Shown piece by piece: positions 1-64,000 of a stretch of DNA of 64,000 bases. The notes under the pieces are model-generated. The model worked only from the letters and a program-made list of their open reading frames with translations, made no database searches and was not told the DNA's origin. The stretch covers positions 160,001-224,000 of the forward strand of contig CM000435.1 in NCBI GenBank assembly GCA_000165345.1, written 5' to 3'. The translations under genes were made by a program, and so were the position numbers. How positions within the stretch are numbered: position 1 is the first letter of the stretch; each line of letters starts with the position of its first letter.

Positions 1-118
1 TGAGAAGAAGTGAATAATAGAAACTTACTTTAATGAATATATTGGATTTAAACTTTTTGCTAATAAACTAAAATGATTAGATGATAAATTTATAGAATAT
101 TTGATAATTCAATATAAC

Positions 119-778
119 CTACCATTCATTTTTTGGGAAGATATATAAATAAAGTAAAGAAAGTATTCCTGAATATTTGATAAATATGTTAGATGTTTCA
201 AGTACATAAACTTTGGGATATTTCTCTCTTTTTGATCCTTGAATCCATTCTTTGACAGATTCATTTGTAGAAATGTGATTAATATGTCCAGAAATACCAA
301 ATTCATCAAACGTTAATATCTGAAATTAACAAATATAAAAAGAATTTAGTTGAATATAAATATAAAAACTTACAATATCAATATTAAATTCATCAACAAA
401 AGACTCAATCTCACTAATTACATCAGTATAAGGCCATTTTTCATTTGGTTGATCTTGAAATTTATCATTTGATACCACCCTAATTCTGTCTCTGAGTATA
501 CCTAATGCATTACAGGCCTCCAATAATTCCTTCTCTCTAAGTTTACCCAAACCATAGTAATCTCCTAAATTTAATTAATTAAAAAAGAAAGAAAGCAAAT
601 ATAGTTACTTTCTCATAAAAGAATTCAATTATATTTACTTACCATTTGTCAAACACAGTACATATACCTTATTACCTTCTCCACACACTTGCTTTATTAT
701 TGGAGTAAAAAACATGGCCTCATCATCAGGATGAGCTACAAGTACACAGACATTTTTCTGATTCTCAAAAATAGTCAT
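119..778 (-). CDS. PIGL: N-acetylglucosaminyl-phosphatidylinositol de-N-acetylase (PIG-L / LmbE family), 3 exons: join(643..778, 374..564, 119..319) on the minus strand
   Basis: Exon 1 translates to MTIFENQKNVCVLVAHPDDEAMFFTPIIKQVCGEGNKVYVLCLTN, containing the AHPDDE zinc motif of PIG-L/LmbE. GTAAGT donors at 642 and 373 and CAG/TAG acceptors at 565 and 320 restore frame to ...DYYGLGKLREKELLEACNALG... and then ILTFDEFGISGHINHISTNESVKEWIQ (the FDExGxSGHxNH motif). The 3' end at 119 is tentative; a further intron is possible. Confidence 0.6.
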
Positions 779-870
779 TTCTATGGATTAAAGTACGAAT
801 CTTGAATTAGGAAAATCACTCACTGTAGAAATTAATAAATCCTTAACTATAATTTAATTACAACAAAGTG

Positions 871-884
871 TGGCGCCGGCGCCA
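871..884. promoter_or_regulatory. Perfectly palindromic double E2F-like site TGGCGCCGGCGCCA, 93 bp upstream of the PIG-L start
   Basis: GC-only 14-mer in an AT-rich spacer. GGCGCC core matches the Cryptosporidium E2F/DP-like upstream motif family. Confidence 0.5.
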
Positions 885-1010
885 CCATCATATGTAAAAA
901 TCAAAAGATGACAATGGAGGTAAAAAGATGGAAAATCTTAAGAAAGAATTCTATTGAATAGAGGGAATTAGAGTGTACAATTAGATCATTTGGATAGATT
1001 TGATATACTA

Positions 1011-4000
1011 TTATAAAGCCTTAGATTTTGTTGTGAGTATCTCTCCTAAATCTTGGTCAAACTCTAGATCCAAGTCATTAAGATCAATATCAATTTCGTG
1101 GTTTTCAGTATAGTTATCAGAATTAGAGAGAGAATCAAGATCTTGGGTATTATCTGATTTAGAGAGAGCTTTCTTTGCTTGTTGAATAATTTCTTGGCAA
1201 ATAACAATTAAATTTAAATTAGATTCAGGAGGTTTATTAGAGAAAATTCCAAAATAATCATCTAATTTGCTTGCATTTTGGATAGCTCTTAATAATGTTT
1301 CTGTAGATGCTGTGGAAATATTCTCAATACAGTTTAGACCAGAAAAATAGAGAGAAATTGCTATATTAGGAGTAATATTATGGCTTAAGGAGATTATTGA
1401 ATTAACGTAATTCATGATCCTGGATATGTCTTGTTGGTCTAAATAGTGATAATTTTGTAATGCTTTACTTCCAATAATAGAATGATTAGTGTTAGAATAG
1501 GTGGTTTGGTATTGATTTTGCTCCTGAGTGATTTTATACAAATACTTGATATTTCGAATGGAAACACTAGATTTTAAATGATTATTGATATTAAGAATGA
1601 TTTCTGCTAATTCAAGCCAGCCAATAGACTTGCATAAGTTGGAGACAACATTAATAGATTGATTGAAAGAGTTAATAATGAGTCTAATAGTGGTAGACTC
1701 TAAGGAATATTTTGCCATAATGAGCTCAAAAGTTATCATTGGATTACATAGATCCTTAAGAAAGCAAGCATAATAGAATCTGTAAATGGAGATAAGTCTG
1801 TATTTTTCAATCATACCCTTGAAGTTGAGAGTCTCTGAGTAAAAATAAGAAAGTTGAATACTGATAGGAGAAAGCTTATTTAGCTCAGGGATCAAGTTTG
1901 GATTTGAAGTTACTGTTCGAGAAATTTCACTAATTACCTTAAAGTTAATTCCATTAAAATCAGCAATTTCCATTTCTCCTGGTGTTAATTCACTAAAGAT
2001 TTGAAGATAATTATTCCAATTTACTTTAAAATGTGATCCATTATAAGCCAATAATCCAAGTATAAATATTTGAAGGTTATTTGAAAGATCTATACCAATT
2101 AATTTAGACTTAATCAAATCACTATATACTTCCAATATAATACAAGGATGTAACTGTAATTTTATTATTGAGTTTGCCAAGCAAGTTCCAAAAATCTGAT
2201 AATCGCTAATAAAAGATCCCCCAATACTATTAAAGAATGATAATAAGTACTTTTTTCCAGATCCTAACTTTGTAAGAAAATCATTTTGTCTTAAAATAAT
2301 GTTTAAAATAGATTTATTTAGTTTGTCTCTAGTTTTTAAGCCAATTAATGCATATTTTGAAGATATTATTGGTGATTTGAGATGTTCAAACTTATCTTGA
2401 AACTGATGTACATATTTATCAGAAAGTGAGATTTCGTTAATATTATAATTATCTTTTCCTGAGTCAAATGAAACCAACTGATTCATTACCATAAATGAAA
2501 GGGATAAAAGTATATCCTTATTTAATCCTTGCTCTTGGGAATTCTGTAAAAGTTTTTGGTGATCTTTCGAAAATGTATCCAAAACTGAATGAGATTTTAA
2601 AGCTTCTAAATTTCCTCTAAAAGTGAGCTTAGAAATCAATAATTCTAAACCTCGAAGATCCCTCACCAAATCTGTCTGGATTAACTCTAATATTAGTCTA
2701 AACAAATTTAATTCTGATAAATAGGATTTGAACTCTAAGCTCTGAAAATCGCTTTCATTCAACATATCATTCAAATACTTGAATTCTAAATCATTACCTG
2801 TAAAAATAAAAATTCCTCTTTTAAAGCCTTTGGTTCCCGCCAAATTCAAAGTGCATGTATTAGAGGATGCATGCATTTCAGATTTGGCGGTAATGTCAGT
2901 TTTGCAATGGGAAATTCTATTGAAAAACTGCTTAAGAGTATTTTTTGAAATCCATTCCCTGTTTCCAGTTTTGTTTTTTGTTAAATTGTTAATTTTTCCA
3001 AGCCCAATAGATCTAATAATTATTCGGTCAGCTTTGATTTCTGAATCCATCATATGCAAAGAAGTACAGAAAAGAACTTTTAAATGATTATTTTTGAAAG
3101 CATCTTCAATTAATTTTCTTTCTTTAAAAGATAGTTTTGAGTTGTGAATTGCAATTCCATAGTTCAAGATTCCATCAAGTAATAAGAAATCATTTTCTAA
3201 ATGAAATCCATCTTTTGTCACTCTTTTCAGATTTTCAATCATTTCAATTCTATAAGGTTTATCTTGGCTAATTTGGGATAAAAAAGATCCAAATTTATCG
3301 TTTATTAGATTTTTTTGTGTAGAAGTGATATTGTTTTCCTTGTTTAAAAGAATTTCAGAAATCTCCATTGAAATTATTTGGAGTGATTTTCTGCACCATT
3401 CAATTGTTGGACAGAAAATTAGAGCCTTTTTATTATTCATTAAAGATTCCAAGATTAAATCTGAAAAGTACTTCAAATCACTAATAGCAGTTTGTTGAAA
3501 GATGTTATTGTTCTTATCATTCTTAAAAATTTCAATGATTTCAAATATTTCGTTTTCATTTAATGATTGATTATTGTACTTTAACTTATCCCAGAAATAT
3601 AAACTATTACCTCTTTTAATATAAACATCAGGTTCACATTCTTTCTCATACTTGTGATTTTCAAAGATTCTACCAACTTTGAGTACATTCTTATATATAT
3701 CCAAATTAGGAATTCCCCCATTTGAAACATATAAACAGGTTAATGGTCCATTTTTTCCCTTGTAATTATTATTCTTTATATAATAATCACTCACCAAATT
3801 TACGTAAGAAATTTTTGTGAGAATATTCTCCAATAGATGACCCCTCTCTGGATCTTCAATAAAGTTTATATCATCAACAATAACAGTTTTAATACACTCA
3901 TTAAGCATATTGTCTGAAATAAGACGATTTATGAGCGAATTAGCCTTTTCCAATGTGCATATGGTCAAGTCTATATTTGGAAACCAACTTGTGTTGATAG

Positions 4001-4730
4001 TTCTTGAGCTTTGCCCAAAAAGTTCAATCCTTAGATTTAATGAATTATTACCAAACAAGCATTTGCATCTCTGGTAATAAGCATCACATTTCTGTGGGTT
4101 TGGAAAAATTGCTAGTATATTCCCTCCAGAATATAATAAGCTACTTAATGCAACAATTTCACAAATTGTTTGATTCTCGTTCACATTTGGAGAAATAATC
4201 AAGTATGGAGATAAATCCTGGAAGGAATTGGTAGCGAGCATATAATTCTGTTGTTCAATTGAAAGATCTTCTTGAAACACCATATAATTTAAAATATATG
4301 ATAATGTATTCACTTGCCAGTCTGATAATCGGTTTAAATTATAATTCATGTAATACTGATGTTTAACTGAATTTGGAATATACCAGTAGCTCAAACTATG
4401 AATATCACGGCCTTTCAAATCAGAAAAAGGTTTTAAATCCATTATATCGTTCAAACTTGAATTGTACCCCCTCTGAGAAACCCCCTTTTCTTCTAAAATT
4501 GAAAGTTCTCTTTTTGCCACTCCAAAGCATTCTGGTTCCATAACTGAATCACCAGAAACTGAAACAAAACATTTTTTCGATTCGCCTTTTTCTCCAAACA
4601 CTTTTCTCCAAATACCTAATCTTCTTTTGGGAGATATTATCAACAAATTATTTAAATATGTATAAAATTTTGAGACCGTTATCAATGTCTTTGCATTATT
4701 ATTAATTACCTTTGATCTCTCGTTCTGCAT
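1011..4730 (-). CDS. HEL308/POLQ-type (Ski2-like) helicase homologue with degenerate ATPase motifs, 1239 aa
   Basis: ...LSSLLYSGGNILAIFP... aligns to the POLQ/HEL308 Walker A region (LIYSLPTSGGKTLVAEIL) with K->N and T->I. VIVDDINFIEDPERGHLLENILTKI aligns to the DExH box region VVVDELHMIGDxxRGxLLExLLTKI (DELH->DDIN). LIFCPTIEWCRKSL and HLKVLFCTSLHMMDSEIKADRIIIRS match motifs IV-VI context, but no QxxGRAGR is present. Confidence 0.6.
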   Translation of the reverse strand: MQNERSKVINNNAKTLITVSKFYTYLNNLLIISPKRRLGIWRKVFGEKGESKKCFVSVSGDSVMEPECFGVAKRELSILEEKGVSQRGYNSSLNDIMDLKPFSDLKGRDIHSLSYWYIPNSVKHQYYMNYNLNRLSDWQVNTLSYILNYMVFQEDLSIEQQNYMLATNSFQDLSPYLIISPNVNENQTICEIVALSSLLYSGGNILAIFPNPQKCDAYYQRCKCLFGNNSLNLRIELFGQSSRTINTSWFPNIDLTICTLEKANSLINRLISDNMLNECIKTVIVDDINFIEDPERGHLLENILTKISYVNLVSDYYIKNNNYKGKNGPLTCLYVSNGGIPNLDIYKNVLKVGRIFENHKYEKECEPDVYIKRGNSLYFWDKLKYNNQSLNENEIFEIIEIFKNDKNNNIFQQTAISDLKYFSDLILESLMNNKKALIFCPTIEWCRKSLQIISMEISEILLNKENNITSTQKNLINDKFGSFLSQISQDKPYRIEMIENLKRVTKDGFHLENDFLLLDGILNYGIAIHNSKLSFKERKLIEDAFKNNHLKVLFCTSLHMMDSEIKADRIIIRSIGLGKINNLTKNKTGNREWISKNTLKQFFNRISHCKTDITAKSEMHASSNTCTLNLAGTKGFKRGIFIFTGNDLEFKYLNDMLNESDFQSLEFKSYLSELNLFRLILELIQTDLVRDLRGLELLISKLTFRGNLEALKSHSVLDTFSKDHQKLLQNSQEQGLNKDILLSLSFMVMNQLVSFDSGKDNYNINEISLSDKYVHQFQDKFEHLKSPIISSKYALIGLKTRDKLNKSILNIILRQNDFLTKLGSGKKYLLSFFNSIGGSFISDYQIFGTCLANSIIKLQLHPCIILEVYSDLIKSKLIGIDLSNNLQIFILGLLAYNGSHFKVNWNNYLQIFSELTPGEMEIADFNGINFKVISEISRTVTSNPNLIPELNKLSPISIQLSYFYSETLNFKGMIEKYRLISIYRFYYACFLKDLCNPMITFELIMAKYSLESTTIRLIINSFNQSINVVSNLCKSIGWLELAEIILNINNHLKSSVSIRNIKYLYKITQEQNQYQTTYSNTNHSIIGSKALQNYHYLDQQDISRIMNYVNSIISLSHNITPNIAISLYFSGLNCIENISTASTETLLRAIQNASKLDDYFGIFSNKPPESNLNLIVICQEIIQQAKKALSKSDNTQDLDSLSNSDNYTENHEIDIDLNDLDLEFDQDLGEILTTKSKAL

Positions 4731-4933
4731 GACAATTTTGCCAATCTAATGTATAGTATTTTTCTTATCTATATAACCTCAAGTTCTTTGCATCTCGTTA
4801 AATTAGTTTATAAAATTATTGAAAAAATAAAATATTTTTATTCATTTAATTTTAAGATCTTCTTAGTTTTCACCGATTTTTTCCTTTTTATGTTTTCAAT
4901 TTAAAAAAAAATAATAATAAATCCCAATATTTC

Positions 4934-4946
4934 TTTGGCCGGCAAA
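4934..4946. promoter_or_regulatory. Palindromic E2F-like variant TTTGGCCGGCAAA about 200 bp upstream of the helicase-like gene
   Basis: Sequence-level match to the TTTGGCGCCAAA family (one C/G swap, still palindromic). Confidence 0.35.
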
Positions 4947-5417
4947 TTATAAACCTGAATTATTCTTTGGTACCAAGAGGCAACATCTTTTATCTTCGAT
5001 TATGTTTAAAAATTGTTATTTATCAAAAAAAAAAAAGAATTATATAAACATTACTACATTATTCTTTCTTATTTTACAGTTAATTCAGAGATGTAATTGT
5101 GATTACTTTATCACCCTGCATGCAAATTTGCCTTACGTGTATTTACTAAAATACGAGCATAGCAACAAGAATGCAATGATGTAATTGCCAACACCCGCCA
5201 CCCCACACATTTAAATAAATTAATAATGATTAAATAAATCGACTAATAAATACTTTGTATAAAAAAGAATAAGAATTTAAAAAAAACAAACTAGTTCTAG
5301 TTTTAGTTTATTAAGTAATCCTTTGACTGCTCCCTCTGAGTTTAAAATCTAGGAACCACAATGCTGAAATCTTCCCATATCCAGAAAGTCAGCTTATCCA
5401 AGGTTGATCAATATAAC

Positions 5418-6512
5418 TTATACACGTATAACTTCACTTGAAATATATTGTAAGAAGAATGCACCCGTAATTAATGCTAAGAAAGATATTATAAACAAAT
5501 TTGTTGGAATTCTTTCTTGAACAGTCTTTGACGGTGCCTCATATAACTTCTCTGCTAAGTTTTCTTGCATTTTATTATCATCATTAGCCAACTCAGTTTT
5601 TTGACTAATATTTATTTGAGCTCCTTCAATCAGTCCTTTTTGTATAATTCTAACTTGTTTTAACTCACTTCCAAGCTTTTCCAAGCTTTTATCTTCCTCG
5701 CGTGCCAATAAATCAACTTGTTCACTCCAACGTCCCTTTGAAGTTGTCTTGAAATTAAGCTTTGGCCTTTCTTTAATTTCTAAACTTCTTGATTCTACTT
5801 CATAAGCTGAGTTTATTGGATTTTCATTCAAAACATTCTTCATCTCCTCTAATTGGGAACTTAATAGTGGATCTACTTTTTCATGTTCAGTTTTATGATT
5901 CTTTCTTCTGAAAAAGTCTGCTCTTCTATAAATAACACTTTTACATGATCTTCCTTCTGGTGAACTATTAACCTTTTTTGTTAAAATTATGAATGCATGA
6001 ATTACCTGATTACTATTACTCCCTGAAATTGTTATAATTCTTTCATTACATGCTTTCTCAGATGTTACAAAAATTGGAGAAATATTAATATGAGCACTAG
6101 TTGCTGTCCTTACGTGGCTAATAAACTCTCCTTTTATCCCTATTATACTTCCTATCACACTTCTTGGGACGGCAAGACGAATATTATATTCATAATTCTT
6201 TAAACCTTCTTGCCCATCATCCTTATTGTTCTTCAAAAGAAAATCTAAAACTTCCATTGTTTCATTCACATTCTTCTCATTTCCTTCTAAAGTTGCTACT
6301 CTATAATTTGTACCTGGAAAATATTTATTAGTACCAGAAACCAGGATAAAAACGTGATTTACCTGTTTAATCTTTTTCAATATTGAACCTGAGTTACTTA
6401 ATATCCTATTTGCAGCTTTATCACTAATCAACAGCTTCACAAAAATTATCTGTTCCTCGTCACTCTGCATATTTATGTAATTTGTTCTTTCCATATTTGA
6501 ACTGTTTACCAT
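5418..6512 (-). CDS. KH-domain RNA-binding protein (two KH domains) with a C-terminal hydrophobic transmembrane segment, 364 aa
   Basis: RLAVPRSVIGSIIGIKGEFISHVR is a classic KH core (VIGxxIGxxGxxI). An earlier IFVKLLISDKAANRILSNSGSILKKIKQ is KH-like. The protein ends with NLFIISFLALITGAFFLQYISSEVIRV (a ~20-residue hydrophobic tail). The E2F-like half-site TTTCCGCC at 6743-6750 lies upstream. Confidence 0.55.
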   Translation of the reverse strand: MVNSSNMERTNYINMQSDEEQIIFVKLLISDKAANRILSNSGSILKKIKQVNHVFILVSGTNKYFPGTNYRVATLEGNEKNVNETMEVLDFLLKNNKDDGQEGLKNYEYNIRLAVPRSVIGSIIGIKGEFISHVRTATSAHINISPIFVTSEKACNERIITISGSNSNQVIHAFIILTKKVNSSPEGRSCKSVIYRRADFFRRKNHKTEHEKVDPLLSSQLEEMKNVLNENPINSAYEVESRSLEIKERPKLNFKTTSKGRWSEQVDLLAREEDKSLEKLGSELKQVRIIQKGLIEGAQINISQKTELANDDNKMQENLAEKLYEAPSKTVQERIPTNLFIISFLALITGAFFLQYISSEVIRV

Positions 6513-7285
6513 TATATTAAACCTTAATTTTCACTTATTTAACTTTATTTACTCTAGAAGTTAGAACAAAATCTATGGATCTACTTTTTCTAGTATTTAT
6601 TACCTTTCACACAAATTTACTGACTATTTTCCCTCTATTTTTAGATAATGTGCATTGGGGTCTGATCTCTGTGTAAGCCTGCACACAGCGCTCATACATT
6701 TTTTTTTTAGATTTGTTTCGAGGTCCTCGTTTTTTCGTGTAATTTCCGCCGAAATTCTATATTTCCTACCATTATTTTAGAGATTCTTTAAAACTAAATT
6801 TCCTCACACTCAATTTCTTTTTACTATCAATTTTCTTTTTATTTTGGTACCTTTCAGCTCAATCCTACAACAAACCTAGTCTACTACCATTTTTTTTATC
6901 GCTAATATCGATTCTAACATTTATAATATTTAATAAGCCCAACATTAATTCTAGTACTTATTATTTTAAAAGCAAATTTTAAAGCATTAAACTTCTTCTT
7001 TTCTTTTTTTAAATATCCTCCATTATTACTATTACTCCTCCTCCCATATATGCACCCCCCTTGTTCTCTATTTCAAATACTCGTCTAAACCAACCTCGCA
7101 ATTTTATTCTCTATAATGATGCATGCACACACCACGTCTTGTCTACAAAATATGTGCATTTGTGAATAATTCAATTCAGAGAAAATAATAAATAAAGAAG
7201 ATATTGAAAGTTAGCAGTAATTAATTGGAATAAAACAATATATTAGTTAAATTTTTATTAAAAAAAAAAAAAAGAAAAAGATTGT

Positions 7286-7726
7286 TTAAAGTATGGAATC
7301 CTGATTAAAACTGTTAAGATTAGGAATTCTCTGATTTTCGTAGTTGTTAATGATCCAAAACAAAAATCTTTTCTTTAAAACATTTTCTATATTATATTCT
7401 TTTTCAGGTTTAAAAATATAATTATTTGATTTTTTCTCAGTTCCCACACACAAATTCTCAGAATCAACTTGGCGCCAATCCCCAAAATATTTTTTAGAAA
7501 TATTACGTGTCAAAATATTAAATTTTGTTTTTGTAATGTTGGATTGAGGGATACATTCTTGGTTGATGGATTTAATATTCTTAAGTATATCATCAATTTC
7601 TATGTGTTCGTGGAAGTTGTTCGGAATTAAATCTAGGAATTGCTTGTAAACTTCAAGATATTTATCGAGTGTATTTTGTTGAATACCGGTAAAATCTTCA
7701 TTTAAAATCATGCATGAAATATCCAT
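7286..7726 (-). CDS. Hypothetical protein, 146 aa
   Basis: An uninterrupted 146-codon ORF is unlikely by chance in ~75% AT DNA. No recognisable domain. A TTGGCGCCAA site lies inside it (7469-7478), so its coding status is uncertain. Confidence 0.3.
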   Translation of the reverse strand: MDISCMILNEDFTGIQQNTLDKYLEVYKQFLDLIPNNFHEHIEIDDILKNIKSINQECIPQSNITKTKFNILTRNISKKYFGDWRQVDSENLCVGTEKKSNNYIFKPEKEYNIENVLKKRFLFWIINNYENQRIPNLNSFNQDSIL

Positions 7727-8066
7727 TATTAATATATTTTATAATTAGTTTTCGGTTTCCTAAAATTTAGAATTAAAATTGGTGATAACTAAATTTGATC
7801 TTTGTACTATTAAAAAAAAAGAATCAAATTAATTGCTCATCTGTATAATGAGCAAAGTAGATATTAACTGTTTATTTATGGCTTCAAATTTGATTTTTCA
7901 TTAAAATATTATTATTCAGTGATTTCTAATGTTTTTCAAATCGAATATTATATTTCGGAATTACCGCTATAACATTTTTCTATTCAATTATTATTAGGCA
8001 AATATAGAAATAAAAGAGAGGGGGATTAAAGAAAAGAAAATAATATATATAATTATAGAGTTCTAT

Positions 8067-11000
8067 TTAACTATTAATGTAGTAAAGAATATGAGAATTC
8101 TCTGTACTAAAAATGTTCTTATTTCCTGAAATATAATTCTTTAGAGATTTATAAACTGTAAAGTATTGCGAAACTTTCTCCTCAAGACAGTTGGATTTCC
8201 AATTATTAACAAACTCTAATATAACATTTCTCTGATTATCACTTTGATCCTGGTTTTCAGATATCTTAGGAGAAAATGAACTCGGTCTTTTAGGAGGATC
8301 TCTAAAGGAGTCTGTTTTTGAAAGCAGGTCTGATAATACTAGACAGATCTGACAAACTAAGCAAGTTATAAAATATATAAATCCTTTTTCACTTAAGCTT
8401 AAATTGTTAAGTAATTTCCCATTGTAGTATTTCTGGACAACTATCCATTTATCATCATAATTATAATCTTCATAACTTACTTCACTTCCATAGCTTTTGC
8501 TCTTTGTAATTGTTTTTAAATCAAATCTTCTAAATAGCATGACCAAATACTCTTGTATTACCTGAATTGTGCTATAAACTCTACTAATATTCCTCTCAAT
8601 ATCCCAAATCAACTTTTGAAGCTCCTCTGAAAATGAATCATATAGGTACCCTTGAGAGAATTTAATGTATAAATTATAGTCTGTTGTATACTTTCTACAC
8701 CAAATATAAAGAGCAATTCTTCCAACAAAATTCTTTAAATTAATAAATCTTTTTGAAATTGTCTCCAATAAAACTATTATCTGGAAAAGCTTTATAAATT
8801 CCTCCTCTCCTTGCTCTTTTCCAATCTTTTGTATATCAAAAGTACTAAAAACCTCACTAATATTGATTTGTTTTTTAAAGTATTTACTCAAATCTAAATC
8901 CAATCCAAATACTAACTTGATCAAATTCTCATACTGTAAACAACCGTTCACAGAAATATAGTTATTCAACTGCTTTGTATAAGCAGTATGATAGTTTTCT
9001 CTCAATTTTAAATTTTCGATACCTCTTTCTTCTGATACAAGATCACACTGACTTGTTAAGATGAATTTCTTTTTTTTAACTTTGTCTTGAATTAATTCTT
9101 TTAGAGACTCAAACTCTTCTTGAATAGATATTCCTATATTATATTCATTTCTTTGATAGCTTTTATCTGCAAGAAGTCCTCCAATCTCAAAAGCTAAATC
9201 TATATATTCATTTATATTAAATTCAAGTCCAATGATATTTTCAAAAGCTTGATCTAAACTTTTAAAGTAAATCTCATAAACTTTATTAAAATCTAGTTGG
9301 TTTTTCTTTAAATACTCCATTATTGCTATTTGTGTAATTTTTTTTATATTTTCTGTTTCTTGAAAATTTTTTATCGGTACTGGTACACGTGGCAATTCTG
9401 CATCATGATCATGATCATGAACATCAAGTTCTGACTCCGAATTCAGATCAATATAGATTTTATTATTAAATTTAAAATCTTGCGTAAATACATTAATATC
9501 TGAAAAAAACATTGAGAGATCTTGTTTTTCAAGTGGAATAGTTTTTGCTAAAGCCATGTTTCCATGATTTCTGCCTGTTACTTGGAAAGTTTTATTAAAA
9601 GAGATTCTTTTAATCATTAAAATTCTAAGTAATACTGGTACAACAAGTCTCAAAATGGATTTATTCAAGGATAAATTTGCTTTCAATTTAAGCTCTAAAT
9701 TGTTACTTTCCTTATTTGATGTAATATAATCCAATTTATCTTTGAAAATACCCCTTTGTAAGTTTTTATAGATCACGCTCAAAATATGACCACTACTATA
9801 GATACCTTTATCTATTCTATTATTTATATCTTTTCGGCCATCAATATTTATAAAGTAATTATTTGAAATGATATAATAAGGATTTATTTGGAATTGCCAT
9901 AAATAAGTATAAATATAGCTCAAGAGGGAGTATCCATGAGGAATCTTCCAGGTTCTAGTCTCTTCTCTTCCTGAATATGATCTTAATTTGAAGATACTAA
10001 CCAGAATTTCAAAAGATGGAGAAAATTCATCTAATAAAGCAATGAGGTTCAGATAGCTACTGGTTTTAGTAGAGCTTAGATTAGAAATATGATCATTTCC
10101 ATAATTAAACTTAGAAAAACATAGTTCAATATCTCCAAAATACATATGCAAGAGCTCAAAAATAACTTTCCCTAGGATTTTAATGGATACCATACTTTCT
10201 TCTATAGATATCTGATTACATTTTAAATATTCATTCTTTGTTATTGATTCTAATTTTTGTTGATCATTCATCATATCTCCAAGCATAATCAACAATTCTG
10301 CTAAGCTTCTCAAATAGTGTACTTTTGTTCCAAATAAACAAATCATTGAGACAAGATCTTGAGACAGAAATATTTGTTCGTCTCGACAACTTTTAGTATT
10401 CATAAAGTCACTCTGAGGACCTAAAATGTCATTTTTCTTTATATTTGTACCAGTTCTTGTATATATAAATTTATCCCCTTGATAATAATTGTTCATCCAA
10501 GGAGAAAGTTCTCCAAATTCTTCCACTAGTTCAAGGGAAATATTGTATTCATCTATAAATATGGTATAGCATTCTAAAAGCTCTGTTTTCTTGTATTCTC
10601 TGACTCTATGGTATTTTGGATAGAGAGAAAATTCTTCTGAATCCAATCCTTGAAACAACTTCATTAATGAATCTAATTTGACCCAAATATAGCCATCTGT
10701 ACTACTGATTTCATTATTTGGACTAACAATAGTGCAGTTTTTAATCCTTTCTGTAGTAAGGACACTTAATATGGATTCATTAAAGATTTTATTGGTCTTA
10801 TTTAGGCTCAGATATTGCTGATCCCATGAAAATCCCAAGTACTTGTTATTATATTGTATTTGCCTTCTTCCAGAGACTCTTCTTAGTAAGTTTGGAAGTT
10901 TGACTTTTGAAAGGTTGCAAATTCTGTAATTCTCATCTTCAGCTTCGTCTTTCTTCTCCTTAATTGACTTGGATAGTCCATCAAAATAGTTAAATGAAGA

Positions 11001-12224
11001 CAAATTCAGGGATTTGGAATCTACAAACTTTTCATTCTTGTTCCTTTCCATATTTATAATTGAACTTGATCGTTTACTCTTTGCTGAAACCTGATTTTGA
11101 ATTTGACTCTGTTGATTATCAAAAATCTTCAGTTCTTCTACTTCTTCCTCTATATCTTCTTCCTCCTCTTCCTTTTCTCCTTCCTCTTCCTTACTAAACT
11201 TGTATTCCTGGTAGAATTCCAGTTCCTCTAGTTCATCTAGCTCATCATCTGAATTACCCATAAATGATGCAAGTAAAGAGTTTCTATTTTTTCTAATATT
11301 TGTTGAATTTTGTTCTACAGAAATGATCTTTTTTGGTATAATAGAATTTTTAGATTCGGTACCTTTTGTAATATCATTATCAGTAAAATGGAAATTATCG
11401 TTTCCAAAAGCAATTTCAGCAATTTTGTTAGTTTCTCTAGAAATCTCAATTTCTCCCATATCTTCAGCTAATTGTGTTAACTCATTATTGAACAAACTTT
11501 CTTCATTTAGATACAAATTAGAAGCAAGATTCTTAAAAGTAACAATTCCTAGAGCAAAGTCTGAAATAAGATCCATCCAAAAGTCCATATTACTCTTATT
11601 AAAGGCGATACTTTTAAATATTAATGAAGAAAATGTTGAAAGATAAGTTTTGAGATCAAAGATTAATTCAATATTCTCTTTGGCATCTTTTGTTACAGAA
11701 TCACTCAAGTTTCTCTGCATTATAGAGTTCAATCTCCAAGTGAAATCAGAATGATAAACTTTGACTAAGCATTGATTCTTCCAAAAATCCAAATTATAAT
11801 AATCTAAAGATCCAATTAGAATAAACATCATATGTAAAATATAAGATCCAGAAGAACTTTGGTAATACTGTTTAATAATATTGTGAGATAAAATGAATAA
11901 TGGTAAAAAACAAAACATTTGAGTCTCTACAAGCTTAGATCTCTGATCAATAATCATATTCATATTATCCATAGATTCTGGTCGAATACGACTTTGCACT
12001 ACAATATTTGATAAAGTAGAATCTACAAAGTTAATGTAGTCAGAATCTTCCATTGACTTTTTTTTAGTTTTATTGTATAGAATTGTCGTCCATACTTTAT
12101 CTTCTATCCTCTTTATCAAATTTTCATGATTTTTTTCATTATTAATGTTTTGTAAATGATTCTTGACTTGGATTTTTACTAACTCATTCAACAGTTCTTT
12201 AATTGATTTCTCATTCAAAGACAT
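8067..12224 (-). CDS. Large hypothetical protein (1385 aa) with an acidic E/D-rich tract
   Basis: Single long ORF. Contains EEEGEKEEEEEDIEEEVEELK. No family confidently recognised. E2F site TTGGCGCCAA at 12530-12539, about 300 bp upstream of the start. Confidence 0.6.
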   Translation of the reverse strand: MSLNEKSIKELLNELVKIQVKNHLQNINNEKNHENLIKRIEDKVWTTILYNKTKKKSMEDSDYINFVDSTLSNIVVQSRIRPESMDNMNMIIDQRSKLVETQMFCFLPLFILSHNIIKQYYQSSSGSYILHMMFILIGSLDYYNLDFWKNQCLVKVYHSDFTWRLNSIMQRNLSDSVTKDAKENIELIFDLKTYLSTFSSLIFKSIAFNKSNMDFWMDLISDFALGIVTFKNLASNLYLNEESLFNNELTQLAEDMGEIEISRETNKIAEIAFGNDNFHFTDNDITKGTESKNSIIPKKIISVEQNSTNIRKNRNSLLASFMGNSDDELDELEELEFYQEYKFSKEEEGEKEEEEEDIEEEVEELKIFDNQQSQIQNQVSAKSKRSSSIINMERNKNEKFVDSKSLNLSSFNYFDGLSKSIKEKKDEAEDENYRICNLSKVKLPNLLRRVSGRRQIQYNNKYLGFSWDQQYLSLNKTNKIFNESILSVLTTERIKNCTIVSPNNEISSTDGYIWVKLDSLMKLFQGLDSEEFSLYPKYHRVREYKKTELLECYTIFIDEYNISLELVEEFGELSPWMNNYYQGDKFIYTRTGTNIKKNDILGPQSDFMNTKSCRDEQIFLSQDLVSMICLFGTKVHYLRSLAELLIMLGDMMNDQQKLESITKNEYLKCNQISIEESMVSIKILGKVIFELLHMYFGDIELCFSKFNYGNDHISNLSSTKTSSYLNLIALLDEFSPSFEILVSIFKLRSYSGREETRTWKIPHGYSLLSYIYTYLWQFQINPYYIISNNYFINIDGRKDINNRIDKGIYSSGHILSVIYKNLQRGIFKDKLDYITSNKESNNLELKLKANLSLNKSILRLVVPVLLRILMIKRISFNKTFQVTGRNHGNMALAKTIPLEKQDLSMFFSDINVFTQDFKFNNKIYIDLNSESELDVHDHDHDAELPRVPVPIKNFQETENIKKITQIAIMEYLKKNQLDFNKVYEIYFKSLDQAFENIIGLEFNINEYIDLAFEIGGLLADKSYQRNEYNIGISIQEEFESLKELIQDKVKKKKFILTSQCDLVSEERGIENLKLRENYHTAYTKQLNNYISVNGCLQYENLIKLVFGLDLDLSKYFKKQINISEVFSTFDIQKIGKEQGEEEFIKLFQIIVLLETISKRFINLKNFVGRIALYIWCRKYTTDYNLYIKFSQGYLYDSFSEELQKLIWDIERNISRVYSTIQVIQEYLVMLFRRFDLKTITKSKSYGSEVSYEDYNYDDKWIVVQKYYNGKLLNNLSLSEKGFIYFITCLVCQICLVLSDLLSKTDSFRDPPKRPSSFSPKISENQDQSDNQRNVILEFVNNWKSNCLEEKVSQYFTVYKSLKNYISGNKNIFSTENSHILYYINS

Positions 12225-12529
12225 CTCACTCTAATTATAAACTTACTTTGTGTGAGTGTGATGCAAAAGCTACTCAAATCTATTGGTTTGTAATATTATT
12301 TTTGTAATCTTTATTATATCCTCTGTTCTTGCAAACTCTTAAAATCACTCAAATTAACTTGCAAATAATAAAGTTATCTAAGATACTATTATTTTTAGTG
12401 AATTTCCATCTAATCCAGAAAAAGAAAAATGATTAATCTAACTACTCTCCGAACTCTATTATTTACATTTACACAATTTTTTTTTTTCCCTCTATCAAAA
12501 TTACACCCTACTTTACATGATCTCGGTAC

Positions 12530-12539
12530 TTGGCGCCAA
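12530..12539. promoter_or_regulatory. E2F-like site TTGGCGCCAA upstream of the 8067..12224 gene
   Basis: GC 10-mer in an AT-rich spacer, palindromic GGCGCC core. Confidence 0.45.
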
Positions 12540-13024
12540 TCACGCTTAAAGCTAAGTAGTTGGCGGGAAAATGGGCGAGTTTTAAACAAAATTGGAATTA
12601 AAGAAAAAATAAGTTTTAAAAGAATAAATGTGACAGATTTTGGAGGCTTATTAGACTCTTAATATCTCAGTACGAATTATATTGAAATAATACCTAACAA
12701 GTACTATGGATCTGTCTTGAATAATAGTTTTCTATTTAGTAGTAAAATATCTTCATAAGTGTAAGAAATGCAAATAAAACATTCACAATCTTACCAATAA
12801 TGTTGTCAATAGAGTCAATTATTACTCACTTTATCCACTTCTATTTTAGATAAAAGAAATAAAAATTGAAAACCACATTAATGAATTTTTTTCTATTTTA
12901 CTACAGAAATAATGTCATTTTGTTACCTCCATTAATATATTTACATTACCTATAAATTGGAAAAGGCGGGCGATTCTAATATATGTTTAATCTAAAGGGA
13001 AAAATTAGATTCATAAAGAAAAGC

Positions 13025-14167
13025 TTAAAAAAATAGTGAGCTTACCTTATTTCTGTCTTCAAATAAAATATATCCCTGCAACTTTTCAATGCTAGTTTTG
13101 AACTTTGAGCTAATAATAATGTGAATCGAAAAAAAAATTAATGGTGTGAATATTATAATCAGTAAAATTAAGGAAAATGTTTGAGTGGCATCCTCGGGAT
13201 TTAGTCGAAAATAGACATTCCCAAGAAGGTGACCAGAATTAGAGTTGTAGTGATGGTAGTAACAAAGATAATAGTGTGTAGTTGTTTGATGATTAACGGG
13301 AAATTTATAATCAAAATGACCATCTTTTAAATAACCATTTGATTTACTTGGACTCCATGAGTAAGTTTGTATGATATGACTTCCTTTGGGAGACAACTTT
13401 GTAGGCTGTAAAATCTTGAGAGACTCATCCTCCGGAAATCCCTGACATAGATAATCCTTCTTCAGAGAAACTATTGAAAATGCTGCTTTGCTTATTTGTA
13501 ATGAACTTGAAGAAAGCACAAACTCCAAGTTCCAACCAGGATTAACTAAAACTCTGACATCAACAATAAATCTATTGAAAGGATATATCTTTGGAATCTC
13601 CATATTATCTTTAAATATTTCAAATTTCCATCCACCAATATCATCTCCTGATACAGAAGGACTTAGAATTTTAAAATTCTCACTCTTTTTTTCTCCATTA
13701 CATAAACATGCTCTTGGAGAATTAAACAAATATTCTGATAATGTATTTCGAATTCCAGCAATGCTTCCTAGATTGAAAATCCTACAAATAGGCAAATCTT
13801 CATCAATAAATGATGGTATCCATTTATTTTCTGGCGTGAATTCCAAGTAGTCACAAACCTTTGCAACTCCTTGCTCGTCATTCATATACTTTTTGCAGTC
13901 GAAATCCCCACAGCTCACTCCCTTACCTATTATCAAACACTCTCCTCTTCTCTCTTCTTTACTCCTTTCCCACTCTAATCTCACATTCTCCTCCCATATA
14001 CGAACAATTAAATCCCCAGATCCATTTCCTACTGAAATGGGAATCACTCCAACTTTTGGATTCCTATATGGAAATAATACAGAACTTTCATCACCAGTTA
14101 TACCAAATACTCTCCCTACTAATAACGCAACATCTAACCAAATTACCCTTAAAACCCATAAATTCAT
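13025..14167 (-). CDS. Predicted type I membrane or secreted protein (N-terminal signal peptide, C-terminal TM helix), 380 aa, function unknown
   Basis: N-terminus MNLWVLRVIWLDVALLVGRVFG is signal-peptide-like. C-terminus LILLIIIFTPLIFFSIHIIISS is a hydrophobic helix followed by a short basic tail. E2F site TTGGCGCCAAA at 14205-14215 lies 40 bp upstream of the start. Confidence 0.5.
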   Translation of the reverse strand: MNLWVLRVIWLDVALLVGRVFGITGDESSVLFPYRNPKVGVIPISVGNGSGDLIVRIWEENVRLEWERSKEERRGECLIIGKGVSCGDFDCKKYMNDEQGVAKVCDYLEFTPENKWIPSFIDEDLPICRIFNLGSIAGIRNTLSEYLFNSPRACLCNGEKKSENFKILSPSVSGDDIGGWKFEIFKDNMEIPKIYPFNRFIVDVRVLVNPGWNLEFVLSSSSLQISKAAFSIVSLKKDYLCQGFPEDESLKILQPTKLSPKGSHIIQTYSWSPSKSNGYLKDGHFDYKFPVNHQTTTHYYLCYYHHYNSNSGHLLGNVYFRLNPEDATQTFSLILLIIIFTPLIFFSIHIIISSKFKTSIEKLQGYILFEDRNKVSSLFF

Positions 14168-14204
14168 CCAAACATGTAATTACTTATTATTAAGAAAATT
14201 CAAT

Positions 14205-14215
14205 TGGCGCCAAAT
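14205..14215. promoter_or_regulatory. E2F-like site TTGGCGCCAAA
   Basis: Immediately upstream of the minus-strand gene start at 14167. Confidence 0.45.
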
Positions 14216-14509
14216 CATGGCTATCCATTATTTTTTTTTCTGGAGCTAAAAATAAAGCGCATGTATTATAAATTATTGATCAGACTGAATTTAAAAGTAA
14301 ATAAAACTAGAGCCGACTTTTAACTAAAAATTAAATGATCTTCACTCTCAAATCATTTAAATTGCTCTGTTTCTAACATTTTATTAATAACCAATTTTCT
14401 CACTCAAATTGTCTACCCCTCTTTTATTTCAAACTAATCTATTTTTAACCTTTTCAATATTTATTCCGCATTTTTTGTCCCACCGGTACTAAAAAAAAAT
14501 TATACACTA

Positions 14510-14520
14510 TTGGCGCCAAA
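14510..14520. promoter_or_regulatory. E2F-like site TTGGCGCCAAA without a large adjacent ORF
   Basis: Lies 45 bp upstream of ATG 14565 of a small ORF that ends at a GTAAGT donor. Confidence 0.4.
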
Positions 14521-14564
14521 TTTTGTTTTTTAAAAAGTCAAAAAAAAAAGGAAAAAATTAAGAC

Positions 14565-14736
14565 TTGTATTTGGAATATATTGAGAAAAAACAACAAAAA
14601 TTGAATTTGTCAAAAGGTCTTTTCAAAAAGATAAGGTCTGGCTTATTAAATTTCTATATAATTATGGTTCTCTTTCGCGATTTTAGAGAATTTGAAACTG
14701 CTGGCTATTCTTTGTATTCTGAAAATCCAACTAAGG
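14565..14736 (+). CDS. Candidate first exon of a small spliced gene (57 codons, then a GTAAGT donor at 14737)
   Basis: ATG 14565 ... CCA ACT AAG | GTAAGTTTAAAG. Possible acceptors at 14760 (TTAG) and 14779 (ATAG). From the second acceptor a further 60 hydrophobic codons stay open (DTRNSELNFFGSNLILIFFNASNFRIIQLLFYPFVLLISAHFFIYLL...). Supported only by the preceding E2F site and the splice-site consensus. Confidence 0.2.
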
Positions 14737-15660
14737 TAAGTTTAAAGCATAAATTTGCTTAGATGATCTAAAATAAATAGGATACAAGGAATTCAGAACT
14801 AAATTTTTTTGGTTCTAACCTGATCTTGATCTTTTTCAATGCATCAAATTTCAGGATAATCCAACTATTATTTTATCCTTTTGTTTTGCTGATCTCAGCT
14901 CATTTCTTTATCTACTTATTGACTAATCCCATATTTTCTCAATTTCATATTCTAAATTAAAAAAAAATTAAACCATCCCAGACTAAACTCGTTATTAAGA
15001 TACAAAAATCAAAAGGTAATAGACTCAGTCTGAGAATAACTAATAACAAGCACTCTGTAAGCCACTATTATAAGACAACAAAAATCAACCAAGATATTGA
15101 AAGGCTTAAAGAACTATTCAGTTTATTTCTCAATTAATTGAAGAATGATCAAACTATATGTTAGATTCGACTCCAAATGAATCATAAATCACATAAAAGA
15201 GTAGTACTTTCGACTTCAACCAAGTACTTTCATAACTAACATATATCTTCTACAAATTAAAGTTTGTTTGTCGATATCCTAAAATATTTTTATTAAACTT
15301 GCTCGCCTTACACAGTATAAAGGAAGCAAATGTAGATTCTTTTCTATATTCATTCTTTTCTTGAAATTTTTTTTTTTTAAAAAAAAAGTATTTCACTCAA
15401 ATTGCACTAATCATTCCGCAAATAATATATGTTTTTGTCTTTATCAATATTCCCCTTTCAACTAATTAAATACATTGCACTAAAAAAAAAGTCTCACAAA
15501 ATATAATAAAACACCTTCATGTTAATTCCTTTTCTGATTACCACTTCCTTATATACTGCCTCATAGGTAACATAAAGGCCAAAAGTGCAAAATATCAACA
15601 ATCGAATTAATTATTTAAATGAAAACCACTTCGAATTATTTACCCTGTTAATCTGCATGT

Positions 15661-15673
15661 TTTGGCGCCAAAA
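15661..15673. promoter_or_regulatory. Orphan E2F-like site TTTGGCGCCAAAA
   Basis: Lies in the ORF-poor stretch between 14168 and 16212, with no adjacent long ORF on either strand. Confidence 0.4.
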
Positions 15674-16212
15674 CATTCTAAAAAAAGAGTCATATTCTAC
15701 ATTATAACCATTTTCTTCTTTTTTTTCTTCTCATTATCCTTTCACTTTTATTATAGTCTTAATGAGGTTTAATTACAGTTATGATAAAGAAACAATAGTA
15801 CAAAAGTTAATAGTTATGTAAGGTGGTATATTATTTTTAAAAAACAAGAGTTTGTTGAATATTAAAAGGCGGCACTGGTCTCCTTTTTTTTTAAAAAAAT
15901 AACAAAGGATTATTTTAAAGCTTGAAAAAAAAATGTTTAATGGGTTATAGTAGATGCCATCCATATAATAAAAACCTCTCTTGAATGAGATCTAGTTGAT
16001 GGAAAAAAGGTATGGAAGAATCCTAGAAATTAAAGGTATGGAATGTCAATTCTTCCGTTAAAATGCCATGAGTTGTGTACAATCAACTCTCTAAACTCGC
16101 TTTATTTCTATTCAATAATTACCATTTAAGCTGGAAGTTTTAAATTTTAAAGCTCAAAATTGACTTACTAAGCTCATTTTATGAATGAAAAAAAAAAAAG
16201 TAAATTCAGTAA

Positions 16213-18285
16213 CTAAATATTGAGAATTGGTTTCGTCCAGAAATCCAATAATGTTGGAGGAGTAAACTTAATCTGATCTTCATTGTTTGGGCCTCCTTTA
16301 TAACAAGAATCACTAATTAATGAGGAATGACTAGTTCCCATATGTATTCCTCGTTTGTGTCCATTGATATGTTCTTGATTCATTTGATGATCTAAATTTC
16401 TTGTATTATGAATTACATTGGGAGTTGAATCAATTCTGTTGCTCATGCTGGAATTCATCCCCATCAATATTGAAAAATTGGTATTAGGCTTTGACTTAGT
16501 ACTGCTACTCGTAGAAGAAGCAGTATTTGTAATATTAATAGCAGTATTAGTATTAGATGTGCCGTTTGAAGTAACTTTAGGTTGGTTTCCATGTCTATGA
16601 GAACTATGCTGATGTTGATGGCTAAGATAGTGTCCATGATTAAGATTATGTCCAATTACAAAGTTCTGAATAGCAACATCTGCATTATGATGAGAATTCG
16701 GAATGTTCGAAAACTGCATTTGTTGTGATGTAGTCTCCGGAATAGAGTCAAATAAGTCGACTCCTCCTCTCAATGACATAGCCTGTACTCCAGAAGAGCT
16801 TCCTCCGCATGATTTTTTATTATATGACATTCCAAATCCCATATTACCTGTGGCAAAATCTGAGTGGTTTGGACTTAAACTACCACTTTGTCCATTGTTA
16901 CCATTTTGGGATTGTTGCTGCTGTTGTTGTTGCTGTTTCTGTTTAGCCCTACTTTTAGCGAGTCTAACTTCAATAGGTCTCTTAGAGTTATCAAATATAT
17001 ATTTCTTGTCAAGAAACATGATCGCGTTTTCTGCCATAAACTTTCTTGGAAAAGTAACAAAAGCAGAACATTTGCTTTGCTTGTTGTTGTCTCTTATAAT
17101 ATGAACTTCATCAACATGGCCAAATTGTTTAAATAGTAAGAGTAATTGGTCTTCAGTGCAATTTTTTGGAAGACTACCAACAAACACCTTAACAGATTCG
17201 CCACATGGCTGAACATCAGGAGAAAGCCCTAACCTCTCAATCTCTCCATCAGCATATTTAACTTGAATCGGTCCAACCTCCTTATCTAAAACAGTTTTAC
17301 CATGGATACAAAGTATCGCATTTTGTGCCTCATAAATGTTAGAAAATCGGACAAAAGCACATCCTTTTGGTCCATTAGAGTCACGAATAATGTTACATTC
17401 AACAACTAGCCCGTATTTATTGAAAATTTTGAGCAACTCTTCATTAGTCATATGTTTTGGAACTCTATTAACAAAAAGTTTAACAGGAGCATAACCTCGT
17501 TTAGATCTTCTCTTGTTATTTTGCTTATTAATGAAACCAATATCCTTGAGCTGATCGCTTGTTAAAGAACTTAAAGAATCACTCTGTCGAATAAATCTTT
17601 CTCTCTTAGGAGAAGACATTCCTCTAACCATATTAACTCCGCAATAATGCGGATGCTTAGAATCGACAATACCTTCAATATTTCCATACTCAATGCAACC
17701 ATTAGATGAACCATATATAAAGCGGCCAGTACTCTCAGTACTTGATCCAGATGAATCACGAGTCAATGAATTGTCTGTATTATAAGTTTCCAATTCATCC
17801 TTATTCTCCAAAAATCTTGCTAAATCACTATTAGATCTAGAGTAGTTAACAGAATTAATACTTCTAGGATAATATGAACATATACCAGGATATTTTGAAT
17901 TATTTGAAAAGTCCATTGTTACTGATCTTTGATATTTAGAAGTATTATCGAAATAACTATCAGTTTCCTTTGAACCAATAAAACTGATATTATCATCTAA
18001 AAAGAGAGTATTTGCATCACGAATACTTTCAACAAATGGATTAAGCTGATCTTCACCCATTGCAGTAATCTGGTCAAAATTCACGAAATAACTCTCTTCA
18101 TTGTTACTGCAAAAAGAAGCTGGAAAACTATTACTCCTGTTAAATAAAGCCTGAGATACACAATTCAAATCTGAAACCATGTGCCTACCTCCTCCAATAT
18201 CTCCTTTTGAAAATCCCTGGCATTTCTTATCACTTATCCAAAATGCTCTACTATCTGTTACATCTCTGTAACTTTGATTGTCCAT
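16213..18285 (-). CDS. CELF/Bruno-like RNA-binding protein with two RRMs, a poly-Q tract and an S/T/N-rich low-complexity tail, 690 aa
   Basis: KLFVNRVPKHMTNEELLKIFNKYGLVVECNIIRDSNGPKGCAFVRFS...PIQVKYADGE parallels CELF RRM1 (KMFVGQVP...SKGCCFVTF...PIQMKPADSEK). The second RRM is VKVFVGSLPKNCTEDQLLLLFKQFGHVDEVHIIRDNNKQSKCSAFVTF. KQKQQQQQQQQSQ is encoded by a CAG/CAA run at about 16900-16940. Confidence 0.7.
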   Translation of the reverse strand: MDNQSYRDVTDSRAFWISDKKCQGFSKGDIGGGRHMVSDLNCVSQALFNRSNSFPASFCSNNEESYFVNFDQITAMGEDQLNPFVESIRDANTLFLDDNISFIGSKETDSYFDNTSKYQRSVTMDFSNNSKYPGICSYYPRSINSVNYSRSNSDLARFLENKDELETYNTDNSLTRDSSGSSTESTGRFIYGSSNGCIEYGNIEGIVDSKHPHYCGVNMVRGMSSPKRERFIRQSDSLSSLTSDQLKDIGFINKQNNKRRSKRGYAPVKLFVNRVPKHMTNEELLKIFNKYGLVVECNIIRDSNGPKGCAFVRFSNIYEAQNAILCIHGKTVLDKEVGPIQVKYADGEIERLGLSPDVQPCGESVKVFVGSLPKNCTEDQLLLLFKQFGHVDEVHIIRDNNKQSKCSAFVTFPRKFMAENAIMFLDKKYIFDNSKRPIEVRLAKSRAKQKQQQQQQQQSQNGNNGQSGSLSPNHSDFATGNMGFGMSYNKKSCGGSSSGVQAMSLRGGVDLFDSIPETTSQQMQFSNIPNSHHNADVAIQNFVIGHNLNHGHYLSHQHQHSSHRHGNQPKVTSNGTSNTNTAINITNTASSTSSSTKSKPNTNFSILMGMNSSMSNRIDSTPNVIHNTRNLDHQMNQEHINGHKRGIHMGTSHSSLISDSCYKGGPNNEDQIKFTPPTLLDFWTKPILNI

Positions 18286-18767
18286 TTTAAATATTCAACA
18301 TCACCAATCCTCTAGCTTTTTTCTTTCGATTCCAGAGCTTTATTGATGTTTCTTTCAACACCTCTCCCAATTAACTAAATCTAAGAGACCAAAAAAAACA
18401 GTTTTCAGCAAGAACTCCCTACTTTATTCCCAATATAAATTAATTTTTTAAATATATTTTTGTTTTTATATTATCGATAAACCGGTAGACGTCTTTAAAT
18501 TAATCCAACTCCTTTGTGCGCCAGAAAACTTTTAAATTAATTTTTTTCCCCATTACATTTTATTAAATATATTATTTTGCCTCTTTAAATAGTCCATTTT
18601 ATTATTTATTAGCGGATTTGTGCATCACTGGCTAACAATCAATTATTGACAATTTTTATTACAAATTTCTATTTCTTGCAAGGCGGGTCCACCCAACAGT
18701 ACCTTATTTACGTTATAACTTTTTCATATACTTTCTCGTAAATTAGTCAAAGGCGCTCGTTCGGATG

Positions 18768-18781
18768 TGGCGCGAGCGGGC
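18768..18781. promoter_or_regulatory. GC-rich E2F-like element TGGCGCGAGCGGGC upstream of the CELF-like gene
   Basis: Isolated GC block in an AT-rich spacer. TATACCGGTA at 18823-18832 and GTGCATGCAC at 18837-18846 sit nearby. Confidence 0.3.
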
Positions 18782-19180
18782 AATCAGGCATAACCTTTTA
18801 ATAAAAGAAATATATAATATTGTATACCGGTATTAGTGCATGCACTTAATGGAGTTATTTGCCAATTTTTTTTTTTTTTTGTTCTTTTCTATGAAAAAAA
18901 ATTCTGTATGTGCAATTTGAAGAAAAACGGGGAAATACAAAAATTATGCAGAGTAATAAATTAAAATGTATCTATAAAACTACTATATTACTAATTATAA
19001 TAAAACCCTGAAGTTATTAATACGAAATTAAATTTTGAATTTGAATTCCTGCAATAAGCCTCCATATATTGTAAGCTACCAAGTACTATTTCTATAAATT
19101 GTTGTAAATACGCGCATCAATATATAGAAAATAGTACAATAAACTTGTCTTAGCCTTAATTTGTTGGTTTAGCAATGCTA

Positions 19181-22100
19181 CTAGTTTTGTTTCTCTGTGT
19201 TAATTGCTTCAAGCATAAACTTGGAGCATCTTGGCTGATACTTTTTAATATTCTTATATTTATAATCCAAGATACCAATGTCACTTTGCAGTATACGTGG
19301 ATAGGAAAGCATACTTATGTTCCAGTCTGCATCTTTAGTTGTATTGGTCTGTCTATAGTAATCAGCTTTGTCACATTTTCCAAGTAAAGAGACAATATAA
19401 TTCTGGAAAACTGTGGATACAGGGTCAATTGATGTACCTTTTTGTTTAGAATAGGATATTAATCTGTTGAAAGGTGGTGCTTGGAGTAATAGAATGTATG
19501 ACCTTCTATAGGGGGAATCCATTAAGAAATAATCATAATAGAATTGAACAATATGTTTCTTCTTTAAAGTTCGAATCAAATTACATGATTCATGCTTCCA
19601 ATTATAGTTATATCTCCACTTTGACATTTCCAAGAGAGAAGCTCTGAGATTTCTAATTTGAATCTTCTCTTTTATACAATAATATCTAATAAAATAACTT
19701 TTAACTGAGCTGAATTCTTCCTCAGAAAGCACTTCCTCGCTGTCAATTATATCAGTCTTGAACCTTTTAATGGATGAATTGAGTATTGACAAAAGTGTAA
19801 AGCTATCAAAATGAGATGATAAAATGTAAAGAGTAAATTGGGGAATACTATTCAGCCTGTAGAATGAAACCTCCACTTCTCCCCTTACAGCAAAATTCGA
19901 ATTCAAATTTGGAGGCAAATTTGTATTATTAGAGTGACTTTGGGACATCTCCAGCACCAGCTTTCTTACTATTGAAGAAAAGTACTTCCTGAGTATTCTC
20001 TCCAAAACTCTGGAAGCTACAGTATTGAAGATACACCTTGGCTGTAAACCATCATTTGTCTCCCATTTGTATTCTTTTTCATCTTTAAAGAAAATATCAT
20101 TATCTGAAAGGCTTGAATTAAATCCTGTAGAACTGTTCTTATTACATGGTAACTGGAACCTGATTGAAGCACTACTGGTTGTTAAAATCCCATCAGTAAA
20201 GGTCTGTCTAATTATAAGTGGCTCATCTCCGGCTGAAAATGCAAAATATGGCTCCTGAAGCATGCAAATCTCCTTGTAAGAATCTGGCTTTTCGAAATAT
20301 ATCCAATCCAAAATTGTCTCAGTATATCTTTTGTTGAATTCATCGCTTGTAATACCTAGAACTACTGTCTCCATAAATCCTTTTTGACGTGGCCTGTCAG
20401 AATCTTTATTAAATAAGGTATCGATAATATAGTTGTGAAATGATAAATAGTTGTCATAAGTGATTGAAATACCCGTAGTAATAAAAGATTCATCTTCAAA
20501 ATAGTCCTCATATTGTAATATCCCCTGGTAGTACCGAATAAAGTCCATTGGAGTCCTATTCTTCCTCCTTTTAATCTCATTCTTCATGAAATTACGTAAT
20601 ATCTGATAAAACTTCACAATCTTTAAAGGCTTGAATCTTGAATTCATTTCCTTGAATATTTTTCTCATATATTCAATTAAAGAGCAGCTAGGTCCAACAA
20701 AGTTCAACTCTATTTCATTGTTTCCAATCATTATAGATCCAAAATGAAACGGCTTTGTTAGCGAATCCGAGATTCTCCAATTACCGTACTTTGTACTGCT
20801 ATTATGGGAAAGCTTTTCAAGTATATTCATGTATCCTGGTATAGGCTCACTCTCCAAAAATTTCTCAATTGAAATATTGAAAATATCTGATAATATTTTA
20901 AGCATTATTAACCCTGTATGTCTCTTTGAAATACAATCCACTTCACAAAAACAGTCTTTAAATATTTTACATGGAGACAACTTTGTTCTGATAATGGATC
21001 TCACAAAAACTATTGGAGAATAAAACTTAAAATTCTCAAGCCTGGTAGTTAAGCTTAACTCGTTCTTATAGGAGATTCTTGGATAAGATAACTGCCTGTT
21101 TATAGCTGTAGAATTCTTATAGTATTCGTAGTCTGGAATCAGCATTGAAGTTTCAAAGTTAACTATTCTCTCAGGTAAAGTCCAATTTTCTGAATTGGTA
21201 AAATCTGTAAAATCTTCCTTTAATAGATTGTTTTTCTGGTAGTAGGAACTAAATTGTAAATTCACATATTCGTGATAATTATAAGCTCTAACCTTTAAAA
21301 CAAAATCTGTCCTATATCTGAAATAAGGATCAGTAAAAATTACATTGGCCTTTAACTCCACTATTTTCTTTATAATAAATTCCATTAGAACAAAAACTAT
21401 GCTTCCAGTATCTAATATAGAATTTGCTTTGCTAATCTTTCCTGAATGGTCTGTTCTATAACAATTACACTTTTTCCGTTTCATTATATCACATTCTTTT
21501 GGTAACCTTGTGAGAGATCTATGGATCGAACTTAGAATTAACTGAGGATAGTTCTTGAATAACAATGGATTGTAAATTCTTATTTCATTCTTTATCCAAT
21601 TAGATTCAAGGTTATTAGGCTGGGAAACTTGTATAGGGGTACCACAATTATTTATTGGAGTAGTTAACTGAGTTGGAAGATCTTCATACAAATATTGAAG
21701 ATGCCAATTAATCTCATTTAGTCTTTGTATCTCATCCACAATATCAAATAGTTCTTTGCTTACTTTAAACTCTGGATTGGATTTTTTCCTCCCATTGGTT
21801 CTCTCAAATTGCCTAAAAAGGAAAATACTGTAAGAATAAAAGTCCTCCATTACCTTCCTTGCATTCGAAACCTCCATACTTTTTAAAATAAACCTAAAAA
21901 TCAGCCTCAGCTTTAAAGAAGAGTAGTGTAGCCTCCATGTAAGCTTTAAATCACGTATTATTCCAAGTTCATCTCTTAATCTTTTTACCATTTTAGAATC
22001 CAAAAATAAAGTTGTCACCACATCCATTACTCTAGTCAACGAAATTGAAACTAATTGAGAAATGTTCTTTAACTTTATCTTATAATCAATATCAAGTACG

Positions 22101-23545
22101 CTCTTCTTATAAGAAAGAGGAACTACATTGAATATTTTTATCGTTTTATTTGATTTTCTATCATTTAAATCTACATTTTCATCAAATCCTTGATTCTTAC
22201 TTTCTTCTAACTTTCTTCCATATTTTTTCTTTATTTCAATTTCTTGCATAAACAAATCGTTTTCAATAAATAGTTTTCCCTTATTATCACACTCTGAACT
22301 GAAAGTAGCCATCTCACTTGCTAGTAACTTTTCAAATAATCTGTAATCTAAAGCTGAATCAATATAAAGGTTCATATTTTCAGGTAACCAGTACTTCTCA
22401 TAGTGTTCCTTAATTAGTTGCTTAAGTTCATGTAGCCAATCTTTTAGACTACTAGAAAGGTTAGCCTCTATTATATTGCTTTGAAATGAACAAGAGCTTG
22501 TTGAAAAAAAGTTTAGATACTTTTGCCAGTATGTAGAGAATATTCCACAATTGGAAAAGTAGTCTGAAACTAGATCTTCTTCAACTTTATCCGAAGATCC
22601 AAAACTACTACTCTCTTCTTCTTTGCTCTTCTTTGGATCAATAGCTCTCATACTAGTCTTTATAAAACTGATTCTATATTCCTCATCCCTTAAACAAGAC
22701 TTATAAATATAGTACAGTCTGCATAAAGAATTCAGTAAATTCTTTGTTGTAAGTGGTCTATTCTTGATATAAAACTCTCCATCATCATTTTTACTAGTAG
22801 AAGTCATGTTATCAACGTTTCCAGAATATCCAACAGAATTTATGAATCTTTTTAATGCTTCAATAGCTTTGTCATCTGAAACCGTTACTGTTAGTTTTGT
22901 ATATAAGCTTGAAACAGTTACACTCGTTAAACTATTATCTTTTTGTTTTTCAATATATTCTCCGGAGTTAAATAAATAATTGTCTACTTCAGAAGCCATA
23001 TTTAAGAATATAAAACCCATTAAATAAGTTAAACCTTGGTTATTAATTGGATCGATATTCGATCCAAAAGATAAATATATTGAGAATTCCGTTTTAATTC
23101 TCATAGGAGAATAGTTAATTAATGCAGTAACTCCTGTCTTACAATTTTGTAAAGCAATAAGCTTTTTTTTTGATCCAAGAGGATAATTTATTTCCAATTT
23201 CTTATATTTACCAAAAACAACATTATTTTTCCCATCGAGAGATTCCATAGTCTTAGTATCATTATTAATTGAGGAAGAATTCAATTGTACCTTTGCTATT
23301 TCAAATCCCTCCCAAGGCTCTCCAATAATAAATTTCAAGTTCTCAAGCTCTTGAGTTTTATTATCAAATTGCTTATTAATAAATCCTTCAATGGGAGAAT
23401 AGTACAAAGTCATTTTGTTAGTAAATTCATAATTTTTTGATAAGCATCTTCCAATCAAAGACAAACCCAGACAGATTGAAAGACAATTCAACAATTTTTT
23501 CCAACCACTTGAGCCATTTTGATTCATTCTATATGTCTTTGGCAT
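19181..23545 (-). CDS. Secreted insulinase-like (peptidase M16 fold) protein with a degenerate zinc-binding motif, 1454 aa
   Basis: Signal-peptide-like N-terminus (…KKLLNCLSICLGLSLIGRCLS). GSNIDPINNQGLTYLMGFIFLNMAS aligns to the M16 active-site region [25 protein letters not shown], with HxxEH replaced by YLMGF. Length and organisation fit the expanded apicomplexan insulinase-like families. Confidence 0.5.
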   Translation of the reverse strand: MPKTYRMNQNGSSGWKKLLNCLSICLGLSLIGRCLSKNYEFTNKMTLYYSPIEGFINKQFDNKTQELENLKFIIGEPWEGFEIAKVQLNSSSINNDTKTMESLDGKNNVVFGKYKKLEINYPLGSKKKLIALQNCKTGVTALINYSPMRIKTEFSIYLSFGSNIDPINNQGLTYLMGFIFLNMASEVDNYLFNSGEYIEKQKDNSLTSVTVSSLYTKLTVTVSDDKAIEALKRFINSVGYSGNVDNMTSTSKNDDGEFYIKNRPLTTKNLLNSLCRLYYIYKSCLRDEEYRISFIKTSMRAIDPKKSKEEESSSFGSSDKVEEDLVSDYFSNCGIFSTYWQKYLNFFSTSSCSFQSNIIEANLSSSLKDWLHELKQLIKEHYEKYWLPENMNLYIDSALDYRLFEKLLASEMATFSSECDNKGKLFIENDLFMQEIEIKKKYGRKLEESKNQGFDENVDLNDRKSNKTIKIFNVVPLSYKKSVLDIDYKIKLKNISQLVSISLTRVMDVVTTLFLDSKMVKRLRDELGIIRDLKLTWRLHYSSLKLRLIFRFILKSMEVSNARKVMEDFYSYSIFLFRQFERTNGRKKSNPEFKVSKELFDIVDEIQRLNEINWHLQYLYEDLPTQLTTPINNCGTPIQVSQPNNLESNWIKNEIRIYNPLLFKNYPQLILSSIHRSLTRLPKECDIMKRKKCNCYRTDHSGKISKANSILDTGSIVFVLMEFIIKKIVELKANVIFTDPYFRYRTDFVLKVRAYNYHEYVNLQFSSYYQKNNLLKEDFTDFTNSENWTLPERIVNFETSMLIPDYEYYKNSTAINRQLSYPRISYKNELSLTTRLENFKFYSPIVFVRSIIRTKLSPCKIFKDCFCEVDCISKRHTGLIMLKILSDIFNISIEKFLESEPIPGYMNILEKLSHNSSTKYGNWRISDSLTKPFHFGSIMIGNNEIELNFVGPSCSLIEYMRKIFKEMNSRFKPLKIVKFYQILRNFMKNEIKRRKNRTPMDFIRYYQGILQYEDYFEDESFITTGISITYDNYLSFHNYIIDTLFNKDSDRPRQKGFMETVVLGITSDEFNKRYTETILDWIYFEKPDSYKEICMLQEPYFAFSAGDEPLIIRQTFTDGILTTSSASIRFQLPCNKNSSTGFNSSLSDNDIFFKDEKEYKWETNDGLQPRCIFNTVASRVLERILRKYFSSIVRKLVLEMSQSHSNNTNLPPNLNSNFAVRGEVEVSFYRLNSIPQFTLYILSSHFDSFTLLSILNSSIKRFKTDIIDSEEVLSEEEFSSVKSYFIRYYCIKEKIQIRNLRASLLEMSKWRYNYNWKHESCNLIRTLKKKHIVQFYYDYFLMDSPYRRSYILLLQAPPFNRLISYSKQKGTSIDPVSTVFQNYIVSLLGKCDKADYYRQTNTTKDADWNISMLSYPRILQSDIGILDYKYKNIKKYQPRCSKFMLEAINTEKQN

Positions 23546-23950
23546 GTATTATTTACAAACTTAGCTTATTAAATTAAAAAAAAAGTTAAGGTTCTAATTA
23601 GTTTTAACCGACAGTTTCTGTGTCAAAAAATACAGACTATTCGGAAATTTTATTCCTTAATTTCAAGAAACTGTCAATTTTCATTAGAAATTAATTAATT
23701 AAATTTTATTATTTTTTTTAATTATTTTGAAAATTACGTGTGCAATATAATTTTTTTTTCAACCCCACATTGACAACTTTTTCATTTTGACACCGGTAAC
23801 TGCGTATATACCGGCATACATGCAAAAAAAGTATTAGTAAATTTGAATGAAAAAAAAAATAAATAAACAAATATAATAATTAAATGACGTGTAAAATTTT
23901 AGACTAGATTAAAAATAGAATTTGATTGTAGTTGTTTTAATTCAAAGATT

Positions 23951-25426
23951 TTAGTCTGCACAGCAGAAACCCTTGAATATATTGAAAATTGAATCATCAT
24001 GGCTATATCTTCTATTTAGTATTGAATTTGGGCCGTGTATCTGGTCAAATCTATAATTTGGATTTTGTTGATTCGGGACAAGTTTTACAACAAATCTTAA
24101 AGTTCCTCTTACTTGATTGGTTTGTGGATCAATCAAGCAAGCCTGTGAAGGAATTCCTATAGAGCTCATATCAATAGAAATGGAGCATACGCCAATAATA
24201 TCGGCTTTGAAGTCATTTTCCTCAAGGATTTTAAGTTTTAAAATTGGTTGAGACCATGAAAAAGGAATTGAAATTTCATCCTGAACAATACAATTAAGTT
24301 TAGAGTTGCTCATACTACTACTTGGAAAAGGACCAATTCTGTAAGTTTCATTCTTATCATCAATATTGTTAAAGCTAGCAACAATGGAGTAATCCATATT
24401 TGTGATAGAGCTATAGATTCCCATAGAATGATGATGGAAATTATTTGGTAAATCTTGGATGCATTCAATTCTAATTTGAGCTAATAGAGGGACTGAATTT
24501 AGGTAATGAGGATTCATCAAAGAGTTCATTTGGTTTGGATTAGAAGTATTGGTTGAAAAGAATGGTACGTTTGATAGATTATTAGACTGAAAATTAGTTT
24601 GGAGTGCGGTATTCTGTTGGGAAATGAAACTCTTTGTGTTCACGGAAGAGTATTGTTCATACTGTAAATAATCGTCTTTTGCTCTGGCACTTGGAAGAGG
24701 TTTTTCAGAGGGATAGACATTGGAATTATTAGTATTATTGGGATGAATGGTAATGGAAGAAGAATTTGTATTTAAGTTGAGATTCTCCTGAATTTTAGTG
24801 CTTTTGTTTCCAGTAATATGCAGATTTGACGAATTTCCTGTGATATTCTTAGCCAAGTTTTGAGTCTGAAAAGGCTGTTGACAAACCCCATTTAGTACAC
24901 TTCCATCTTTATATTCATATCCTGAGGTTCCACCTATAATAGGTATGTCACTCACTCCATTGGATGGAATAGTAGAAACTGACTTAACGCTGTTAGAGGG
25001 AATATTGAGCCTTTTAATCTGCATTCCTGAGCTTGTATTAGTCATGTAGTTAGTGTTTTCACTCTGTTGGAAAACTGGACCAACGGAATGAGATGATAGC
25101 ATATTATAGCCTCCAATAGAAATGTGCTGGCCAGAACTCATTGCTTCACTGAACATGGGAATGTTCTTTGTTTGAAAATATACTTGAGGTTGTTGAGTAG
25201 GAAATCCAGAGTAATAATTCTCAGAAAATCCACTATTTAAACCAAGTGATGCACTTCCACGATTATTCATGGCTCCAACACCAAATTTCTCTTCAGATTC
25301 CTCATTAATCATAAGACCAGATCTCAATGGACTTATCTCTGCTGTCTTAACAGTTTTGTATGTATTTTCATTCTGAGCCGAATGAATGATTCTATCATTT
25401 CCAAAATTCAACTCTTGTTTAATCAT
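23951..25426 (-). CDS. Hypothetical N/S/Q-rich low-complexity protein with a structured C-terminal ~150 aa, 491 aa
   Basis: Long ORF. N-terminal two-thirds are N/S/Q/T-rich. C-terminal region (…KLKILEENDFKADIIGVCSISIDMSS…RGTLRFVVKLVP…) is possibly a beta-sandwich (C2-like), but not confidently assigned. Confidence 0.45.
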   Translation of the reverse strand: MIKQELNFGNDRIIHSAQNENTYKTVKTAEISPLRSGLMINEESEEKFGVGAMNNRGSASLGLNSGFSENYYSGFPTQQPQVYFQTKNIPMFSEAMSSGQHISIGGYNMLSSHSVGPVFQQSENTNYMTNTSSGMQIKRLNIPSNSVKSVSTIPSNGVSDIPIIGGTSGYEYKDGSVLNGVCQQPFQTQNLAKNITGNSSNLHITGNKSTKIQENLNLNTNSSSITIHPNNTNNSNVYPSEKPLPSARAKDDYLQYEQYSSVNTKSFISQQNTALQTNFQSNNLSNVPFFSTNTSNPNQMNSLMNPHYLNSVPLLAQIRIECIQDLPNNFHHHSMGIYSSITNMDYSIVASFNNIDDKNETYRIGPFPSSSMSNSKLNCIVQDEISIPFSWSQPILKLKILEENDFKADIIGVCSISIDMSSIGIPSQACLIDPQTNQVRGTLRFVVKLVPNQQNPNYRFDQIHGPNSILNRRYSHDDSIFNIFKGFCCAD

Positions 25427-25706
25427 TCCACCTCCACCACTCAGAGTAATTTCTGAAGATAAACCCTAAAATTAAATTTCAAGTATTAGAACTTTCATTA
25501 ATACTTTCAGTGTGGTCAGGCTCAAACCAAGTTAGAATCGCAACTTGGCTCTTCCCTGACTGTCAAAACTTACATTTAATAAAGAACTCATCAATCAAAT
25601 AAAGCTTAAATCCTAAATCACACTTAATATTTCTATACCTATTTTTCAGTATTTTTCATGCCAAGCCTAATAATTAATTCTAATGTGAGCAATAATCACT
25701 CACAAT

Positions 25707-25720
25707 TTTGGCGCCAAAAT
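25707..25720. promoter_or_regulatory. E2F-like site TTTTGGCGCCAAAAT
   Basis: In the divergent spacer between the 23951..25426 (-) and 26667..27002 (+) genes. Confidence 0.45.
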
Positions 25721-26350
25721 TCACTAAATGTACTTTAAATGTGTATTTATATCAAGAGACAATTTTTATTTTAAAAATAGAAAGGGCACTTTTTTAGTTA
25801 ATAACTTTGGGGGTTAATAAAGTAGAATTCGAGAATTCGATTGGAAAAAATTTACAATGGTTGCTTGAGTATGGGAATGAAACTGAAAGCGAAAGCTAGA
25901 AATGAAAACTAGGAGCGAAGTTGAGAATGGGGAAGTCACTATAGAGTTACAAATCAATTTAAAGCAAGTGACATTATGTTGAAAACACAATGTTCAGGTT
26001 AAACAATGGATGGTAGAACTAGAATAGCGTGCTCAAATTGGTGTCTTTAAAGATTAGAGAAGGAATTGTTCAGTTTCATGATTTCAAGCCCAATAATATT
26101 TTCCAATAATGCACAAATGGATCTATTATTAGGCAAATGCTTTAATTGTGCCGCCATGCCCACTCACATACGTAATATACTAACTGAAATATCTATAAGC
26201 ATGGGTATTTATTGTCTTTATTCCAGTCATTTCCAAATATTAGCGACGCTTTCTCCAGCTTAATGAAGAATTTTTTTTTTTATTTGCTTTCCCCACTTTT
26301 TCGTATTTTCTTTTAAATCTTGCTCAAGTCAAAATGTATATTGAGCTGAA

Positions 26351-26370
26351 TTCCCGCCTTTGGGCGGGAA
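26351..26370. promoter_or_regulatory. Inverted-repeat E2F-like pair TTCCCGCC-TTTG-GGCGGGAA
   Basis: Two perfect 8-bp arms (TTCCCGCC / GGCGGGAA) flank a 4-bp centre, about 300 bp upstream of ATG 26667. Confidence 0.5.
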
Positions 26371-26666
26371 TATGGGGACATATATTTTCTCCCCTAATTA
26401 AGGTACCTCAAGTAAAGGTGAATTAAATAATAAACTGTGCATTGAACAATTGCATTTCAAGGTAAATGTCAATAATGTAAATATTAAAAAAATAAGTTAG
26501 AATATATGTAATATTGACAATGGCGGACTACTGACTAGTAATAATATAAAAATGTATAGTCTATGTTTAATTACAAGCAGGTAAATTTTTCCAGTTAAAA
26601 TATTATACTTTAATAAGTTCGACTAAAAAGTTATTTTTTTAAGTAATTTTTTTTATAAAACTAGAG

Positions 26667-27002
<336 letters not shown>

Positions 27003-27522
27003 ATTTATCAAAAGCATTCATAACTATGTTCTTTTATTCTTTCTCTATACAAATTTTAACATTTTTCTACTTTATTAAAAAGAGGTAATTAATAAAGATC
27101 CCTTATCTGGAGAAACTTCCTTGAAAAATAATGGGAGAAATATATTGTTTCGGTACATATCTCTTTGATTAGTCATTATTTGTCTAAATTCTAAATTTAC
27201 TTACAAAGTTCGGACTCGTGTAATCTATGATTTTTTCTTTTTTTCATAGCTTTGTCTGTTCTGAAGCTAATAATTAAATAAGATCTACATTTGAATGTAA
27301 ATCCGCAAGGGAAAGGCTTGAATCGCTCACTTTAAGCCTGAAAAAAAAAATCGCATTATATTATATATTTATCTCTCTAATTATTCCTTAAAATTACTAA
27401 TATATACTCTCATATAAAATTTAACTAAAGCCTTATTTAACTTAATTATACATTTTCCTATCAAAAAAAGATCGCAGGTAATATTTCTAAAATACGTGCA
27501 ATAAATATAAATGCAATTGACT

Positions 27523-27535
27523 TTGGCGCCAAAGT
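27523..27535. promoter_or_regulatory. E2F-like site TTTGGCGCCAAAG, about 145 bp upstream of ATG 27679
   Basis: TACGTGCA at 27494-27501 lies just upstream. Confidence 0.45.
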
Positions 27536-27678
27536 ACCGAATCTGGATATACATGTAAAAGTAAAGATTATTGTGTGGAAGAAGGAAAAAAAATCTTGAA
27601 TTGAGATTAGAACTAGTTTTAATACTATTTTGTTAACTTAATAAGATCTAAAGAGAGAGTTCTCGGAAATTTGAAGCA

Positions 27679-28503
27679 ATGAGTCAGGAAAAATGGTTTG
27701 TTTGCAAAGTGAAGGATTTTATGTCAAAAAGGAATACAAAAATTAACAATTTGGCAAACATATATTCTGATGATCAGAATGATTTGGAAGAATTCTTTGA
27801 ATTGCCAGAAAAAACAGGATCCTACGCTATATTTATGTGTTACAAGCTCTACTCATTATTTGATCCTGAAGATAAGGGATATATTTCTCTAAAATCCATC
27901 GAACAATGGGCAAAGATGCAATATAATTCTTTTTGTCAAGATAACAATTCAAGTATAGATGCAAAGGCTTTTGATATGTATAAAGGAAAAACTCAGAGAA
28001 TTTGCAACTCTATAGAAACCTATAAAAACAATTATATTTATTATTTAAAGCTTAAAGAAGAAGTTGAAAATTTAGAAGTTGATACTCAAGACATTCCAAT
28101 CACTATCAGTGAATTTATTACTTTTGTCTCACCATTGTTTGATAACGTTGAAGATTCGCATGCTAAAAAGCATAAATCTTTGTCAAATTGCTCAGCTCTA
28201 CACTTTTCTCATATTCAAGAAACAAACCTCTCACTCACCAACTATTTCGGAACTGTTACTAATAGTGATCCAATTGGAAAGTACATCCCATGTACTAGTA
28301 GTTCTTCATTATACTTAGAACCAAAATCTAAGAATGTTTCAAGAGGAAAATCTAGGCCTTTCAAGAACGATATTTTGTATATTTCTGACAGTAATTTATA
28401 CCACAGTAGTTTATGGAGTCCATGTATTAACCCAGCATCATCCTCATTACATGCTATGGCTAGAGAACTAAATAAGCTACAAGATTCCGACGACGTAAAT
28501 TAG
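27679..28503 (+). CDS. Hypothetical protein, 274 aa, with a weak EF-hand-like loop
   Basis: Clean ORF. LFDPEDKGYISLKSIEQW partially fits an EF-hand loop (D-x-E-x-K-G-x-I) but lacks the position-12 Glu. No confident assignment. Confidence 0.5.
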   Translation: MSQEKWFVCKVKDFMSKRNTKINNLANIYSDDQNDLEEFFELPEKTGSYAIFMCYKLYSLFDPEDKGYISLKSIEQWAKMQYNSFCQDNNSSIDAKAFDMYKGKTQRICNSIETYKNNYIYYLKLKEEVENLEVDTQDIPITISEFITFVSPLFDNVEDSHAKKHKSLSNCSALHFSHIQETNLSLTNYFGTVTNSDPIGKYIPCTSSSSLYLEPKSKNVSRGKSRPFKNDILYISDSNLYHSSLWSPCINPASSSLHAMARELNKLQDSDDVN

Positions 28504-28820
28504 TTATATTTAAACTCTTACAGACAATAATATGTTAATTATCAAAACACAGCATTACATGTGTTTACTGATAACAAGTACCAAAAATATGTATATAAAT
28601 ATATAAGTCCGAATCAAGCTATATGGATACACTACTCTAATTAGTTAAAATTTACATTAAATCTCGAAAAACCAACATTACTAAAAATATATCATAAAAT
28701 AAAAAGGTAATAATAGATGAATAGGTTTTTTTATATTGACCCTCAATTCTATTAATATACATTAATTTTACACTAATCTTGCTTAATTAATATTAAAAAT
28801 TAAATAGCTTCATTAATTGA

Positions 28821-28866
28821 TAAATAGTTAATTTATATATAATATTATATATAAATTAACTATTTA
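28821..28866. repeat. Perfect 46-bp AT-only palindrome TAAATAGTTAATTTATATATAATATTATATATAAATTAACTATTTA
   Basis: Verified base by base as self-reverse-complementary around the AATATT centre (28841-28846). Lies inside a ~180 bp tract of ~95% AT (about 28790-28966). Confidence 0.85.
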
Positions 28867-28968
28867 ATATATAGCCATTAATATATAATTATATTATATG
28901 TATATTACTTAAATATATATAATATATTTTATCACTATTATTAATATATATTTATGTATACAATTAAA

Positions 28969-28981
28969 TGGCGCCAAAAAA
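28969..28981. promoter_or_regulatory. E2F-like site ATGGCGCCAAAAA upstream of the PP2A catalytic subunit gene
   Basis: GC core at the edge of the extreme AT tract, about 255 bp upstream of ATG 29238. Confidence 0.45.
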
Positions 28982-29237
28982 TGCAAGAATATGTGGGATC
29001 CTGGAACAAGGACGGGAAACACAAGGTGCAAATTTTGATGAAGGCTTTTATTCCATGAAATGGAATAGAGGATCATTATTGAAAAGAAACTCTTATTAAA
29101 GTAAGGCAGGGAAGGCTGGATGCAGAAGTAGCAGTGAGCAAGAAACATCTCTCTGCAGAGTAAATATAAGGATATAGGGTTAGGTAGGGTATAAAGTTGG
29201 AGAAACCTAAATTTGAGAAAGGCAACTTTTTTCAAGA

Positions 29238-30185
29238 ATGCCAAAGGGCTTGGATGTATATCTGGACTCTTTAAAATTGGACAGAGAGATATCTACTTTG
29301 TTAGAATGCAAGACTCTTTCTGAAAATGAAGTAAAACAATTATGTGAATTAGCAAAAGATATTCTAGAAGAAGAACAAAATGTACAGCAAATTGGACTTC
29401 CACTAACTGTTGTGGGTGACATACATGGGCAATTCTTTGATCTTAAGGAAATTTTTAGGATTGGTGGGGTTCCTCCAGAAACCAATTTTTTGTTTCTTGG
29501 TGATTATGTCGATAGAGGTTATTATTCCGTTGAATCTGTGACTCTTATTGTAGCCCTGAAGGTTAGATATAGAAATAGAGTCTTCCTTATCAGAGGTAAT
29601 CATGAAAGTCGTCAAATTACACAGGTTTACGGATTTTATGACGAGTGTCTACGGAAATATGGAACTCCAAATGTATGGAGGTATTTTACTGATCTTTTTG
29701 ATTATCTTCCACTCTCAGCATTAATTGACAATAAGATTTTTTGCCCACATGCAGGTTTATCGCCGAGTCTCCCTAGCTTAGACTCTATTAAAAGCTTGGA
29801 TAGGATTCAGGAAGTTCCTCATGAAGGGCCAATGTGTGATCTTTTATGGTCAGACCCTGATGAACGTTATGGCTGGGGAGTATCTCACAGAGGTGCAGGA
29901 TATACTTTTGGGGAAGATGTGAGTGAAATGTTTAATCATACAAATAATTTACAATTAATCTGTAGAGCCCACCAGCTAATTCTGGATGGATATCAATGGT
30001 CTCATAATAAGAATGTTGTGACCGTTTTCTCAGCTCCTAATTACTGCTACAGGTGCGAAAACCAGGCGGCTATCTTAAGAATTGATGATTTGGGAAATTT
30101 TACATTTCTCCAATTTGACCATGCGCCTGAGAAGGTACTTCCGAGACAGGAAAACCAGCTTCCAGTTCCGGACTATTTTGTTTAA
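29238..30185 (+). CDS. PP2Ac: Serine/threonine protein phosphatase 2A catalytic subunit (PPP family), 315 aa
   Basis: [98 protein letters not shown] and C-terminal DYFV are near-identical in pattern to PP2A-C (..TPDYFL). Confidence 0.92.
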
Positions 30186-30681
30186 TCAAATTTATTTTTT
30201 TTTCTTATTCCAACTACAATCTTTCTCAGATAATTCGCTTCTAATATTTATAAGTATTTTATATGGGTTGATTTCAAAACAATCCTATTGATTTTTCATT
30301 ACCTATTGTTGATAAATAAATCGGTACCAGATAACTTGTTTATATTAACTTGAAATTATATCATTAATTTTTTAATTTATTTCGAATATATCTATTTTTT
30401 TTTTTGTCTTTTTGATTTATTTTTCTCTTAAAATCCATGCATCGCCGGTATGTAAAACTATTTTTCCCAATGCATGCAGATTTAATGTGGACGATTACGT
30501 GTCAAAATTTTTGTTAATAATTATTGGAGAGAAGAACGAATGTGTATGTAATTCATCAATGGAAATAAAAATTATTTGATTAATGTAGAAAATGAAAGAG
30601 GGTATGAAATAGTGATTTAATAACTAAAATTAAGTTTATAAATGTTTAAATATAGTAGAACTTATAACATTATATAAATTA

Positions 30682-33207
30682 CTAAGAACCCAACTTAATA
30701 ATTGAGTTACTAACAGCATAAGGTTGTGACATTTGTTTTAAAAAATTTGAAGAAATTGAAACTGCCATATCCGTAGATAAAGTTGAATATTCAGGCTTTA
30801 AATGTTTTAAAATCCAAGGAGGAATCTTTTCCCTCTTGTCTTTTTTATTATACCTTAAATCAGCAAAAATCATAAGTCCATAATCTGCCTTTGACCTAAT
30901 AACACGCCCAACACACTGAGATGCTTGCCTCATTGCATCAAATGTAAGGAATTCGTTTTCCTGAATTCCGTAATTCTCCTTTAGAAAGCTAAGTCTTGAC
31001 TGGAGAATCTTTGATAATGTATACTGGTATGGAATTCCAACCATTACGACACACCTCCCATAATGTCTATCAAAATCGATTCCCTCAGCAACTTTTCCAC
31101 GAGCAATAGAAAAGAATATAGCTCCTCTTCCAATATCGCATGCTTTTCTATAATGATGTAAAGCTAAAGTAGTAGATACAATATCCTTAGTTTCTACAAA
31201 TACTAGCTTATGCTCCATAATTTGTGCCAATAAACCAGATTCATACCATTGAGAAAGCATTTGCTCCATATACAAGTATGAAGAAAAGAAGCAAACTACC
31301 CCATCTGGGACTTTTTTTGTAATTTCTAAAATAAGTTTACCATAATTCTGTTGAATTGAAACGTCAGCTCTGGACTCGAATTTTGATGAAAGAGGTGTCT
31401 GATCTGATCCTCTTGTAACAATCAATGGACAAATGCATGTCCTATCTAAAGTCATTGTTAGACTTTGGCTAACAACAGGAATAAATCCTAATAGTTTTGG
31501 ATAAAGGTCCAAAGGAGAAAGAGTTCCTGATGTTAGAACAATACTCTGGTAACGCTTTAAAATTGGCCTCATAGCAATAGATGAATCTAAACAGCTTAAT
31601 TGTATTACTGGGTCATAAAGTCCAGAAACCTCAGGATAAGGATCCACAATCACAATAAATCCTTTTGAATAACTTCCTAAAATTGTAAAGAATGTACAAA
31701 CTAATTCAAGAGAAGAATATTGATCACTGTCTACTATTCTTAAAGTATTCAACAGAGATCTAAGTCTTTCATCACAGAACTTTAGTAGTCCAGACTGAAT
31801 ATAGCAGGAAGCTTCAATATGTTTGACAAATGTCAGAGGTCCTTCAATTCTAGTTGAATATACTCGAATATACTCCTGCAAATACAGAATAAGTTTCTTC
31901 ATAATTGTAATAAAGTGTTCAGCTCTTCTAATTGATCCAGGAATTAAACCTTTTTTAATCTTTTCCATTTCCTCTGGAAGTACAGGAAACCTTTCAAGAT
32001 CCTCTAATACTGCTTCATCCTGAACTTGTCCAGAGTTTCTAAGACCCTGTATTAATCTTGTATATTCATCTTGTAGCCTCTGTTCATCTAATGAAGAGAG
32101 ACTTTCGATTTCTGATTTCAAAGTTCTTAAGTTACGTGCAGCGCCGCTTAGGATTTGTCTATTCATATTGACAGATAAAGCTTCAATACAAACGTTATCT
32201 ATATTGTGTGCTTCATCAAATACAACAACACTAGGCTCTTTGGTTCCTTCTTGCTCCGGAAGAAGAGAAGCTGCAAATTTGGACCCAAGACTAAGTCCAT
32301 TTGGATTTGCTCCATGGCTGAATCCTTGAGATACTGTTCCACCTCCTAAGAGAGAGGCCTGAGCAACCTTTGGATCTAGAATATATTGGTAATTAAGTAC
32401 GACAACTTTAGCAGTTTGAATGAGCCTTTTAGAAGCAAAGTATGGGCAAAATTGGATTTTCTTTCCCAAAATTGGATGTTCCCAGTTCTTACTAAAGTCT
32501 TTAAATTCATCAATAGTGTAAATCCCTGTAGGAACAAGATCACTGCTCCATACCCTTTCATAAGCTTCATAGTATGGACATAAAGTTGTACATCCAGACT
32601 CCAACATTTCTTCAATATCGGCGATTTCTGTCATTTTTGAAGAATTTGCATCCCCCTCACTCAAAGCACTTCTTTCTCTTGCTTCCATCTGATGTTTTGC
32701 TCTTACCCAAGGAGCTGTCATTGATCTACACATAGAATCAATCTTGTCTCTGTCAGCATGTACCGATACTCTAGGATTGATACACATGTTTCTTCTAGCA
32801 GTCATACCAATTCCCAGTATGGAAGCAGCACTAAAACGAGACTCAGAGACTGACGCAAGAGAGGAATTGTTTTCACTCTTTATTTCTTGCTCTAACTTAA
32901 TCTTATCATTTTCTATTTCCTTCTTACAATAATCAACAACTGTTTTAAGCTCCTGTAGTGCCTTTTCCATTTCAGCCACAGTACGAGTGCAATAAATTAA
33001 CTTACCCATATTGGGATGAACCAACTGATAAGACGTGATAAAAGATAATAAGGTTACCGTTTTACCAGTACCTGTAGGCATTTCAAGAACTCCATGGCTG
33101 TGAGCATCTAGAATCTGCTTCAAGTACTTCATATACTCAAGTTGTTCAGGGTAGACATTATCATATGGAAAGAAAACTTCCAATTCCTCAATAAAAAACC
33201 GAACCAT
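30682..33207 (-). CDS. XPD: TFIIH/NER helicase XPD (ERCC2/Rad3), 841 aa
   Basis: N-terminus MVRFFIEELEVFFPYDNVYPEQLEYMKYLKQILDAHSHGVLEMPTGTGKTVTLLSF parallels XPD (…VYFPYDYIYPEQ…GHGVLEMPSGTGKT…). VVVFDEAHNIDNVCIEALS carries the DEAH box. 4Fe-4S cysteines and the C-terminal helicase motifs are present. Confidence 0.92.
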   Translation of the reverse strand: MVRFFIEELEVFFPYDNVYPEQLEYMKYLKQILDAHSHGVLEMPTGTGKTVTLLSFITSYQLVHPNMGKLIYCTRTVAEMEKALQELKTVVDYCKKEIENDKIKLEQEIKSENNSSLASVSESRFSAASILGIGMTARRNMCINPRVSVHADRDKIDSMCRSMTAPWVRAKHQMEARERSALSEGDANSSKMTEIADIEEMLESGCTTLCPYYEAYERVWSSDLVPTGIYTIDEFKDFSKNWEHPILGKKIQFCPYFASKRLIQTAKVVVLNYQYILDPKVAQASLLGGGTVSQGFSHGANPNGLSLGSKFAASLLPEQEGTKEPSVVVFDEAHNIDNVCIEALSVNMNRQILSGAARNLRTLKSEIESLSSLDEQRLQDEYTRLIQGLRNSGQVQDEAVLEDLERFPVLPEEMEKIKKGLIPGSIRRAEHFITIMKKLILYLQEYIRVYSTRIEGPLTFVKHIEASCYIQSGLLKFCDERLRSLLNTLRIVDSDQYSSLELVCTFFTILGSYSKGFIVIVDPYPEVSGLYDPVIQLSCLDSSIAMRPILKRYQSIVLTSGTLSPLDLYPKLLGFIPVVSQSLTMTLDRTCICPLIVTRGSDQTPLSSKFESRADVSIQQNYGKLILEITKKVPDGVVCFFSSYLYMEQMLSQWYESGLLAQIMEHKLVFVETKDIVSTTLALHHYRKACDIGRGAIFFSIARGKVAEGIDFDRHYGRCVVMVGIPYQYTLSKILQSRLSFLKENYGIQENEFLTFDAMRQASQCVGRVIRSKADYGLMIFADLRYNKKDKREKIPPWILKHLKPEYSTLSTDMAVSISSNFLKQMSQPYAVSNSIIKLGS

Positions 33208-33308
33208 TTCTCATTAAATGAGTGCTCTCCTTATTACGAATGTGAGCAGTCTCTCACTTTCTTGTAATTATCAGCCTATGTTAGCTATGCCTACAATCAG
33301 AAAATAAC

Positions 33309-33320
33309 TTGGCGCCAAAC
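33309..33320. promoter_or_regulatory. Single E2F-like site TTGGCGCCAAAC in the 180-bp divergent spacer between XPD (-) and TGT (+)
   Basis: The only GC-rich element between start codons at 33207 and 33388. Candidate bidirectional promoter element. Confidence 0.45.
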
Positions 33321-33387
33321 CTATATTAGAGAAAACTAAAAATTAAGTCATTTGTATAGAAAATTACAAATAATAGGTTAAAACCAT

Positions 33388-34707
33388 TTGAATTTCATTG
33401 CTTGTAGTTTTATGAGAAACGAGATAAGTAAAGAAAGTAATGAGCCTCACCATGAGGATTCAATGAGCCTTCCTCCTGTACTCCCAATTAAAAAGGGAGA
33501 AGCCTTATCTTTTTACGTAGCTCATAGTTGTGGTAGAGCTAGATATGGAGTATTAAATCTTCCTCATGGAAGAGTGGATACTCCAATATTTATGCCAGTT
33601 GCTACTCATGGATCGATTAAGGGGCTTTCTTCCCTTCAGGTTGAAGAGCTGAATGTACCTATTTTATTGGGAAATGCATACCATTTAGGTAGCAGGCCAG
33701 GAGATGAAATTATTGATAAATTTGGAGGTTTGCATAACTTTATGAGGTGGAACAGGAACATTTTGACTGATAGTGGAGGATTCCAGATGGTTTCTCTTTT
33801 AAAATTTGCTAATATTACAGAAGAAGGAGTCGAATTTAGGCATCCATATACGAATGCAAATTTACTATTCACACCAGAAAAATCTATTCAAGTCCAGAAT
33901 GCAATAGGAGCTGATATAATTATGCAGCTTGACGATGTAATCACTGCCAAATCTACAGATTATCAAAGATTTGATGAAGCAGTTGATAGAACGACACGAT
34001 GGTTGGATCGTTGTATAAAAGCTCACAAAAAACCTGATAAACAAAATTTGTTTGCAATTGTACAAGGAGGAATTTTTAAAGATCTTAGGGAAAGATCTCT
34101 GAAAAGTCTTAAGGAAAGAAATACTCCAGGATACGCAATTGGAGGTCTTTCTGGAGGCGAAAGCAAAGACAGTTTCTGGCAAATAATTGAGTTATGTACC
34201 AGATCTGGTGTTGGACTTCCTGAAAATAAACCAAGATACGTTATGGGAGTTGGATATCCTATTGATATTTTAGTTTGTGTAGCACTAGGAGCTGATATGT
34301 TTGATTGTGTATATCCCTGTAGAACTGCAAGGTTTGGAACAGCTATGGTTCACAATGGACTACTCAAACTAAAATTAAGTAAATACAAGGATGACGCAAG
34401 ACCAATCGATTCCAGATGTAAATGCTACTGCTGTAAGCATTACTCCAGAGCTGCACTATATAGAATTGTCCTTAAAGATTCGCTTGCATGTCAACTTATG
34501 ACGATCCATAATATATCTTTCATGATGGAGTTTTGCAATGATATGAGAAACGCAATTAAAAACCAAACTTTTGGAGAATACTGCAAGTCATTTGTGAGAA
34601 ATTACTATTCGTCTACTGAATTAGATCACTTAAGTGATTTAGAAAAAAAAGAAGGTATCCCAAAATGGGTTGTTGATGCTTTTAAATATATTGATATTCA
34701 TTTATAA
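33388..34707 (+). CDS. QTRT1: Queuine tRNA-ribosyltransferase catalytic subunit (TGT/QTRT1), 439 aa
   Basis: LPHGRVDTPIFMPVATHGSIKG, LGNAYHLGSRPG, LTDSGGFQMVSL, the GG-rich substrate pocket and the zinc site CKCYCCKHY...H all match TGT family hallmarks. Confidence 0.9.
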   Translation: MNFIACSFMRNEISKESNEPHHEDSMSLPPVLPIKKGEALSFYVAHSCGRARYGVLNLPHGRVDTPIFMPVATHGSIKGLSSLQVEELNVPILLGNAYHLGSRPGDEIIDKFGGLHNFMRWNRNILTDSGGFQMVSLLKFANITEEGVEFRHPYTNANLLFTPEKSIQVQNAIGADIIMQLDDVITAKSTDYQRFDEAVDRTTRWLDRCIKAHKKPDKQNLFAIVQGGIFKDLRERSLKSLKERNTPGYAIGGLSGGESKDSFWQIIELCTRSGVGLPENKPRYVMGVGYPIDILVCVALGADMFDCVYPCRTARFGTAMVHNGLLKLKLSKYKDDARPIDSRCKCYCCKHYSRAALYRIVLKDSLACQLMTIHNISFMMEFCNDMRNAIKNQTFGEYCKSFVRNYYSSTELDHLSDLEKKEGIPKWVVDAFKYIDIHL

Positions 34708-34911
34708 ATTGCAATAAGCATCAGTATTACACTATTTATAAAGGTATTGGCTATCTAATATTTAACGTATATTACTAATTCTAGAAAAGGTTTACAGGGT
34801 CATTCATTAACATTAGTTTTTCTTTTTTTTTTAGCTCGATTATTATTTCCACATGAAATATGTATTATTTTTCTATTACCGGTGTTTATTTTTAATTATT
34901 TAAAAAATGTT

Positions 34912-34994
34912 TGCATGTATTAAATGTGCATGCAACTGCTATTTAAACCCAATTGCATGTGGACAATTAATAATTAAGAAAAAGTTGCATGCAG
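34912..34994. promoter_or_regulatory. Cluster of GCATGC-type boxes (TTGCATGT, GTGCATGCAA, TTGCATGTGG, TTGCATGCAG), 270-350 bp upstream of the Patched-like gene
   Basis: Four (T)GCATG(C/T) boxes within about 80 bp. TTACCGGTG at 34877-34885. Confidence 0.4.
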
Positions 34995-35259
34995 TAAAAT
35001 TTGACAGAAAGTAGTTTAAATAAAAAAAAATTTTTTTCTGTTATGAAAGAATAAAAAAAATAGTTTTTAAGCTATAAAGTATCAAAGAATAGAGTCATAA
35101 TTGGCTTGGATTATTTATGAATAGGAGAAATTAAATAATCTGACTATATAATAAAAATTAAGAAAATCATTAATAGGTTAAACAAATTTTCACATGAAAT
35201 AATAGGGGATAACGTCATTTTATGTAAAGGAAATCTCTTGAAAAAGAAAGGTTTCTCAA

Positions 35260-38200
35260 ATGAGTGAATCAAATGTATCAAATAATACAGAGAATAAAGG
35301 GAAAAACAATGGAGATGACGTTGGGGTATATGTTCATTCTGAGTCAGATTTGACTAGCTTTGCGAGAGAAAATATAAACTTTGCAACTAAAGATGATGAA
35401 AATAAGCCAGAGAGAATGATAAAGGGTTCTCAGAGTAGCTTTCCAACAATAAAGTCGACAATAGAAAAGATTAAAATGCCAGCTAAGCTACTCCAAAAGT
35501 GTGTGGACGTAATATTCCATGGGAGATGGAAAATGATAACTTTGAACTACTTTGAAAGATTTTTCATGGTTTATTCGAGATTTGTATTCAGGCATTCAAT
35601 GGCAGTAATTATCGCAGTGACATTAATTTGCCTTTTTTTGGGTATAGGTAAGTTTATTTTATAAGAACTAAAAGCCTGAAGAAGGCTTGTACGCATTGTT
35701 AGAATATATAATTCGTTTCTAGGCCATTTATTTAGACATCCTGTCGAGGATTCTGAAAGACAATTTGCTCTCCCTCATAGCAAGGCAAAAAATGACGAGA
35801 ATTTTTATAATTTAGCATTTCCAGGTGCAAGAACAAGACATGAGATTGTGATTTTCAAGGCGATTAGTGGTGGTTCAGTTATTACGAATGAAAACTTGCA
35901 TATAATGAAAAGCTTTCATGAGGGCTTAATGAATTTAACTTTTACACTTGATGAAACTGAGGCAAAGGAGCTATTAGAAGCATATAATGAGCTTAGAAAT
36001 AGTACATCTTCAAAGCAAAGAGCCACAGAAGAGAATCACTTAAACCAAACCACTTCAGAAGAGGGAGGTCACTTAAGAAGCATTCTAGAAAGTCCAATAG
36101 TAAAAATGAATAGTATTGAAGAATATGAATTAATAAAAAGGAAGCTGATCCCTGGTCAGAAGTTTGGCTTTGGAGCAAAAAGGAACTTTAATAAGAATAA
36201 ATTTGGGCAAAATAATCATAGTCAGAACAGCACTCGTAATGATTCCAATATTCAGTCTAAAAAGAAAGAGAATGAAAAACACTATTTAGATACAGAAATG
36301 TTTACAGGAAATGATTATATTGCACCACAAATTGTTGAAGAAAAGGATTCATCAGGAAAAATTGTGAAAAAGTATAAATTTAATTTCAGTCATGTTTGTG
36401 CGAGAGTTCAAGGTGGCTCATGTAGACGTCCATCTGGGATTTTATGGATGTATAAAGATACAAAAGATTTTGGGAAACCCATCCCAGCTCCTTATGTAAT
36501 TAATACACTAACTTATCAATCTTTTAGAACTGATATGTGGCTTTCACCAATAGGAATGGAACATGAAAAGAAGACTGATCATGTAAAGGCATCTAGGGCA
36601 GCAATTCTTGAATACCAACTTTCAGATCAAGATAAAATGAAGAGGTTTTCATTCAGATGGGAAGAACAATTCATGAAATACTGTGAAAAAGTGCAGAGAA
36701 GGTTACAAAAAGGTGATTATGGGGATGATTTAAGAGATGGGTCCAATTTCTTAGCATTTACTAATGAATTAGATGTTCATTCGCAAGCACATACAACTAA
36801 TAACAACATTAAGAAAAAGAATGACACTGAACATATCCAAAATGATGATTTGGTTTTTGATGAATTGGATGATATTTATATTGCAGAAACCGAAAGGGTT
36901 CATATAAAAAATAATACAGGGCATGAACAATTATCATATACAATTCCAAATATTAAGAGAATAAATAAAGGAGCAACCAAATACTTATTTAAAGGAGATA
37001 CTGCTAATGCTCCACTATCAATATTTTATAATGCAAGAAGAGCTCTTAGTGATGAACTCACAGAACAGACTTATATACATACTCCAAAAGATTTTGCAAT
37101 CATTGGCTCTCTTGTTGTTATACTACTCATTTATGGTTGGACTGTTGGATATGGAAGCAATATATATACTTCAAGAGCAACTAGTGGAGTTTGTGGTGCT
37201 ATTGCAGCCTTATTGGCATTTATTGGAGGAGCTGGATTATGTTATTTAGCAGGCTTGGAACATACATCAACTGCATCAGCTGCTCCATTTCTAGTACTTG
37301 GAGTTGGTATGGACGATTCTTTTGTTGTAATTAACTCATTTAATATGACGTATCCATTAAAGAATGCTGAAGATAGGATTGTTTCAGCTGTCAGAGACTG
37401 TGGTCTATCTATTTCTCTTACAACTTTGACTAACTTATTATCATTTGCAATTGGGACATCTGCAGGATATTTAGCAATCAAGAATTTCTGTATTTTAACT
37501 TTTGTTGGATTATTATTTGGTTACATAACTTGTCTAACGATATTATTGGGAGTGCTTTGTATAGATGCACGGCTTGAAGAGAAAAAGATGATAAAAATTT
37601 TTGGAAGAGAATTCTTTGCAAATCGTAAACATCCAGATCCACTTGTTCCTGAAATGGAAATACCAGTTGAGAAGTTCTCCACTGTAGCTCTAATTGGATT
37701 TTTAGTTTCTCAATATAAACATTTTAATGATTCAAAGGTGAATACTCAAGAATTAATTTTGATAGAAAATGAATCTTCTATTGGAAAGAATATTGATCCT
37801 AATGAAATTCAGGTATCAAAAATTACAAATAATTTTGAGGATGCATCAATAAACAGCCCAATAGACGAGGAAGAGATTATTGTTAAAGCTGGCCAAATTA
37901 ATGTTTTATATAAGAGTAAGGCTTCTGTAAGTGAAGAGCAAACACAAAATACTACTTACATGAATAATTCAGGGTCCCCAAGTACCTTGTTTAGTAATAA
38001 AACATCATCAATTCAGTCAAAAGAAAATATATTTGAAGCCCAAAGAAAATTACATTCAAATTTAGGATCTGAGAAATACTTGGAAAATGATCACAAAGAC
38101 TTATCAAATAATTTTAATTCTTCTAATCAAATTGATAAATTGAAGGATAAACTAATAAGCATTTCCAAATCAGAAAAAAGTAATTCAAGATCTAGTAAAA

Positions 38201-39900
38201 AGAAGAATGAACATAATAAAGCTAAACATGAAAACCAATCTCAAGGAAAAAAATTGATCCCAAATTTCGCTGATATTCTAGATACGAGATTACTTAATTA
38301 CAAAAGAGGAAGATCTAATGCTCATAGTTCTATTCAACTCACTGAGAATATTGAAGTTTCTGATTATACTGCGGAACAACTTAAAAAAGATAAAGGAATG
38401 GTTTCAAAAAGCCAAACTGAAAGTTCGTTGTTAAGTTCTCCAAATTCGGGAGGGTCATATTTCTCAGAAAGCAAACTTCAACTAACTAATTCCGACTTTA
38501 CATCCTCAAGTTCTTCATCAGAATCTGAAACCAGCTCATCAGGGTCTGAATTAACCGTTTTCCCAATGGAAGCAAAACAAAATATTGGTCGAAAAAGTCG
38601 AAGATTTGTAATTAAATATTATGCGACTTTTCTTACAATGACTTCAACAAGAGTGATTATACTCATCCTAGCATCGATCTTCCTAGCTGTCTCAATCTAT
38701 TCTTCAATCAAGCTTAAAATGGGACTTGACTTAAAGGTTTTAGCTCCTCCAAGTTCCCAGGTTTACAAGTTTTATGTTAACCATGAGCAATTATTCAATA
38801 AGTACGGAGATGTCACATATATGATGTTTCAGGCTACACAAAAGTTAGGAGACAATAATAATAGTAATAACAATAACTGGTGGGAAGAATCATTTATTCG
38901 TGATTACAAAGAATTACAAACAAAGATACATGATTCTTGGTTTACCGAAATTAAACTTGATGGTATGGTTGCTTTCTATGATTCTTTATTAATTAAAGGA
39001 CTCCCAAAGAATTCTGTCGAATATTCAAAGATGCTTAAAGCATTTATTAGTTCCCCATACAATCGTCACTTTGAAGATGATTTTGTTTTTAATCAAAATA
39101 CTGGAGAATTAGAGGCTTGGAGGTCTGTATTGATTCCAATTTATCTTCCGGATACCTCTGTTAGAGGAAAGTATATGACTGATATAAGAAAGATTATGGG
39201 ATCTGTACCAGGAGTGAAAAATCCAATTGCTTACAGCCCCTTGTTTATATTTTATGAAAGTGACGTATCCATACTTCCTCAAACATTATATAATATGGGA
39301 TGTGCTTTAATTGCAGTTTTACTTGTAAGTTTCATATTTATTAATTATAAAAACAATTTATCTCATTAAATTTTAATCTTCAGGCTTCTTTAATATTAAT
39401 GCCAAGTATATCTTCAGTTATTATTGTTATTATTATTCTATGTATGGTGGATGTATGTATTATTGGAATGATGGCACAATGGGGGCTTCAGTTAAACATG
39501 CTTACAATGGTTAATTTGATTATGTCTATTGGTATTTCTGTTGATTATTCTACCCATATTTGCCATTGTTTTGCTCATTGTTCTGGTAAAGATAGAAATA
39601 CAAGAGTTATTGAGACTTTGGGTAAGTTTTAAGAAATGCAAATTATTACTATAAATATTACTAAATCTCTTTTTAACTTAAGGATTAATGGGAATTCCAA
39701 TTTTCCACGGTGCAATGTCAACTCAATTTGCAGTAACTGTATTGGCATTTTCAGATTCATATGTACTTCAGACATTCTACAAAATGATGACTTTGGTTGT
39801 TTGTATTGGAATTTGTTATGGAGCTATTATTCTTCCAGTTATTCTTACAGTTTTTGGTCCAATGGATGTTATTAAATACACTAAAGCTGAACATAAATAA
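35260..39900 (+). CDS. Patched/NPC1-family (RND-type) membrane protein with a sterol-sensing domain, 4 exons: join(35260..35647, 35723..39324, 39384..39621, 39683..39900)
   Basis: The SSD core is ...GVCGAIAALLAFIGGAGLCYLAGLEHTSTASAAPFLVLGVGMDDSFVVINSF... (GxDD motif). The C-terminal transporter half is ...MAQWGLQLNMLTMVNLIMSIGISVDYSTHICHCF... and ...GIPIFHGAMSTQFAVTVLAFSDSYVLQTFY...ILPVILTVFGP. Three GTAAGT donors (35648, 39325, 39622) and TAG/CAG/AAG acceptors (35722, 39383, 39682) join the four listed ORFs in frame; phases checked by codon counting. Confidence 0.65.
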
Positions 39901-40466
39901 TTTATTACAACAGAAATGTTCAATATTAGACACCTTTGGGGAGGCTTCAATTTTCATTTATTTTTTTTTTATTATTATTCACCAAGTAAGATTGAATAAT
40001 AATTTTGATTCATTCAAATATTTGAACAAAAGTATAGCAATTAAAGATTAATCACTTTATTTTTTAAGACTAATATTGATTTCCTGGCCTATTCTGATAT
40101 CTATATCTTATACCGTCTAATGATTAATATACAATGGGTATTTAAGTAATTGTAAACGAACAAGTAAAACTCATTTTTTAATAGTAAATCAAAAGATATA
40201 ATCTATAACATGCTAATTTAAACATTAAGTAATATTTTTTAAATTACATGCAATAAAATAATATTTTTCAAAGCTTATTCCAGAAAATTTAATTATATTA
40301 AATTTCCAAGATAATTATTATGGATAAAAAAAAAACATAATTGTCAAAGATAGTACCAAAGCTAGTATAAAGGTGATAAATTGAATGGAATAATGCACAT
40401 TTGTTTAACAAAAACTTCGATCTGACAATATCTACATATTCAGATTTAAAAATGATTTTTTAACTA

Positions 40467-40507
40467 TATACCGGTAATTAATTCAAATGCATCAGCGCGC
40501 CAAAAGA
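40467..40507. promoter_or_regulatory. TATACCGGTA box plus E2F-like variant CAGCGCGCCAAAAG upstream of the UTP10 gene
   Basis: TATACCGGTA at 40467-40476 and GCGCGCCAAAAG at 40496-40507, 225-265 bp upstream of ATG 40731. Confidence 0.35.
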
Positions 40508-40730
40508 GGTATCGAGAATTTTATAAATGTCAATAAAAAACTGGAAAATAGATTATATTTTTCTTTTCAATATATTTTTTAAATAAGAATAAAGAAAAGT
40601 AGAAGCTTAAACAGGTAATAAAGAAGAAGTATCTCTTTTGAGTCTTTGTTAAGAATTAGAGTTTTATGAGTAATTACCAATACAAAAAAATTAAGTATTA
40701 GAGGTGAAAGGAAGAAAATAATATATTATA

Positions 40731-43700
40731 ATGTCTACAGAGTTACAGAAACAGATAAATTTTCAGTTAAGAAACAATGAATTAACTTTCTTATCTCAGA
40801 GGGCTCTGAAAGTGAACAGAAACAAAAAAGAAAGAATTTCTTTTCTTTTTGATACTAGTAATACAGAATTTCATTCAAGAAAGGGACTTAAACCTGATAA
40901 TAGGATCCCAATTTATGAAGATCTTGGAAGATTAAGATACCTTGCTGAACAGGGACTCATGGAGTTAGAGTCTCTAAATCCAAGAATTTCTCATGAATCT
41001 TTTAATGAATTTTTTGAGAATACTGATGTTCCTTCAATTCAAATGTTGACAAAACAAGAAGCTGGTGAGATGTTAAGAAAGTTGGAAAGATTAATAGATT
41101 TTTTGGTACCTTATTTTCTATTGGAATCTGCAAAAATTTGCATAGAGTATTTAATTCAGGCTTATGATATCAATGTTTTATTGGGTGAATATCTTTTTTA
41201 CTCTTTTCTGCCCTACCACGATATGGCAGAATTTTGTCAATTAATTAGAACTTTGGATATACCAGAAAACAGTGAGATCAAAGGTTTGGTTGACTCAATT
41301 AAGACAACAAGAACCGTAATCACTTCTAGAAGTTATCTTTCTTCAATTTTAATCAGAAATCCAGCTTTGTTTAAGAATATTGTCATATTTTGGGAGAAAA
41401 GATTAGAAACATTTCAATTAACTAAGAATATACCATTAACTAACTTAATAACTTGGTTAGTTATTGAAATTATTGAGGACTTATCCAGATCTAAAGATTT
41501 AAAGAATCTTCATATTTTTCTTGAAAGTATTATTGAAATTATTATTTTTGGTACTTGTTTAAAAGGATCTCAATATGAAGAGTTAAGATCTACAGGATAT
41601 TGTATACTATATAAATTATCAACACCTCTTCTTTCTCTCTCAAATGAAACTCAGGTTAGAATTATTGATGAACTTTTCAAATCTATTTCAAGAAATCAAA
41701 CATATTCACCAAATTACCTTTCTGAGACAATTCTATTAATGAATCATATCTTAACTCAATTTGGAACTTTGACTCATTATGAATATTTAGATCATGAAAT
41801 ATCTGAATTTATTATAGAGAATCAAGCTATTTTTATCAGTGCTTTTAAACAATTATCAGAATGGGAAAGTGATTTTCTACAAATCCTTGCTTTGATTACT
41901 AAATCGATCATCAATTTTGGGGTTAATCAAGATCAAAGTTTTTCAAGACCTTGTCTTAACTTTTTTGAAAGTATCTTAAATTGTTTAGGGAATTCATCTT
42001 CCCTATTATTAATGGATGAAAGACAATCTAAAATGATTAAAGTTATTATTCTAAGCTTAATAGACGTTTACTCTCAAGATCAAATTCAAAATCCATTTTT
42101 TGGAAATATTATTAAAATTCTTCATACAAATTATCCATCTGAACTACTTTCTGCTCTCAGCTTTTCTTTAAATGTTTCTTCATCTCCACAATCACAATTA
42201 TTTGAACTTAAAGAAAAGGCTCAAATGTTTGTGGATATTGTTCTTAAAGAAGAAGAAGAAGCAAAAAGTGATTCTGGTATATTACAATCTAAAGAAGGAG
42301 AAAGTTCACGTATGTTCTTAACTTTACTAAATAGTCAAGACAAATCAGTATTAAATTCTTGTTTGGATATGATTATCAATTTGATAAAGAAATCTTCAAA
42401 GAATCCCAGTGAAATAACTCAATTTGAGAAGAGAGTATTTGAATTATCATTAAGACATTTCCTCGGTTCCTTTAATGATGAAAGTGGTAAACAAAATAAC
42501 TTTGGCGAGGAATATGCTTTAAAAATTTTAAGCTTACCTCAAACAATCGAAATTTCAAAATTTTTAGATCTTGAAGATATCCCGTCTCAAGATCAAGGCC
42601 ATCGTGATCTCCAAAAACAATGGAGAGTTAATTTGATTTTTAAGAGTTTTCTATTTTATTTTAAATCCAAAATAACATCAGGATATTCTACTCTTATAAA
42701 ATATTTTTCAAAAGAAATTTCATCCGAATTAAACTTGAAGGATCATCAAAATGGTAACTTTAATATTGAAGCTATGATTATGGAATCTACATTTTCTCAT
42801 ATATTTGGTCAAAATTTTGAGACAAATCTTATGGATTTATTTAAAAGTTTTTCTATTATTCTTGAAAATGATACTTTTGAGCTGAAGAATCAAATGAATA
42901 ATTTGGATGTAATTCTAATGGAGAATTCAGATATCTTTATTCCTCTATTCACCTTAATTTCACATGAAAATCTTTCATTTTCTCAAGATCTCAAAAAATC
43001 TTCAACTAGATTACTTGCTTTAATGTATAAGAATGATCAAATCAATACCTATTTTAAGCAAATCCTATTTAAATCAAGCGTAAACTGTTTGGAAATTTCT
43101 TTAATCTTATTATCACTGAAGAAGCTTAATTTAGATCTTAGATCTAGTTATCTCCTACCTAACCACTCATTTTCAAAGTTTGGAATTTATTTAAATAATG
43201 ATCAAGAAATTATCAGTCTATTGGAAACTTTATATTACAAATTTTACTATTATATCAGTTCCGCAATAAGACCACTCAAGAATGATAAAAAAATATCCAA
43301 TCAATTAGTTGGTATTTATATTTTAATTATATTCAGATCTACTTTACAAATTGTCTCATCTAGACGAGATCATTTCATTTTATATTATAAATTATTGAAT
43401 ATTTCCTTGGTGGATACTTTAGATATTGGAATTCTTTCAACAAATCATTTGGGATTACCATTGTTTCAAATGATTAATTCTTGTTTTGATTCTAATAATG
43501 AAAAAAAGAATAAAAAGATCTCAATTTTGGTTATCAATCTTACAAGGAACTTATTCAACATTTTGTCTCAAAGTGGGTCAGCATCATTTAATTTAGATTA
43601 TCTTAATAATGATCAATCATATTCAATATTTTATGGAAAGAATGTATATTTAGATACATTAATAAGTCATAGTTATTCTTTTCTGGAAATAATTACTTCA

Positions 43701-46700
43701 AAGTTACCAGTTCTACAAGATTCAAAGAATAATACATTTTCTGTCTCAAATTTACTTGAGATCTTATATAGTATTTTATCTTATGCAATTATTCCAGCTT
43801 TCTTAGATCAAAAATCTATATCTATAAAAATGGCATCTTTTAGGCTTTGTAAAGCAATACAAGATAAATTAAATCCAATTAATATCGAAAAAGTATTTGG
43901 GAATTCAAATTTGAAGTTTTCTGATATTTTATTAAGCTATAATAATTCTAATGATACCGGTACCGATTTTAATTATACAAATAATCATTTAAGATCATGT
44001 TATTTAAATAAATTTGGTCCAAAAATTCATCAAGTTTTAGAGGTTATTGATTCATTACTAAATCATCAATCTGAAGTTATTGTTGAAAATAATTTTCAAA
44101 ATCTTTTTGAAATTATTTTTAAAGATAATAATAAATCTATTAATATACCCGGTACCTTATTAATGTTAAATTTGGTAATGACCTTTGAAATGGCTTTTAC
44201 TAGTAAATTTATTCAAAAAATTGATTTAAATTATACACTTTTATCAGATTATGTGAGAAAGAACTTTATTTTTGGCAGTATTGATTCAAATTATCATGAG
44301 ATCTTGATAAATATTTCTAAAAGTTTCTTAATTAAAAATGAATATATCGATCATCATATTATTATTGGATTATCATTCTTAAAACAAGGGATCGATAATT
44401 TGGTTGATTATATTGATAAACAAGAACAAATTGATACAATAAAAGAACTAATACTCGAATATTTGAATGTTATTCAGAGATTTGAAAAAGAATTCCAATA
44501 TTTTGTTTTGATCAAAGAAAGTAATTTGGCTAAACAAGTTTTCTGTGAAATATTATTAACATTTTTAAATGAGAAGATTACCCAATATCTGAAAAGTGAT
44601 CATGAATTTGCTTCTTTTGTCGTTGGAATAATTTCTCAAATTATACAATATTCTCCAGAAAGCATTAAAAAAGTATCTTTATCTCAATATATTCAAAGTA
44701 AATCATTGGAAAGATTGGATCTTTTGATTTGTAGTTTATTGGAATATTGTTTAAAAGATGAACATTCTAAAAGATCAAATTCTAATTTCAAATTAAATAA
44801 TGATTCAGATACCGTATTTAATGAGCAAATAATCTTGGAATGGATTTATTGTGATTTGAATCTAGTTAATATTGAAATCTTGAATGATCAAAAAGAAGTT
44901 GAATATACATTTAATAAAGATCTTATTTGTCAAACTTTAAGATATTTAGAAATTAATAGAAATAGATTAAAAAGAAATCATCATGAAGAAATGGATCTTG
45001 ATATTCTATTTAAGACTGAGATTTACTTGATTAGAATATTAGATTTTGGAATTAAACTGAGATATACTCAATTTAAAGATTTAGAACCAATTTTGAATTA
45101 CTTTGAAATTACTGAAGAAACTAATAATAGAGTTGAAATCTCCAAGTTTATTTTAAATCCTATGATCATATCTTCAATTACAAGTCTTTTTTCAAGTATT
45201 AAAATAAAATCAAAGAATAAAGACTCAATGGATCACTCAAAATCATACTTTAAAATTTGTAAGATCTTATTTTCTATTTATATGAATTTGGCAAAAAATA
45301 CACATGGTGGTATCGATCAAAAGAATTATACAATAAAATCAACATTTTATTCTTTGAATCTATTTGTTAACCATAGCTTACAAGATTGTATATATTTTGA
45401 TCATTCTAGTAAAGAAAGAATGAAAGGTATCTTATTCAAGATCTTAATAAGTGAACAAATTAAAGAGATTGTTGAGACAAATAAATTTAATCAAATACAT
45501 GAGATACTTGATTTTATGGAGAAACTTCATAATGATGTTATTTATTGCCAAAACGTACATAGATTTAAAAAGAGTCAAGGAATTTTCATGATCATTAGAT
45601 ATTATCTAAATATGAACCAAGACTCTCAATCTGAAGATCTTGAACAATTAATTAAACATCTTTTGAAGAATCAATTATTTGATACAAGAACAAATGTTTA
45701 TAAGGATTTACTTCTTAATGTTCAAAATGAAATGGAAATTTTAATGAAATTTGAAGATCATGATCATAATAATCATGGATTTGAAACAAGAAAAGTTATT
45801 CTTGAGAATCTTATATTAATGACAAAAACTATCATTTATTTCTTAAATAAAACTTTATTAACTACAGAAATAAAATCAAATGAATCTCAAGATTTACTTG
45901 AATTATTTGATAGCTTAATTTTAATTAAAACTTTAATGAATAAAAAAATCTTAAAAAAACTCGGTACCGTACTAAAAAATAACGAGACAGATCTTGAAAT
46001 GAATGAAAAACTTAAATCCAGAATTGACAAATTAGAAAAAGAGTATTTAATCAATTCAATAGGATTGGATAAAGATTTTCAACATTATGATAATGAGGAA
46101 TATGTTATTAAGACTATTCAAAAAGATATTGATCAATTAATTCAAAGTATTATTGAAGATGATAGTATGAAGAAATATCTTATTGTTCATTGGGATTTAT
46201 CTAAAGATTCAGGTTTTGAAGTTTTAAAGAATTTAAGAAAAAGATTCTATTCTTTATTAATAAGTAATAAAATTGATTCTTTGGGTATTATTTTAAAAGA
46301 ATCTTTAGATAAGAAGCTTAAAATTTCTATAGATTTTAGATCTTCTTCAATTAATAATCATGATCAAGTAAAACAAGAATCTAATGTATTTAATACAATA
46401 CAATATCTTTTAGATATTATGATTTCTAGTAAAGAATTTAAAAATTCATTCAAATATAGATCAAAAACCCAAAAAGATCTTCATGTATTAGATGAGAGTA
46501 TGGATACTGGTACTGAATCAGAAAGTGAAGAAAATGAAAAAGAAGATTTGAGATCAAAGTTGAAGTTATGGATCAAAAATTGGTATATTATAGATTTAAT
46601 TCTCAAAGTTGTTAAAACACAAGGAGAAGAAAGACAAAAAGATCAATTTAATAAATTAATCTTTTCAAAAATTATGAGTTTCTATAATAGTCAAGAAAAT

Positions 46701-49061
46701 ATGCATGATGGATATGGAATAGTTTTCAAGATCCCATTAATACAGAATTTCTTATTAGAGAAGATTTCAAAATTAGAAAAGACTGATACTATAACTATCT
46801 TAAATGAAATACAAATTATTCTTGAAGATACAATACGTACAATCAAACTTTTAAATAGTAATTCAAATATTTTTGAATATATTCATATTCTAGAGGATAG
46901 AAAAGTCAAATCTATATTAATTTCTATGATAACTTCAAGTTACAAAGATTTAGATAATGATGAAAATGATGAATTTAAAACAAGAAAAGCTTTATTACTA
47001 CCTTATTTAGCTTTGTTAAATACATTACTAAGTTCAAATATTGGTTCAGTAATGATGAATGCAGAAACAAGAAAGGAGATCTTAATAAATGTATTATTAC
47101 ATGATAGTATGGTACCGTATTATGATCTTAATATATTAACAAATCTATTAAAGAGTGAAAGAACGAGAAAATCTAAATTTAATACAAGAAAAGAGAAATA
47201 TAAACAAGATAAATCTTTAGAAAATCATATTGAAGATTTAACAATGTTAGATAAAAATAAAAGTAATAGTAATCACAAATTGAATTTTTATTTGGAAGAA
47301 TTGGACAAAAATATTAACTCTTCATCTGGAATATTAATAGAAGGAGGTACTTTGGAGAATTATTTAGTAAGAATTCTCTTAATTTATTGTAATTTAACAA
47401 GTTCACCAACATCTCATTCTTATAATGAGGACTTTATTGGAGGATATAGTCAAGTACTTAAAGAGATTTCTTCAGAATTATTTTCAAAATTAAATTTAGA
47501 AGAAGGTACCGGTATTAAAAAGATATTAAAAGATCATGGAATAAATATATATTATTCAAAATTGACCAATTTAGTTTTAATTGTTTCATTTTCATTAAAT
47601 TTCATGGATGCTGGTAAATTGATTACAGAAAAGTCATTTATTGAAAGATTTTCTCAATTTTATCTTTTATTGGTGAATTTATTAATAATAAACTTCTCAA
47701 AATTACATTCAATTAAGGAGACAGAATTGAAAATGTTAGAAGAAGATTCTACAGATTCTAAGATTGGAAATAGTTTAGAAAAGTTATCAGGTAGAAAAAG
47801 AACAGAGGAGGAGAAAGATGATAATTATAATAGGAGAAATAATATGAAAAGTAATAATAATAATAGAGGAAAAGAGGAATCTTTGAATGGTTTTATTTCA
47901 AATATATTTGGAGTAGATGTATTATTATCCCATGGTTGTGTGAATCCAAAATGGTTTGATTTAGATATTAAAGATCTTAAGAAATTATCAAACTTAAAAT
48001 CGAATAATACATTTACAAATTTGAAGATCTGGAAATTAGAATCAAGTATTTCAACTTTAATATCAGTATTTGTATTAAAACTGAATGCAAAAAGATTAAG
48101 AGAATTTATATTATTAATAAAAAGATTGATTCATAGAAATGGTGAGAGTTTTCTTTCAAAAGTAAGTTCAATGACAAAGAAATCTGATGATTCAAAGACT
48201 GCAAGTAATTCTGATAAGAAGGCAATAAAAGATCTATATGAAGAGATTTCTTCTTCAGAAAGTTCAACATTAATTAAAGATATTTATTCTTGCAGAATTT
48301 GGATTTTAATTTTATTAGCAGTATTTGAATCAACAGGTGAATATGGTATATATTGTCTTATAGATGACGTGGCATTGGATGTGAAATCAATTTGTGATTT
48401 AACTCAAATGAATGCTTTAACATGCGTTCAGAATATTACAATATCTCAATATAGAAATATTCATAGTCCAAGTAAAAGATCACCAAATCATCAACAGATT
48501 GCTAATTTGAGTCATTTAGATAATGAGCTTGGTTGGTACTGGTACCATTTAGGTATATATAATTTAATATTAATAAAGATAATTTATTTAAATTTATCAG
48601 TACAAAATGAAGAATCAAAAGATGTACCAAATTCAATAGAAGATTATTTAGTAAATCCAATAGTTACAAATTTGGATATGTTTGCTTTATTTGAGCCAGG
48701 CTCAACTAAAAATTTAACAGGCTGTGGAAAACAATGGGATCTTATTTTGAGTGATATTTGGATTCATTCAATAAGATGTTTTAGAAGTAATGATTTAATA
48801 TTGGCTGGAATTATTAGATTATTGGTGAATAAAATAAGAAATGGTAATGATCAGGTTAGAATGTTCTCAGCAGAAGTTTTACTTAAGCTTTGGAAGGATG
48901 AAATATGTTCGATTACAATTTTGTCTCATTTATCAGATATTCTTCCTACAATTAAGGAACTTCTAAGTGACCATTCTGAGGAGATGATTAATATTACTAA
49001 ATCAATAGTCAAAAAGATTGAAGAAAGAACAGGAGAAGATATTTCCAAACAACTTTGCTAG
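40731..49061 (+). CDS. UTP10: U3 snoRNP / SSU processome protein UTP10 (HEATR1), 2776 aa
   Basis: N-terminal LERLIDFLVPYFLLESAKICIEYLIQAYDINVLLGEYLFYSFLPYHDMAEFCQLIRTL matches the HEATR1 N-terminal signature (…LSPYFLLKPAQKCLEWLIHRF…LPYHETRIFVRVIQLL). The C-terminal HEAT repeat …RMFSAEVLLKLW…ILPTIKELLSDHSEEMINITKSIVKKIEERTGEDISKQL matches the HEATR1 C-terminus (…ESIPFLAELMEDECEEVEHQCQKTIQQLETVLGEPLQSYF). Confidence 0.75.
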   Translation: MSTELQKQINFQLRNNELTFLSQRALKVNRNKKERISFLFDTSNTEFHSRKGLKPDNRIPIYEDLGRLRYLAEQGLMELESLNPRISHESFNEFFENTDVPSIQMLTKQEAGEMLRKLERLIDFLVPYFLLESAKICIEYLIQAYDINVLLGEYLFYSFLPYHDMAEFCQLIRTLDIPENSEIKGLVDSIKTTRTVITSRSYLSSILIRNPALFKNIVIFWEKRLETFQLTKNIPLTNLITWLVIEIIEDLSRSKDLKNLHIFLESIIEIIIFGTCLKGSQYEELRSTGYCILYKLSTPLLSLSNETQVRIIDELFKSISRNQTYSPNYLSETILLMNHILTQFGTLTHYEYLDHEISEFIIENQAIFISAFKQLSEWESDFLQILALITKSIINFGVNQDQSFSRPCLNFFESILNCLGNSSSLLLMDERQSKMIKVIILSLIDVYSQDQIQNPFFGNIIKILHTNYPSELLSALSFSLNVSSSPQSQLFELKEKAQMFVDIVLKEEEEAKSDSGILQSKEGESSRMFLTLLNSQDKSVLNSCLDMIINLIKKSSKNPSEITQFEKRVFELSLRHFLGSFNDESGKQNNFGEEYALKILSLPQTIEISKFLDLEDIPSQDQGHRDLQKQWRVNLIFKSFLFYFKSKITSGYSTLIKYFSKEISSELNLKDHQNGNFNIEAMIMESTFSHIFGQNFETNLMDLFKSFSIILENDTFELKNQMNNLDVILMENSDIFIPLFTLISHENLSFSQDLKKSSTRLLALMYKNDQINTYFKQILFKSSVNCLEISLILLSLKKLNLDLRSSYLLPNHSFSKFGIYLNNDQEIISLLETLYYKFYYYISSAIRPLKNDKKISNQLVGIYILIIFRSTLQIVSSRRDHFILYYKLLNISLVDTLDIGILSTNHLGLPLFQMINSCFDSNNEKKNKKISILVINLTRNLFNILSQSGSASFNLDYLNNDQSYSIFYGKNVYLDTLISHSYSFLEIITSKLPVLQDSKNNTFSVSNLLEILYSILSYAIIPAFLDQKSISIKMASFRLCKAIQDKLNPINIEKVFGNSNLKFSDILLSYNNSNDTGTDFNYTNNHLRSCYLNKFGPKIHQVLEVIDSLLNHQSEVIVENNFQNLFEIIFKDNNKSINIPGTLLMLNLVMTFEMAFTSKFIQKIDLNYTLLSDYVRKNFIFGSIDSNYHEILINISKSFLIKNEYIDHHIIIGLSFLKQGIDNLVDYIDKQEQIDTIKELILEYLNVIQRFEKEFQYFVLIKESNLAKQVFCEILLTFLNEKITQYLKSDHEFASFVVGIISQIIQYSPESIKKVSLSQYIQSKSLERLDLLICSLLEYCLKDEHSKRSNSNFKLNNDSDTVFNEQIILEWIYCDLNLVNIEILNDQKEVEYTFNKDLICQTLRYLEINRNRLKRNHHEEMDLDILFKTEIYLIRILDFGIKLRYTQFKDLEPILNYFEITEETNNRVEISKFILNPMIISSITSLFSSIKIKSKNKDSMDHSKSYFKICKILFSIYMNLAKNTHGGIDQKNYTIKSTFYSLNLFVNHSLQDCIYFDHSSKERMKGILFKILISEQIKEIVETNKFNQIHEILDFMEKLHNDVIYCQNVHRFKKSQGIFMIIRYYLNMNQDSQSEDLEQLIKHLLKNQLFDTRTNVYKDLLLNVQNEMEILMKFEDHDHNNHGFETRKVILENLILMTKTIIYFLNKTLLTTEIKSNESQDLLELFDSLILIKTLMNKKILKKLGTVLKNNETDLEMNEKLKSRIDKLEKEYLINSIGLDKDFQHYDNEEYVIKTIQKDIDQLIQSIIEDDSMKKYLIVHWDLSKDSGFEVLKNLRKRFYSLLISNKIDSLGIILKESLDKKLKISIDFRSSSINNHDQVKQESNVFNTIQYLLDIMISSKEFKNSFKYRSKTQKDLHVLDESMDTGTESESEENEKEDLRSKLKLWIKNWYIIDLILKVVKTQGEERQKDQFNKLIFSKIMSFYNSQENMHDGYGIVFKIPLIQNFLLEKISKLEKTDTITILNEIQIILEDTIRTIKLLNSNSNIFEYIHILEDRKVKSILISMITSSYKDLDNDENDEFKTRKALLLPYLALLNTLLSSNIGSVMMNAETRKEILINVLLHDSMVPYYDLNILTNLLKSERTRKSKFNTRKEKYKQDKSLENHIEDLTMLDKNKSNSNHKLNFYLEELDKNINSSSGILIEGGTLENYLVRILLIYCNLTSSPTSHSYNEDFIGGYSQVLKEISSELFSKLNLEEGTGIKKILKDHGINIYYSKLTNLVLIVSFSLNFMDAGKLITEKSFIERFSQFYLLLVNLLIINFSKLHSIKETELKMLEEDSTDSKIGNSLEKLSGRKRTEEEKDDNYNRRNNMKSNNNNRGKEESLNGFISNIFGVDVLLSHGCVNPKWFDLDIKDLKKLSNLKSNNTFTNLKIWKLESSISTLISVFVLKLNAKRLREFILLIKRLIHRNGESFLSKVSSMTKKSDDSKTASNSDKKAIKDLYEEISSSESSTLIKDIYSCRIWILILLAVFESTGEYGIYCLIDDVALDVKSICDLTQMNALTCVQNITISQYRNIHSPSKRSPNHQQIANLSHLDNELGWYWYHLGIYNLILIKIIYLNLSVQNEESKDVPNSIEDYLVNPIVTNLDMFALFEPGSTKNLTGCGKQWDLILSDIWIHSIRCFRSNDLILAGIIRLLVNKIRNGNDQVRMFSAEVLLKLWKDEICSITILSHLSDILPTIKELLSDHSEEMINITKSIVKKIEERTGEDISKQLC

Positions 49062-49106
49062 TAAATTATTAATAGAGAAAAAAAAGAGGTACCTAAATGA
49101 GCCTTC

Positions 49107-49155
49107 ATGCATGCATGCGTATGAATATGCATGCATGCATACCGTGACACGTAAT
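49107..49155. promoter_or_regulatory. Dense GCATGC cluster (CATGCATGCATGCGTATGAATATGCATGCATGCAT) plus GTGACACGTAAT, located in a convergent 3' spacer
   Basis: Five overlapping GCATGC boxes within 34 bp. The reverse complement of the following 10-mer is TTACGTGTCA, identical to 30496-30505. Both flanking genes end here. Confidence 0.4.
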
Positions 49156-49416
49156 TGTATATAAACATAAAATTTAGATTTTCTATCCATTATTTCCGTG
49201 TTTATTATTTATTTGTTGATTTGATTTGATTTTTTGTTCTCTTACTAATTAATTAAAGTAAAAGTTTTGATGATTAGGGCGAAATGAGTGTAATTATAAT
49301 TCGTTCATAATGGCGGAATGATGGAAAGAGCAGTAAAGATATATTGTGGTTGGATGATGCGGTAAATATAATTTAGATGATAAAGAATAGAATAAGTTAA
49401 TTCAAATATTACAAAA

Positions 49417-50211
49417 TTAATTTGCCCTTTCCACTGCTTTAATAACTTCCTTTGCATTTTCCGACCATTTTCTGAATGTTTCAATAGCATCAGTAATAAA
49501 GCTATTAGAAGTCTCATCAGCATCTTTAAGTTGTTTATCAACTTGGGAAATCTGTGTTTGAAGTTCATGGAACTCTTTTGTAAGTTGATCCAGATTTGTT
49601 CTAAGCTTGGAATTTAATTCTAATAGAAATTTCTCCTCTTCAACAATAATAAGTGATTTAGCTTTTTCAACCACAGGAACCAATCTATCAACCATTAAAC
49701 ACTCTTCCTTATCTTTTTGAGTATGTATTCTAGCAAGATCAGCAGCTGATAGCTTATATACTTCCTGTCCAAGCTCTTCAACTAAAGCTAATCTCTCATC
49801 CACAATATCTAACTTATATTGAATCTTGAATTTTTCTGAATTTATACGAAAAATTTCAATCAATTTGAGTTTGAGCTCGTGTAAAAAGCACTTATATTTG
49901 CTCATAATATCCATATAGACATCATTTGGAAGATCTCCAAATGGCCGAATGATATCTGTCAGTGATGGAATACTTGAAACTACTCCAACCAATTCTTTTT
50001 CCCCCTTCTTGCTATCATTTTCATTCTCTCCAAATCTCCATTTACTTCCCCATTCTGTATCGCTATCCTTATTCCTATTCAATTTACTTTCTCCAGTTAC
50101 CTGGATTGTGTTAGCATCTTTATTTTCATCAATAATAAAACCTTTCGTCTTCCCAATCCATTGATTGAGAATTTGATGATATCTCGAAGCTTTCATTTTT
50201 TCTTGTCTCAC
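49417..50211 (-). CDS. Hypothetical coiled-coil protein, 264 aa
   Basis: Clean ORF. The C-terminal half is heptad-rich (…LKLKLIEIFRINSEKFKIQYKLDIVDERLALVEELGQEVYKLSAADLARIH…LQTQISQVDKQLKDAD…). GCATGCATGC and GTGGCGCC at 50545-50566 lie upstream of the start. Confidence 0.45.
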   Translation of the reverse strand: MRQEKMKASRYHQILNQWIGKTKGFIIDENKDANTIQVTGESKLNRNKDSDTEWGSKWRFGENENDSKKGEKELVGVVSSIPSLTDIIRPFGDLPNDVYMDIMSKYKCFLHELKLKLIEIFRINSEKFKIQYKLDIVDERLALVEELGQEVYKLSAADLARIHTQKDKEECLMVDRLVPVVEKAKSLIIVEEEKFLLELNSKLRTNLDQLTKEFHELQTQISQVDKQLKDADETSNSFITDAIETFRKWSENAKEVIKAVERAN

Positions 50212-50639
50212 ATTAATCTTTAATTTATTCTAAAATAATTAAATCTCATGAGAAAGAAATCTTTACCAATATAATATTACTAAACCCCACCCCAACAGCT
50301 TCCGCTTCCTCTTTTCTTAAGCCCTTTGTACCGAATCTCACTTATGAAAGAACACAGTAAAAAAAAATGCAACTTTTTTTCAATAGCAAAAATCTTTGCC
50401 AAGTTCACCGTCCTTTATCCGCTCTATTCTCCAATTCCTCCACCCTTAAATTCAAAAAAAAAAAAAATCAACAATGCTTTCTAAAAAATTATACTTATGG
50501 GGGCTCAAGAAAAGCCCGCCCTAAAACATACCGGCTCCCCACATTGCATGCATGCTTGTGGCGCCTGTTTGCTTGCAATGACTAACTATAAAAGCGTAAA
50601 ACGGTTTTAAGGTTTAAAAAAGGAGAATCAGAGTTCTCA

Positions 50640-52400
50640 CTATTTTTTAGGTTTCTGTTTCTGTTTTTGGCGGTGATTGCTCTGTCTGGAAGATGCTACA
50701 GCTGCAGCAGATGCCTCAAGTGTTGGGAGCCCAGGAATAACATACTCATTCTTGGGCTTTTGTTGTACATTAACAACAGTTGGGACATTATTGGAATCTC
50801 TAGCAGCTCTCATCCTCTCAGCGAATCCACTACTTGCCCATTTTGGTCTGTAGATTTGTTTTTCTGGCTGAGGTTTTGAGTTAAATTCCCTTCCAGGAGA
50901 AACTGATCTATATTTCACTGAGCGTCTATAATCAGCAGTCTTTGGAGACCAATAAGCTGAGTAAAGTGTGTCGAAGTTGACTCTTTTAAGCAAATCACCA
51001 TTATATCTAAAGATCCGAATCGCATTATCTACTCTAAGTCTGGGAGAGGTAGTAGAAGCCAGTAGAAACCTTCCACAAACTGACCATTCAAGAGTAATAC
51101 AACAAGAAGCATTAGTTTGGCCAATAAGCTTCTGTTTATCAAGATCCCAAATATCTAGATCTCCTGCAAGGTTTCCAAACCCTCCATATGCAAACCATTT
51201 TCCTGAAGGGTTCCATCTAATTGTATTTCTTCTGGATTTCCCAAAGCTAACTTTAGGAGAGCCATCAATCCCACTATTCAAAGTCAGCTCTGGAGGAATA
51301 ATTCCCTTACATAAGAGAAATTCATTGGATTTTGGAGACCAAGCAACATCATTCACAGGACCTTCTTCTGGTGGAACAACCACTTGATGTCTTAGACTCA
51401 GCTTCTCTGAGGGTTTAAAACCATCGCTTCCATTTTTATTTCCATTTTCAAGATCATTATTTCCTCCTTTATTTCCTTTCCAAGCACTATTTGCCACAAC
51501 AGTCTTAGAGTTTTGAATTCGAAGTAGATGCAGACTTGAAGATCCAAAATAAGATTTTCCCAAAGTTTCACCTTCAATTTGAGCAAACACTAAAATACTA
51601 TCCCCTGAGTTATTCCAAGAAACTTGACATGTTTGAGCTTCTTTTACACAAACTTGTCCAATTGAGCTAAGCTGGATCTCTTTTTTGCTGTCCATCTCTG
51701 CATGGTATACATATACATCCATATTTTGTGCAGATTGGGGAGTTACTACTGTAAAGTTCAAGCTACTCAATTTAGATCCTTCTTCTCCTAAATCACTTCC
51801 TCCATCAATCTCGTTAGAAACTGAAAGTTGTATACTTTTTGAGAAATTTAAAGTTCCTATAGGATTTTCCAGGCTTTCAGTATCGCTTTTAAATATTGAT
51901 ACACTGGTATCTTGGACTTTAAATACAAAGATCTCATTATTACTCCATCTATATGGAGGCCAAGTACTAAGAACTTTTGCACTGTTTGTTTTAAAAGGAA
52001 AAGAAAACAGTAATTTTACATTTTCCTTCAGTTTGTAAACTTGTAGGTTATTTTCATTCTTTCCTTGTTCAAATACTGTTAAAACCAATAAATAACTTCC
52101 TAATGGTGAATATTGCAACTTTCTAACTGGGAAATCATTCTCTATCTTAAGCTCCTTATTAACTTCACCTTCTCCTTTTGTTATTAAAATCACAGAATTC
52201 TTTGAATCCTTTGGTACAAAACAGTATCCTCTTCCTTGGGGTTCTTGGGCATAAATTTCAACACCTTCCAAAAATGGAATTGGATTGTTAACTGTTAATT
52301 CTTCAGAATTTACGTCATTCTTTGTCATTCCTCTAAGCCTATATACTCCTCCTTTTCCCAAACACACTATCTCGTCGTCATATTCCACCGCTCTAGACAT
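50640..52400 (-). CDS. EIF2A: Eukaryotic translation initiation factor 2A (eIF2A, beta-propeller), 586 aa
   Basis: …PVNDVAWSPKSNEFLLCKGIIPPELTLN…NTIRWNPSGKWFAYGGFGNLAGDLDIWDLDKQKLIGQ…FLLASTTSPRLRVDNAIRIFRYNGDLL parallels the eIF2A block GPIHDVAWSP…FGNLRGQMEVWDVKNYKLI…LTATCAPRLRVNNGYKIWHYTGS. A basic C-terminal tail is present. Confidence 0.7.
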   Translation of the reverse strand: MSRAVEYDDEIVCLGKGGVYRLRGMTKNDVNSEELTVNNPIPFLEGVEIYAQEPQGRGYCFVPKDSKNSVILITKGEGEVNKELKIENDFPVRKLQYSPLGSYLLVLTVFEQGKNENNLQVYKLKENVKLLFSFPFKTNSAKVLSTWPPYRWSNNEIFVFKVQDTSVSIFKSDTESLENPIGTLNFSKSIQLSVSNEIDGGSDLGEEGSKLSSLNFTVVTPQSAQNMDVYVYHAEMDSKKEIQLSSIGQVCVKEAQTCQVSWNNSGDSILVFAQIEGETLGKSYFGSSSLHLLRIQNSKTVVANSAWKGNKGGNNDLENGNKNGSDGFKPSEKLSLRHQVVVPPEEGPVNDVAWSPKSNEFLLCKGIIPPELTLNSGIDGSPKVSFGKSRRNTIRWNPSGKWFAYGGFGNLAGDLDIWDLDKQKLIGQTNASCCITLEWSVCGRFLLASTTSPRLRVDNAIRIFRYNGDLLKRVNFDTLYSAYWSPKTADYRRSVKYRSVSPGREFNSKPQPEKQIYRPKWASSGFAERMRAARDSNNVPTVVNVQQKPKNEYVIPGLPTLEASAAAVASSRQSNHRQKQKQKPKK

Positions 52401-52735
52401 TTTCCAACTCTAATTACAATAAGTTTTCTTTATAATACAACTAGAAACTAATATTATATAATCTTTCTTTAATTAAAACAAAAATTTGTTTCCTCCTTCC
52501 CTTGTAGTCTCCTCCCACTCTCTTTTTATTTCTCTTTCTCTAACCTTCGTGATCTCGTACTTTCCTTTTTCTAGGTAATCCGAGCTCAAGATCCTAAAAT
52601 CTTCCTATTCCGTTCTCCGTAGTTTTCCAGCTTTTCTTCTCTCAGGGAATCCTATTTCTATTCTCCCCAAGTCTTATTTCCCTTTTTTTTCCTATTTTAC
52701 TATTATTTATTAATTTTTTTTCAAAGCTTTAGACG

Positions 52736-52754
52736 TATACCGGCGTCTCCCGCC
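52736..52754. promoter_or_regulatory. TATACCGGCG box fused to E2F-like TCTCCCGCC, about 340 bp upstream of eIF2A and 590 bp upstream of the divergent 53340 gene
   Basis: GC-rich composite in the 940-bp divergent spacer. Confidence 0.4.
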
Positions 52755-53339
52755 TAAATGAAAATAAAGTGGGAATGAGAAATAAGGCAGAGAAAATAAA
52801 TCAAGGTTGAGGATTAAAGAATAGAAAAAAAGTGATTAAAGTAGTAGAGAATAATATAATTGGGAGTAAATAGTAATTTTGTGTATATATTTATATGAAC
52901 ACGTATATACAAATTCATTAGGTGATTGTGATCCAGTATTTGATCTTGTTATTTGTGTCTCAAAATCACTATCTTTGCCTATTTAGCCTTTGAATCAGTA
53001 AATATAAATATTAAATATATATATATAAGGTAACCGGGTACTATGACTTAAGAATTAAAGCAGGCTTTATTTCTCTACTTTGTTACTTTAAAAAAGAAGA
53101 AAATTAGTTATATTACAACTTTTAAAACTAATATTATAAAAATAAATAGATCTGGATCTTAAGTTATTAAGGGTAACTGTAAATTTGGATTAATATATTC
53201 CCATATTTAAATATACTAAAGCTCGATTATTAATTCAATAATTGAAATTTTTTCTTTATCCAGTATTGAATTAAGTTAGTGTGGAGAAACAAATCGAATT
53301 TTTAACATAAAAAGAGGATCAAATTGCTTCTACAATAAA

Positions 53340-55577
53340 TTGGTGATGAGTCTTGGTAACAATGGTAGTGGGGGAATCAATAATGGAGGATATGAAGATA
53401 TAAGATTTGGTAATAAATCCGGTACCCATAATATGGTATTTCAAGATCTAAGTGGTAAGCATACAGGATATCTTGAAATTCAACAAAATAATCATAATTC
53501 TGCTCAAATAATAATGGATGATCATGAAATAGGAGGAGGTTCTTCTCAAAGAATGGATCAATTGGGAGGTATAACGCAAAGTAATAGTAATACAGGAAGC
53601 TTAGCTGGAAGTCAGTCCTCAATAGGGAGTCAAAGCTACCAAAGCCATAGTTTGAATTCCTCATCTACTTCTCTTCCAAATTCAAATTCAAATTCAAATT
53701 TGAACATGATAATGATGAGTTCTAATTCTGTTCAAGGTCATAATCATGGCCAGAATCGGAATTCAAGTTCCCAAATTCTTCGAAGTTCTATTCATCCTCA
53801 AAATTCCCATTATTACAATAATCCAAACTTGAATAGTTCTGTTTCCCAACCAGGCCCATCTCAATTTCAACATCAGAACAATCATATGCAACAAATTCCT
53901 CAAAATGTGTACCAGCTACAAATGCAAAACCCAGTTAAGTCTCAACAATCATCTCGATCTCACAGTGTGCCTCCATCTTCATCCCCATCTCCTTCGTCGT
54001 CTCCAACTCTCCAGGCCTCTCAGTTGAATGATTACCCTTCAAAAGGTTCATACTCGCAAAGCTCGCAGGTCCTTCAACATTCTCCGTCTCCTTCGCCCCA
54101 GTATTCTCAATCTTCCCATTACTCCCAGCCTTCTCGCAATTCTCATCCATATCAGCTTACGCAGCCGTCTCAGATGTCCCAACAAACTCAGTTACAGTCC
54201 TCTCAACCACATAAGCAGATCCAATTTTCTCAATCTTCTCAGGCGTTTCAGCTTACTCAGCCATCCCAACCGTCTCAGCCTTCTCAGCCTTCTCAACTTA
54301 CTCAGCCTTCTCAGCCTTCTCAGCCTTCTCAGCCTACTCAATTTTCCCAACTTACTCAGCCTTCTCAGCTTACACAACCTTCTCAGCTCACTCAACCTTC
54401 TCAGCTCGCTCAAGCATCCCAACTCTCACAATCATCTCAGCTTGCTCAGGCGTCTCAGTCGTCTCAACAAAGTTACTTAGCTCCTTCAAACCCTTTAAGG
54501 AACTACAATATTCCTATAGAAAAGGTGGTATGGGACTATTTGCATTTCTTGTATAGACAAAACACAGGAGTTTTGGGATATTTGGCTCCTTATATAGACG
54601 AATCATTTAATATCGGTAAATTTCATTGTTTGGTAACGGAATTCTGCAAAAGACAAAGGGTATCGAAGGATGCATTGATCATAAACTCAAAGAATTGGTT
54701 TAAAGAATGCCTAGATCAAAGAGAGGCTACTCAGAGCGTGGAATTGACTATAGAGTGCGAAATAAAGAAGTATGTTGAATCTAAGATCAAACGCTATGAG
54801 GATTTAGGCTTTAAACTAGAGTCTGATAAGATCTCCAAGTTTTATTGTAATTTGGTACCATACATGATCAAAAATCTTTGGAGAAGATTGGAAAATGCAA
54901 GTTATCAAAGAGTTGACTGGTCATCTAGACAGTTCTTAGGAAGTGAAGTAGACCCCAAATTTTGCAATTATGATATGGTTAGCAGAATTATGAGACTTAA
55001 CAGCAGCAATTCTGATGAATCTAATAGGGATAATAGTGAGACGGTATCTGGAAATAAGGCAATCAGGTCTCAGGATAATGATAAGGAATTATCATCCAGG
55101 GAAAAACACGAAGGATCTGACTATATGATGGATTCAAACTCAGATTCTGGTAACAGAAGGAGCCATCAAAGTATTATGAATGTTAAAGCAAATATTGATG
55201 ATCATCATGACCATTGCATAAATGAAATTGATAATTCTCAGAGTCATGGCCAAAACTACAGCCAAAATCAAAATCAAGATGATATTCAAATGAATAAAAG
55301 AAGGAATCCAGATGAACACGATGAACAGACAAAAGAGATGGTAATTGTTTCCAGGACTCAGAAATGGCTCTTAAGAAACGTTAAACTTGAAGATTTTAAG
55401 TACTTAATTAGAGTTGATCAGCTTAGAGAAGAGAATATATTGAGAAATTCTGCTCCATCAAAGCATAAGTCCAAGTCGAAATCAAGATCATCTAGTTCTA
55501 ATACCTCAGTAAGACTACCTAGGAAGACTCAGAATGTTATTTTAGACTACATTAACTTGTGTAATTTTAAAATTTAA
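53340..55577 (+). CDS. Hypothetical protein (745 aa) with a central Q/S/P-rich tandem (L/P)(T/S)QPSQ repeat region and a structured C-terminal domain
   Basis: Long ORF. About 25 degenerate SQP/TQP tripeptide units encoded by 9-bp DNA repeats. C-terminal ~330 aa is non-repetitive (…VVWDYLHFLYRQNTGVLGYLAPYIDESFNIGKFHCLVTEFCK…). Confidence 0.6.
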   Translation: MVMSLGNNGSGGINNGGYEDIRFGNKSGTHNMVFQDLSGKHTGYLEIQQNNHNSAQIIMDDHEIGGGSSQRMDQLGGITQSNSNTGSLAGSQSSIGSQSYQSHSLNSSSTSLPNSNSNSNLNMIMMSSNSVQGHNHGQNRNSSSQILRSSIHPQNSHYYNNPNLNSSVSQPGPSQFQHQNNHMQQIPQNVYQLQMQNPVKSQQSSRSHSVPPSSSPSPSSSPTLQASQLNDYPSKGSYSQSSQVLQHSPSPSPQYSQSSHYSQPSRNSHPYQLTQPSQMSQQTQLQSSQPHKQIQFSQSSQAFQLTQPSQPSQPSQPSQLTQPSQPSQPSQPTQFSQLTQPSQLTQPSQLTQPSQLAQASQLSQSSQLAQASQSSQQSYLAPSNPLRNYNIPIEKVVWDYLHFLYRQNTGVLGYLAPYIDESFNIGKFHCLVTEFCKRQRVSKDALIINSKNWFKECLDQREATQSVELTIECEIKKYVESKIKRYEDLGFKLESDKISKFYCNLVPYMIKNLWRRLENASYQRVDWSSRQFLGSEVDPKFCNYDMVSRIMRLNSSNSDESNRDNSETVSGNKAIRSQDNDKELSSREKHEGSDYMMDSNSDSGNRRSHQSIMNVKANIDDHHDHCINEIDNSQSHGQNYSQNQNQDDIQMNKRRNPDEHDEQTKEMVIVSRTQKWLLRNVKLEDFKYLIRVDQLREENILRNSAPSKHKSKSKSRSSSSNTSVRLPRKTQNVILDYINLCNFKI
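54251..54475 (+). repeat. Degenerate tandem repeat, 9-bp unit (CTCAGCCTT / CTCAACTTA; 18-bp super-unit), about 25 copies, encoding PSQ/LTQ
   Basis: Read directly: …CAGCCTTCTCAGCCTTCTCAACTTACTCAGCCTTCTCAGCCTTCTCAGCCTTCTCAGCCTACTCAA…. Confidence 0.8.
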
Positions 55578-55726
55578 TTTAATTTAAAAAAAAAGAAATT
55601 GGATTTATAATAGGCGCCAAATTCCACTAAAGATTTTGCATGCATGCATTTTTATATATATTATAGATACCCACTTATATAGTAGAAAAAAAAATTTAGA
55701 CAAATTAAAGTTTTATATATTTATGA

Positions 55727-57238
55727 TCATCTTATTACATCATTAATTACTTGTTTATTTACATGCAAATACAAGAATAGGCTTGAAATACTGAGTGAGG
55801 AAATAGTTAAGGTTAGTATTATATAGATCTTAGATAATCTTGAGACAAATATTAAAAAGAAAAGCTTGTAGATATTGATAATCAAGTCATTTGAAAGTAC
55901 TTTCCACAAAAAATAGGTAGATATATTAAATTCATGTGTCTCTTTATGTTTATTTAAAATGTAAAGACTATATAAAATGTTTTCAAGGGAAAACAAGTCT
56001 AGGTAAAATGCTAAATCTGCAAGTTGAAGAATCTTGAATGGCTTTATTTTGGTTTGATTCTGCTTGAGTTGTGAGGTATATTTCGTTAAAGCTACTCTAA
56101 ATGAGTCACTAGCATTAAAATGAAAGTAGGAAATCAGTCCTTGGGTAAAGAAAGTTTGGGAAAACTTGCAAAATAAAAAATTGTCTTGGTGTACACTTGG
56201 AAGAGCTGAAAGAAAAGATGTTAAGGAAACGGATAATGATGAAGATGATGATGAGGAAGAGGAGGGAAGATCTGAGAGAACTTGACTAGACAAATGGCAA
56301 TCATCTTTTTTTTTACTTCTTTTTTTACTGTGAATATCCATACTTTGGTCTCTACCAATATCTTGTTCTTGGGATTTGGTTGAGTGGAATGATGATGAGG
56401 ACAAAGGGGAAATTTGTTGATTCACTTCTTGGCATCCAAAATTATCTTGATTTTGATAAAGTTCTGCTTTGATTGTCGAATAATAGGAAGAGGAAGAAGA
56501 TGAGGAAGAAGAATGAAGATTTTGAGAACCAAAAGATGAAGTTTGTCCAGGATTTTGAGTGTTATTAGTTATCCAATTAAAACTAGAAGTTATATTTCCA
56601 GCAGCTAGAAAAGATCTAACTTGGATGACCAAGAAGCTTAAACGAACCAAAAAAAACAAAACTGATTGAGAAAGTTTTAAATACTGGGATGATAAGTAAC
56701 TGAAAAATATAATGTCAACAATTTCATGAAATCTACTTACGACACCTATTATACTGCACCAAGTATTATATATTCCACTAAATTGATTATGGTTAAATAT
56801 ATCATTTTGAAAGAATAGAAATTTACATAAATACTTTTCTTTATTAAATAGAAAAATTGAATAAATAACTCCAATTGTGTAAACTAATAAATAAAAGCTC
56901 CATGAATTATATATAAATATGTTTGATTTTATTAAGATGGTATCAAATTTATTATCAAAATCCAAAATATTTCGCGAGTTTCTTTGTATAATTTGTATTA
57001 ATAAAAAAACTAATATATTAAAAGAATATTTATAAAACAAAATCTCACCTAATTTATCCATTATTTCCAAATAACTAAAAAGATCAATCTTCATTTTTGG
57101 AACTGATGTCCAGTTATCTAAGTTTATGTTTGGATCCTCATTTAATTCTGAAATAATTATCTCATCAAGTACTGTTGAGAAGCTCAATTCATGGCTTCTT
57201 TCAGAATCTGTCAAAAATTCTTGATAGTTATCAATCAT
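55727..57238 (-). CDS. Hypothetical multi-pass membrane protein with a Ser-rich C-terminal half, 503 aa
   Basis: Several ~20-residue hydrophobic segments (…FNILVFLLIQIIQ…, …WSFYLLVYTIGVIYSIFLF…, …SVLFFLVRLSFLVIQV…), then poly-S tracts. Upstream at 57504-57577 are TTTTCCCGCC, TTTCCGGCGC and ATGCATGCAT. Confidence 0.5.
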   Translation of the reverse strand: MIDNYQEFLTDSERSHELSFSTVLDEIIISELNEDPNINLDNWTSVPKMKIDLFSYLEIMDKLGEILFYKYSFNILVFLLIQIIQRNSRNILDFDNKFDTILIKSNIFIYNSWSFYLLVYTIGVIYSIFLFNKEKYLCKFLFFQNDIFNHNQFSGIYNTWCSIIGVVSRFHEIVDIIFFSYLSSQYLKLSQSVLFFLVRLSFLVIQVRSFLAAGNITSSFNWITNNTQNPGQTSSFGSQNLHSSSSSSSSSYYSTIKAELYQNQDNFGCQEVNQQISPLSSSSFHSTKSQEQDIGRDQSMDIHSKKRSKKKDDCHLSSQVLSDLPSSSSSSSSSLSVSLTSFLSALPSVHQDNFLFCKFSQTFFTQGLISYFHFNASDSFRVALTKYTSQLKQNQTKIKPFKILQLADLAFYLDLFSLENILYSLYILNKHKETHEFNISTYFLWKVLSNDLIINIYKLFFLIFVSRLSKIYIILTLTISSLSISSLFLYLHVNKQVINDVIR

Positions 57239-57503
57239 TGTTATGCTAGCTAAGAAGCTAGCTTACTTGTCTTATGTTAGATTTTCTGCTTTCCCTAATT
57301 TCACACACTTTTTTTCAATTAATTTGCCAATTTTCTTATTTTTTGCTCAATGTTTAACCTGAATAACCATATTTATTTTAACAATTAGCCAATTTTGTTG
57401 AGTAAAACTTATTCTTATGCCTTAATCTAAAGTTAACCAGTAATTATTTATCTTTCTTATGCGCTTTTATTATATATTTTATTTTCTCCATATTTTTTAT
57501 CAT

Positions 57504-57577
57504 TTTCCCGCCATACATGCAAATTTCCGGCGCACAGCCCCCCACGAGACGAATTTTGAAAGAAAAATGCATGCATA
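57504..57577. promoter_or_regulatory. E2F-like (GGCGGGAAAA reverse strand), TTTCCGGCGC and GCATGCATGC boxes upstream of the 55727..57238 gene
   Basis: Three GC-rich elements lie 270-340 bp upstream of the start at 57238 and also downstream of the PGK stop. Confidence 0.4.
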
Positions 57578-57651
57578 CAAATTTCAGAGAATATTCAAAG
57601 AAAAAAAAAATGAAAGCTTCTAAAAAGCTATTTTAGTTTACAGAAGACAAT

Positions 57652-59063
57652 CTACGATTTAGATGACAATGAAGTAACTCCTGGTAACAACTTCCCCTCA
57701 AGTAGCTCTAAAGAAGCACCTCCGCCTGTAGAAACATGAGATACCTTATTAGCTGATCCACATTTTTCAACTAATGATGCAGTATCACCTCCACCCACAA
57801 TTGTGATTGAACCTGACTCTGTTGCTGCAACAAGTGCTTCAACCATGGAGCGAGATCCTTTTGAGAATTTCTCCATCTCAAATACACCTGGAGGGCCATT
57901 AGCAACAATAGTTTTTGAAGAAAGAATCAATTCTTTAAAAGAATTGGATGATTCTGGACCAATGTCAAGACCCATCCAACCATCCGGAATACCTTCAGAA
58001 TCCTTAATAATTCTAGCGTTTGCTTCATTAGAAAAGTTATCTGCAATGACAAAATCACTAGGTAATAAAATCTGAACATTCCTCTCCTTGGCTGTATCCA
58101 TAATTTCTTTAACAATTTTGGCTCCTTCTTCATCAAATAAAGATTTGCCAATTTGCATATTATCCATCACTTTTTTGAAAGTGAAAGCCATTCCACCTCC
58201 AATAATCATTCTGTCAACTTTTAAAAGCAAATTCTTAATCAACTGAATCTTATCAGCAACTTTGGCTCCTCCCATGATTGCTAAGAATGGTCTAGTGGGA
58301 GATTCTAAAGCTTTACTGAAATATTCCAATTCTTTTTTCAACAACAAGCCAGCAACTTTTGGTGTTAAATCAACACCAACCATTGAACTATGTGCTCTGT
58401 GTGCTGTTCCAAAAGCATCATTCACATAAATATCGCCTAATGAGCTTAAAGACTTTCTAAAAGCTTCAATTTCTTCAGGAGTTGCCTTTACTTTTTCACC
58501 ATTTTCATTTACACCTTTGCCTTCTTCTGCTAAGTGGAATCTCAAATTCTCCAGCAAAATAATGCTTCCTTCTGCTGGATTCTTGCATAACTCCTCTGTC
58601 TCATTACCTACACAATCCTTTGCAAAGATTACTGATTTACCCAATAATTCCTCCAAAATTGGAACTATTACAGTTAATGAGTATTCCATCTTTCTTTGTC
58701 CATCTGGCCTACCCAAATGAGAAGCCAAAACTACACTCTTTGCTCCGCACTCTAAAGCATATTTTATGGTTGGAAGACTTGCAATTATTCTAGTTTTGTC
58801 TGTAACTTGCCCATTCTTTACTGGTACATTCATATCTACTCTAATGAATACTCTTTTGCCTTTTAACTAAAATCATTTAACATAATAGGGAGAAAAAAAA
58901 ATGAAAATTAGTTAGTTATTCATTCAATATTTAATTAAAATATGTTGTAAAAACAACATTGATTACTTTTTTCTCTGTTTATCCTCCAAAAAAATCCTTT
59001 CACAAACAAATAACTTACCTCTGATGCAACATCAGTTATATTAAGCTTTTTTGAAAGATCCAT
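57652..59063 (-). CDS. PGK: Phosphoglycerate kinase, 2 exons: join(59019..59063, 57652..58866) on the minus strand, intron 58867..59018
   Basis: Exon 1 reads ATGGATCTTTCAAAAAAGCTTAATATAACTGATGTTGCATCAGAG ([15 protein letters not shown]) and ends at a GTAAGT donor. After a TTTTAG acceptor, exon 2 continues [17 protein letters not shown]…, matching the PGK N-terminus (…KGKRVxxRVDFNVP). The rest contains [28 protein letters not shown] and VGGGDTAS hallmarks. Confidence 0.9.
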
Positions 59064-59226
59064 TTTATCCAATGATTATACAAAATCAAAATACAAACTT
59101 TGAAAAAAATTCTCTATAAAATAAATAGAATAGAAATTGAAACCAAATTATTTATCTATTTATTATTTGTAATAATAAATATCCAACCACTATTGCAATG
59201 TACACAGATTTCGCATGCAACATGGC

Positions 59227-59265
59227 TGTGGGGAACACGTGTACTATATTCACACGTGTGGGGAG
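59227..59265. promoter_or_regulatory. Paired CACGTG (E-box-like) elements, each adjacent to TGGGGA, 165-205 bp upstream of the PGK start
   Basis: TGTGGGGAACACGTG at 59227-59241 and CACGTGTGGGGAG at 59253-59265. E2F-like TTTTGGCGGGAAA at 59479-59491 lies further upstream. Confidence 0.4.
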
Positions 59266-59849
59266 AATATTTCTACTAAAATTCGAGCACTACAAGTTTT
59301 TCTTTCCTATTTTCTTTCTTTCTTCCTTATACCATCAATTCTATAATTACTAACTACAATCTAACTTTATATTTAATTCAAAAACAATTACAATATTTAA
59401 ATAAACTTGAATAAAATCATTCGAGTCTACCTATAAAGAAATCCTTGAAAACTTTTGCTTGTTTTAAAATAACAAATGTTTTGGCGGGAAACTTGCGCCT
59501 CGGTTAGAAATTATTTTTAATAAGAATTAATTTATAAGTATAGAAAATCAACATTATGAAATTAGAAATGCACTAGCTTGTTGAACTGAATAAGTAAGTG
59601 CAGAGAACTCTGCTTTTTACAGGTGTTAAACTTCACACCTATGCTTATTTAGTATGGTATATAGTGCTAAAATAGCAATTTGCAAGTAGATTGCAAAGAC
59701 GATAATAGAACCTATATTAAAGTAAGATTTCGAATTTAATATGGTACTTGAGTATCGTACAGATATGAAACATGCAAAATGGTAGGTAAATAAGTATAAA
59801 AAAAATAGTTAATTGCTTTACTAATTTATTATTATTATTATTATTAGTA

Positions 59850-62800
59850 TTAGATGGATAAAGCGAGAATAGGTAGATTAGAGATTTCAATGATTTCTTT
59901 TGAAATTTGATCTTTCAAGTATTTAACTTGAAGCATAAACTTGTGTTCATGATTTTGTTGATTATAAGTTGTGACAAATTTTCTGGAATTTATATCATAG
60001 GAATTGATAATTTTGTTCAGTAATTTAGATTTGGAAAAAGAGTAGTTTTCAATTGAGAAATTTGAAGAATTCAAGTTAAGAGATTCAGTATCAGAATTGC
60101 TGGATATAATTGATCTAATTATAAGTAATTTTACCAAATTAATGATTTGCTTATTAAATATTCCAGAGAACTTGTTCAAATTATCTATATTATCAAAATT
60201 ATCAAGATAAGATTCAATATTATTGAATGTTCCAGTAATTATTGAAATCTTGACCAAATTACAAAGGCTTTCGATATCATTGATATTATTAAAATTCATA
60301 GATGAAATATAATTTTGAAAATGAGTATTGATATTATCAATATTTAAATTCTCAATACCAGTAAATATTTGGAGTTGTTTAATAATAGCATCCAGTATAT
60401 TATTTCTATATTCTGTTGATATATTATCAATACCATTTTTCATATTGTTGAATATTTTTGTGTAAAAATGAGTTAGTAAAATAGGGAAAACTCCTATTTG
60501 GTTTTCTCTAATATATGAATTTTCTAATGTATATACTCTGTAAATTGATTTACTACAAACTAAAATGCAAGTCTCCATAGATAATTTTCCAAGAATCTTC
60601 TGTGAACAGTAGTAATGAATATATATTGGAATATAACTTTGTGTATTAAATATGCAATCCTTTCTATAATTCTGTATAATTTCATGAGATTTGCTCCAAT
60701 TTTGTTCAGAGTCTTTAACAAATTCTAAAGTCTCTTTTAAACTTTCGTTTTCATCACCACCTTTATTTTTGTTCTTTTGTTTATCTTTTTTAGAATTGAT
60801 TTGAGATAATTCTAATTTACCATGAACTATCTTGTAAATATTAATCCAAACCTTTCTCCAAAATATGACACTTATTTTTCGATAATTTGTATTGCAAAAG
60901 AGTTTATCCTGCATATTAATGAAATCAAGATACCTACATAGTGTCATTTTTCTTAAACAATATAAATGATAATCGTATTGATCAGTCTTCATAATTTCCA
61001 TTGAGTCCAATAATCTTAAATAATGATCAAAAGTCATCACATAGCCATCGATACTTGAATCAAATAATTCCAGGCTCTTCACAACCCTTTTTTCATACCA
61101 GATCATTTGCAAATTTTTAATTTCTGTTTCATTTGAGGGTACAACTTCGCTTTCTTTTGACTTTGATTGATCAGATATACGCGTCATAAATTTCTTTAAT
61201 AATTCCTTAGCCTCGTTAAAATCTCCATTTTCCAAACAAGCACAAATTGTACGAGTATTAAGGTACCTGTCATTTATATCCATTAATCTCGCATGATCAA
61301 TTGCATTAGTTGCTTCATCAAACCTATAAAGATGTTTTAAAAGTCTTCGTTTAATGTTAAACGTATCAGGTTTTTTATCGTCTAATTTCAAAGCTTTTTC
61401 AATATAATTTAATCCTTCTAATGAAAGGCCCATGCAATCCAAATGTTGAGAATATATTAAATACAGAGTAATCAATTCATCTTTATCAGCTTCGCCTTTT
61501 TCATATAAATTTTCATATTCACTTACAATATTATTCAATTCTGAATGAATCAAGAATTTCTTTTTACTATCCAATTTAATTAAGTAACCAATTAATGATT
61601 TTAAGGCAGTAATTCTGCTCTTAAGTTTACTTTTTAAGTAACTTCTAAACTTTCTAAGAAATTCTTCTCCATTTGAAAATGCTAATTCTATCCTTAAAAT
61701 AGTATCACTATTGGGAAACTGGGACTTCTTTTCCTGGAAAAACTGTTCAATCTTTCTCAAAGAATTTTCATATTCGACCTTTTTTTCTGCTAATTCAGAA
61801 TCTTCATAAATAATAAACTCCAGAACAGGATTTGTAATATTACTGGATGCTTTATAGCCATAATCACATTCAATTTCTTTTGAATTTAATCTTTTATGTT
61901 CCAAATGCTTATTTCTTCCAATATTATCATTAGTTAGCAAAGGAAAGTATATTATACCAGATGTACCTCTTGTGTGGAAAAAGTTTGATCCTATGCTACA
62001 TATTGGAATAACAGCTTCATTTCCAGATGAGACACTTTCATCTTCACTTTCTTGAAGCCTAAATCCTTTGATTTGGTGAGCTGGTAAATGTGGAGGGGAT
62101 AATACCACATTATTTAGAGATTTATTTGTAATCATACAGCCAAATAAAGCATAATCATCATCTGGATAAAGCTCTAGAAGATTATTAAAACATTCAGAAC
62201 ACTCTTTAGTATAATTTTGATTACATTTGACCAAAAGATTCCCCATTATATTGTAGTAATCAGTCTTGTCAAGAATAAACTCTTTGTTTGATCTTAAAAA
62301 GTTATAAGCTTGTTGATATTTTTTTCCATCTAATAATACTCTCACAAAGTATAAAAGTAGTTCGGATCTTTGAAATGGTTCTAAAAATGAGAATAATACT
62401 CCATAATTGTTTTCATCTAGAGATGTCCTTTTTGAATGAATATTACCATTTTCTGAGGAACCAAACTGATCAATAGAAAGTAAACAATTAATTGCTGAGT
62501 TAATATACCCACAAAAATGATTACCAAGTGCAGAGGCTATCCAATTTGTTCTGATATCAGGGCGAATTCTCTTGATCTCGTTTCTGATATCTCTAAAGCC
62601 TTGGTAATTTCGTATTTGAATAAGACATGTTGCCAAATCTCTTAAAACTACCAAATCTTCTTTGTCAAACTTTAAAGCTGTCTTAAAACATTTGATTGCC
62701 TCATTGTAATCAAAATCACCTTTATATAATGTTCCAAGACAATGCCAACTCATTGGGTTCCTCATATTCTGTTTTATTGCTTCTTTTGCACATTCATATG

Positions 62801-63020
62801 CTTCTTTATGTTTCTCGTCCTTACTCTCAGGATGCATTGCACCTAATATAAAAGCTTTCATAGACAACAAATCTCCTTGTTTTGGATACTTTTTCAACAT
62901 TGTCTCAGTAAGCTTTAGTGATCGCTTATATATTCTTTGATCATATAGTTGAACAATATTCTTAAACTGTTGCTGGTCTCTTGTACTAAGAGTGGCAAGA
63001 TTTGGAATTTCCTTACTCAT
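59850..63020 (-). CDS. NAA15: N-alpha-acetyltransferase NatA auxiliary subunit (NAA15/Nat1, TPR protein), 1056 aa
   Basis: …YDQRIYKRSLKLTETMLKKYPKQGDLLSMKAFILG…SWHCLGTLYKGDFDYNEAIKCFKTALKFDKEDLVVLRDLATCLIQIRNYQGFRDIRNEIKRIRPDIRTNWIASALGNHF closely parallels NAA15 (…YEHKQYRNGLKFCKQIL…[64 protein letters not shown]…SWIGYAIAYHL). Confidence 0.8.
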   Translation of the reverse strand: MSKEIPNLATLSTRDQQQFKNIVQLYDQRIYKRSLKLTETMLKKYPKQGDLLSMKAFILGAMHPESKDEKHKEAYECAKEAIKQNMRNPMSWHCLGTLYKGDFDYNEAIKCFKTALKFDKEDLVVLRDLATCLIQIRNYQGFRDIRNEIKRIRPDIRTNWIASALGNHFCGYINSAINCLLSIDQFGSSENGNIHSKRTSLDENNYGVLFSFLEPFQRSELLLYFVRVLLDGKKYQQAYNFLRSNKEFILDKTDYYNIMGNLLVKCNQNYTKECSECFNNLLELYPDDDYALFGCMITNKSLNNVVLSPPHLPAHQIKGFRLQESEDESVSSGNEAVIPICSIGSNFFHTRGTSGIIYFPLLTNDNIGRNKHLEHKRLNSKEIECDYGYKASSNITNPVLEFIIYEDSELAEKKVEYENSLRKIEQFFQEKKSQFPNSDTILRIELAFSNGEEFLRKFRSYLKSKLKSRITALKSLIGYLIKLDSKKKFLIHSELNNIVSEYENLYEKGEADKDELITLYLIYSQHLDCMGLSLEGLNYIEKALKLDDKKPDTFNIKRRLLKHLYRFDEATNAIDHARLMDINDRYLNTRTICACLENGDFNEAKELLKKFMTRISDQSKSKESEVVPSNETEIKNLQMIWYEKRVVKSLELFDSSIDGYVMTFDHYLRLLDSMEIMKTDQYDYHLYCLRKMTLCRYLDFINMQDKLFCNTNYRKISVIFWRKVWINIYKIVHGKLELSQINSKKDKQKNKNKGGDENESLKETLEFVKDSEQNWSKSHEIIQNYRKDCIFNTQSYIPIYIHYYCSQKILGKLSMETCILVCSKSIYRVYTLENSYIRENQIGVFPILLTHFYTKIFNNMKNGIDNISTEYRNNILDAIIKQLQIFTGIENLNIDNINTHFQNYISSMNFNNINDIESLCNLVKISIITGTFNNIESYLDNFDNIDNLNKFSGIFNKQIINLVKLLIIRSIISSNSDTESLNLNSSNFSIENYSFSKSKLLNKIINSYDINSRKFVTTYNQQNHEHKFMLQVKYLKDQISKEIIEISNLPILALSI

Positions 63021-63330
63021 CTTTTTTCCCCTACTTTTCTTTCTTTCACTCTCTCACGGAATTTTAGTTTTTAAGTATCCAATTATGCCAATTAAATGTG
63101 AATATAGAATTTAATTTCTGATTAAATATGACTAATAAATTGTTTCAGAACTAGCAAACAATGATCTTCCTTATTCTAAAATATTACATAGAAACTCTTT
63201 GCAAAATTGAGTTTAAGAGAATCACAATATTAATATTTCCAATTGCTCTTCAAATTTCACTCTTTTATAGTTAATGTCAATTTTACACTTCCAAAACTTT
63301 TTTTGCAAACCCCCAACCACACTTCAACAG

Positions 63331-63416
63331 GTGCCGCCAATTATAGCTATTTTTTTTTCATGTTAATGAGTTGTAATTTAAAAAATGTATTTTAAACCAA
63401 GTAAGTTTGGGCGGGT
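63331..63416. promoter_or_regulatory. E2F-like variants GTGCCGCCAATT (63331-63342) and TTTGGGCGGG (63407-63416) in the divergent spacer between NAA15 (-) and the seipin-like gene (+)
   Basis: Only GC-rich elements in the 570-bp spacer. Confidence 0.35.
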
Positions 63417-63590
63417 TCATGTGAGAATTTAATTAAAAGGCTTTAAGAAGTTAATAAAAGCTTGCAGTGGTTTCTTAATTTGCAGGTATTATAGTCCGTG
63501 GAATTAATGATCACGTTAGCAGAAGAGTGAGTAGCCAGTCAAATTCTTTAGTTTAATACTTGTTAAATTGCAAACGAAAATCAAGCTGTG

Positions 63591-64000
63591 ATGTTTGAAA
63601 AGATTTTTGACAGATATTCGAAAGGTATATATAAAGTTATTGATACTTGTGCAAGTTTACTATATTGGTCTTTAAGAGTAACAAGGTATTTCTTTCCACT
63701 GACTATTGCTTTAGTATTGTTAAGTTTTACGATCTTCAGTTTAACATGGATACTTTATCTTGGATTTTATTGGTATTGGATACCTCCAAAATCTATTTCA
63801 TTCCCAATAAATTTTGATTTCCAAAATAAGTACTTTTCTCAATTAATACCAGATAACTACTTGTATAGCGACCAATCCTTTAATAAGTTCTCAAATTCAG
63901 CTCCAGGCTTATCCCAAAGGAATTACCAAGACAATGTATATAATAACTTTATAAACAGTAATGAATTATCTAGGCAGCTAATGTATGAACAATCTGAAGC
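63591..64000 (+). CDS. Seipin (BSCL2/Fld1-like) N-terminal fragment; ORF runs off the end of the window
   Basis: After a TM helix (…LTIALVLLSFTIFSLTWILYLGF…), the sequence YWYWIPPKSISFPINFDF matches the seipin signature following TM1 (…[24 protein letters not shown]). No stop codon before position 64000. Confidence 0.45.
   Translation, partial: MFEKIFDRYSKGIYKVIDTCASLLYWSLRVTRYFFPLTIALVLLSFTIFSLTWILYLGFYWYWIPPKSISFPINFDFQNKYFSQLIPDNYLYSDQSFNKFSNSAPGLSQRNYQDNVYNNFINSNELSRQLMYEQSE

Follow-up and report, generated by a model that had tools for sequence, protein, structure and literature searches.

A genus-wide Cryptosporidium paralogue of POLQ-like DNA helicases with degenerate ATPase motifs

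The POLQ-helicase and HELQ are increasingly viewed as annealing or end-bridging machines, for which ATP serves mainly to clear RPA. That a helicase module can be retained in inactive form also has a precedent among Ski2-like enzymes, in the C-terminal cassette of Brr2. Known pseudo-helicases further include Utp25 (PMC9539457) and the PriA of Deinococcus radiodurans (PMC4504706). All of these combine a helicase fold and degenerate ATPase motifs with selection for noncatalytic roles, but they belong to other subfamilies and pathways (splicing, ribosome assembly, and replication restart, respectively), and none is a DNA-repair helicase of the POLQ/Hel308 type. On the biochemical side, dimers of the POLQ-helicase need no ATP to align and anneal microhomologies (PMC11071473). 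Hel308 and HELQ likewise anneal DNA ATP-free through domains 4 and 5; HELQ with its ATPase abolished still anneals naked ssDNA, and so do domains 4-5 on their own (PMC13623763). Cryptosporidium, the genus considered here, has no classical NHEJ, the Ku/Lig4 pathway being missing (PMC6635534).

The window, the 64,000-nucleotide stretch of DNA analyzed here, carries the intact 3.7-kb ORF that the earlier note had claimed, confirmed from ATG to stop:

1011 to 4730, minus strand: complete CDS, 1239 aa, = C. parvum Iowa II EAK90553.1 / UniProt Q5CYX0 / CPATCC_003224

The ORF matches EAK90553.1/Q5CYX0 exactly, a database entry annotated as “possible helicase,” and searches turned up neither a publication on the gene nor expression data for it. 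DNA polymerase theta proper (POLQ/Mus308/TEBICHI) was rejected as an identity for EAK90553.1: the C-terminal family-A polymerase profile PF00476 has no match in the 1239-aa protein, the chain ends after domain 5, and the genes that flank it in all species, KH and PIG-L, are not polymerases.

Fold, lineage, and conservation

The human POLQ helicase-like domain (~67-894; PDB 5AGA, 5A9J, 9BH6-9BHA, 8W0A) is the best match of the protein in both sequence (phmmer against the PDB, 1e-24, with Hel308 at 1e-9) and structure. An AF2 model (pLDDT 74.7, pTM 0.71) contains all 5 domains of the family (RecA1, RecA2, winged helix, ratchet, and HhH), and its best Foldseek matches are POLQ-helicase structures (~1100 columns, E 1e-30, target TM 0.66-0.76), although this agreement depends partly on homology, because the AF2 input alignment included canonical helicases. 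Hel308/Hjm rank after POLQ in Foldseek; archaeal Hel308/Hjm and metazoan HELQ share the fold (target TM 0.61-0.69) but are active enzymes and less similar in sequence (1e-9 to 1e-5). Pfam PF21099 (POLQ_helical) reaches 36.5 bits (cutoff 27), whereas DEAD and Helicase_C fall slightly under theirs. In an exhaustive profile search, the top matches outside the family that were examined by name or motifs were POLQ-type helicases, among them stand-alone alveolate proteins (Eimeria and Cyclospora “DNA polymerase theta, putative,” Effrenium, Perkinsus) that are likewise helicase-only and ~1000-1400 aa long but fully canonical in their own motifs. Judged from these profiles and the predicted model, EAK90553.1 is a member of the Hel308/POLQ-helicase structural family (Ski2-like SF2), and the homology asserted in the earlier note is borne out. 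The layout is as follows:

4431 to 4640, minus strand: family-specific N-terminal module, residues ~31-100, three strands and a helix in the model
4302 to 4325, minus strand: Q/motif-0 region SDWQVNTL, residues 136-143, retained
3696 to 4205, minus strand: RecA1 domain, residues 176-345
2781 to 3695, minus strand: RecA2 domain, residues 346-650, with insertions relative to POLQ
2181 to 2780, minus strand: winged-helix domain plus family-specific insertion, residues 651-850
1581 to 2135, minus strand: ratchet/POLQ_helical domain, PF21099 match at 866-1050, above the gathering score
1161 to 1376, minus strand: domain mediating strand annealing in Hel308/HELQ/POLQ (PMC13623763)

With POLQ, the protein shares the order of the 5 domains, motifs Q, Ib, and IV, the post-II signature RGxLLE..LTK, and most DNA-tunnel contacts. 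Unlike POLQ, it has neither polymerase domain nor central linker, all of its ATP-site motifs are degenerate, and it carries a 12-residue unwinding-loop insertion, extra insertions at residues 612-640, 697-790, and 1066-1118, and the N-terminal module, which has no counterpart in POLQ or Hel308. With 56% of its positions invariant over 7 species and an omega of ~0.1, this module is the most conserved region of the family. All pseudo-family members and canonical POLQs share W138 and Q139. Constraint is also strong on the ratchet and HhH domains, and RecA1 ranks with the most constrained parts (omega ~0.10, 53% invariant) although its ATP site is degenerate. The conservation of RecA1 could reflect a protein-protein interface instead of DNA binding.

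Every species examined also encodes a second POLQ-like helicase with canonical motifs, so that the canonical HEL308/POLQ-type enzyme for which the earlier note had proposed a search does exist elsewhere in the genome. In C. parvum this is EAK88623.1, annotated “mus308/POLQ like SFII DNA helicase, no polymerase domain” (“DNA helicase HEL308” in C. hominis) and located on another chromosome (records of ~0.99 Mb and ~1.3 Mb). The 2 proteins have the same stand-alone helicase architecture (~1150 aa for the canonical one) and fall on the same superfamily branch, but they are only 21% identical over 486 aa, and the canonical paralogue has all 5 motifs intact and no unwinding-loop insertion. Neither of the POLQ-like copies found in Cryptosporidium carries a polymerase domain. 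In an NJ tree the 2 Cryptosporidium families pair weakly (51% bootstrap), and the HELQ clade (99% bootstrap) excludes both. Profile scores for the pseudo-helicase family are 209 bits with alveolate POLQ-like helicases, 151 with metazoan POLQ, and lowest, 75, with HELQ; membership in HELQ is rejected on both counts.

Syntenic orthologues occur in every Cryptosporidium clade. The ORF, ~1200-1290 codons, is intact in at least 12 species, including across the deepest split of the genus; the order KH, pseudo-helicase, PIG-L, LSM holds in 10 species; and the start codon and N-terminus are conserved. No orthologue of the degenerate copy was found outside the genus. For the pseudo-helicase, comparisons within the intestinal clade give dN/dS values of 0.13-0.21, and those of bovis with xiaoi and of muris with andersoni give 0.19 and 0.32, respectively. 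The adjoining KH gene has similar values (0.10-0.17). The gene is thus under purifying selection in three clades, in agreement with the earlier view that it is conserved rather than decaying. In short, the stand-alone POLQ-like (mus308/Hel308-type) DNA helicase has in EAK90553.1 a paralogue that occurs throughout the genus at a conserved position.

The ATP site and the DNA contacts

The helicase motifs, or what is left of them, map as follows:

4170 to 4193, minus strand: true Walker A (motif I) slot, 180-SPNVNENQ-187 against APTSAGKT, with G to E185, K to N186, T to Q187
4101 to 4133, minus strand: YSGGNILAIFP, residues 200-210, strand beta2/motif Ia
3864 to 3878, minus strand: motif II (Walker B) relic VDDIN, residues 285-289, against VDELH, with E to D287, H to N289
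3705 to 3728, minus strand: motif III relic VSNGGIPN, residues 335-342, against MSATLPN, SAT being replaced by SNG
3405 to 3422, minus strand: motif IV LIFCPT, residues 437-442, retained
3015 to 3068, minus strand: motif V relic CTSLHMMDSEIKADRIII, residues 555-572, against ATSTLSSGVNLPARRVII, GVNLPA lost
2907 to 2930, minus strand: motif VI relic QFFNRISH, residues 601-608, against QMVGRAGR

The earlier note had taken YSGGNILAIFP for the Walker A motif, with Lys changed to Asn and Thr to Ile. This placement fails: HMMER and MAFFT both pair the string with RKKALFILP of POLQ, and the AF2 model has a strand at 204-209, with the P-loop slot in the loop between strand 176-179 and helix 183-201. 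The loss of Lys to Asn nevertheless stands, at N186, and the Thr is replaced by Gln. DDIN (286-289) does align where DE(L/I)H is expected, as had been stated, and the strings described as retained (DPERGHLLENILTKI at 293-307, LIFCPT, and LFCTSLHMM at 553-561) are all present. Motif VI had been called unrecognizable; a relic can in fact be aligned, with Q601 and R605 kept, but its degeneracy is real, since G is changed to N, A to I, G to S, and the second Arg finger to H608. Motif V has CTSLHMMDSEIKA where TSTLxxGVNLPA is expected. In terms of POLQ, the replacements are K121 to N186, T122 to Q187, E217 to D287, H219 to N289, and R483 to H608. No canonical GK[ST], DExH/D, SAT, or GRxGR occurs anywhere in the 1239-aa protein, so the reading survives the check for a displaced GKT/DExH. 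By alignment, then, the side chains that bind and hydrolyze ATP are replaced in EAK90553.1, which has motifs I, II, III, V, and VI of an active SF2 DExH helicase only in degenerate form.

The orthologues all have degenerate ATPase motifs, but the degeneracy differs by clade. None of the 5 canonical motifs is found in the family, except for a relic GKS in the gastric clade, where the other motifs are lost. The Walker A Lys is absent from the intestinal clade and from bovis/xiaoi, and the expectation that its loss would be shared by related species holds to that extent. At the Walker B position, bovis/xiaoi have DDII and the gastric clade has EEIN/EKIN in place of the DDIN of C. parvum; motif VI has no Arg in bovis/xiaoi and is ambiguously aligned in the gastric clade. 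Such clade-by-clade differences are as expected if the constraint was lost before the genus radiated. With GKS kept, the gastric-clade orthologues may be able to bind nucleotide, but not to hydrolyze it. The motif loss is not a chance pattern: in 8 species the motifs of the canonical paralogue (APTSGGKT/(V/I)DELH/MSAT/GVNLPS/QMSGRAGR) are invariant, whereas the pseudo-helicase family is degenerate.

The putative DNA-binding surface, compared using the list of POLQ contact residues from PMC11071473, includes 2 further regions:

3921 to 3959, minus strand: motif Ib CTLEKANSLINRL, residues 258-270, retained
2940 to 3002, minus strand: expanded unwinding-loop/beta-hairpin region LGKINNLTKNKTGNREWISKN, residues 577-597

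In the POLQ DNA tunnel, 9 side chains contact phosphates; 6 of these contacts are kept or conservatively replaced (T190, R193 to K, R200, R226, R425, and T443, in POLQ numbering), the first 3 being T259, K262, and R269 of motif Ib. The dsDNA-entrance contact K352 is kept as well, and the DNA contact retained within the motif V relic is T556; K347 (to I), T445 (to L), S622 (to Q), and K497 (to G) are lost in C. parvum. The unwinding-loop insertion, 12 residues long (10 in the gastric clade), lies at the POLQ G465-G466-R467 loop (PMC11071473). Its TGNREW string does not vary across 10 species from the intestinal and bovis/xiaoi clades, and every clade keeps W593. Neither the canonical paralogue nor any of the POLQ/HELQ sequences examined has this insertion.

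Possible roles and rival explanations

We give a probability of about 60% to the reading that the pseudo-helicase is an ATPase-dead, DNA-binding paralogue that would anneal strands or bridge ends independently of ATP, or else serve the canonical enzyme as a partner. Taken separately, it is highly probable, from the alignments, that the protein is ATPase-dead and functional, in line with the earlier note's view of a conserved, probably dead pseudo-helicase with the POLQ/Hel308 fold; that its function is DNA binding, annealing, or bridging stands at somewhat under even odds. Such a protein would neither translocate nor unwind. Because backbone contacts are retained and the unwinding loop is enlarged and bears a Trp, ssDNA may still be threaded or held in the tunnel formed by RecA1, RecA2, and ratchet, and 3′ ssDNA ends might then be held, aligned, or annealed without ATP, in the manner of ATPase-null HELQ and POLQ-helicase dimers. 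The protein may instead be a noncatalytic partner or regulator of EAK88623.1. Either role would fit an organism without classical NHEJ, and the retained DNA contacts lend some support to the DNA-binding or scaffolding role suggested in the earlier note. More speculative, and improbable on present grounds, is an asymmetric POLQ-like pair for repairing or processing DNA ends, a division of labor private to one parasite genus, in which the canonical paralogue would strip RPA and translocate while the degenerate one, with its enlarged Trp loop, would act as a clamp at the ss/dsDNA junction and would keep the partner strand in place or anneal it. This would be a two-gene equivalent of the active and inactive cassettes of Brr2, devoted to DNA end joining or the control of recombination, with the difference that in Brr2 the inactive cassette and its active partner are fused, and the Cryptosporidium copies are separate genes.

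The same features can be read in other ways. A protein that has lost nucleic-acid binding and serves purely as a scaffold or allosteric regulator, like the inactive Brr2 cassette, using the N-terminal module, RecA1, and the expanded loop to bind the canonical paralogue or other repair or replication proteins, would account for the strong conservation of a module with no helicase counterpart and for the loss of contacts at K347, T445, S622, and K497; Brr2 structures are among the structural matches, and inactive cassettes have their precedent in Ski2-like helicases. We consider it rather unlikely, since ~12 species keep motifs Ib and IV and the majority of the phosphate contacts of the tunnel, even at positions that vary in the canonical paralogue (R200, for instance, is kept in the pseudo-helicase family where the canonical paralogue has Y/A), and the ratchet and HhH domains, known for DNA handling, are strongly constrained. 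That the POLQ resemblance is incidental and the protein a divergent Ski2-like module acting on RNA (in surveillance, splicing, or RNP assembly) is very unlikely. Mtr4, Ski2, and Brr2 are detected, but at lower scores, and the upstream neighbor in all species is a KH-domain (RNA-binding) protein, though neighborhood weighs little in eukaryotes; the best sequence and structure matches run consistently from POLQ-helicase to Hel308 and then Mtr4/Brr2, profile scores favor alveolate POLQ-like helicases, and the HhH domain 5 and POLQ_helical ratchet are present where arch/KOW, DSHCT, and Sec63 modules are absent.

Still less credible is an active ATPase or helicase that uses noncanonical or relocated catalytic residues. 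D286, Q601, and R605 do remain, GKS is kept in the gastric clade, and the conserved insertion includes GLGK...NKTG; but the degeneration affects motifs I, II, III, V, and VI together and takes a different form in each clade, C. felis has GR for the GK of the insertion and the gastric clade lacks it, the insertion sits at the RecA2 DNA-entry loop and not in the inter-RecA cleft, and no P-loop or DExH pattern occurs elsewhere in the protein. As to a decaying pseudogene or annotation artefact, the lost catalytic motifs and the inconsistent database names might suggest it, but it is effectively refuted by the intact, syntenic ORFs, the dN/dS of 0.13-0.32, and the conserved start codon and N-terminus.

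The pseudo-helicase would amount to a natural separation-of-function allele, with the ATPase lost and the fold, most tunnel contacts, and the annealing domain preserved for as long as the genus has existed, and it could reveal which activities of the POLQ/Hel308 fold need no ATP. It also adds a conserved, genus-specific component to the pared-down DNA-repair toolkit of Cryptosporidium, which bears on the repair of CRISPR-induced breaks and on meiotic recombination in the obligatory sexual cycle. The orthologues are named inconsistently in databases, as “possible helicase,” “DNA polymerase theta,” or “hypothetical protein.” The second of these labels is misleading, because there is no polymerase domain in the protein or its flanking genes, and the present analysis corrects it for several orthologues that lack both a polymerase domain and an intact ATPase site.

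The helicase gene and its ATP site

Two features of the window concern the helicase gene itself:

1011-4730, minus strand: coding sequence, an unbroken ATG-to-stop open reading frame of 1239 codons
4431-4640, minus strand: family-specific N-terminal module 'RRLGIWRKVFGEKGESKKCFVSVSGDSVMEPECFGVAKRELSILEEKG', residues ~31-100

The 1239-residue product matches Cryptosporidium parvum Iowa II EAK90553.1 (UniProt Q5CYX0, "possible helicase", CPATCC_003224) residue for residue, and, as the earlier note had stated, its reading frame runs uninterrupted over 3.7 kb; the window has a G+C content of ~28-30%, and long intronless ORFs are present in it. Literature searches by accession and product name found no paper on the gene or its pseudo-enzyme nature, and neither expression data nor a gene ID for it turned up in the published C. 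parvum transcriptome material.

The proposed homology to HEL308/POLQ helicases holds up well. The Pfam POLQ_helical model matches residues 866-1050 at 36.5 bits (cutoff 27), with DEAD (191-308) and Helicase_C (513-558) scoring slightly under their cutoffs, and the best phmmer match among PDB sequences is the human POLQ helicase domain (1e-24), followed by archaeal Hel308/Hjm (1e-9 to 1e-4) and then Brr2/ASCC3/Slh1. AlphaFold2, run on residues 1-1195 with a 33-sequence alignment that included canonical homologues, gave a model with a mean pLDDT of 74.7 and a pTM of 0.71. Sixteen POLQ-helicase chains head the Foldseek matches of that model (E down to 9e-31, ~1100 columns aligned, target TM 0.66-0.76), with Hel308/Hjm next (target TM 0.61-0.69) and Mtr4/Ski2/Brr2 lower. 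From the Pfam, phmmer, AlphaFold2 and Foldseek results together, the five-domain Hel308/POLQ architecture is present. The polymerase domain is absent from the protein, and no neighbouring polymerase-domain gene of the kind that a split POLQ would have was found at any syntenic locus examined.

The Lys-to-Asn change reported at Walker A is real (N186), but its site had been misplaced. The HMMER alignment to POLQ begins at residue 189, directly past GKT; MAFFT with canonical POLQs sets APTSAGKT on 180-SPNVNENQ-187 without a gap; and residues 180-187 are modelled as the loop joining strand 176-179 and helix 183-201, the position of a P-loop. The same alignments and the model secondary structure rule out YSGGNILAIFP (200-210), which forms the following strand (204-209) and pairs in the alignment with motif Ia of POLQ, RKKALFILP. 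DDIN was correctly placed, residues 286-289 aligning to DELH. Motif III reads SNG where SAT is expected, and motif V keeps TS, with DSEIKA replacing GVNLPA. Motif VI, described as unrecognisable, has indeed lost its second Arg to His, but a relic, 601-QFFNRISH-608, keeps the Gln and first Arg. The flanking helicase-fold motifs 'RGHLLENILTKI' (post-II) and LIFCPT (motif IV) are retained as claimed, and so are motifs Q (DWQV) and Ib ('CTLEKANSLINRL'). Of eight ATP-site residues examined, in POLQ numbering, five are replaced (K121, T122, E217, H219 and R483); D216 (D286), Q476 (Q601) and R480 (R605, the first motif VI Arg) are kept. A displaced canonical GKT/DExH, the finding that the earlier note named as speaking against a dead helicase, did not turn up: a scan of the whole protein for GK[ST], DExH/D, SAT and GRxGR found none. 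A conserved insertion reading GLGK...NKTG was considered as a relocated P-loop and rejected because its GK is not conserved (GR in C. felis, missing in the gastric clade) and on place, which is the RecA2 unwinding loop. From the motifs and the predicted model, we infer that the C. parvum protein has probably lost catalysis.

Conservation and motif loss across the genus

Orthologues in C. hominis, C. tyzzeri, C. meleagridis, chipmunk genotype I, C. ubiquitum, C. canis, C. felis and three further assemblies range from 97 to 52% identity. Profile searching 1.84 billion cluster representatives exhaustively extended the set to C. bovis/xiaoi (2e-242) and C. muris/andersoni/serpentis (5e-157), with no orthologue found outside Cryptosporidium; beyond the genus the score drops, E standing at 4e-36, and the non-family matches checked for name or motifs are POLQ-type helicases of canonical kind, from animals, a dinoflagellate and Eimeria. 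The gene is flanked in ten species by a KH-domain gene on its upstream side and by PIG-L on its downstream side; LSM is also called beside PIG-L in most. By the Nei-Gojobori method, dN/dS is 0.13-0.21 for unsaturated pairs of the intestinal clade (distant pairs, with canis or felis against the others, were left out because dS is saturated), 0.19 between bovis and xiaoi, and 0.32 between muris and andersoni; for comparison, values for the KH gene next to it are 0.10-0.17. The gene is thus not a decaying pseudogene, as the earlier note held, given its syntenic orthologues genus-wide and dN/dS of 0.13-0.32. The strongest constraint falls on RecA1 (53% invariant, omega ~0.10), on the ratchet and HhH domains and on the first 100 residues; the C-terminal tail and an insertion spanning 1061-1118 show the weakest. 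The N-terminal module, to which nothing in POLQ, HELQ or the canonical paralogue corresponds, is better conserved than any other part of the protein (56% invariant) and is modelled as three short strands and a helix (pLDDT ~70-86).

ATP-site motifs by clade
Intestinal (including C. parvum): motif I SPNVNENQ; motif II DDIN; motif VI QFFNRISH
Bovis/xiaoi: motif I GNYQEYII; motif II DDII; motif VI QICSYIN
Gastric (muris/andersoni/serpentis): motif I SPKYFGKS (GKS kept); motif II EEIN/EKIN; motif VI unrecognisable in one alignment, ambiguous in a second

The motifs are degenerate in every clade, in a pattern that differs by clade. Loss of the Walker A Lys is shared by the intestinal and bovis/xiaoi clades but not by the gastric clade, which has MSK for SAT, lacks GVNLPA, and has a motif VI on which two MAFFT runs disagree (EMIEKVK, or RDYR past an insertion). 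The simplest reading of these sequences is that catalysis would have been lost before the genus radiated, with independent drift at the freed positions thereafter.

The live paralogue and origin of the family

A canonical HEL308/POLQ-type helicase does exist elsewhere in the genome. Screening the exhaustive HMMER matches for AT-rich amino-acid composition yielded Cryptosporidium proteins with canonical motifs, the C. parvum member being EAK88623.1 (1154 aa, "mus308/POLQ like SFII DNA helicase, no polymerase domain"); a follow-up search found the family also in hominis, meleagridis, tyzzeri, ubiquitum, chipmunk, canis, felis, ryanae, xiaoi, bovis, muris, andersoni and serpentis. APTSGGKT, (V/I)DELH, MSAT, GVNLPS and QMSGRAGR are unchanged in all eight species checked. 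The two paralogues are 21% identical over 486 residues. Identity between parvum and muris is 34% in the pseudo-helicase family and 46% in the canonical one, the former evolving only modestly faster. A word-index search with a canonical Eimeria helicase gave no protein from Cryptosporidium, the paralogue included, nor any from Plasmodium or Toxoplasma; the missing Plasmodium and Toxoplasma homologues may reflect a limit of sensitivity rather than true absence. Database names are inconsistent: "DNA polymerase theta" is attached in GenBank/UniProt to several pseudo-helicase orthologues, polymerase-less and ATPase-degenerate, and to one C. hominis entry for the canonical paralogue, and is misleading for both families.

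In a neighbour-joining tree, a crude method (727 columns, 200 bootstraps), each Cryptosporidium family is monophyletic (100%) and HELQ forms a separate clade (99%); the two Cryptosporidium families pair at only 51%, a grouping likely affected by long-branch and compositional artefacts. Profile scores of the pseudo-helicase family are instead highest for alveolate stand-alone POLQ-like helicases (209 bits), with 151 for metazoan POLQ and 75 for HELQ. HELQ ancestry is disfavoured by these sequence comparisons, and the family may have arisen either by genus-specific duplication or from an older paralogy. Alveolates (Eimeria, Cyclospora, Perkinsus, Effrenium) commonly have POLQ-like helicases of ~1000-1400 aa that stand alone, unfused to a polymerase domain, and whose motifs are canonical.

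Possible function and neighbouring genes

DNA contacts were mapped from POLQ-helicase-DNA cryo-EM structures (PMC11071473), with human numbering anchored via a primate POLQ, which reproduced 22 of the 24 published residues. In C. parvum and most clades, the contacts retained or conservatively replaced (human=C. parvum) are T190=T259, R193=K262, R200=R269, R226=R296, K352=K448, R425=R538 and T443=T556; K347=I443, T445=L558, S622=Q859 and K497=G645 are lost. The unwinding loop carries a 12-residue insertion (10 in the gastric clade), exactly at the equivalent of POLQ G465-G466-R467; the insertion bears an invariant Trp, W593, and has no equivalent in the canonical paralogue or in any POLQ/HELQ sequence examined. 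Dimers of POLQ-helicase bring 3' microhomologies into alignment and anneal them without ATP (PMC11071473), HELQ without ATPase anneals naked ssDNA, domains 4-5 sufficing for annealing (PMC13623763), and classical NHEJ is missing in Cryptosporidium (PMC6635534). Because most of these DNA contacts are retained while the ATP site is degenerate, and given the loop insertion, these precedents and the missing end-joining pathway, the reading we favour is that the pseudo-helicase would hold, anneal or bridge DNA without ATP, possibly together with its live paralogue. The main rival is that it would serve purely as a protein scaffold, as does the inactive cassette of Brr2, whose C-terminal cassette is a known pseudo-helicase. 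Pseudo-helicases as such are an already known phenomenon, Utp25 (PMC9539457) and D. radiodurans PriA (PMC4504706) being further cases; what appears to be new is a conserved DNA-repair helicase of POLQ/Hel308 type, dead by its sequence, alongside a live paralogue.

Around the helicase gene lie the following:

326-550, minus strand: second short ORF, downstream
635-778, minus strand: short ORF 'MTIFENQKNVCVLVAHPDDEAMFF...', downstream
2779-3087, plus strand: TTG-initiated ORF, 102 aa, antisense to the helicase CDS
5418-6512, minus strand: KH_1-domain protein, 364 aa, directly upstream
7286-7726, minus strand: ORF, 146 aa
8067-12224, minus strand: ORF, 1385 aa

The two short downstream ORFs resemble exons of PIG-L (GlcNAc-PI de-N-acetylase), called at the syntenic place in other Cryptosporidium species, and would make an intron-containing gene at ~326-778 in an intron-poor genome. 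The ORFs at 8067-12224 and 7286-7726 are positionally conserved across Cryptosporidium species, with no Pfam family recorded at any orthologous locus. The KH_1 protein, syntenic in all species examined, has a hydrophobic C-terminal stretch ('LFIISFLALITGAFFLQYISS') that suggests a tail-anchored, membrane-associated protein. The antisense ORF most likely arose by chance in the AT-rich sequence.

Follow-up and report, generated by a model that had tools for sequence, protein, structure and literature searches.

An SRP9 gene and an orphan E2F/DP1-type box in a 2-kb interval of Cryptosporidium parvum chromosome 7

Introduction

The E2F/DP1 upstream motif of Cryptosporidium has been described as [C/G]GCGC[G/C] and TTSSCGCCWAA (Oberstaller et al. 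2013, PMC3734150; Li et al. 2021, PMC7840661), and E2F dominates among the motifs of open chromatin in sporozoites (bioRxiv 10.1101/2025.01.17.633476). The motif has also been linked to non-coding transcription: the C. parvum catalogue of Li et al. 2021 holds 396 lncRNAs (363 antisense and 33 intergenic), and for 93 C. parvum lncRNAs E2F/DP1 was the only motif within 100 nt upstream (PMC7840661). The second system to which this locus can be compared is SRP9, which has been solved in its human form (86 aa; PDB 1e8o, 5aox and 7nfx) and is represented by the Pfam family PF05486; the solved SRP9/SRP14 chains share the element order helix, three strands, helix. Our search of the literature for the cgd7_750 and cgd7_760 identifiers and for Cryptosporidium SRP9 found nothing specific.

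We analysed a 64,000-nucleotide window of C. parvum chromosome 7 (contig CM000435.1, positions 160,001 to 224,000), in which exact protein matches to C. parvum Iowa II identified cgd7_740, cgd7_750 and a Bruno-like RRM gene. The interval under study, 14168-16212, is flanked by two genes on the minus strand, at 13025-14167 and 16213-18285. A preliminary description, made from the sequence alone, had presented it as an ORF-poor stretch with three E2F-like boxes and one or two unannotated small spliced genes or non-coding transcripts. The stretch is indeed ORF-poor, with no ATG-initiated ORF of at least 120 aa between 14168 and 16212. Gaps elsewhere had been said to measure 0.2-1 kb, but the interval is not alone in its size: a 2.25-kb gap in the same window (25427-27678) likewise has no ORF of at least 120 aa and contains two boxes.

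Very probably, the interval consists of three ordinary parts: a divergent promoter region, an SRP9 gene, and a tail-to-tail spacer with an orphan E2F/DP1 box. The first part (14168-14663) would be the divergent promoter region, in which one box would serve cgd7_750 on the minus strand and a second the plus-strand gene. The second would be the plus-strand SRP9 gene, with an mRNA start at ~14560, and the third (15138-16212) a non-coding spacer into which the SRP9 and Bruno-like tails converge, containing the two 3' UTRs and, at its midpoint, the box at 15662.

E2F/DP1-type boxes across the window

A motif scan confirmed the three boxes of the preliminary description, each of which reads TTGGCGCCAAA, at 14204-14214, 14510-14520 and 15662-15672. 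All three match the published motif, [C/G]GCGC[G/C] or TTSSCGCCWAA, in the definition of PMC7840661. With up to one mismatch allowed, the scan gave 18 strand-hits in the window against 0.49 expected, a number reached in none of 100 shuffles. The features at the left end of the interval are as follows.

14167, minus strand: ATG of cgd7_750, the gene to the left of the interval
14204-14214, no strand assigned: box 1, E2F/DP1-type, TTGGCGCCAAA, 37 nt upstream of the cgd7_750 ATG (minus strand)
14428-14500, plus strand: promoter-proximal block upstream of box 2 (…TTCAATATTTATTCCGCATTTTTTGTCCCACCGGTACTAAAAAAAAA), conservation 0.72-0.81, near exon level
14510-14520, no strand assigned: box 2, E2F/DP1-type, SRP9 promoter box, ~40-50 nt upstream of the mapped 5' end

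The claim that each box in the window lies just upstream of a start codon was roughly right. Where an ORF of at least 120 aa follows, the distance from box to nearest start codon is 39-364 nt. The claim fails for the box at 7471, which falls within a 146-aa ORF, and for the box at 55613, which sits in a tail-to-tail spacer of 150 bp.

Boxes 1 and 2 are like the published E2F/DP1 motif in setting as well as in sequence: both lie in a divergent promoter, the first 37 nt and the second 144 nt ahead of a start codon. Box 1 belongs to cgd7_750, on the minus strand. C. hominis, C. tyzzeri, C. meleagridis, C. ubiquitum and C. canis all retain its GGCGCC core, for which chipmunk genotype I has CGCGCC. 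Box 2 is the promoter box of a two-exon SRP9 gene, whose ATG lies 144 nt downstream, and its GGCGCC core is kept in all eight genomes compared, C. xiaoi included. The degree of conservation of the 14428-14500 block suggests that it may have a promoter-proximal function.

A two-exon SRP9 gene downstream of box 2

The coordinates 14664/14735-14982/15137 define a small spliced protein-coding gene with its transcription start at ~14560. The key evidence is a Logan RNA contig (L006; SRR33220295), assembled from SMART-seq cDNA and 99.5% identical to the C. tyzzeri genome.

14560-14663, plus strand: SRP9 5' UTR, ~100 nt and free of ATG, with its 5' end at ~14560-14564 (L006)
14664-14735, plus strand: SRP9 exon 1, coding, 24 codons, MVLFRDFREFETAGYSLYSENPTK
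14736-14981, plus strand: SRP9 intron, 246 nt, phase 0, GTAAGT to CAG
14982-15137, plus strand: SRP9 exon 2, coding, 51 codons and TAA
15138-15240, plus strand: conserved stretch after the stop codon, probably the core of the SRP9 3' UTR, conservation 0.70-0.78, covered by L006

At its start the contig carries the SMART template-switch oligo (tatcaacgcagagtacatgggg), and the sequence joined to this oligo aligns with the window from ~14560 onwards. It lacks exactly the SRP9 intron, joining 14735 to 14982, and so bears out the proposal that the consensus donor at the end of the open frame (AAG|GTAAGT, GT at 14736-14737) is spliced. The intron has the same phase-0 position and GT..AG ends in eight species, at 199-257 nt. 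A look-up of transcript contigs through the C. parvum SRP9 and Bruno proteins returned genomic contigs only. We found no evidence against this gene model.

The preliminary description had correctly placed a small spliced gene behind box 2 and had predicted the donor that is used, but its start, acceptor and second exon were wrong. It began a 57-codon exon at an ATG at 14565, passed to an acceptor at 14760 or 14779, and read the product as a novel hydrophobic protein or the transcript as a non-coding spliced RNA. The frame is open from 14565 to 14735, the donor exists and both AG dinucleotides are present (14761-62 and 14779-80). However, 14565 is a TTG close to where transcription starts, and downstream of box 2 no ATG of any frame precedes the in-frame one at 14664. 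The acceptor used in L006 is the AG at 14980-81, so that the ~60 hydrophobic codons (59, opened by the second AG) are spliced out. A 1-nt indel disrupts their frame in C. hominis, C. tyzzeri and C. meleagridis, the last of which has 6-nt gaps as well. The corresponding peptide has no Pfam match and its hydrophobic part no homologue; the sole match to exon 1 joined to the proposed exon 2 was the 75-aa C. hominis SRP9, across exon 1 alone. We therefore rejected this peptide for the main isoform, and consider the model as a whole almost certainly mistaken.

The 75-aa product of the joined exons is letter-for-letter identical to QOY40389.1 and WRK33242.1, annotated in C. parvum as "Signal recognition particle SRP9/SRP14 subunit", and differs from the C. 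hominis, C. meleagridis and C. tyzzeri proteins at 1-3 residues. By hmmscan it exceeds the gathering threshold of PF05486 (28.9 bits against a cut-off of 21, E = 1.4e-6), aligning residues 6-67 to profile positions 3-79 of 89. A phmmer search of the PDB recovered eight SRP9 sequences at E = 1.5e-4 to 3e-3, over residues 4-71. The AlphaFold model, of moderate confidence with a mean pLDDT of 67.8, predicts H7-12, E28-34, E38-44, E49-55 and H59-74, which would be the element order of the solved chains. SRP9/SRP14 chains were the best Foldseek matches, with a probability of 0.97-0.99 but a TM of only ~0.5 and E of at least 0.036. At 75 aa against 86 the protein is in the length class of human SRP9; it differs in lacking the human C-terminal tail and in having only ~20% identity with mammalian SRP9. 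By these comparisons of sequence, the product is SRP9, the 9-kDa Alu-domain subunit of the signal recognition particle, with its conserved C-terminal two thirds encoded by exon 2. From its family membership and by analogy with solved SRP structures, it would be expected to bind the Alu domain of SRP RNA together with SRP14 and to act in elongation arrest during co-translational targeting. The window itself contains neither SRP14 nor the SRP RNA.

A syntenic ORF of 75-77 codons is intact in eight Cryptosporidium lineages. In all four of the more distant comparisons, more codon changes are synonymous than non-synonymous, from C. meleagridis (14 versus 4) through C. ubiquitum (25 versus 10) to C. 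canis (32 versus 17); the two closest species have too few differing codons for a verdict. This pattern indicates that the orthologue is under purifying selection.

The gene was not unannotated, as had been supposed. It is already known from newer genome annotations: those of C. parvum IOWA-ATCC and BGF, C. hominis, C. meleagridis, C. tyzzeri and C. xiaoi call a gene at the syntenic site. Only two groups lack it: older gene sets of the C. parvum Iowa II style, in which the accession numbers of its two neighbours run consecutively, and the records of C. ubiquitum, chipmunk genotype I and C. canis, whose sequences contain it uncalled. The practical value is thus one of annotation: SRP9 is a core housekeeping gene absent from the original Iowa II style sets, and three annotations (C. 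ubiquitum, chipmunk genotype I and C. canis) can be corrected with the coordinates given above. The cDNA contig also offers a base-level example of spacing in this parasite, with an E2F box, ~45 nt to the transcription start and a 5' UTR of ~100 nt. None of the findings on this interval changes current understanding.

A conserved orphan box in the tail-to-tail spacer

The spacer between SRP9 and the Bruno-like gene (15138-16212) is 1,075 bp long and tail-to-tail. It contains the third box and three further features.

15641-15740, no strand assigned: segment deleted in C. tyzzeri (98 nt), including box 3; missing from the genome (L005) and from the independent RNA contig (L006)
15661-15672, no strand assigned: box 3, orphan E2F/DP1-type, perfect 12-nt palindrome TTTGGCGCCAAA preceded by GCATG, in the middle of the SRP9/Bruno spacer
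15866-15880, no strand assigned: small GC block AAAAGGCGGCACTGG, conserved in the alignment; on the minus strand GTGCCGCCTTT, with a weak E2F/DP1-like CCGCC core (compared by eye with TTSSCGCCWAA)
16148-16175, minus strand: element with plus-strand sequence AAAGCTCAAAATTGACTTACTAAGCTCA, 38-65 nt downstream of the Bruno-like stop codon, conservation 0.78-0.82, reaching C. canis; presumably part of the Bruno 3' UTR

Box 3 differs from the published upstream motif in its setting, with 525-540 nt between it and the closest coding sequence to each side. Its neighbours are the stop-codon ends of two converging genes, and it therefore has no annotated target. The box is found at the same position in C. 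hominis, C. meleagridis, chipmunk genotype I, C. ubiquitum and a further lineage (L014), making six lineages with C. parvum. In five annotated genomes, 505-527 nt separate it from the SRP9 stop codon to its left and 507-548 nt from the Bruno stop codon to its right; in L014 the latter distance is 530 nt. C. canis has a variant form. The box is absent from C. xiaoi, whose spacer of ~1 kb contains no GGCGCC. Beside the box, identity in the conservation profile falls to ~0.45. The flanks are 87.7% identical to C. meleagridis, against 83.2% at four-fold degenerate sites, and evolve about neutrally, a point against a promoter at box 3.

The preliminary description had also raised the possibility of a second small gene at box 3. 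We consider it highly improbable that the box drives an unannotated small protein-coding gene, spliced or not, in 15138-16212. In favour of such a gene, the spacer is ~1 kb in every species compared, C. xiaoi included, and contains short ORFs of 36-61 codons. Against this, no conserved ORF lies on either side of the box. A six-frame comparison of the whole interval with C. xiaoi detected protein-level conservation only in the SRP9 exons, and a comparison of the spacer across seven species revealed no open frame common beyond the closest species. Indels with lengths that are not multiples of three occur throughout, the first plus-strand ATG-initiated ORF downstream of the box stops after 4 codons in C. 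meleagridis, and the 61-aa ORF at 15779-15964 was in no protein collection by exact look-up. An origin of the spacer as a decayed tandem copy of the SRP9 unit was left unproven (Smith-Waterman p ~0.14), and tblastn at E<=0.01 detected no SRP9-like coding remnant there. Taken together, the spacer appears to be non-coding.

A structured small RNA transcribed from box 3 (a snoRNA, snRNA or other housekeeping RNA) would fit the conservation of the box and of small blocks at 15388-15425, 15866-15880 and 15948-15990. The structure searches make it very unlikely. An Rfam scan, which had been proposed as a check, matched no snoRNA, snRNA or other family at the gathering threshold anywhere in the window and gave only chance-level matches at E<=10 across 13900-16500. 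ARAGORN found no tRNA. RNAalifold consensus energies for both strands of the spacer in five lineages were near zero, at only -0.5 to -6 kcal/mol per 120 nt; the large z-scores that it returned are an artefact, because the shuffles had almost no variance.

Possible roles of box 3

Two readings of the orphan box carry more weight. According to the first, box 3 gives rise to no transcript itself: the spacer would be two long, perhaps overlapping, 3' UTRs, and the box either dispensable or acting on its neighbours from their 3' sides, for instance by marking a boundary, helping termination or regulating from a distance. We regard this as plausible, at a little under even chances. According to the second, box 3 is a stand-alone and possibly bidirectional E2F/DP1 promoter, whose non-coding transcripts would overlap the 3' end of SRP9, of the Bruno-like gene or of both in antisense orientation. 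This is our best guess for the box, held only tentatively, as a possibility on the doubtful side. A non-coding transcript from box 3, one of the readings in the preliminary description, is possible but unproven.

The comparison among species bears on both readings. Both the box and its position have persisted in six lineages despite strong divergence of the neighbouring sequence, which favours a promoter and speaks against the two-UTR reading. A perfect 12-nt palindrome with a GC core is moreover not a matter of chance in sequence of 27% GC, and other E2F boxes in the window sit in promoters. On the other side, C. tyzzeri has lost the box, yet the cDNA contig runs unbroken over its spacer; as an unstranded short-read assembly, this contig cannot separate long 3' UTRs from an independent transcript. 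The absence of the box from the equally long C. xiaoi spacer points the same way, towards two UTRs. So do the ~100-nt stretches next to both stop codons, which are conserved as UTRs would be, and the box at 55613, which likewise lies in a tail-to-tail spacer, although one of only 150 bp.

The E2F-associated lncRNAs of Li et al. 2021 resemble box 3 in setting, since in both cases an E2F motif follows the 3' end of a coding gene and the genome is compact. They differ in that the part of the lncRNA FASTA that was searched contains no catalogued lncRNA over 14174-16212 (spacer, SRP9 and Bruno 3' end), which agrees with the two-UTR reading and weighs against a promoter. Within that part of the file we used twelve probes, covering the spacer on both strands (15296, 15868 and 15955), box 3, box 1, SRP9 exon 1 on both strands, position 14100, and the Bruno 3' end (16290) on the plus strand only. 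The sole match was 14100-14122, part of Cp_lnc_300, which maps to 13090-14173 on the plus strand. A second catalogued lncRNA of this window, Cp_lnc_326, lies antisense to the ORF at 26667-27002.

A more specific form of the promoter reading joins box 3, the preceding GCATG and the GGCGG block ~200 nt away into one conserved stand-alone E2F/DP1 promoter, set exactly midway between the converging genes, with non-coding output antisense to SRP9 and/or the Bruno-like gene. We consider this rather unlikely. If it were true, the unit would be a regulatory element overlooked by current lncRNA catalogues, and the C. tyzzeri deletion its natural knock-out. The conserved orphan E2F box of this tail-to-tail spacer gives a modest lead on the use of non-promoter E2F sites in a very compact genome, and C. 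tyzzeri provides a natural deletion for comparison.

As a minor observation, 14379-14500 and 15372-15492 have a weak colinear similarity at an offset of ~990, which includes the exact 12-mer TCACTCAAATTG. The count of 7-mers on this diagonal was 14, against 7.6±1.7 in shuffles, one of 300 of which reached 14.

An SRP9 gene downstream of box 2

The interval at 14168–16212 extends from the start codon of a gene encoding a 380-aa membrane protein to the stop codon of a Bruno-like gene, and the three large ORFs around it are exact matches to C. parvum Iowa II proteins, which places the window on chromosome 7 of this species. GC content is about 27–30%, and the preliminary description was right that the interval is ORF-poor, with no ATG-started ORF of at least 120 codons. 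The three E2F-like boxes reported there are also real: TTGGCGCCAAA occurs at 14204, 14510 and 15662 (boxes 1, 2 and 3) and, allowing at most one mismatch, gives 18 strand-hits in the window versus 0.49 expected. Cryptosporidium promoters are known to carry this E2F/DP1 motif (PMC3734150; PMC7840661). The interval had been thought to stand out from the rest of the window, but it is not unique: the gap at 25427–27678 likewise holds two boxes and is a little longer. That 2.25-kb gap lacks any ORF of at least 120 aa, has its E2F boxes at 25710 and 27525, and contains a very acidic 111-aa ORF at 26667–27002 (plus strand).

Features in and around the interval
8067–12224, minus: 1385-aa hypothetical protein, exact Iowa II match
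13025–14167, minus: 380-aa membrane protein (cpbgf_700750 in the BGF annotation; CPATCC_0006490), exact Iowa II match
14664–14735, plus: SRP9 exon 1, coding
14736–14981, plus: SRP9 intron, 246 nt
14982–15137, plus: SRP9 exon 2, coding, after a CAG acceptor
15138–16212: spacer between two converging genes (SRP9 and Bruno-like), 1,075 bp
16213–18285, minus: "bruno-like protein with 2 RRM domains", exact Iowa II match

A small spliced gene with a hydrophobic second exon had been proposed to start from box 2. When exon 1 joined to this hydrophobic exon was compared with a protein collection, the sole match was a 75-aa C. hominis SRP9/SRP14 subunit, which aligned to the exon 1 part only. The C-terminal 51 residues of the C. 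hominis protein are encoded at 14982–15137, and QOY40389.1 and WRK33242.1 (SRP9/SRP14 subunit) have exactly the sequence of the re-spliced product.

A look-up with the C. tyzzeri SRP9 protein yielded a 1,376-nt Logan RNA contig (L006, run SRR33220295) in which the 75 SRP9 codons are contiguous. L006 matches the C. tyzzeri genome (L005) at 99.5% identity and is missing precisely the intron: contig positions 24–200 and 199–1376 align to L005 2896–3072 and 3319–4497. The first 22 bases of the contig are tatcaacgcagagtacatgggg, which we take to be the SMART template-switch oligo, indicating a capped 5′ end and sense orientation. This end falls at window positions ~14560–14564, with box 2 about 40–50 nt upstream of it and the ATG about 100 nt downstream. 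The preliminary description was good on the exon and its donor: the open frame 14565–14735, ending at AAG/GTAAGT, is present as described, and L006 in effect provides the cDNA check of its junctions, confirming the donor and leaving the proposed acceptors at 14760 and 14779 unused. The codon at 14565, given as an ATG, is TTG; past box 2, no frame has an ATG before the one at 14664, which is in frame. A 1-nt indel interrupts the frame of the hydrophobic exon in three sister species.

The annotations of C. parvum BGF, C. hominis, C. meleagridis, C. tyzzeri and C. xiaoi include SRP9 at the syntenic position. The gene at box 2 is a standard housekeeping gene that is already in current annotations. 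Its neighbours carry consecutive accession numbers in several further gene sets from C. parvum and C. hominis (WKS, KAL and OLQ), and in Iowa II the three large ORFs use up EAK90555–90557; SRP9 is therefore absent from all of these. C. ubiquitum, chipmunk genotype I and C. canis each carry an intact two-exon SRP9 gene, flanked by the orthologues of the Bruno-like and 380-aa genes, that is left uncalled in their records. The C. canis record also fuses the downstream genes into a single 1720-aa call. A single synonymous difference in exon 2, at 15119 (TTC/TTT, Phe), separates the window from the C. parvum BGF assembly.

Family membership and selection

The product scores 28.9 bits against Pfam PF05486 (curated cut-off 21), and phmmer against PDB sequences returned eight SRP9 sequences (E = 1.5e-4 to 3e-3, residues 4–71). 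Sequence comparison establishes it as a member of the SRP9 family. Predicted fold gives supportive but weak evidence of membership: an AlphaFold model built on five Cryptosporidium sequences shows a helix, three strands and a helix at moderate confidence (pLDDT 67.8), and its best Foldseek matches in the PDB were SRP9 and SRP14 chains of Alu-domain structures (probability 0.97–0.99, TM ~0.5, E at least 0.036). From family membership, the protein would be expected to pair with SRP14 on the Alu domain of SRP RNA and to act in elongation arrest.

The ORF is intact in eight lineages, and a GT..AG intron of 199–257 nt occupies the same phase-0 position in eight lineages. Codon changes are mainly synonymous in the more distant comparisons (14 synonymous and 4 non-synonymous versus C. 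meleagridis, 25 and 10 versus C. ubiquitum, 32 and 17 versus C. canis).

The spacer and box 3

The spacer has kept its length (931–1,075 bp in seven lineages, 1,009 bp in C. xiaoi) and appears to be non-coding. Across all frames of the interval, no protein-level conservation with C. xiaoi was found besides the SRP9 exons; no stop-free fragment of the spacer is common to more than the closest species, and indels of every length occur all along it. That box 3 drives a small protein gene is scarcely credible. Rfam and ARAGORN searches for known RNAs found nothing in the spacer, and its consensus folding energies across five lineages were −0.5 to −6 kcal/mol per 120 nt. It appears to be neither a known nor a structured RNA, and we consider it very unlikely that the spacer encodes a structured RNA transcribed from box 3.

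Spacer identity to C. meleagridis (87.7%) is close to that of four-fold degenerate sites (83.2%) and the intron (85.5%). Deeper comparison showed conservation over ~100 nt past each stop codon, with further blocks at 15388–15425, box 3 itself, a GGCGG block (15866–15880) and 15948–15990. Weak colinear similarity links 14379–14500 with 15372–15492 (offset ~990 nt). Both contain an exact 12-mer, TCACTCAAATTG, a TTTTT..TCAATATT block and a ACTAAAAAAAAA run at matching spacing; within the window, ATTCCGCA occurs only in these two stretches. Their diagonal 7-mer count was equalled by 1 of 300 shuffles, and the local alignment score was not significant.

C. hominis, C. meleagridis, chipmunk genotype I and C. 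ubiquitum all have the box 3 palindrome, with GCATG just before it, at a matching position 505–527 nt past the SRP9 stop. In a further species (L014) it lies 530 nt before the Bruno stop, and C. canis has GCGCC and GGCGCG variants near this position. The box is conserved while the 40 nt to its right drop to ~0.45 identity, and so it looks selected. Against this, a 98-nt deletion has removed it from C. tyzzeri, as both the genome and the independent RNA contig show, and C. xiaoi has none. We interpret box 3 as an E2F/DP1 site that is conserved yet dispensable and sits halfway between two 3′ ends.

The C. tyzzeri cDNA contig is continuous across the spacer, from SRP9 to a point 80 nt inside the Bruno coding region. 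That box 3 has no transcript of its own and lies inside two long 3′ UTRs is a reasonable reading, if short of probable. Tentatively, it may instead act as a promoter in its own right, giving rise to non-coding or antisense transcripts, for which there is precedent in 93 C. parvum lncRNAs with E2F/DP1 as the only upstream motif (PMC7840661). However, the cDNA still crosses the spacer unbroken where the box is deleted, C. xiaoi does without it, and no lncRNA in the searched part of the Li et al. (2021) catalogue matched the spacer. Twelve probes against that part (both strands of the spacer, boxes 1 and 3, SRP9 exon 1, the Bruno 3′ end and 14100) gave no match beyond Cp_lnc_300 (13090–14173, plus), which is antisense to the whole 380-aa coding sequence and reaches 6 nt into the interval, stopping just short of box 1. 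Cp_lnc_326, from the same part of the catalogue, is antisense to the 111-aa acidic ORF. The orphan box 3 is a minor question.

Other boxes and neighbouring annotation

A second box without an obvious start codon downstream, TAGGCGCCAAA at 55611–55621, lies in a 150-bp tail-to-tail spacer bounded by the stop codons of 53346–55577 (plus) and 55727–57238 (minus). Another E2F-like box, at 7469–7479, falls inside a 146-aa ORF (7286–7726, minus) reported by gene callers; unless this ORF is spurious or has the wrong start, the box is within coding sequence, and 6512–8067 may need re-annotation. About 90 nt upstream of the ATG of the 380-aa gene, GCGCATGTAT at 14257–14266 matches the published ApiAP2_1 motif BGCATGCAH; C. 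meleagridis, chipmunk genotype I and C. ubiquitum have GCGCATGCAT here. The C-terminus of the 380-aa gene (13025–13060) differs between annotations, with 380 aa ending in ...NKVSSLFF in Iowa II and 387 aa ending in ...NKIKHILESPAFSNL in IOWA-ATCC/BGF, which suggests that the newer model has a 3′ intron. Among sister species there are versions of 391 and 385 aa.

Follow-up and report, generated by a model that had tools for sequence, protein, structure and literature searches.

TACCGGY, a probable cis-element in the intergenic spacers of Cryptosporidium

The locus and the sequences compared

In the window, i.e. the whole stretch of 64,000 nucleotides analysed here, 48.4 kb were counted as coding and 15.6 kb as intergenic DNA according to the public annotation of C. 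parvum (CP141124.1) and the orthologous loci of other species. Its G+C content of about 30% corresponds to about 70% A+T, instead of the approximately 75% stated in the original prediction. That prediction concerned the 8-mer TATACCGG, which was regarded as a recurrent box upstream of four genes encoding an RRM (CELF-like) protein, an M16/insulinase-like protein, the HEAT-repeat protein 1 (UTP10) and eIF2A (Table 1). The annotation agrees with all four gene identities. The four copies, which start at positions 18823, 23807, 40467 and 52736, are exact, were quoted with the right flanking bases and are located in intergenic DNA according to both the C. parvum annotation and the orthologues. All of them are found on the forward strand, which is meaningless relative to the genes since three of the flanking genes are encoded on the reverse and one on the forward strand.

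An independent sample was provided by the 9 kb of C. parvum sequence to the right of the window, of which 3.8 kb are intergenic (referred to below as the extension). In total roughly 73 kb of a single chromosome, which amount to about 0.8% of the genome, were sampled in addition to the orthologous sequences. The syntenic loci of Cryptosporidium sp. chipmunk genotype I, C. ubiquitum, C. canis, C. felis, C. bovis and C. muris were compared, whose proteins share between 82% and about 36% identity with those of C. parvum. Searches with Rfam and ARAGORN for RNA and tRNA genes returned no matches in the window and the 9-kb extension.

Table 1. Genes, TACCGGY boxes and related features of the window (strand: +, forward; -, reverse;., palindromic)
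Feature	Positions	Strand	Context
Palindromic TACCGGTA	7684..7691	.	40 nt inside a 146-aa ORF (7286-7726, -), status uncertain
TACCGGT box (AGTACCGGTGGGAC on the - strand)	14482..14488	-	divergent spacer, 387-aa gene / SRP9
RRM (CELF-like) protein	16213..18285	-	public annotation
TACCGGT box (GACGTCTACCGGTTTATCGATAAT on the - strand)	18481..18487	-	197 bp upstream of the RRM/CELF-like ATG at 18285
Palindromic TACCGGTA (18823 copy)	18825..18832	.	lineage-restricted
M16/insulinase-like protein, 1454 aa	19181..23545	-	public annotation
Conserved promoter block of the M16-like gene, ~100 bp	23733..23830	-	five-species alignment
Box B, TACCGGT (TTACCGGTGTC on the - strand)	23792..23798	-	inverted relative to box A, 18 bp apart
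Box A, TACCGGC (TATACCGGCAT), focal copy of the original prediction	23809..23815	+	266 bp upstream of the M16/insulinase-like ATG at 23545 (-)
TACCGGC box (ACATACCGGCGATGCATGG on the - strand)	30444..30450	-	converging 3'-3' spacer, Metallophos (+) / XPD (-)
TACCGGT box (TTACCGGTGTT)	34877..34883	+	381 bp upstream of the Patched/NPC1-like gene
Palindromic TACCGGTA (40467 copy)	40469..40476	.	260 bp upstream of UTP10
HEAT-repeat protein 1 (UTP10)	40731..49061	+	public annotation
TACCGGC box	50529..50535	+	320 bp upstream of a 259-aa gene
eIF2A	50640..52400	-	public annotation
TACCGGC (52736 copy)	52738..52744	+	inside the inverted repeat TAGACG (52730-52735) / CGTCTC (52744-52749)

Enrichment and definition of the box

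The 8-mer TATACCGG occurs four times in the window against 0.29 copies expected from dinucleotide-preserving shuffles, and none of 100 shuffles reached four copies. In an unbiased ranking of all 8-mers of the window it takes only rank 64, while TACCGGTA (five copies against 0.096 expected) and ATACCGGT (six against 0.23 expected) occupy ranks 11 and 12. The higher ranks are held by words of the E2F, GCATGC and poly-A kinds and by a few coding-repeat words, e.g. GATGATGA. This indicates that the signal is real and that its centre is TACCGG rather than the TATA prefix. The proposed unit TATACCGG therefore had to be replaced by TACCGG followed by T or C (TACCGGY), the leading TA being variable between species at the conserved sites.

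TACCGG was detected with 15 matches at 12 sites of the 15.6 kb intergenic fraction against 1.17 matches expected, which corresponds to a 12.8-fold enrichment (p = 3e-12); the 48.4 kb of coding DNA contain five matches against 1.6 expected. The identical intergenic calculation resulted in a 16.7-fold enrichment for GCATGC and a 34-fold enrichment for TGGCGC. Among 1736 intergenic hexamers TACCGG holds rank 7 with both order-1 and order-2 backgrounds (Bonferroni-corrected p ~5e-9), and solely E2F, GCATGC and poly-A words rank higher. Across the whole window TACCGGY has 18 matches compared to 1.25 in shuffled sequences, a number that was reached by none of 100 shuffles. The assumption that the copies exceed chance was hence borne out by the shuffles and the background models alike.

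The word is sharply delimited. Its one-base variants (AACCGG, TTCCGG, TACCAG, TACCCG, TATCGG etc.) all occur at background level in intergenic DNA, and 12 of the 16 intergenic CCGG words are flanked by TA, three of the remaining four being situated within E2F-like GC clusters. The base following intergenic TACCGG is T in ten and C in four of the 15 matches. Similarly, 51 oriented instances were collected from seven species, in which position +1 is occupied by T in 34, C in 15 and A in two cases and never by G, while the preceding base varies. TATACCGGCAT, TTACCGGTGTC and TACCGGTAAT are recurrent longer forms, and TACCGGTA represents the full palindrome. As probe sequences for the box TATACCGGCATGCA and TTACCGGTGTC were named, with TACAGGTA as comparison sequence for TACCGGTA.

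In the extension both intergenic CCGG words belong to TATACCGGCAT, the same 11-mer as in the focal copy, and one of them adjoins GCATGC (TATACCGGCATGC). The count is small (2 observed, 0.35 expected) and points in the same direction as the window.

Several candidates for a wider family were rejected. TACCAGTA/TACTGGTA show an enrichment (nine copies against 1.1 expected), yet every copy is located in coding DNA, indicating a codon effect. A broader TACCG(G/A) family including GTACCGA was likewise discarded, since intergenic TACCGA shows no significant enrichment (5 observed, 2.3 expected); the GTACCGA copies that are conserved accompany E2F sites and form an element of their own. A c-Myb site (YAACKG) could be read from CAGTTACCGG at 23792; its CAGTTA part is not conserved and only TTACCGG is kept. 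A dispersed repeat was dismissed as the flanks of the copies are unrelated.

Conservation across the genus

The formal conservation test covered 16 spacers between 12 and 58 kb of the window, aligned across C. parvum, the chipmunk genotype, C. ubiquitum and C. canis. Four of 13 C. parvum copies of TACCGG (31%) are invariant in the four species, compared to an intergenic hexamer background of 2.7%, with a p-value of 3e-4 that does not survive Bonferroni correction (x 1633) as a de novo search and counts for a prior hypothesis alone. TACCGG thereby holds rank 6 of 1633 hexamers, and its neighbours in the ranking are the E2F, G-box and GCATG words TGGCGC (13/21), TGTGGG, GGCGCC, GGCGGG and CATGCA (5/32). 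The invariant boxes are those at 18481, 23809, 34877 and 40469, and the other nine copies are not invariant. Among the four copies named in the original prediction those at 23807 and 40467 are accordingly conserved in the interspecies alignments, and those at 18823 and 52736 are not.

The enrichment of TACCGG in intergenic DNA extends to the chipmunk genotype (8.5-fold), C. ubiquitum (7.5-fold), C. canis (5.2-fold), C. bovis (3.5-fold) and C. muris (15-fold); in C. felis, which was represented by a single locus, it is not significant. The word is retained in species whose proteins are at the lowest about 45% identical, including C. canis with its G+C content of 46%. In C. bovis and C. muris boxes are found in some of the orthologous spacers although the sequences can no longer be aligned.

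In the conserved promoter block of the M16-like gene the elements follow each other towards the gene in the order GCATGT, box A (ATGCCGGTATA), box B (TTACCGGTGTC), TGTCAAAATG, TTGTCAATGTGGGG (G-box), an A-run and TGCACACGTAAT, with both boxes at the distal end of the block. Box A, which is followed by CATGCA (23819-23824) at a distance of 4 bp on its 3' side, is one of the four invariant copies and has been lost in C. felis (CCGATAC). Box B reads TTACCGGTG in C. parvum, C. ubiquitum, C. canis and C. felis and TTACCGTTG in the chipmunk genotype. The corresponding spacer of C. bovis, which is no longer alignable, contains TATACCGGCAC 236 bp upstream of the ATG of the M16-like orthologue.

The palindromic box of the UTP10 promoter is followed on its 3' side by ATGCAT (40487-40492) and the E2F site GCGCGCCAAAA (40495-40505). 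TACCGG(T/C)AAT(T/A)AATT is kept in four species, in which the box takes the forms ATATACCGG, ACATACCGG, TAATACCGG and AAGTACCGG with a variable leading TA, and in C. canis it is the 5'-most alignable element. In C. bovis GTACCGGTT precedes the UTP10 gene by 335 bp. At the RRM gene TCTACCGG (TCTACCGGT) at 18481 is invariant in C. parvum, the chipmunk genotype, C. ubiquitum and C. canis; the block around it is strongly conserved and has an E2F-like TGGCGC at a distance of 35 bp. At the positions aligned to the second box of this spacer (18825), which has TGCATGCA (18837-18844) 5 bp on its 3' side, the chipmunk genotype shows AAGCTG and C. ubiquitum CAGCCT. At the Patched/NPC1-like gene the upstream box reads TACCGGTG without variation in four species and has several GCATG elements (34913-34959) on its 3' side. 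The spacer between TGT and Patched in C. muris harbours two boxes (CCGGTATCAATATACCGGTAATTATCTGCATGCA) together with GCATGCA.

The remaining sites are less uniform. The box at 30444 is CATACCGG in C. parvum and C. ubiquitum and CATACCGAC in the chipmunk genotype, while C. canis and C. felis have a box elsewhere within the Metallophos-XPD spacer. The conservation of the box at 14482 is uncertain, as it aligns with TATACCGGTATAG in C. canis and is absent in the chipmunk genotype and C. ubiquitum. The box at 50529, with TGCATGCATGC nearby (50545-50555), is kept in the chipmunk genotype, reads CATACCAGTT in C. ubiquitum and is different in C. canis. At the 52736 locus the arms of the inverted repeat are kept in four species and the centre varies (TATACCCGG, GGGCCCGG, CAGTCCAG), and its TACCGGC is probably a different element from the TACCGGY box, as judged from the alignment. 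The palindrome at 7684 may be positioned inside a small ORF, for which no Pfam match was obtained.

Five further boxes had been mentioned in addition to the four copies. Those at 14482, 23792, 30445 and 34878 indeed belong to the TACCGG boxes, whereas the one at 53033 (AACCGGG) does not contain TACCGG and shows no conservation in the interspecies alignment.

Position of the box and pairing with GCATG

The nearest downstream ATG is 180-390 bp away from the sites, which face the gene in either orientation. Where a spacer separates tandem genes, the upstream stop codon (109-172 bp) is often closer than the downstream ATG. The distance of 260-550 bp from a start codon which had been proposed for all boxes does not apply to 30445, because this box lies between two converging 3' ends. 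For 14482 the distances to the two flanking start codons are 181 and 316 bp.

Two sites, 30445 and position 7426 of the extension with its RRM-Seipin spacer, are located in converging 3'-3' spacers without an annotated promoter. Both are found inside promoter-like clusters containing GCATGC, G-box and ACGTGT, which suggests unannotated transcription units. Antisense long non-coding RNAs have been described as common in C. parvum (PMC7840661).

TACCGGY lacks both the GCGC core of the E2F family ([A/T][C/G]GCGC[G/C][A/T], TTTGGCGGGAAA) and the TGCAT/GCATGC core of the AP2_1 family. It is therefore distinct from these families in sequence, as had been claimed, but not in space with regard to the second one: GCATG was detected within 25 bp of six of the 12 intergenic TACCGGY sites against 0.96 expected (p = 2e-4; TGCAT, p = 0.002), the null model consisting of uniformly sampled intergenic positions and being lenient in case promoter cores gather motifs of every kind. 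The E2F word GGCGC, which served as a control, is present within 25 bp of only one of the 12 sites and thus shows no spatial association, which argues against promoter-core clustering as the source of the proximity. GCATG is consequently a neighbour and not a variant of the box. It is always located 3' of the forward TACCGGY at a distance of 2-35 bp (sites 7684, 18825, 23809, 30445, 34877, 40469 and 50529), and the same arrangement recurs in other species at numerous sites that are either orthologous or independent. The analysis shows TACCGGY to be sharply specific, enriched between genes, kept at orthologous places and paired with GCATG.

Relation to previously described motifs

The 2003 abstract by Bankier is said to name only two abundant motifs, and according to the abstract of the 2014 AP2 paper many over-represented upstream motifs are reportedly not AP2 motifs. 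TACCGGY is not among the 25 motifs, grouped into 11 families, of Oberstaller 2013 (Table 1 of that paper), nor is it contained in Mullapudi 2007 or in the six motif families of a 2025 review (PMC12246861), in agreement with the original view that it is not among the described Cryptosporidium upstream motifs. The peak analysis of a 2025 sporozoite ATAC-seq preprint revealed E2F and poly-T motifs alone and no TACCGGY. A full-text search of the Cryptosporidium literature for ACCGGT, TACCGG or CCGGTA yielded nothing but primers and unrelated papers. Either the cluster-based and ATAC-peak designs of the three genome-wide studies overlooked TACCGGY, or the motif is less general than the region studied here suggests.

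The original prediction had also considered an AP2-type factor possible. According to the 2025 review (PMC12246861) the 18 AP2 proteins of C. parvum yielded AP2_1-like, AP2_2-like, GTGTGT, GCGTGCA, AAAA and G-box motifs on arrays, apart from four proteins that did not bind. The attribution to AP2 is thus unsupported by this table, which contains no TACCGG-like motif, and no CCGG, ACCG or CGGT word is found in Oberstaller 2014.

Interpretation and alternative explanations

TACCGGY is regarded as a real, conserved and apparently undescribed cis-element. Taking the sequence evidence together, it is likely to be a genuine intergenic cis-element of Cryptosporidium and most likely the site of a sequence-specific DNA-binding protein, although we infer the binding of a protein, the effect on transcription and the protein family. 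A non-AP2 factor, e.g. of the Myb or zinc-finger type, appears somewhat more likely as the binder than an AP2 domain. The candidate factor would act at the DNA level on TACCGGY in either orientation, as is suggested by the palindromic or orientation-free nature of the site and its location among promoter motifs. It would do so within compact promoter modules 180-390 bp upstream of the ATG. Since the box usually precedes GCATG/TGCATGCA (AP2_1) by 2-35 bp, a cooperative or combinatorial occupancy of the promoter together with a GCATGC-binding ApiAP2 factor seems likely.

An origin of the box by chance, from the base composition or as a by-product of a dispersed repeat is hardly credible. It is true that the 8-mer was chosen post hoc, that it reaches only rank 64 and that two of its four copies are unconserved; the corrected p-value for intergenic TACCGG, the background level of the one-base variants, the conservation at orthologous positions in distant species and in the G+C-richer C. 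canis, and the recurrence in the independent 9 kb are nevertheless incompatible with chance, just as the unrelated flanks are with a repeat family. A signal at the RNA level, i.e. an element in the 5' or 3' UTR of a neighbouring transcript, would agree with the several sites that lie 109-360 bp past a stop codon and therefore possibly within 3' UTRs. It is very improbable, however, for a box that is palindromic or points both ways with respect to either neighbouring gene and that sits among the DNA-level motifs E2F, GCATGC and G-box; no Rfam family matches the window or the 9-kb extension. The chance, repeat and RNA-element readings are thus contradicted by the statistics and the conservation as well as by the unrelated flanks and mixed orientations of the copies.

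Two explanations deserve more attention. The box might be an ApiAP2 site, recognised either by an AP2 domain with TACCGG specificity or by a second domain or partner of the GCATGC-binder in a bipartite TACCGGY-N-GCATG arrangement. The tight and polar pairing with GCATG/TGCATGCA, the four AP2 proteins whose specificity is left undefined by the arrays and the DREB-type target TACCGACAT, which is one base from TACCGGCAT, point in this direction. Taking into account that no CCGG-type primary motif was obtained for any of the 18 AP2 proteins, that the 2014 paper contains no such word and its authors reportedly ascribe many upstream motifs to other factors, and that the boxes at 18481 and 14482 have no GCATG within 100 bp, we regard an ApiAP2 site as unlikely. 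Alternatively, TACCGGY may be bound by a general regulatory or boundary factor resembling Reb1, which would keep a nucleosome-free region open and, in so compact a genome, block read-through of the preceding gene instead of acting as a stage-specific activator. Such a factor would suit the independence of orientation, the unrelated housekeeping genes concerned (RRM, peptidase-like, NPC1-like, UTP10 and the eIF2A side), the proximity to upstream stop codons in tandem spacers, the presence in converging 3'-3' spacers and the resemblance to the Reb1 site. In three of the four conserved promoters the box is moreover at or near the distal edge of the conserved block; it is the 5'-most alignable element at UTP10, and only GCATGT or a CCACATGAAAT word precedes it in the other two. 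A boundary element would also have gone unreported by cluster-based motif finders, which seek links to expression patterns. On the other hand, the sites in converging spacers are part of full promoter-like modules with GCATGC and G-box, which point to unannotated promoters, e.g. of antisense lncRNAs, and not to terminators; furthermore, the box of the RRM promoter is proximal and not distal to the E2F site, and the sporozoite ATAC-seq peaks gave just E2F and poly-T motifs. A boundary factor therefore seems rather unlikely on this analysis.

A bolder version of the preferred reading, the site of a sequence-specific DNA-binding protein, would make TACCGGY the third major genus-wide promoter word beside E2F and GCATGC. 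It would be bound by a non-AP2 (e.g. Myb-type) factor that delimits the very short promoters on their distal side and cooperates with a GCATGC-binding AP2 protein, and the surveys would have missed it as expression-neutral. Both the factor and its site might even be old within the SAR clade, given that the palindrome TACCGGTA is also a predicted promoter motif of oomycetes. We consider this combined scenario rather doubtful.

Gene regulation in Cryptosporidium is poorly understood, with six motif families and factors assigned for the E2F and AP2 types only. TACCGGY provides a concrete experimental handle, as it could be used as bait for a new DNA-binding protein and be mutated in the available transgenic system. 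It could furthermore aid the annotation of promoters including those hidden in converging spacers. Its consistent pairing with GCATGC points to a partner with which AP2_1 sites are read in combination, and this could help to explain how several AP2 proteins sharing the GCATGC specificity regulate different genes.

Comparison with known systems

The yeast protein Reb1, a Myb-type general regulatory factor, recognises the site TTACCCGG, to which TTACC-GG bears some likeness. The independence of orientation, the placement upstream of genes and at gene ends and the association with unrelated genes are also reminiscent of Reb1, as an analogy only. The TACCGG-type word is, however, one base shorter, and intergenic TACCCG is not enriched (1 observed, 1.17 expected), indicating that TACCGG is not the same word as the Reb1 core.

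The DRE/CRT element of plants, TACCGACAT, is the target of DREB-type AP2/ERF domains, to which the apicomplexan AP2 domains are related. The recurrent TACCGGCAT (at 23809 and in the extension) deviates from it by one base. The DRE-like TACCGA is not significantly enriched in intergenic DNA, and no C. parvum AP2 domain is reported to recognise a word of this kind.

In Phytophthora infestans, which belongs to another lineage of the SAR clade, the identical palindromic octamer TACCGGTA was predicted as the high-confidence promoter motif M94 (Roy, Kagda and Judelson 2013, PMC3597505). The palindrome recurs in Plasmopara halstedii as streme-5 ATACCGGTAT, and motif-9 GTACCGGTA is a related oomycete entry (PMC10031896). 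The oomycete motif was discovered via stage-specific over-representation and has no known factor, whereas the conserved unit in Cryptosporidium is the half-palindrome TACCGGY. The match between the two sequences is a lead rather than proof of shared ancestry and may be a coincidence.

The upstream motifs catalogued for C. parvum comprise E2F (TGGCGCCA), AP2_1 (TGCATGCA), G-box, AP2_2 (GCACAC), GAGA and CAAT-box (PMC12246861). TACCGGY is unrelated to these families in sequence and rarer than the E2F words. Like them, it is short, often palindromic, enriched in intergenic DNA, located in compact promoters and conserved genus-wide, and with its enrichment and conservation rate in this window it ranges between the E2F words and CATGCA.

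Conserved words in intergenic DNA

In the two aligned spacers in which an E2F site is fused to GTACCGA (see the table), one form of the fusion, TTGGCGCCAAGTACCGAGATCATGTAAAG, shows no change across C. parvum, Cryptosporidium sp. chipmunk genotype I, C. ubiquitum and C. canis, and the other, ATTCGGTACTTTGGCGCCAAAG, is kept in three of these four species. The fusion looks like a separate composite element, distinct from the variants of the TACCGG box.

Words of the form ACACGT(AA)/TGACACGT occur within conserved blocks and were counted 11 times in intergenic DNA versus 1.3 expected (hexamer rank 8-10); they may represent an additional motif with an ACGT core which lies outside the catalogues. 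TGTCAA(T/A), repeatedly found in conserved promoter blocks as GGTGTCAAAATG, TTGTCAATGTGGGG and AAATGTCAATAAAA, is likewise over-represented in intergenic DNA (19 observed, 6.8 expected). Both copies of CCACATGAAAT in the spacer between TGT and the Patched/NPC1-like gene are unchanged in the four species, and CACATG, three of whose four copies are invariant, ranks among the most conserved intergenic hexamers.

Coordinates of the features in the window and in two further loci (L014, the 9-kb C. parvum extension past the right end of the window; L004, another of the loci compared)
Feature	Window	Other locus	Setting
E2F site fused to GTACCGA	~12505-12535; ~27520-27545		aligned spacers
ACACGT(AA)/TGACACGT	23736-23743; 30185-30681 (XPD/Metallophos spacer)	L014 7350-7440	conserved blocks
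CCACATGAAAT, two copies	34848-34858; ~35195-35210		TGT-Patched spacer, four-species alignment
TGTCAA(T/A)	~23770-23790; ~40520-40535; ~18600-18620		conserved promoter blocks, alignments
Promoter-like clusters	30185-30681	L014 6633-7693	spacers of two converging gene pairs
146-aa ORF	7286-7726 (-)		1.55-kb spacer between two annotated genes
Patched/NPC1-like continuation	39370-39900		beyond long ORF (stop at 39369)
Hairpin	19075-19180 (-)	L004 14368-14480	directly 3' of M16-like stop codon
TAGACG-N8-CGTCTC	52730-52749		eIF2A divergent spacer

Converging spacers and gene models

The conserved clusters in both converging spacers are made up of GCATGCA, G-box, ACGTGT and TACCGG words. Since these clusters are promoter-like, they suggest unannotated transcripts, e.g. 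antisense long non-coding RNAs, from both spacers, for which an Rfam search for RNA families returned no match.

The 146-aa ORF, which carries TACCGGTA 40 nt past its ATG, has a plausible coding composition and may be a small gene missing from the annotation; a Pfam search with it gave no match. The Patched/NPC1-like gene is predicted to cross a short intron after the stop of the long ORF and to end near position 39900, because the sequence in between is coding-like and does not align to the orthologous spacers, and because the orthologues comprise 1464-1540 aa.

Hairpin and inverted repeat

The hairpin behind the M16/insulinase-like gene is very strong in the chipmunk genotype (-64.6 kcal/mol, z = -11), where each arm contains TACCGGC. 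Its counterparts in C. parvum and C. ubiquitum are weak, at z = -2.2 and z = -1.4, respectively, and the hairpin sequences are unrelated among the species compared.

The inverted repeat in the eIF2A spacer is kept in the four species with a differing centre between its arms, which are similar to motif 18 (WTAGACR) and motif 17 (VYGTCBC) of Oberstaller 2013.

What the first reader, a model, noticed from the sequence alone, without database searches (positions are those of the whole stretch)
49062..49416. Promoter-type GCATGC cluster sitting between two convergent gene ends (possible unannotated antisense or ncRNA promoter)
The UTP10 ORF ends at 49061 (+) and the coiled-coil ORF ends at 49417 (-), so this 355-bp spacer should be pure 3' sequence. 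It nevertheless contains the densest GCATGC array in the window (five overlapping boxes, 49107-49140) followed by GTGACACGTAAT. GCATGC is otherwise an upstream element. The element may drive an antisense transcript, as reported to be abundant in this genus, or a small RNA. Alternatively GCATGC has a 3'-end role here.
Basis: partly seen in the sequence, partly recalled or inferred. Interest (0 to 1): 0.5.

Follow-up and report, generated by a model that had tools for sequence, protein, structure and literature searches.

The report
Conserved GCATGC cluster between convergent genes
A tight group of known transcription-factor binding sites sits in the short gap between the ends of two Cryptosporidium parvum genes and is kept in related species, so it is probably a real regulatory element of a kind already described in this parasite, most likely a promoter for antisense RNA, although no transcript from it is on record.

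Summary
The window is C. parvum chromosome 7. The 355-bp spacer lies between the stops of UTP10/HEATR1 (cgd7_860, +) and cgd7_870 (-). It holds an interrupted (CATG)n tract at 49106-49140 with four exact GCATGC boxes, not five, as two GCATGCATGC decamers. This is the densest array in the window. The tract sits at the same place in seven Cryptosporidium species with 2-5 boxes, one box in C. xiaoi, and none in C. canis, C. felis or C. ryanae. A more conserved block follows it: ATACCG, ACACGTAAT, TATATAAA, TTTAGAT. The same short motifs occur in real promoters of the window. 1.4 kb away, the same decamer lies 10-19 bp upstream of the 5' end of a published antisense lncRNA, Cp_lnc_301. All three convergent spacers of the window carry boxes. 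The second one keeps its cluster in C. ubiquitum through a different repeat.

I found no Rfam match, no conserved RNA structure and no conserved ORF. The 2021 lncRNA catalogue lists no transcript here. My best reading is a conserved ApiAP2 (AP2_1) site cluster acting as a 3'-end, antisense or bidirectional, promoter. That makes it a new member of a known kind. The direction and the transcript itself are unproven. A role in termination or as a boundary is the main rival.

The parts
40731..49061 (+). UTP10/HEATR1 gene (cgd7_860; NCBI tag CPATCC_003242), left convergent gene; stop TAG at 49059-49061
   Evidence: ORF list; exact protein match and source names
49106..49140 (.). Interrupted (CATG)n tract with four GCATGC boxes (49109, 49113, 49129, 49133), that is two GCATGCATGC decamers and three full TGCATGCA octamers; a homotypic cluster of AP2_1 / ApiAP2 sites
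   Evidence: motif definition in PMC3734150 and PMC4117751; positional conservation in 7 species
49107..49140 (.). 15-bp inverted repeat (arms 49107-49121 and 49126-49140, loop TGAA), an automatic consequence of the palindromic unit; as RNA -22.9 kcal/mol, z = -3.75
   Evidence: stability is not conserved in orthologues (-10.1 to -18.9 kcal/mol, z = -0.2 to -3.4)
49139..49155 (+). ATACCG (49139-49144) plus GTGACACGTAAT (49144-49155). These are half-palindrome motifs that recur beside GCATGC boxes elsewhere: ATACCGGTAT at about 18821, GCCGGTATG at about 30446 and about 50520, ACACGTAAT at about 23735 and 30494-30504
   Evidence: conserved as ACCGT-n-ACACGTAAT in 6 species
49158..49183 (+). TATATAAACATAAAATTTAGATTTTC, the most conserved stretch of the spacer. 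It reads as a TATA-like box followed by TTTAGAT on the + strand. Alternatively it is the cleavage region and downstream U/GU-rich element of the cgd7_870 mRNA on the - strand
   Evidence: block 49139-49195 is 80-81% identical to C. ubiquitum and chipmunk genotype I, against 62-66% at four-fold sites; interpretation is inference
49201..49213 (-). Two AATAAA hexamers on the - strand (49201-49206, 49208-49213), candidate poly(A) signals of cgd7_870, about 200 nt after its stop
   Evidence: sequence; Cryptosporidium signal A(A/G)TAAA as cited in PMC11761812; function inferred
49257..49262 (+). AGTAAA on the + strand, candidate poly(A) signal of UTP10 (not conserved in C. meleagridis or chipmunk genotype I)
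   Evidence: inference
49417..50196 (-). cgd7_870 (259-aa coiled-coil protein, CPATCC_003243), right convergent gene
50546..50565 (.). Comparator: GCATGCATGC (50546-50555) plus GGCGCC (50560-50565) in the cgd7_870 promoter, 85-94 bp beyond the eIF2A stop
   Evidence: strongly conserved module in 7 species
50565..52250 (+). Comparator: published antisense lncRNA Cp_lnc_301 (antisense to eIF2A, cgd7_880). Its 5' end abuts the decamer, which the authors list as ApiAP2 motif at -19. Expression correlates with cgd7_870 at r = 0.85
   Evidence: PMC7840661, supplementary files 1 and 3
55613..55670 (.). Second convergent spacer (55578-55726): GGCGCC, GCATGCATGC (55638-55647), then TTTTATATATATTATAGAT
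   Evidence: in C. ubiquitum it is replaced by a (TGCATGTC)n array with 3 GCATGC boxes, followed by TTTATATACAATTTAGAT
30446..30504 (.). Third convergent spacer (30186-30681): CATGCAT, GCCGGTATG, GCATGC (30472), and ATTACGTGTCA (30494-30504), which is the reverse complement of the focal TGACACGTAAT

Best explanation
The tract is a conserved homotypic cluster of ApiAP2 binding sites (AP2_1 motif, TGCATGCA). It is embedded in a small composite cis-regulatory module: ATACCG, ACACGTAAT and a TATA-like box. It works at the DNA level. TGCAT-binding AP2 proteins (four are known in vitro: cgd2_3490, cgd1_3520, cgd5_4250, cgd8_3230) occupy the repeated palindromic sites.

Because both flanking genes end here, the most likely output is non-coding transcription started from a '3'-end promoter'. 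That would be an RNA antisense to cgd7_870 (rightwards), antisense to the UTP10 3' end (leftwards), or both.

Shown: the element exists, it is enriched beyond chance, it is conserved in position and motif content, it is non-coding, and it resembles neighbouring real promoters, including one that abuts a published antisense lncRNA.

Inferred: protein binding, transcription from the site, and its direction.
For: (1) Motif identity. The sequence matches [T/C]GCATGC[A/G] / BGCATGCAH, bound by cgd2_3490 and three other C. parvum AP2 domains on protein-binding microarrays (PMC3734150; PMC4117751).

(2) Enrichment. There are 20 GCATGC against about 4 expected in the window, ten-fold denser in spacers than elsewhere.

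(3) Conservation. Clusters of 2-5 overlapping boxes lie 15-48 bp after the UTP10 stop in C. parvum, C. hominis, C. meleagridis, chipmunk genotype I, C. ubiquitum and two unnamed species from Logan assemblies. Four-fold sites of cgd7_870 are only 62-66% identical between C. parvum and C. ubiquitum or chipmunk genotype I, whereas the adjoining block 49139-49195 is 80-81% identical. The spacer is identical in six C. parvum assemblies.

(4) What is kept is the motif and its multiplicity, not the exact tract or the hairpin. Copy number differs between species, and hairpin energy ranges from -22.9 to -10.1 kcal/mol with z-scores from -3.75 to -0.2.

(5) The real cgd7_870 promoter shows the same style of conserved module: GGCGCC, CATGCATGCA, TGTGGGG, GCCGGTATG and a TATA-like GTATAAT.

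(6) Local precedent. Cp_lnc_301 starts at 50565, directly beside GCATGCATGC. The authors list it with an ApiAP2 motif at -19.

(7) General precedent. Antisense lncRNAs start at 3' ends of sense CDSs, and AP2_1 is the second most enriched motif upstream of them.

(8) The second convergent spacer keeps a GCATGC/TGCATG cluster in C. ubiquitum through a different repeat unit, which is motif turnover with the cluster retained.

(9) Species lacking the cluster (C. canis, C. felis, C. ryanae) have much shorter spacers, 119-203 bp against 264-355 bp.
Against: No transcript is known to start here.
- The position-sorted 396-lncRNA catalogue of Li et al. jumps from Cp_lnc_326 (window 26624-27057) to Cp_lnc_301 (50565-52250).
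- Six 23-26-mers from the spacer and both flanks, searched on both strands, are absent from it.
- The stored FASTA copy was truncated, and the pipeline was conservative about read-through, so this is weak negative evidence.

ATAC-seq in sporozoites found no AP2 motifs in open chromatin (PMC11761812).

Direction cues conflict.
- The TATA-like box and ACACGTAA orientation point rightwards. ACACGTAA reads in the sense direction in two tandem promoters.
- The geometry of Cp_lnc_301 (stop, TSS, boxes) points leftwards.

The element is not genus-wide: it is absent in C. canis, C. felis and C. ryanae.

The 62-nt block is unique. An nhmmer search finds only itself, and the other spacers score E >= 0.8, so no shared 'module family' is demonstrated.
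Confidence: 0.45

Rival explanations
1. Boundary or termination element. Proteins bound to the GCATGC array, or the DNA/RNA hairpin it can form, stop or help to stop polymerases arriving from one or both convergent genes. The adjoining conserved block would be the poly(A) cleavage region of cgd7_870 and/or UTP10. Any antisense initiation would be secondary.
For: All three convergent spacers of the window carry boxes and no divergent spacer does.

All four GCATGCATGC decamers lie 48-94 bp from a stop codon. In C. ubiquitum, all 10 GCATGC boxes of 20.8 kb lie 43-97 bp from a stop codon, and 8 of them are in the two convergent spacers.

The - strand AATAAA hexamers at 49201-49213 would place the cgd7_870 cleavage site in the conserved TTTAGATTTTC region, just before the array. 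A - strand A(A/G)TAAA is read by eye 10-45 nt to the right of the block in most of the aligned species.

In Theileria parva, a self-complementary motif is enriched in tail-to-tail spacers at transcript ends. A promoter motif recurs at termination sites, and the authors propose a dual role for it (PMC4761415).
Against: Most gene 3' flanks in the window have no GCATGC or TATATA..TAGAT signal, so this is not a general 3'-end signal.

A(A/G)TAAA occurs easily by chance in this AT-rich DNA.

In tandem spacers, closeness to a stop codon is equally explained by promoters being packed against the upstream gene.

No termination data exist for Cryptosporidium (stated in PMC11761812). The sample here is three spacers.
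Confidence: 0.2
2. Orientation-independent regulatory element of a neighbouring protein-coding gene, for example a downstream element for the 780-bp cgd7_870 or for UTP10. It would be placed in the only free non-coding DNA nearby and would have no transcript of its own.
For: The conservation and motif vocabulary are those of real promoters. The genome is extremely compact, with a mean intergenic distance of 504 bp (PMC7840661). No transcript is catalogued from the spacer.
Against: Downstream enhancers have not been described in Cryptosporidium in the papers read here. cgd7_870 already has a full conserved promoter module with its own GCATGCATGC. The TATA-like box next to the array suggests a core promoter.
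Confidence: 0.15
3. RNA element. The tract lies in the UTP10 3' UTR and acts as a stable hairpin, or as a (U)GCAUG protein-binding site, that controls mRNA stability, localisation or 3' processing.
For: The tract starts 48 nt after the UTP10 stop, and that distance is fairly constant between species. It forms a 15-bp hairpin of -22.9 kcal/mol, z = -3.75.
Against: The hairpin follows automatically from a palindromic repeat. Its strength is not conserved: C. hominis z = -0.64 and the SRR31860986 species z = -0.22. No compensatory changes can be scored. Both strands fold equally well. Identical decamers elsewhere lie in a promoter.
Confidence: 0.08
4. A neutral (CATG)n microsatellite with no function, persisting through replication slippage.
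For: Tandem Repeats Finder calls a period-4 array, and copy number differs between species.
Against: It is retained at the orthologous position in seven species whose four-fold sites are down to 62% identical. It is invariant in six C. parvum assemblies. The flanking non-repetitive block is even better conserved. GCATGC is five-fold over-represented in the window and confined mainly to spacers.
Confidence: 0.07
5. The spacer hides a small structured RNA gene (snoRNA, snRNA or similar) or a small protein gene, and the array is its promoter.
For: The TATA-like box lies 20 bp from the array. There are C-box-like TGATGA strings at about 49270 and 49355-49385.
Against: There are no tRNAs. There is no Rfam match at gathering thresholds, and at E <= 10 only hairpin-type chance matches on the array itself. 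The RNAalifold consensus over 49185-49416 is -0.47 kcal/mol with essentially no covariation. No CUGA D box follows the C-box-like strings. The longest ORFs are 24-62 aa and are frame-shifted between C. parvum and C. hominis by the 4-nt difference in tract length.
Confidence: 0.03

Closest known systems
AP2_1 motif (5'-TGCATGCA-3' / BGCATGCAH), the ApiAP2 binding site of Cryptosporidium parvum (Oberstaller et al. 2013, PMC3734150; Oberstaller et al. 2014, PMC4117751)
   Same: The sequence is exactly the same. It lies in non-coding DNA, it is over-represented, and it sits alongside E2F-like, G-box and other motifs in conserved modules.
   Different: The motif was described as an element upstream of co-expressed protein-coding genes. 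Here no protein-coding gene lies downstream on either strand, and the sites form an unusually dense homotypic array (4 boxes, 3 full octamers).
Promoters of C. parvum antisense lncRNAs (Li et al. 2021, PMC7840661), for example Cp_lnc_301 in this window
   Same: The element lies just beyond the stop codon of a sense gene. An AP2_1 motif lies within 100 bp of where an antisense RNA would start. Cp_lnc_301 has GCATGCATGC at -19 to -10 and starts 75 bp past the eIF2A stop.
   Different: Cp_lnc_301 shares a bidirectional promoter with a protein-coding gene, cgd7_870. The focal array has no protein-coding partner, and no lncRNA is catalogued there.
Motifs at transcript ends in tail-to-tail spacers of Theileria parva (Tretina et al. 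2016, PMC4761415)
   Same: Both are compact apicomplexan genomes with self-complementary motifs in 3'3' spacers. In Theileria a promoter motif recurs at termination sites, and a dual termination and antisense-initiation role was proposed.
   Different: The organism and the motif sequence differ: the Theileria motif is AT-rich and is not GCATGC. No transcript-end data were available here.
Roadblock termination by DNA-bound factors such as yeast Reb1 (from my own knowledge, not checked in the library)
   Same: The concept is the same: a sequence-specific DNA-binding protein between closely spaced transcription units halts polymerase and also organises a nucleosome-free promoter.
   Different: This is purely an analogy. 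Nothing of the kind has been shown in Cryptosporidium, and nothing was tested here.

Membership tests
AP2_1 / TGCATGCA ApiAP2 binding-site motif | Sequence matches [T/C]GCATGC[A/G] (BGCATGCAH) | tested here: met
   Four GCATGC boxes and three TGCATGCA octamers in 49106-49140; motif definition
AP2_1 / TGCATGCA ApiAP2 binding-site motif | Over-represented in, and largely confined to, non-coding DNA | tested here: met
   20 observed against 3.98 expected; 15 of 20 in spacers
AP2_1 / TGCATGCA ApiAP2 binding-site motif | Lies upstream of a protein-coding gene whose expression it accompanies | tested here: not met
   Both neighbours end at the spacer, and there is no conserved ORF downstream on either strand
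AP2_1 / TGCATGCA ApiAP2 binding-site motif | Occupied by a TGCAT-binding AP2 protein in the parasite | not testable with these tools
   Only in-vitro microarray binding is published. Sporozoite ATAC-seq peaks lacked AP2 motifs
C. parvum antisense-lncRNA promoter (Li et al. 2021) | Located at or just beyond the 3' end of the sense CDS | tested here: met
   48 bp after the UTP10 stop and 277-308 bp after the cgd7_870 stop
C. parvum antisense-lncRNA promoter (Li et al. 2021) | E2F/DP1 or ApiAP2 motif within 100 bp upstream of a mapped lncRNA 5' end | tested here: not met
   The motif is present, but no lncRNA is catalogued. The sorted FASTA and table go from Cp_lnc_326 to Cp_lnc_301, and sequence probes were negative.
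C. parvum antisense-lncRNA promoter (Li et al. 2021) | A stage-regulated transcript is detectable by stranded RNA-seq | not testable with these tools
   No read-level data are available. All contigs found that carry the locus are genomic
Structured non-coding RNA gene | Match to a curated RNA family | tested here: not met
   No hits at gathering thresholds. At E <= 10 there are only sub-threshold miRNA-type hairpin hits on the array, and no tRNA
Structured non-coding RNA gene | Conserved secondary structure with covariation | tested here: not met
   RNAalifold on six species, 49185-49416: -0.47 kcal/mol, covariation term +0.03
Neutral microsatellite | Tandem short unit | tested here: met
   Tandem Repeats Finder: period 4, 8.8 copies, 74% matches
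Neutral microsatellite | Length polymorphism within species and no positional conservation beyond close relatives | tested here: not met
   Identical in six C. parvum assemblies. Present at the orthologous site in seven species with four-fold-site identity down to 62%
3'-end formation / termination element | Coincides with mapped transcript 3' ends and occurs generally downstream of genes | tested here: inconclusive
   Boxes lie 43-97 bp from stop codons in many cases, but most 3' flanks lack them. No 3'-end maps were available

The most novel reading that the evidence does not exclude
Clusters of the AP2_1 site may be a conserved punctuation mark of tail-to-tail gene boundaries in intestinal Cryptosporidium species. 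Bound ApiAP2 proteins would both block polymerases converging from the two genes and launch antisense RNAs back into them. The same motif would then serve as terminator and promoter. The pattern in this window fits that idea: 3 of 3 convergent spacers carry boxes, 0 of 3 divergent spacers do, and both testable clusters are retained in C. ubiquitum.
Probability: 0.15. Interest if true: 0.6.

Novelty: new member of a known kind. Interest (0 to 1): 0.3.

Why it matters
Gene regulation in Cryptosporidium is poorly understood. About 10% of its genes have antisense RNAs of unknown function, and nothing is known about how transcription stops in a genome with roughly 500-bp spacers. A conserved, unusually dense ApiAP2-site array with no protein-coding gene downstream is a clean natural test case. 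Mutating it by CRISPR would show whether such arrays drive antisense RNA, insulate convergent genes, or both. If the convergent-spacer pattern holds genome-wide, it would change how 'upstream' motifs are assigned to target genes in this parasite and related ones. If it does not, this is simply one more antisense-type promoter of a kind already published.

Tried and rejected
(1) I first took Cp_lnc_1 (CryptoDB CPATCC_0032423) to be antisense to UTP10, because the NCBI tag of UTP10 is CPATCC_003242. That was wrong. Its listed upstream motif and the neighbouring Cp_lnc_131 are absent from the window, so CryptoDB and NCBI numbering differ. The correct CryptoDB IDs here are CPATCC_0006610 (cgd7_870) and CPATCC_0006620 (eIF2A).

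(2) The missing NCBI tag CPATCC_003244 looked like a possible RNA gene in the spacer. It is better explained as Cp_lnc_301, which starts at 50565.

(3) Small structured RNA: rejected.

(4) Small protein gene: the 36-62-aa ORFs across the array are frame-shifted between C. parvum and C. hominis.

(5) PUF-site idea (UGUAUAUA at 49156-49163): the UGUA is not conserved in chipmunk genotype I, C. ubiquitum or the SRR18693150 species.

(6) Intron idea (5' splice site ACAC|GTAATT, branch point TACTAAT at about 49243): the branch-like site is not conserved in C. ubiquitum or the SRR18693150 species, and no ORF would be joined.

(7) General poly(A)-signal idea for TATATA..TAGAT: it is not seen downstream of most genes.

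(8) Repeated-module idea: nhmmer with the conserved block finds only itself.

(9) I looked for transcript-derived contigs among the assemblies that carry cgd7_870. All of them are genomic and at least 5 kb long.

(10) Two exact-pattern scans of JGI metagenome contigs for the block found nothing.

(11) Supplements of the small-RNA paper, the T2T paper and the polycistron/ATAC paper are not held as text.
Full report
**Identity of the locus**

The window is Cryptosporidium parvum chromosome 7.
- The three proteins around the finding match C. parvum entries exactly. They are HEATR1/UTP10 (cgd7_860, CPATCC_003242; 40731..49061 +), a 259-aa coiled-coil protein (cgd7_870, CPATCC_003243; 49417..50196 -) and eIF2A (cgd7_880; 50640..52400 -).
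- A 20.8-kb stretch of CP141124.1 matches the window without a mismatch.
- G+C content is about 30%.

**The observation**

The two genes do converge on a 355-bp spacer. None of four independent C. parvum annotations places a protein gene in it.

The spacer contains TCATGCATGCATGCGTATGAATATGCATGCATGCATA at 49105-49141.
- It holds four exact GCATGC boxes (49109, 49113, 49129, 49133), not five.
- They are arranged as two GCATGCATGC decamers.
- Tandem Repeats Finder reads the whole as an interrupted (CATG)8.8 tract.
- It is also a near-perfect 15-bp inverted repeat.

GCATGC occurs 20 times in the window against 3.98 +/- 2.18 in shuffles. Its density is 1.0 per kb in spacers and 0.10 per kb elsewhere. 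The focal array is the densest in the window.

**Where the boxes sit in this window**

I used the long ORFs as gene models; the ones that matter were checked against annotation. Ten intergenic clusters of boxes fall as follows:
- seven in head-to-tail spacers;
- three in the three convergent spacers (30186-30681, 49062-49416, 55578-55726);
- none in the three divergent spacers.

By spacer length, three of ten clusters falling in 1,000 bp of convergent spacer has P about 0.025. By spacer count, P is about 0.11.

All four GCATGCATGC decamers lie 48-94 bp from a stop codon. This includes the decamer that belongs to a real promoter.

**Conservation**

The cgd7_870 protein has relatives only in Cryptosporidium. 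I fetched the orthologous loci of ten other species or isolates. Synteny (eIF2A, cgd7_870, then UTP10 convergent) is kept in all of them.

| Species or sample | GCATGC boxes in the spacer | Spacer length (bp) |
|---|---|---|
| C. parvum (window) | 4 | 355 |
| C. hominis | 3 | 350 |
| C. meleagridis | 5 | 310 |
| chipmunk genotype I | 2 | 311 |
| C. ubiquitum | 5 | 310 |
| Logan SRR18693150 | 3 | 294 |
| Logan SRR31860986 | 2 | 264 |
| C. xiaoi | 1 (a single TGCATGCA) | 348 |
| C. canis | 0 | 119 |
| C. felis | 0 | 203 |
| C. ryanae | 0 | 172 |

In the first seven rows the (GCAT)n tract always lies 15-48 bp after the UTP10 stop.

Immediately after the tract comes the best-conserved part of the spacer. 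Its consensus is ATACCGT-n-ACACGTAATTnTATATAAACATAAAATTTAGATTTT.
- Four-fold degenerate sites of cgd7_870 are 62% identical between C. parvum and C. ubiquitum, and 66% between C. parvum and chipmunk genotype I.
- The block 49139-49195 is 80-81% identical in the same comparisons.
- By eye, the 30-nt core shows only about two substitutions against C. ubiquitum.
- The spacer is identical in six C. parvum assemblies.

What is conserved is the presence of several overlapping boxes, not the exact tract. Copy number changes between species, and the predicted hairpin ranges from -22.9 kcal/mol (z = -3.75) in C. parvum to about -10 kcal/mol (z = -0.2 to -2.2) in others. This argues for selection on DNA motifs. 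It argues against selection on an RNA stem and against a neutral microsatellite.

**Comparison with a real promoter 1.4 kb away**

The cgd7_870 / eIF2A spacer aligns across the same seven species as a strongly conserved module. It contains GGCGCC, CATGCATGCA, TGTGGGG, GCCGGTATG, GGGCGGG and CCCCCATAAGTATAAT.

The lncRNA catalogue of Li et al. 2021 contains Cp_lnc_301(+). Its sequence starts at window 50565 and runs to 52250, antisense to eIF2A.
- The authors' own table lists GCATGCATGCA at -19 and an E2F-type site at -51 for it.
- Its expression correlates with cgd7_870 at r = 0.85.

So in this very window a GCATGCATGC decamer lying 85-94 bp beyond a stop codon is part of a bidirectional promoter that launches an antisense RNA. 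The paper states the general version: antisense RNAs start at the 3' ends of sense CDSs, and AP2_1 is the second most enriched upstream motif.

**Shared motif vocabulary**

The short motifs flanking the focal array recur next to GCATGC boxes elsewhere in the window.
- ATACCGGTAT (a palindrome) lies beside the box at 18838.
- GCCGGTATG occurs in the 30-kb convergent spacer and in the cgd7_870 promoter.
- The 11-mer TGACACGTAAT recurs as its reverse complement at 30494-30504, in the 30-kb convergent spacer.
- ACACGTAA(T/G) occurs in the promoters of the genes 19181..23545(-) and 1011..4730(-), in both cases reading in the gene's sense direction.
- ACACGTGT occurs twice near 59240-59270.

An nhmmer profile of the 62-nt block finds only itself. 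The other spacers score E >= 0.8. The similarity is therefore one of vocabulary, not of a repeated element.

**The second convergent spacer**

In C. parvum it reads GGCGCC, GCATGCATGC, TTTTATATATATTATAGAT. In C. ubiquitum the orthologous 168-bp spacer has a different repeat, (TGCATGTC)n, ending in GCATGCATGC and followed by TTTATATACAATTTAGAT.

In the 20.8 kb of C. ubiquitum examined, 8 of the 10 GCATGC boxes lie in the two convergent spacers. All 10 lie 43-97 bp from a stop codon. Keeping a cluster while the sequence turns over is typical of functional binding-site clusters.

**What it is not**
- It is not a tRNA.
- It has no Rfam family at gathering thresholds. At E <= 10, the hits on the array itself are sub-threshold microRNA-type hairpin matches, as expected for any palindrome.
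- There is no conserved secondary structure in 49185-49416.
- Whole-spacer folds are unremarkable, z = -1.6 and -1.9.
- The ORFs across the array (24-62 aa) are frame-shifted between C. parvum and C. hominis.

**Is there a transcript?**

This is the weak point.
- The 2021 catalogue appears sorted by position, judged from the five entries I mapped or could not place in the window. In that order it goes from Cp_lnc_326 (26624-27057) directly to Cp_lnc_301.
- In the expression table, the CryptoDB IDs go from 0006543 to 0006623.
- Probes from the spacer and both flanks on both strands are absent.

That catalogue is conservative, and its pipeline had trouble separating independent transcripts from read-through. 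The later T2T annotation has 766 lncRNAs, but I could not read it.

ATAC-seq peaks in sporozoites lacked AP2 motifs. AP2_1 sites, if active, would therefore act at other stages.

**Mechanism and direction**

I take the array to be a DNA-level cluster of ApiAP2 sites. Four C. parvum AP2 domains bind TGCAT-type motifs in vitro, and at least one of them is expressed at each stage surveyed.

The cues for direction conflict.
- Rightward transcription, antisense to cgd7_870, is favoured by two features. The first is the TATA-like box TATATAAA (49158-49165) about 20 bp to the right, followed by the conserved TTTAGAT. The second is the orientation of ACACGTAA.
- Leftward transcription, antisense to the UTP10 3' end, is favoured by analogy with Cp_lnc_301, whose order is stop codon, TSS, then boxes.
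- Bidirectional output is plausible, because the box is palindromic and more than half of ATAC-seq regulatory peaks were annotated as bidirectional.

**Main rival**

The conserved block may be 3'-end machinery rather than a core promoter. The - strand carries two AATAAA hexamers at 49201-49213. These would put the cgd7_870 cleavage site inside TTTAGATTTTC, with the U/GU-rich TTTTATGTTTATATA downstream and the array just beyond. That is where a roadblock would be useful.

Theileria parva offers a published parallel. There, self-complementary motifs mark transcript ends in tail-to-tail spacers, and a promoter motif recurs at termination sites.

Against this rival, most gene 3' flanks in the window show nothing similar.

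**Verdict**

The element is real, statistically unusual and under constraint. Its components and its most likely function are already described for this organism, so it is a new member of a known kind. The unresolved point is whether AP2_1 clusters have a special relationship with convergent gene ends. That question is worth a genome-wide test, but 64 kb cannot establish it.

Noticed in passing
window 50460-50640 and 50565-52250: The cgd7_870 promoter is a module of E2F, AP2_1, G-box and GCCGGTATG sites conserved in seven species. It doubles as the start region of the published antisense lncRNA Cp_lnc_301, whose 5' end is at 50565. The unused NCBI tag CPATCC_003244 is probably this lncRNA.
   Followed up: yes
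window 55578-55726; L017 about 4684-4851: The second convergent spacer (149 bp) carries GGCGCC plus GCATGCATGC plus a TATA-rich run. In C. ubiquitum the orthologous spacer has a (TGCATGTC)n array with three GCATGC boxes instead, so the cluster is retained while the sequence turns over.
   Followed up: partly
window 30446-30504: The third convergent spacer has CATGCAT, GCCGGTATG, GCATGC and ATTACGTGTCA. The last is the exact reverse complement of the 11-mer TGACACGTAAT next to the focal array. No orthologues were fetched for this spacer.
   Followed up: no
window 18821-18843, 23730-23743, 5133-5143, 59240-59270: Motifs recur beside GCATGC boxes that are not in the AP2/E2F lists I read. One is an ACCGG-core palindrome (ATACCGGTAT), which resembles 'motif 4' upstream of lncRNAs in Li et al. 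The other is an ACGT-core motif (ACACGTAAT / ACACGTGT). The factors that bind them are unknown.
   Followed up: partly
window tandem spacers: boxes at 5118, 34928/34987, 50546, 57569, 59213: In head-to-tail spacers, GCATGC tends to lie 331-388 bp upstream of the next ATG (5 of 8 boxes). Two of them lie only 83-94 bp after the previous stop codon. The boxes therefore hug the upstream gene's 3' end rather than the downstream start codon.
   Followed up: partly
window 35848-39900: ORF 35848..39369 is not the whole gene. Annotations of the Patched/sterol-sensing protein (1291-1481 aa) end at window 39900, which implies an intron or frame change near 39370. Logan gene calls split the tail into 70-aa and 77-aa pieces.
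   Followed up: no
window 57652-59063: Phosphoglycerate kinase has two competing models: 393 aa from the ATG at 58833, and 419 aa with an upstream exon starting at 59063. In the longer model, the GCATGC at 59213 is only 150 bp upstream of the start.
   Followed up: no
window 14168-16212 and 26624-27057: There is a 2-kb stretch without any ORF of at least 90 aa but with three E2F-like sites. Separately, the published lncRNA Cp_lnc_326 lies antisense to the small acidic GAT/GAA-repeat ORF 26667..27002. Another catalogued + strand lncRNA covers at least 13090-14173, antisense to the gene 13025..14167.
   Followed up: no
L006, L007, L008 (C. canis, C. felis, C. ryanae): Species without the GCATGC array have much shorter UTP10/cgd7_870 spacers (119-203 bp) than species with the array (264-355 bp). 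C. xiaoi has a single TGCATGCA in a 348-bp spacer.
   Followed up: partly
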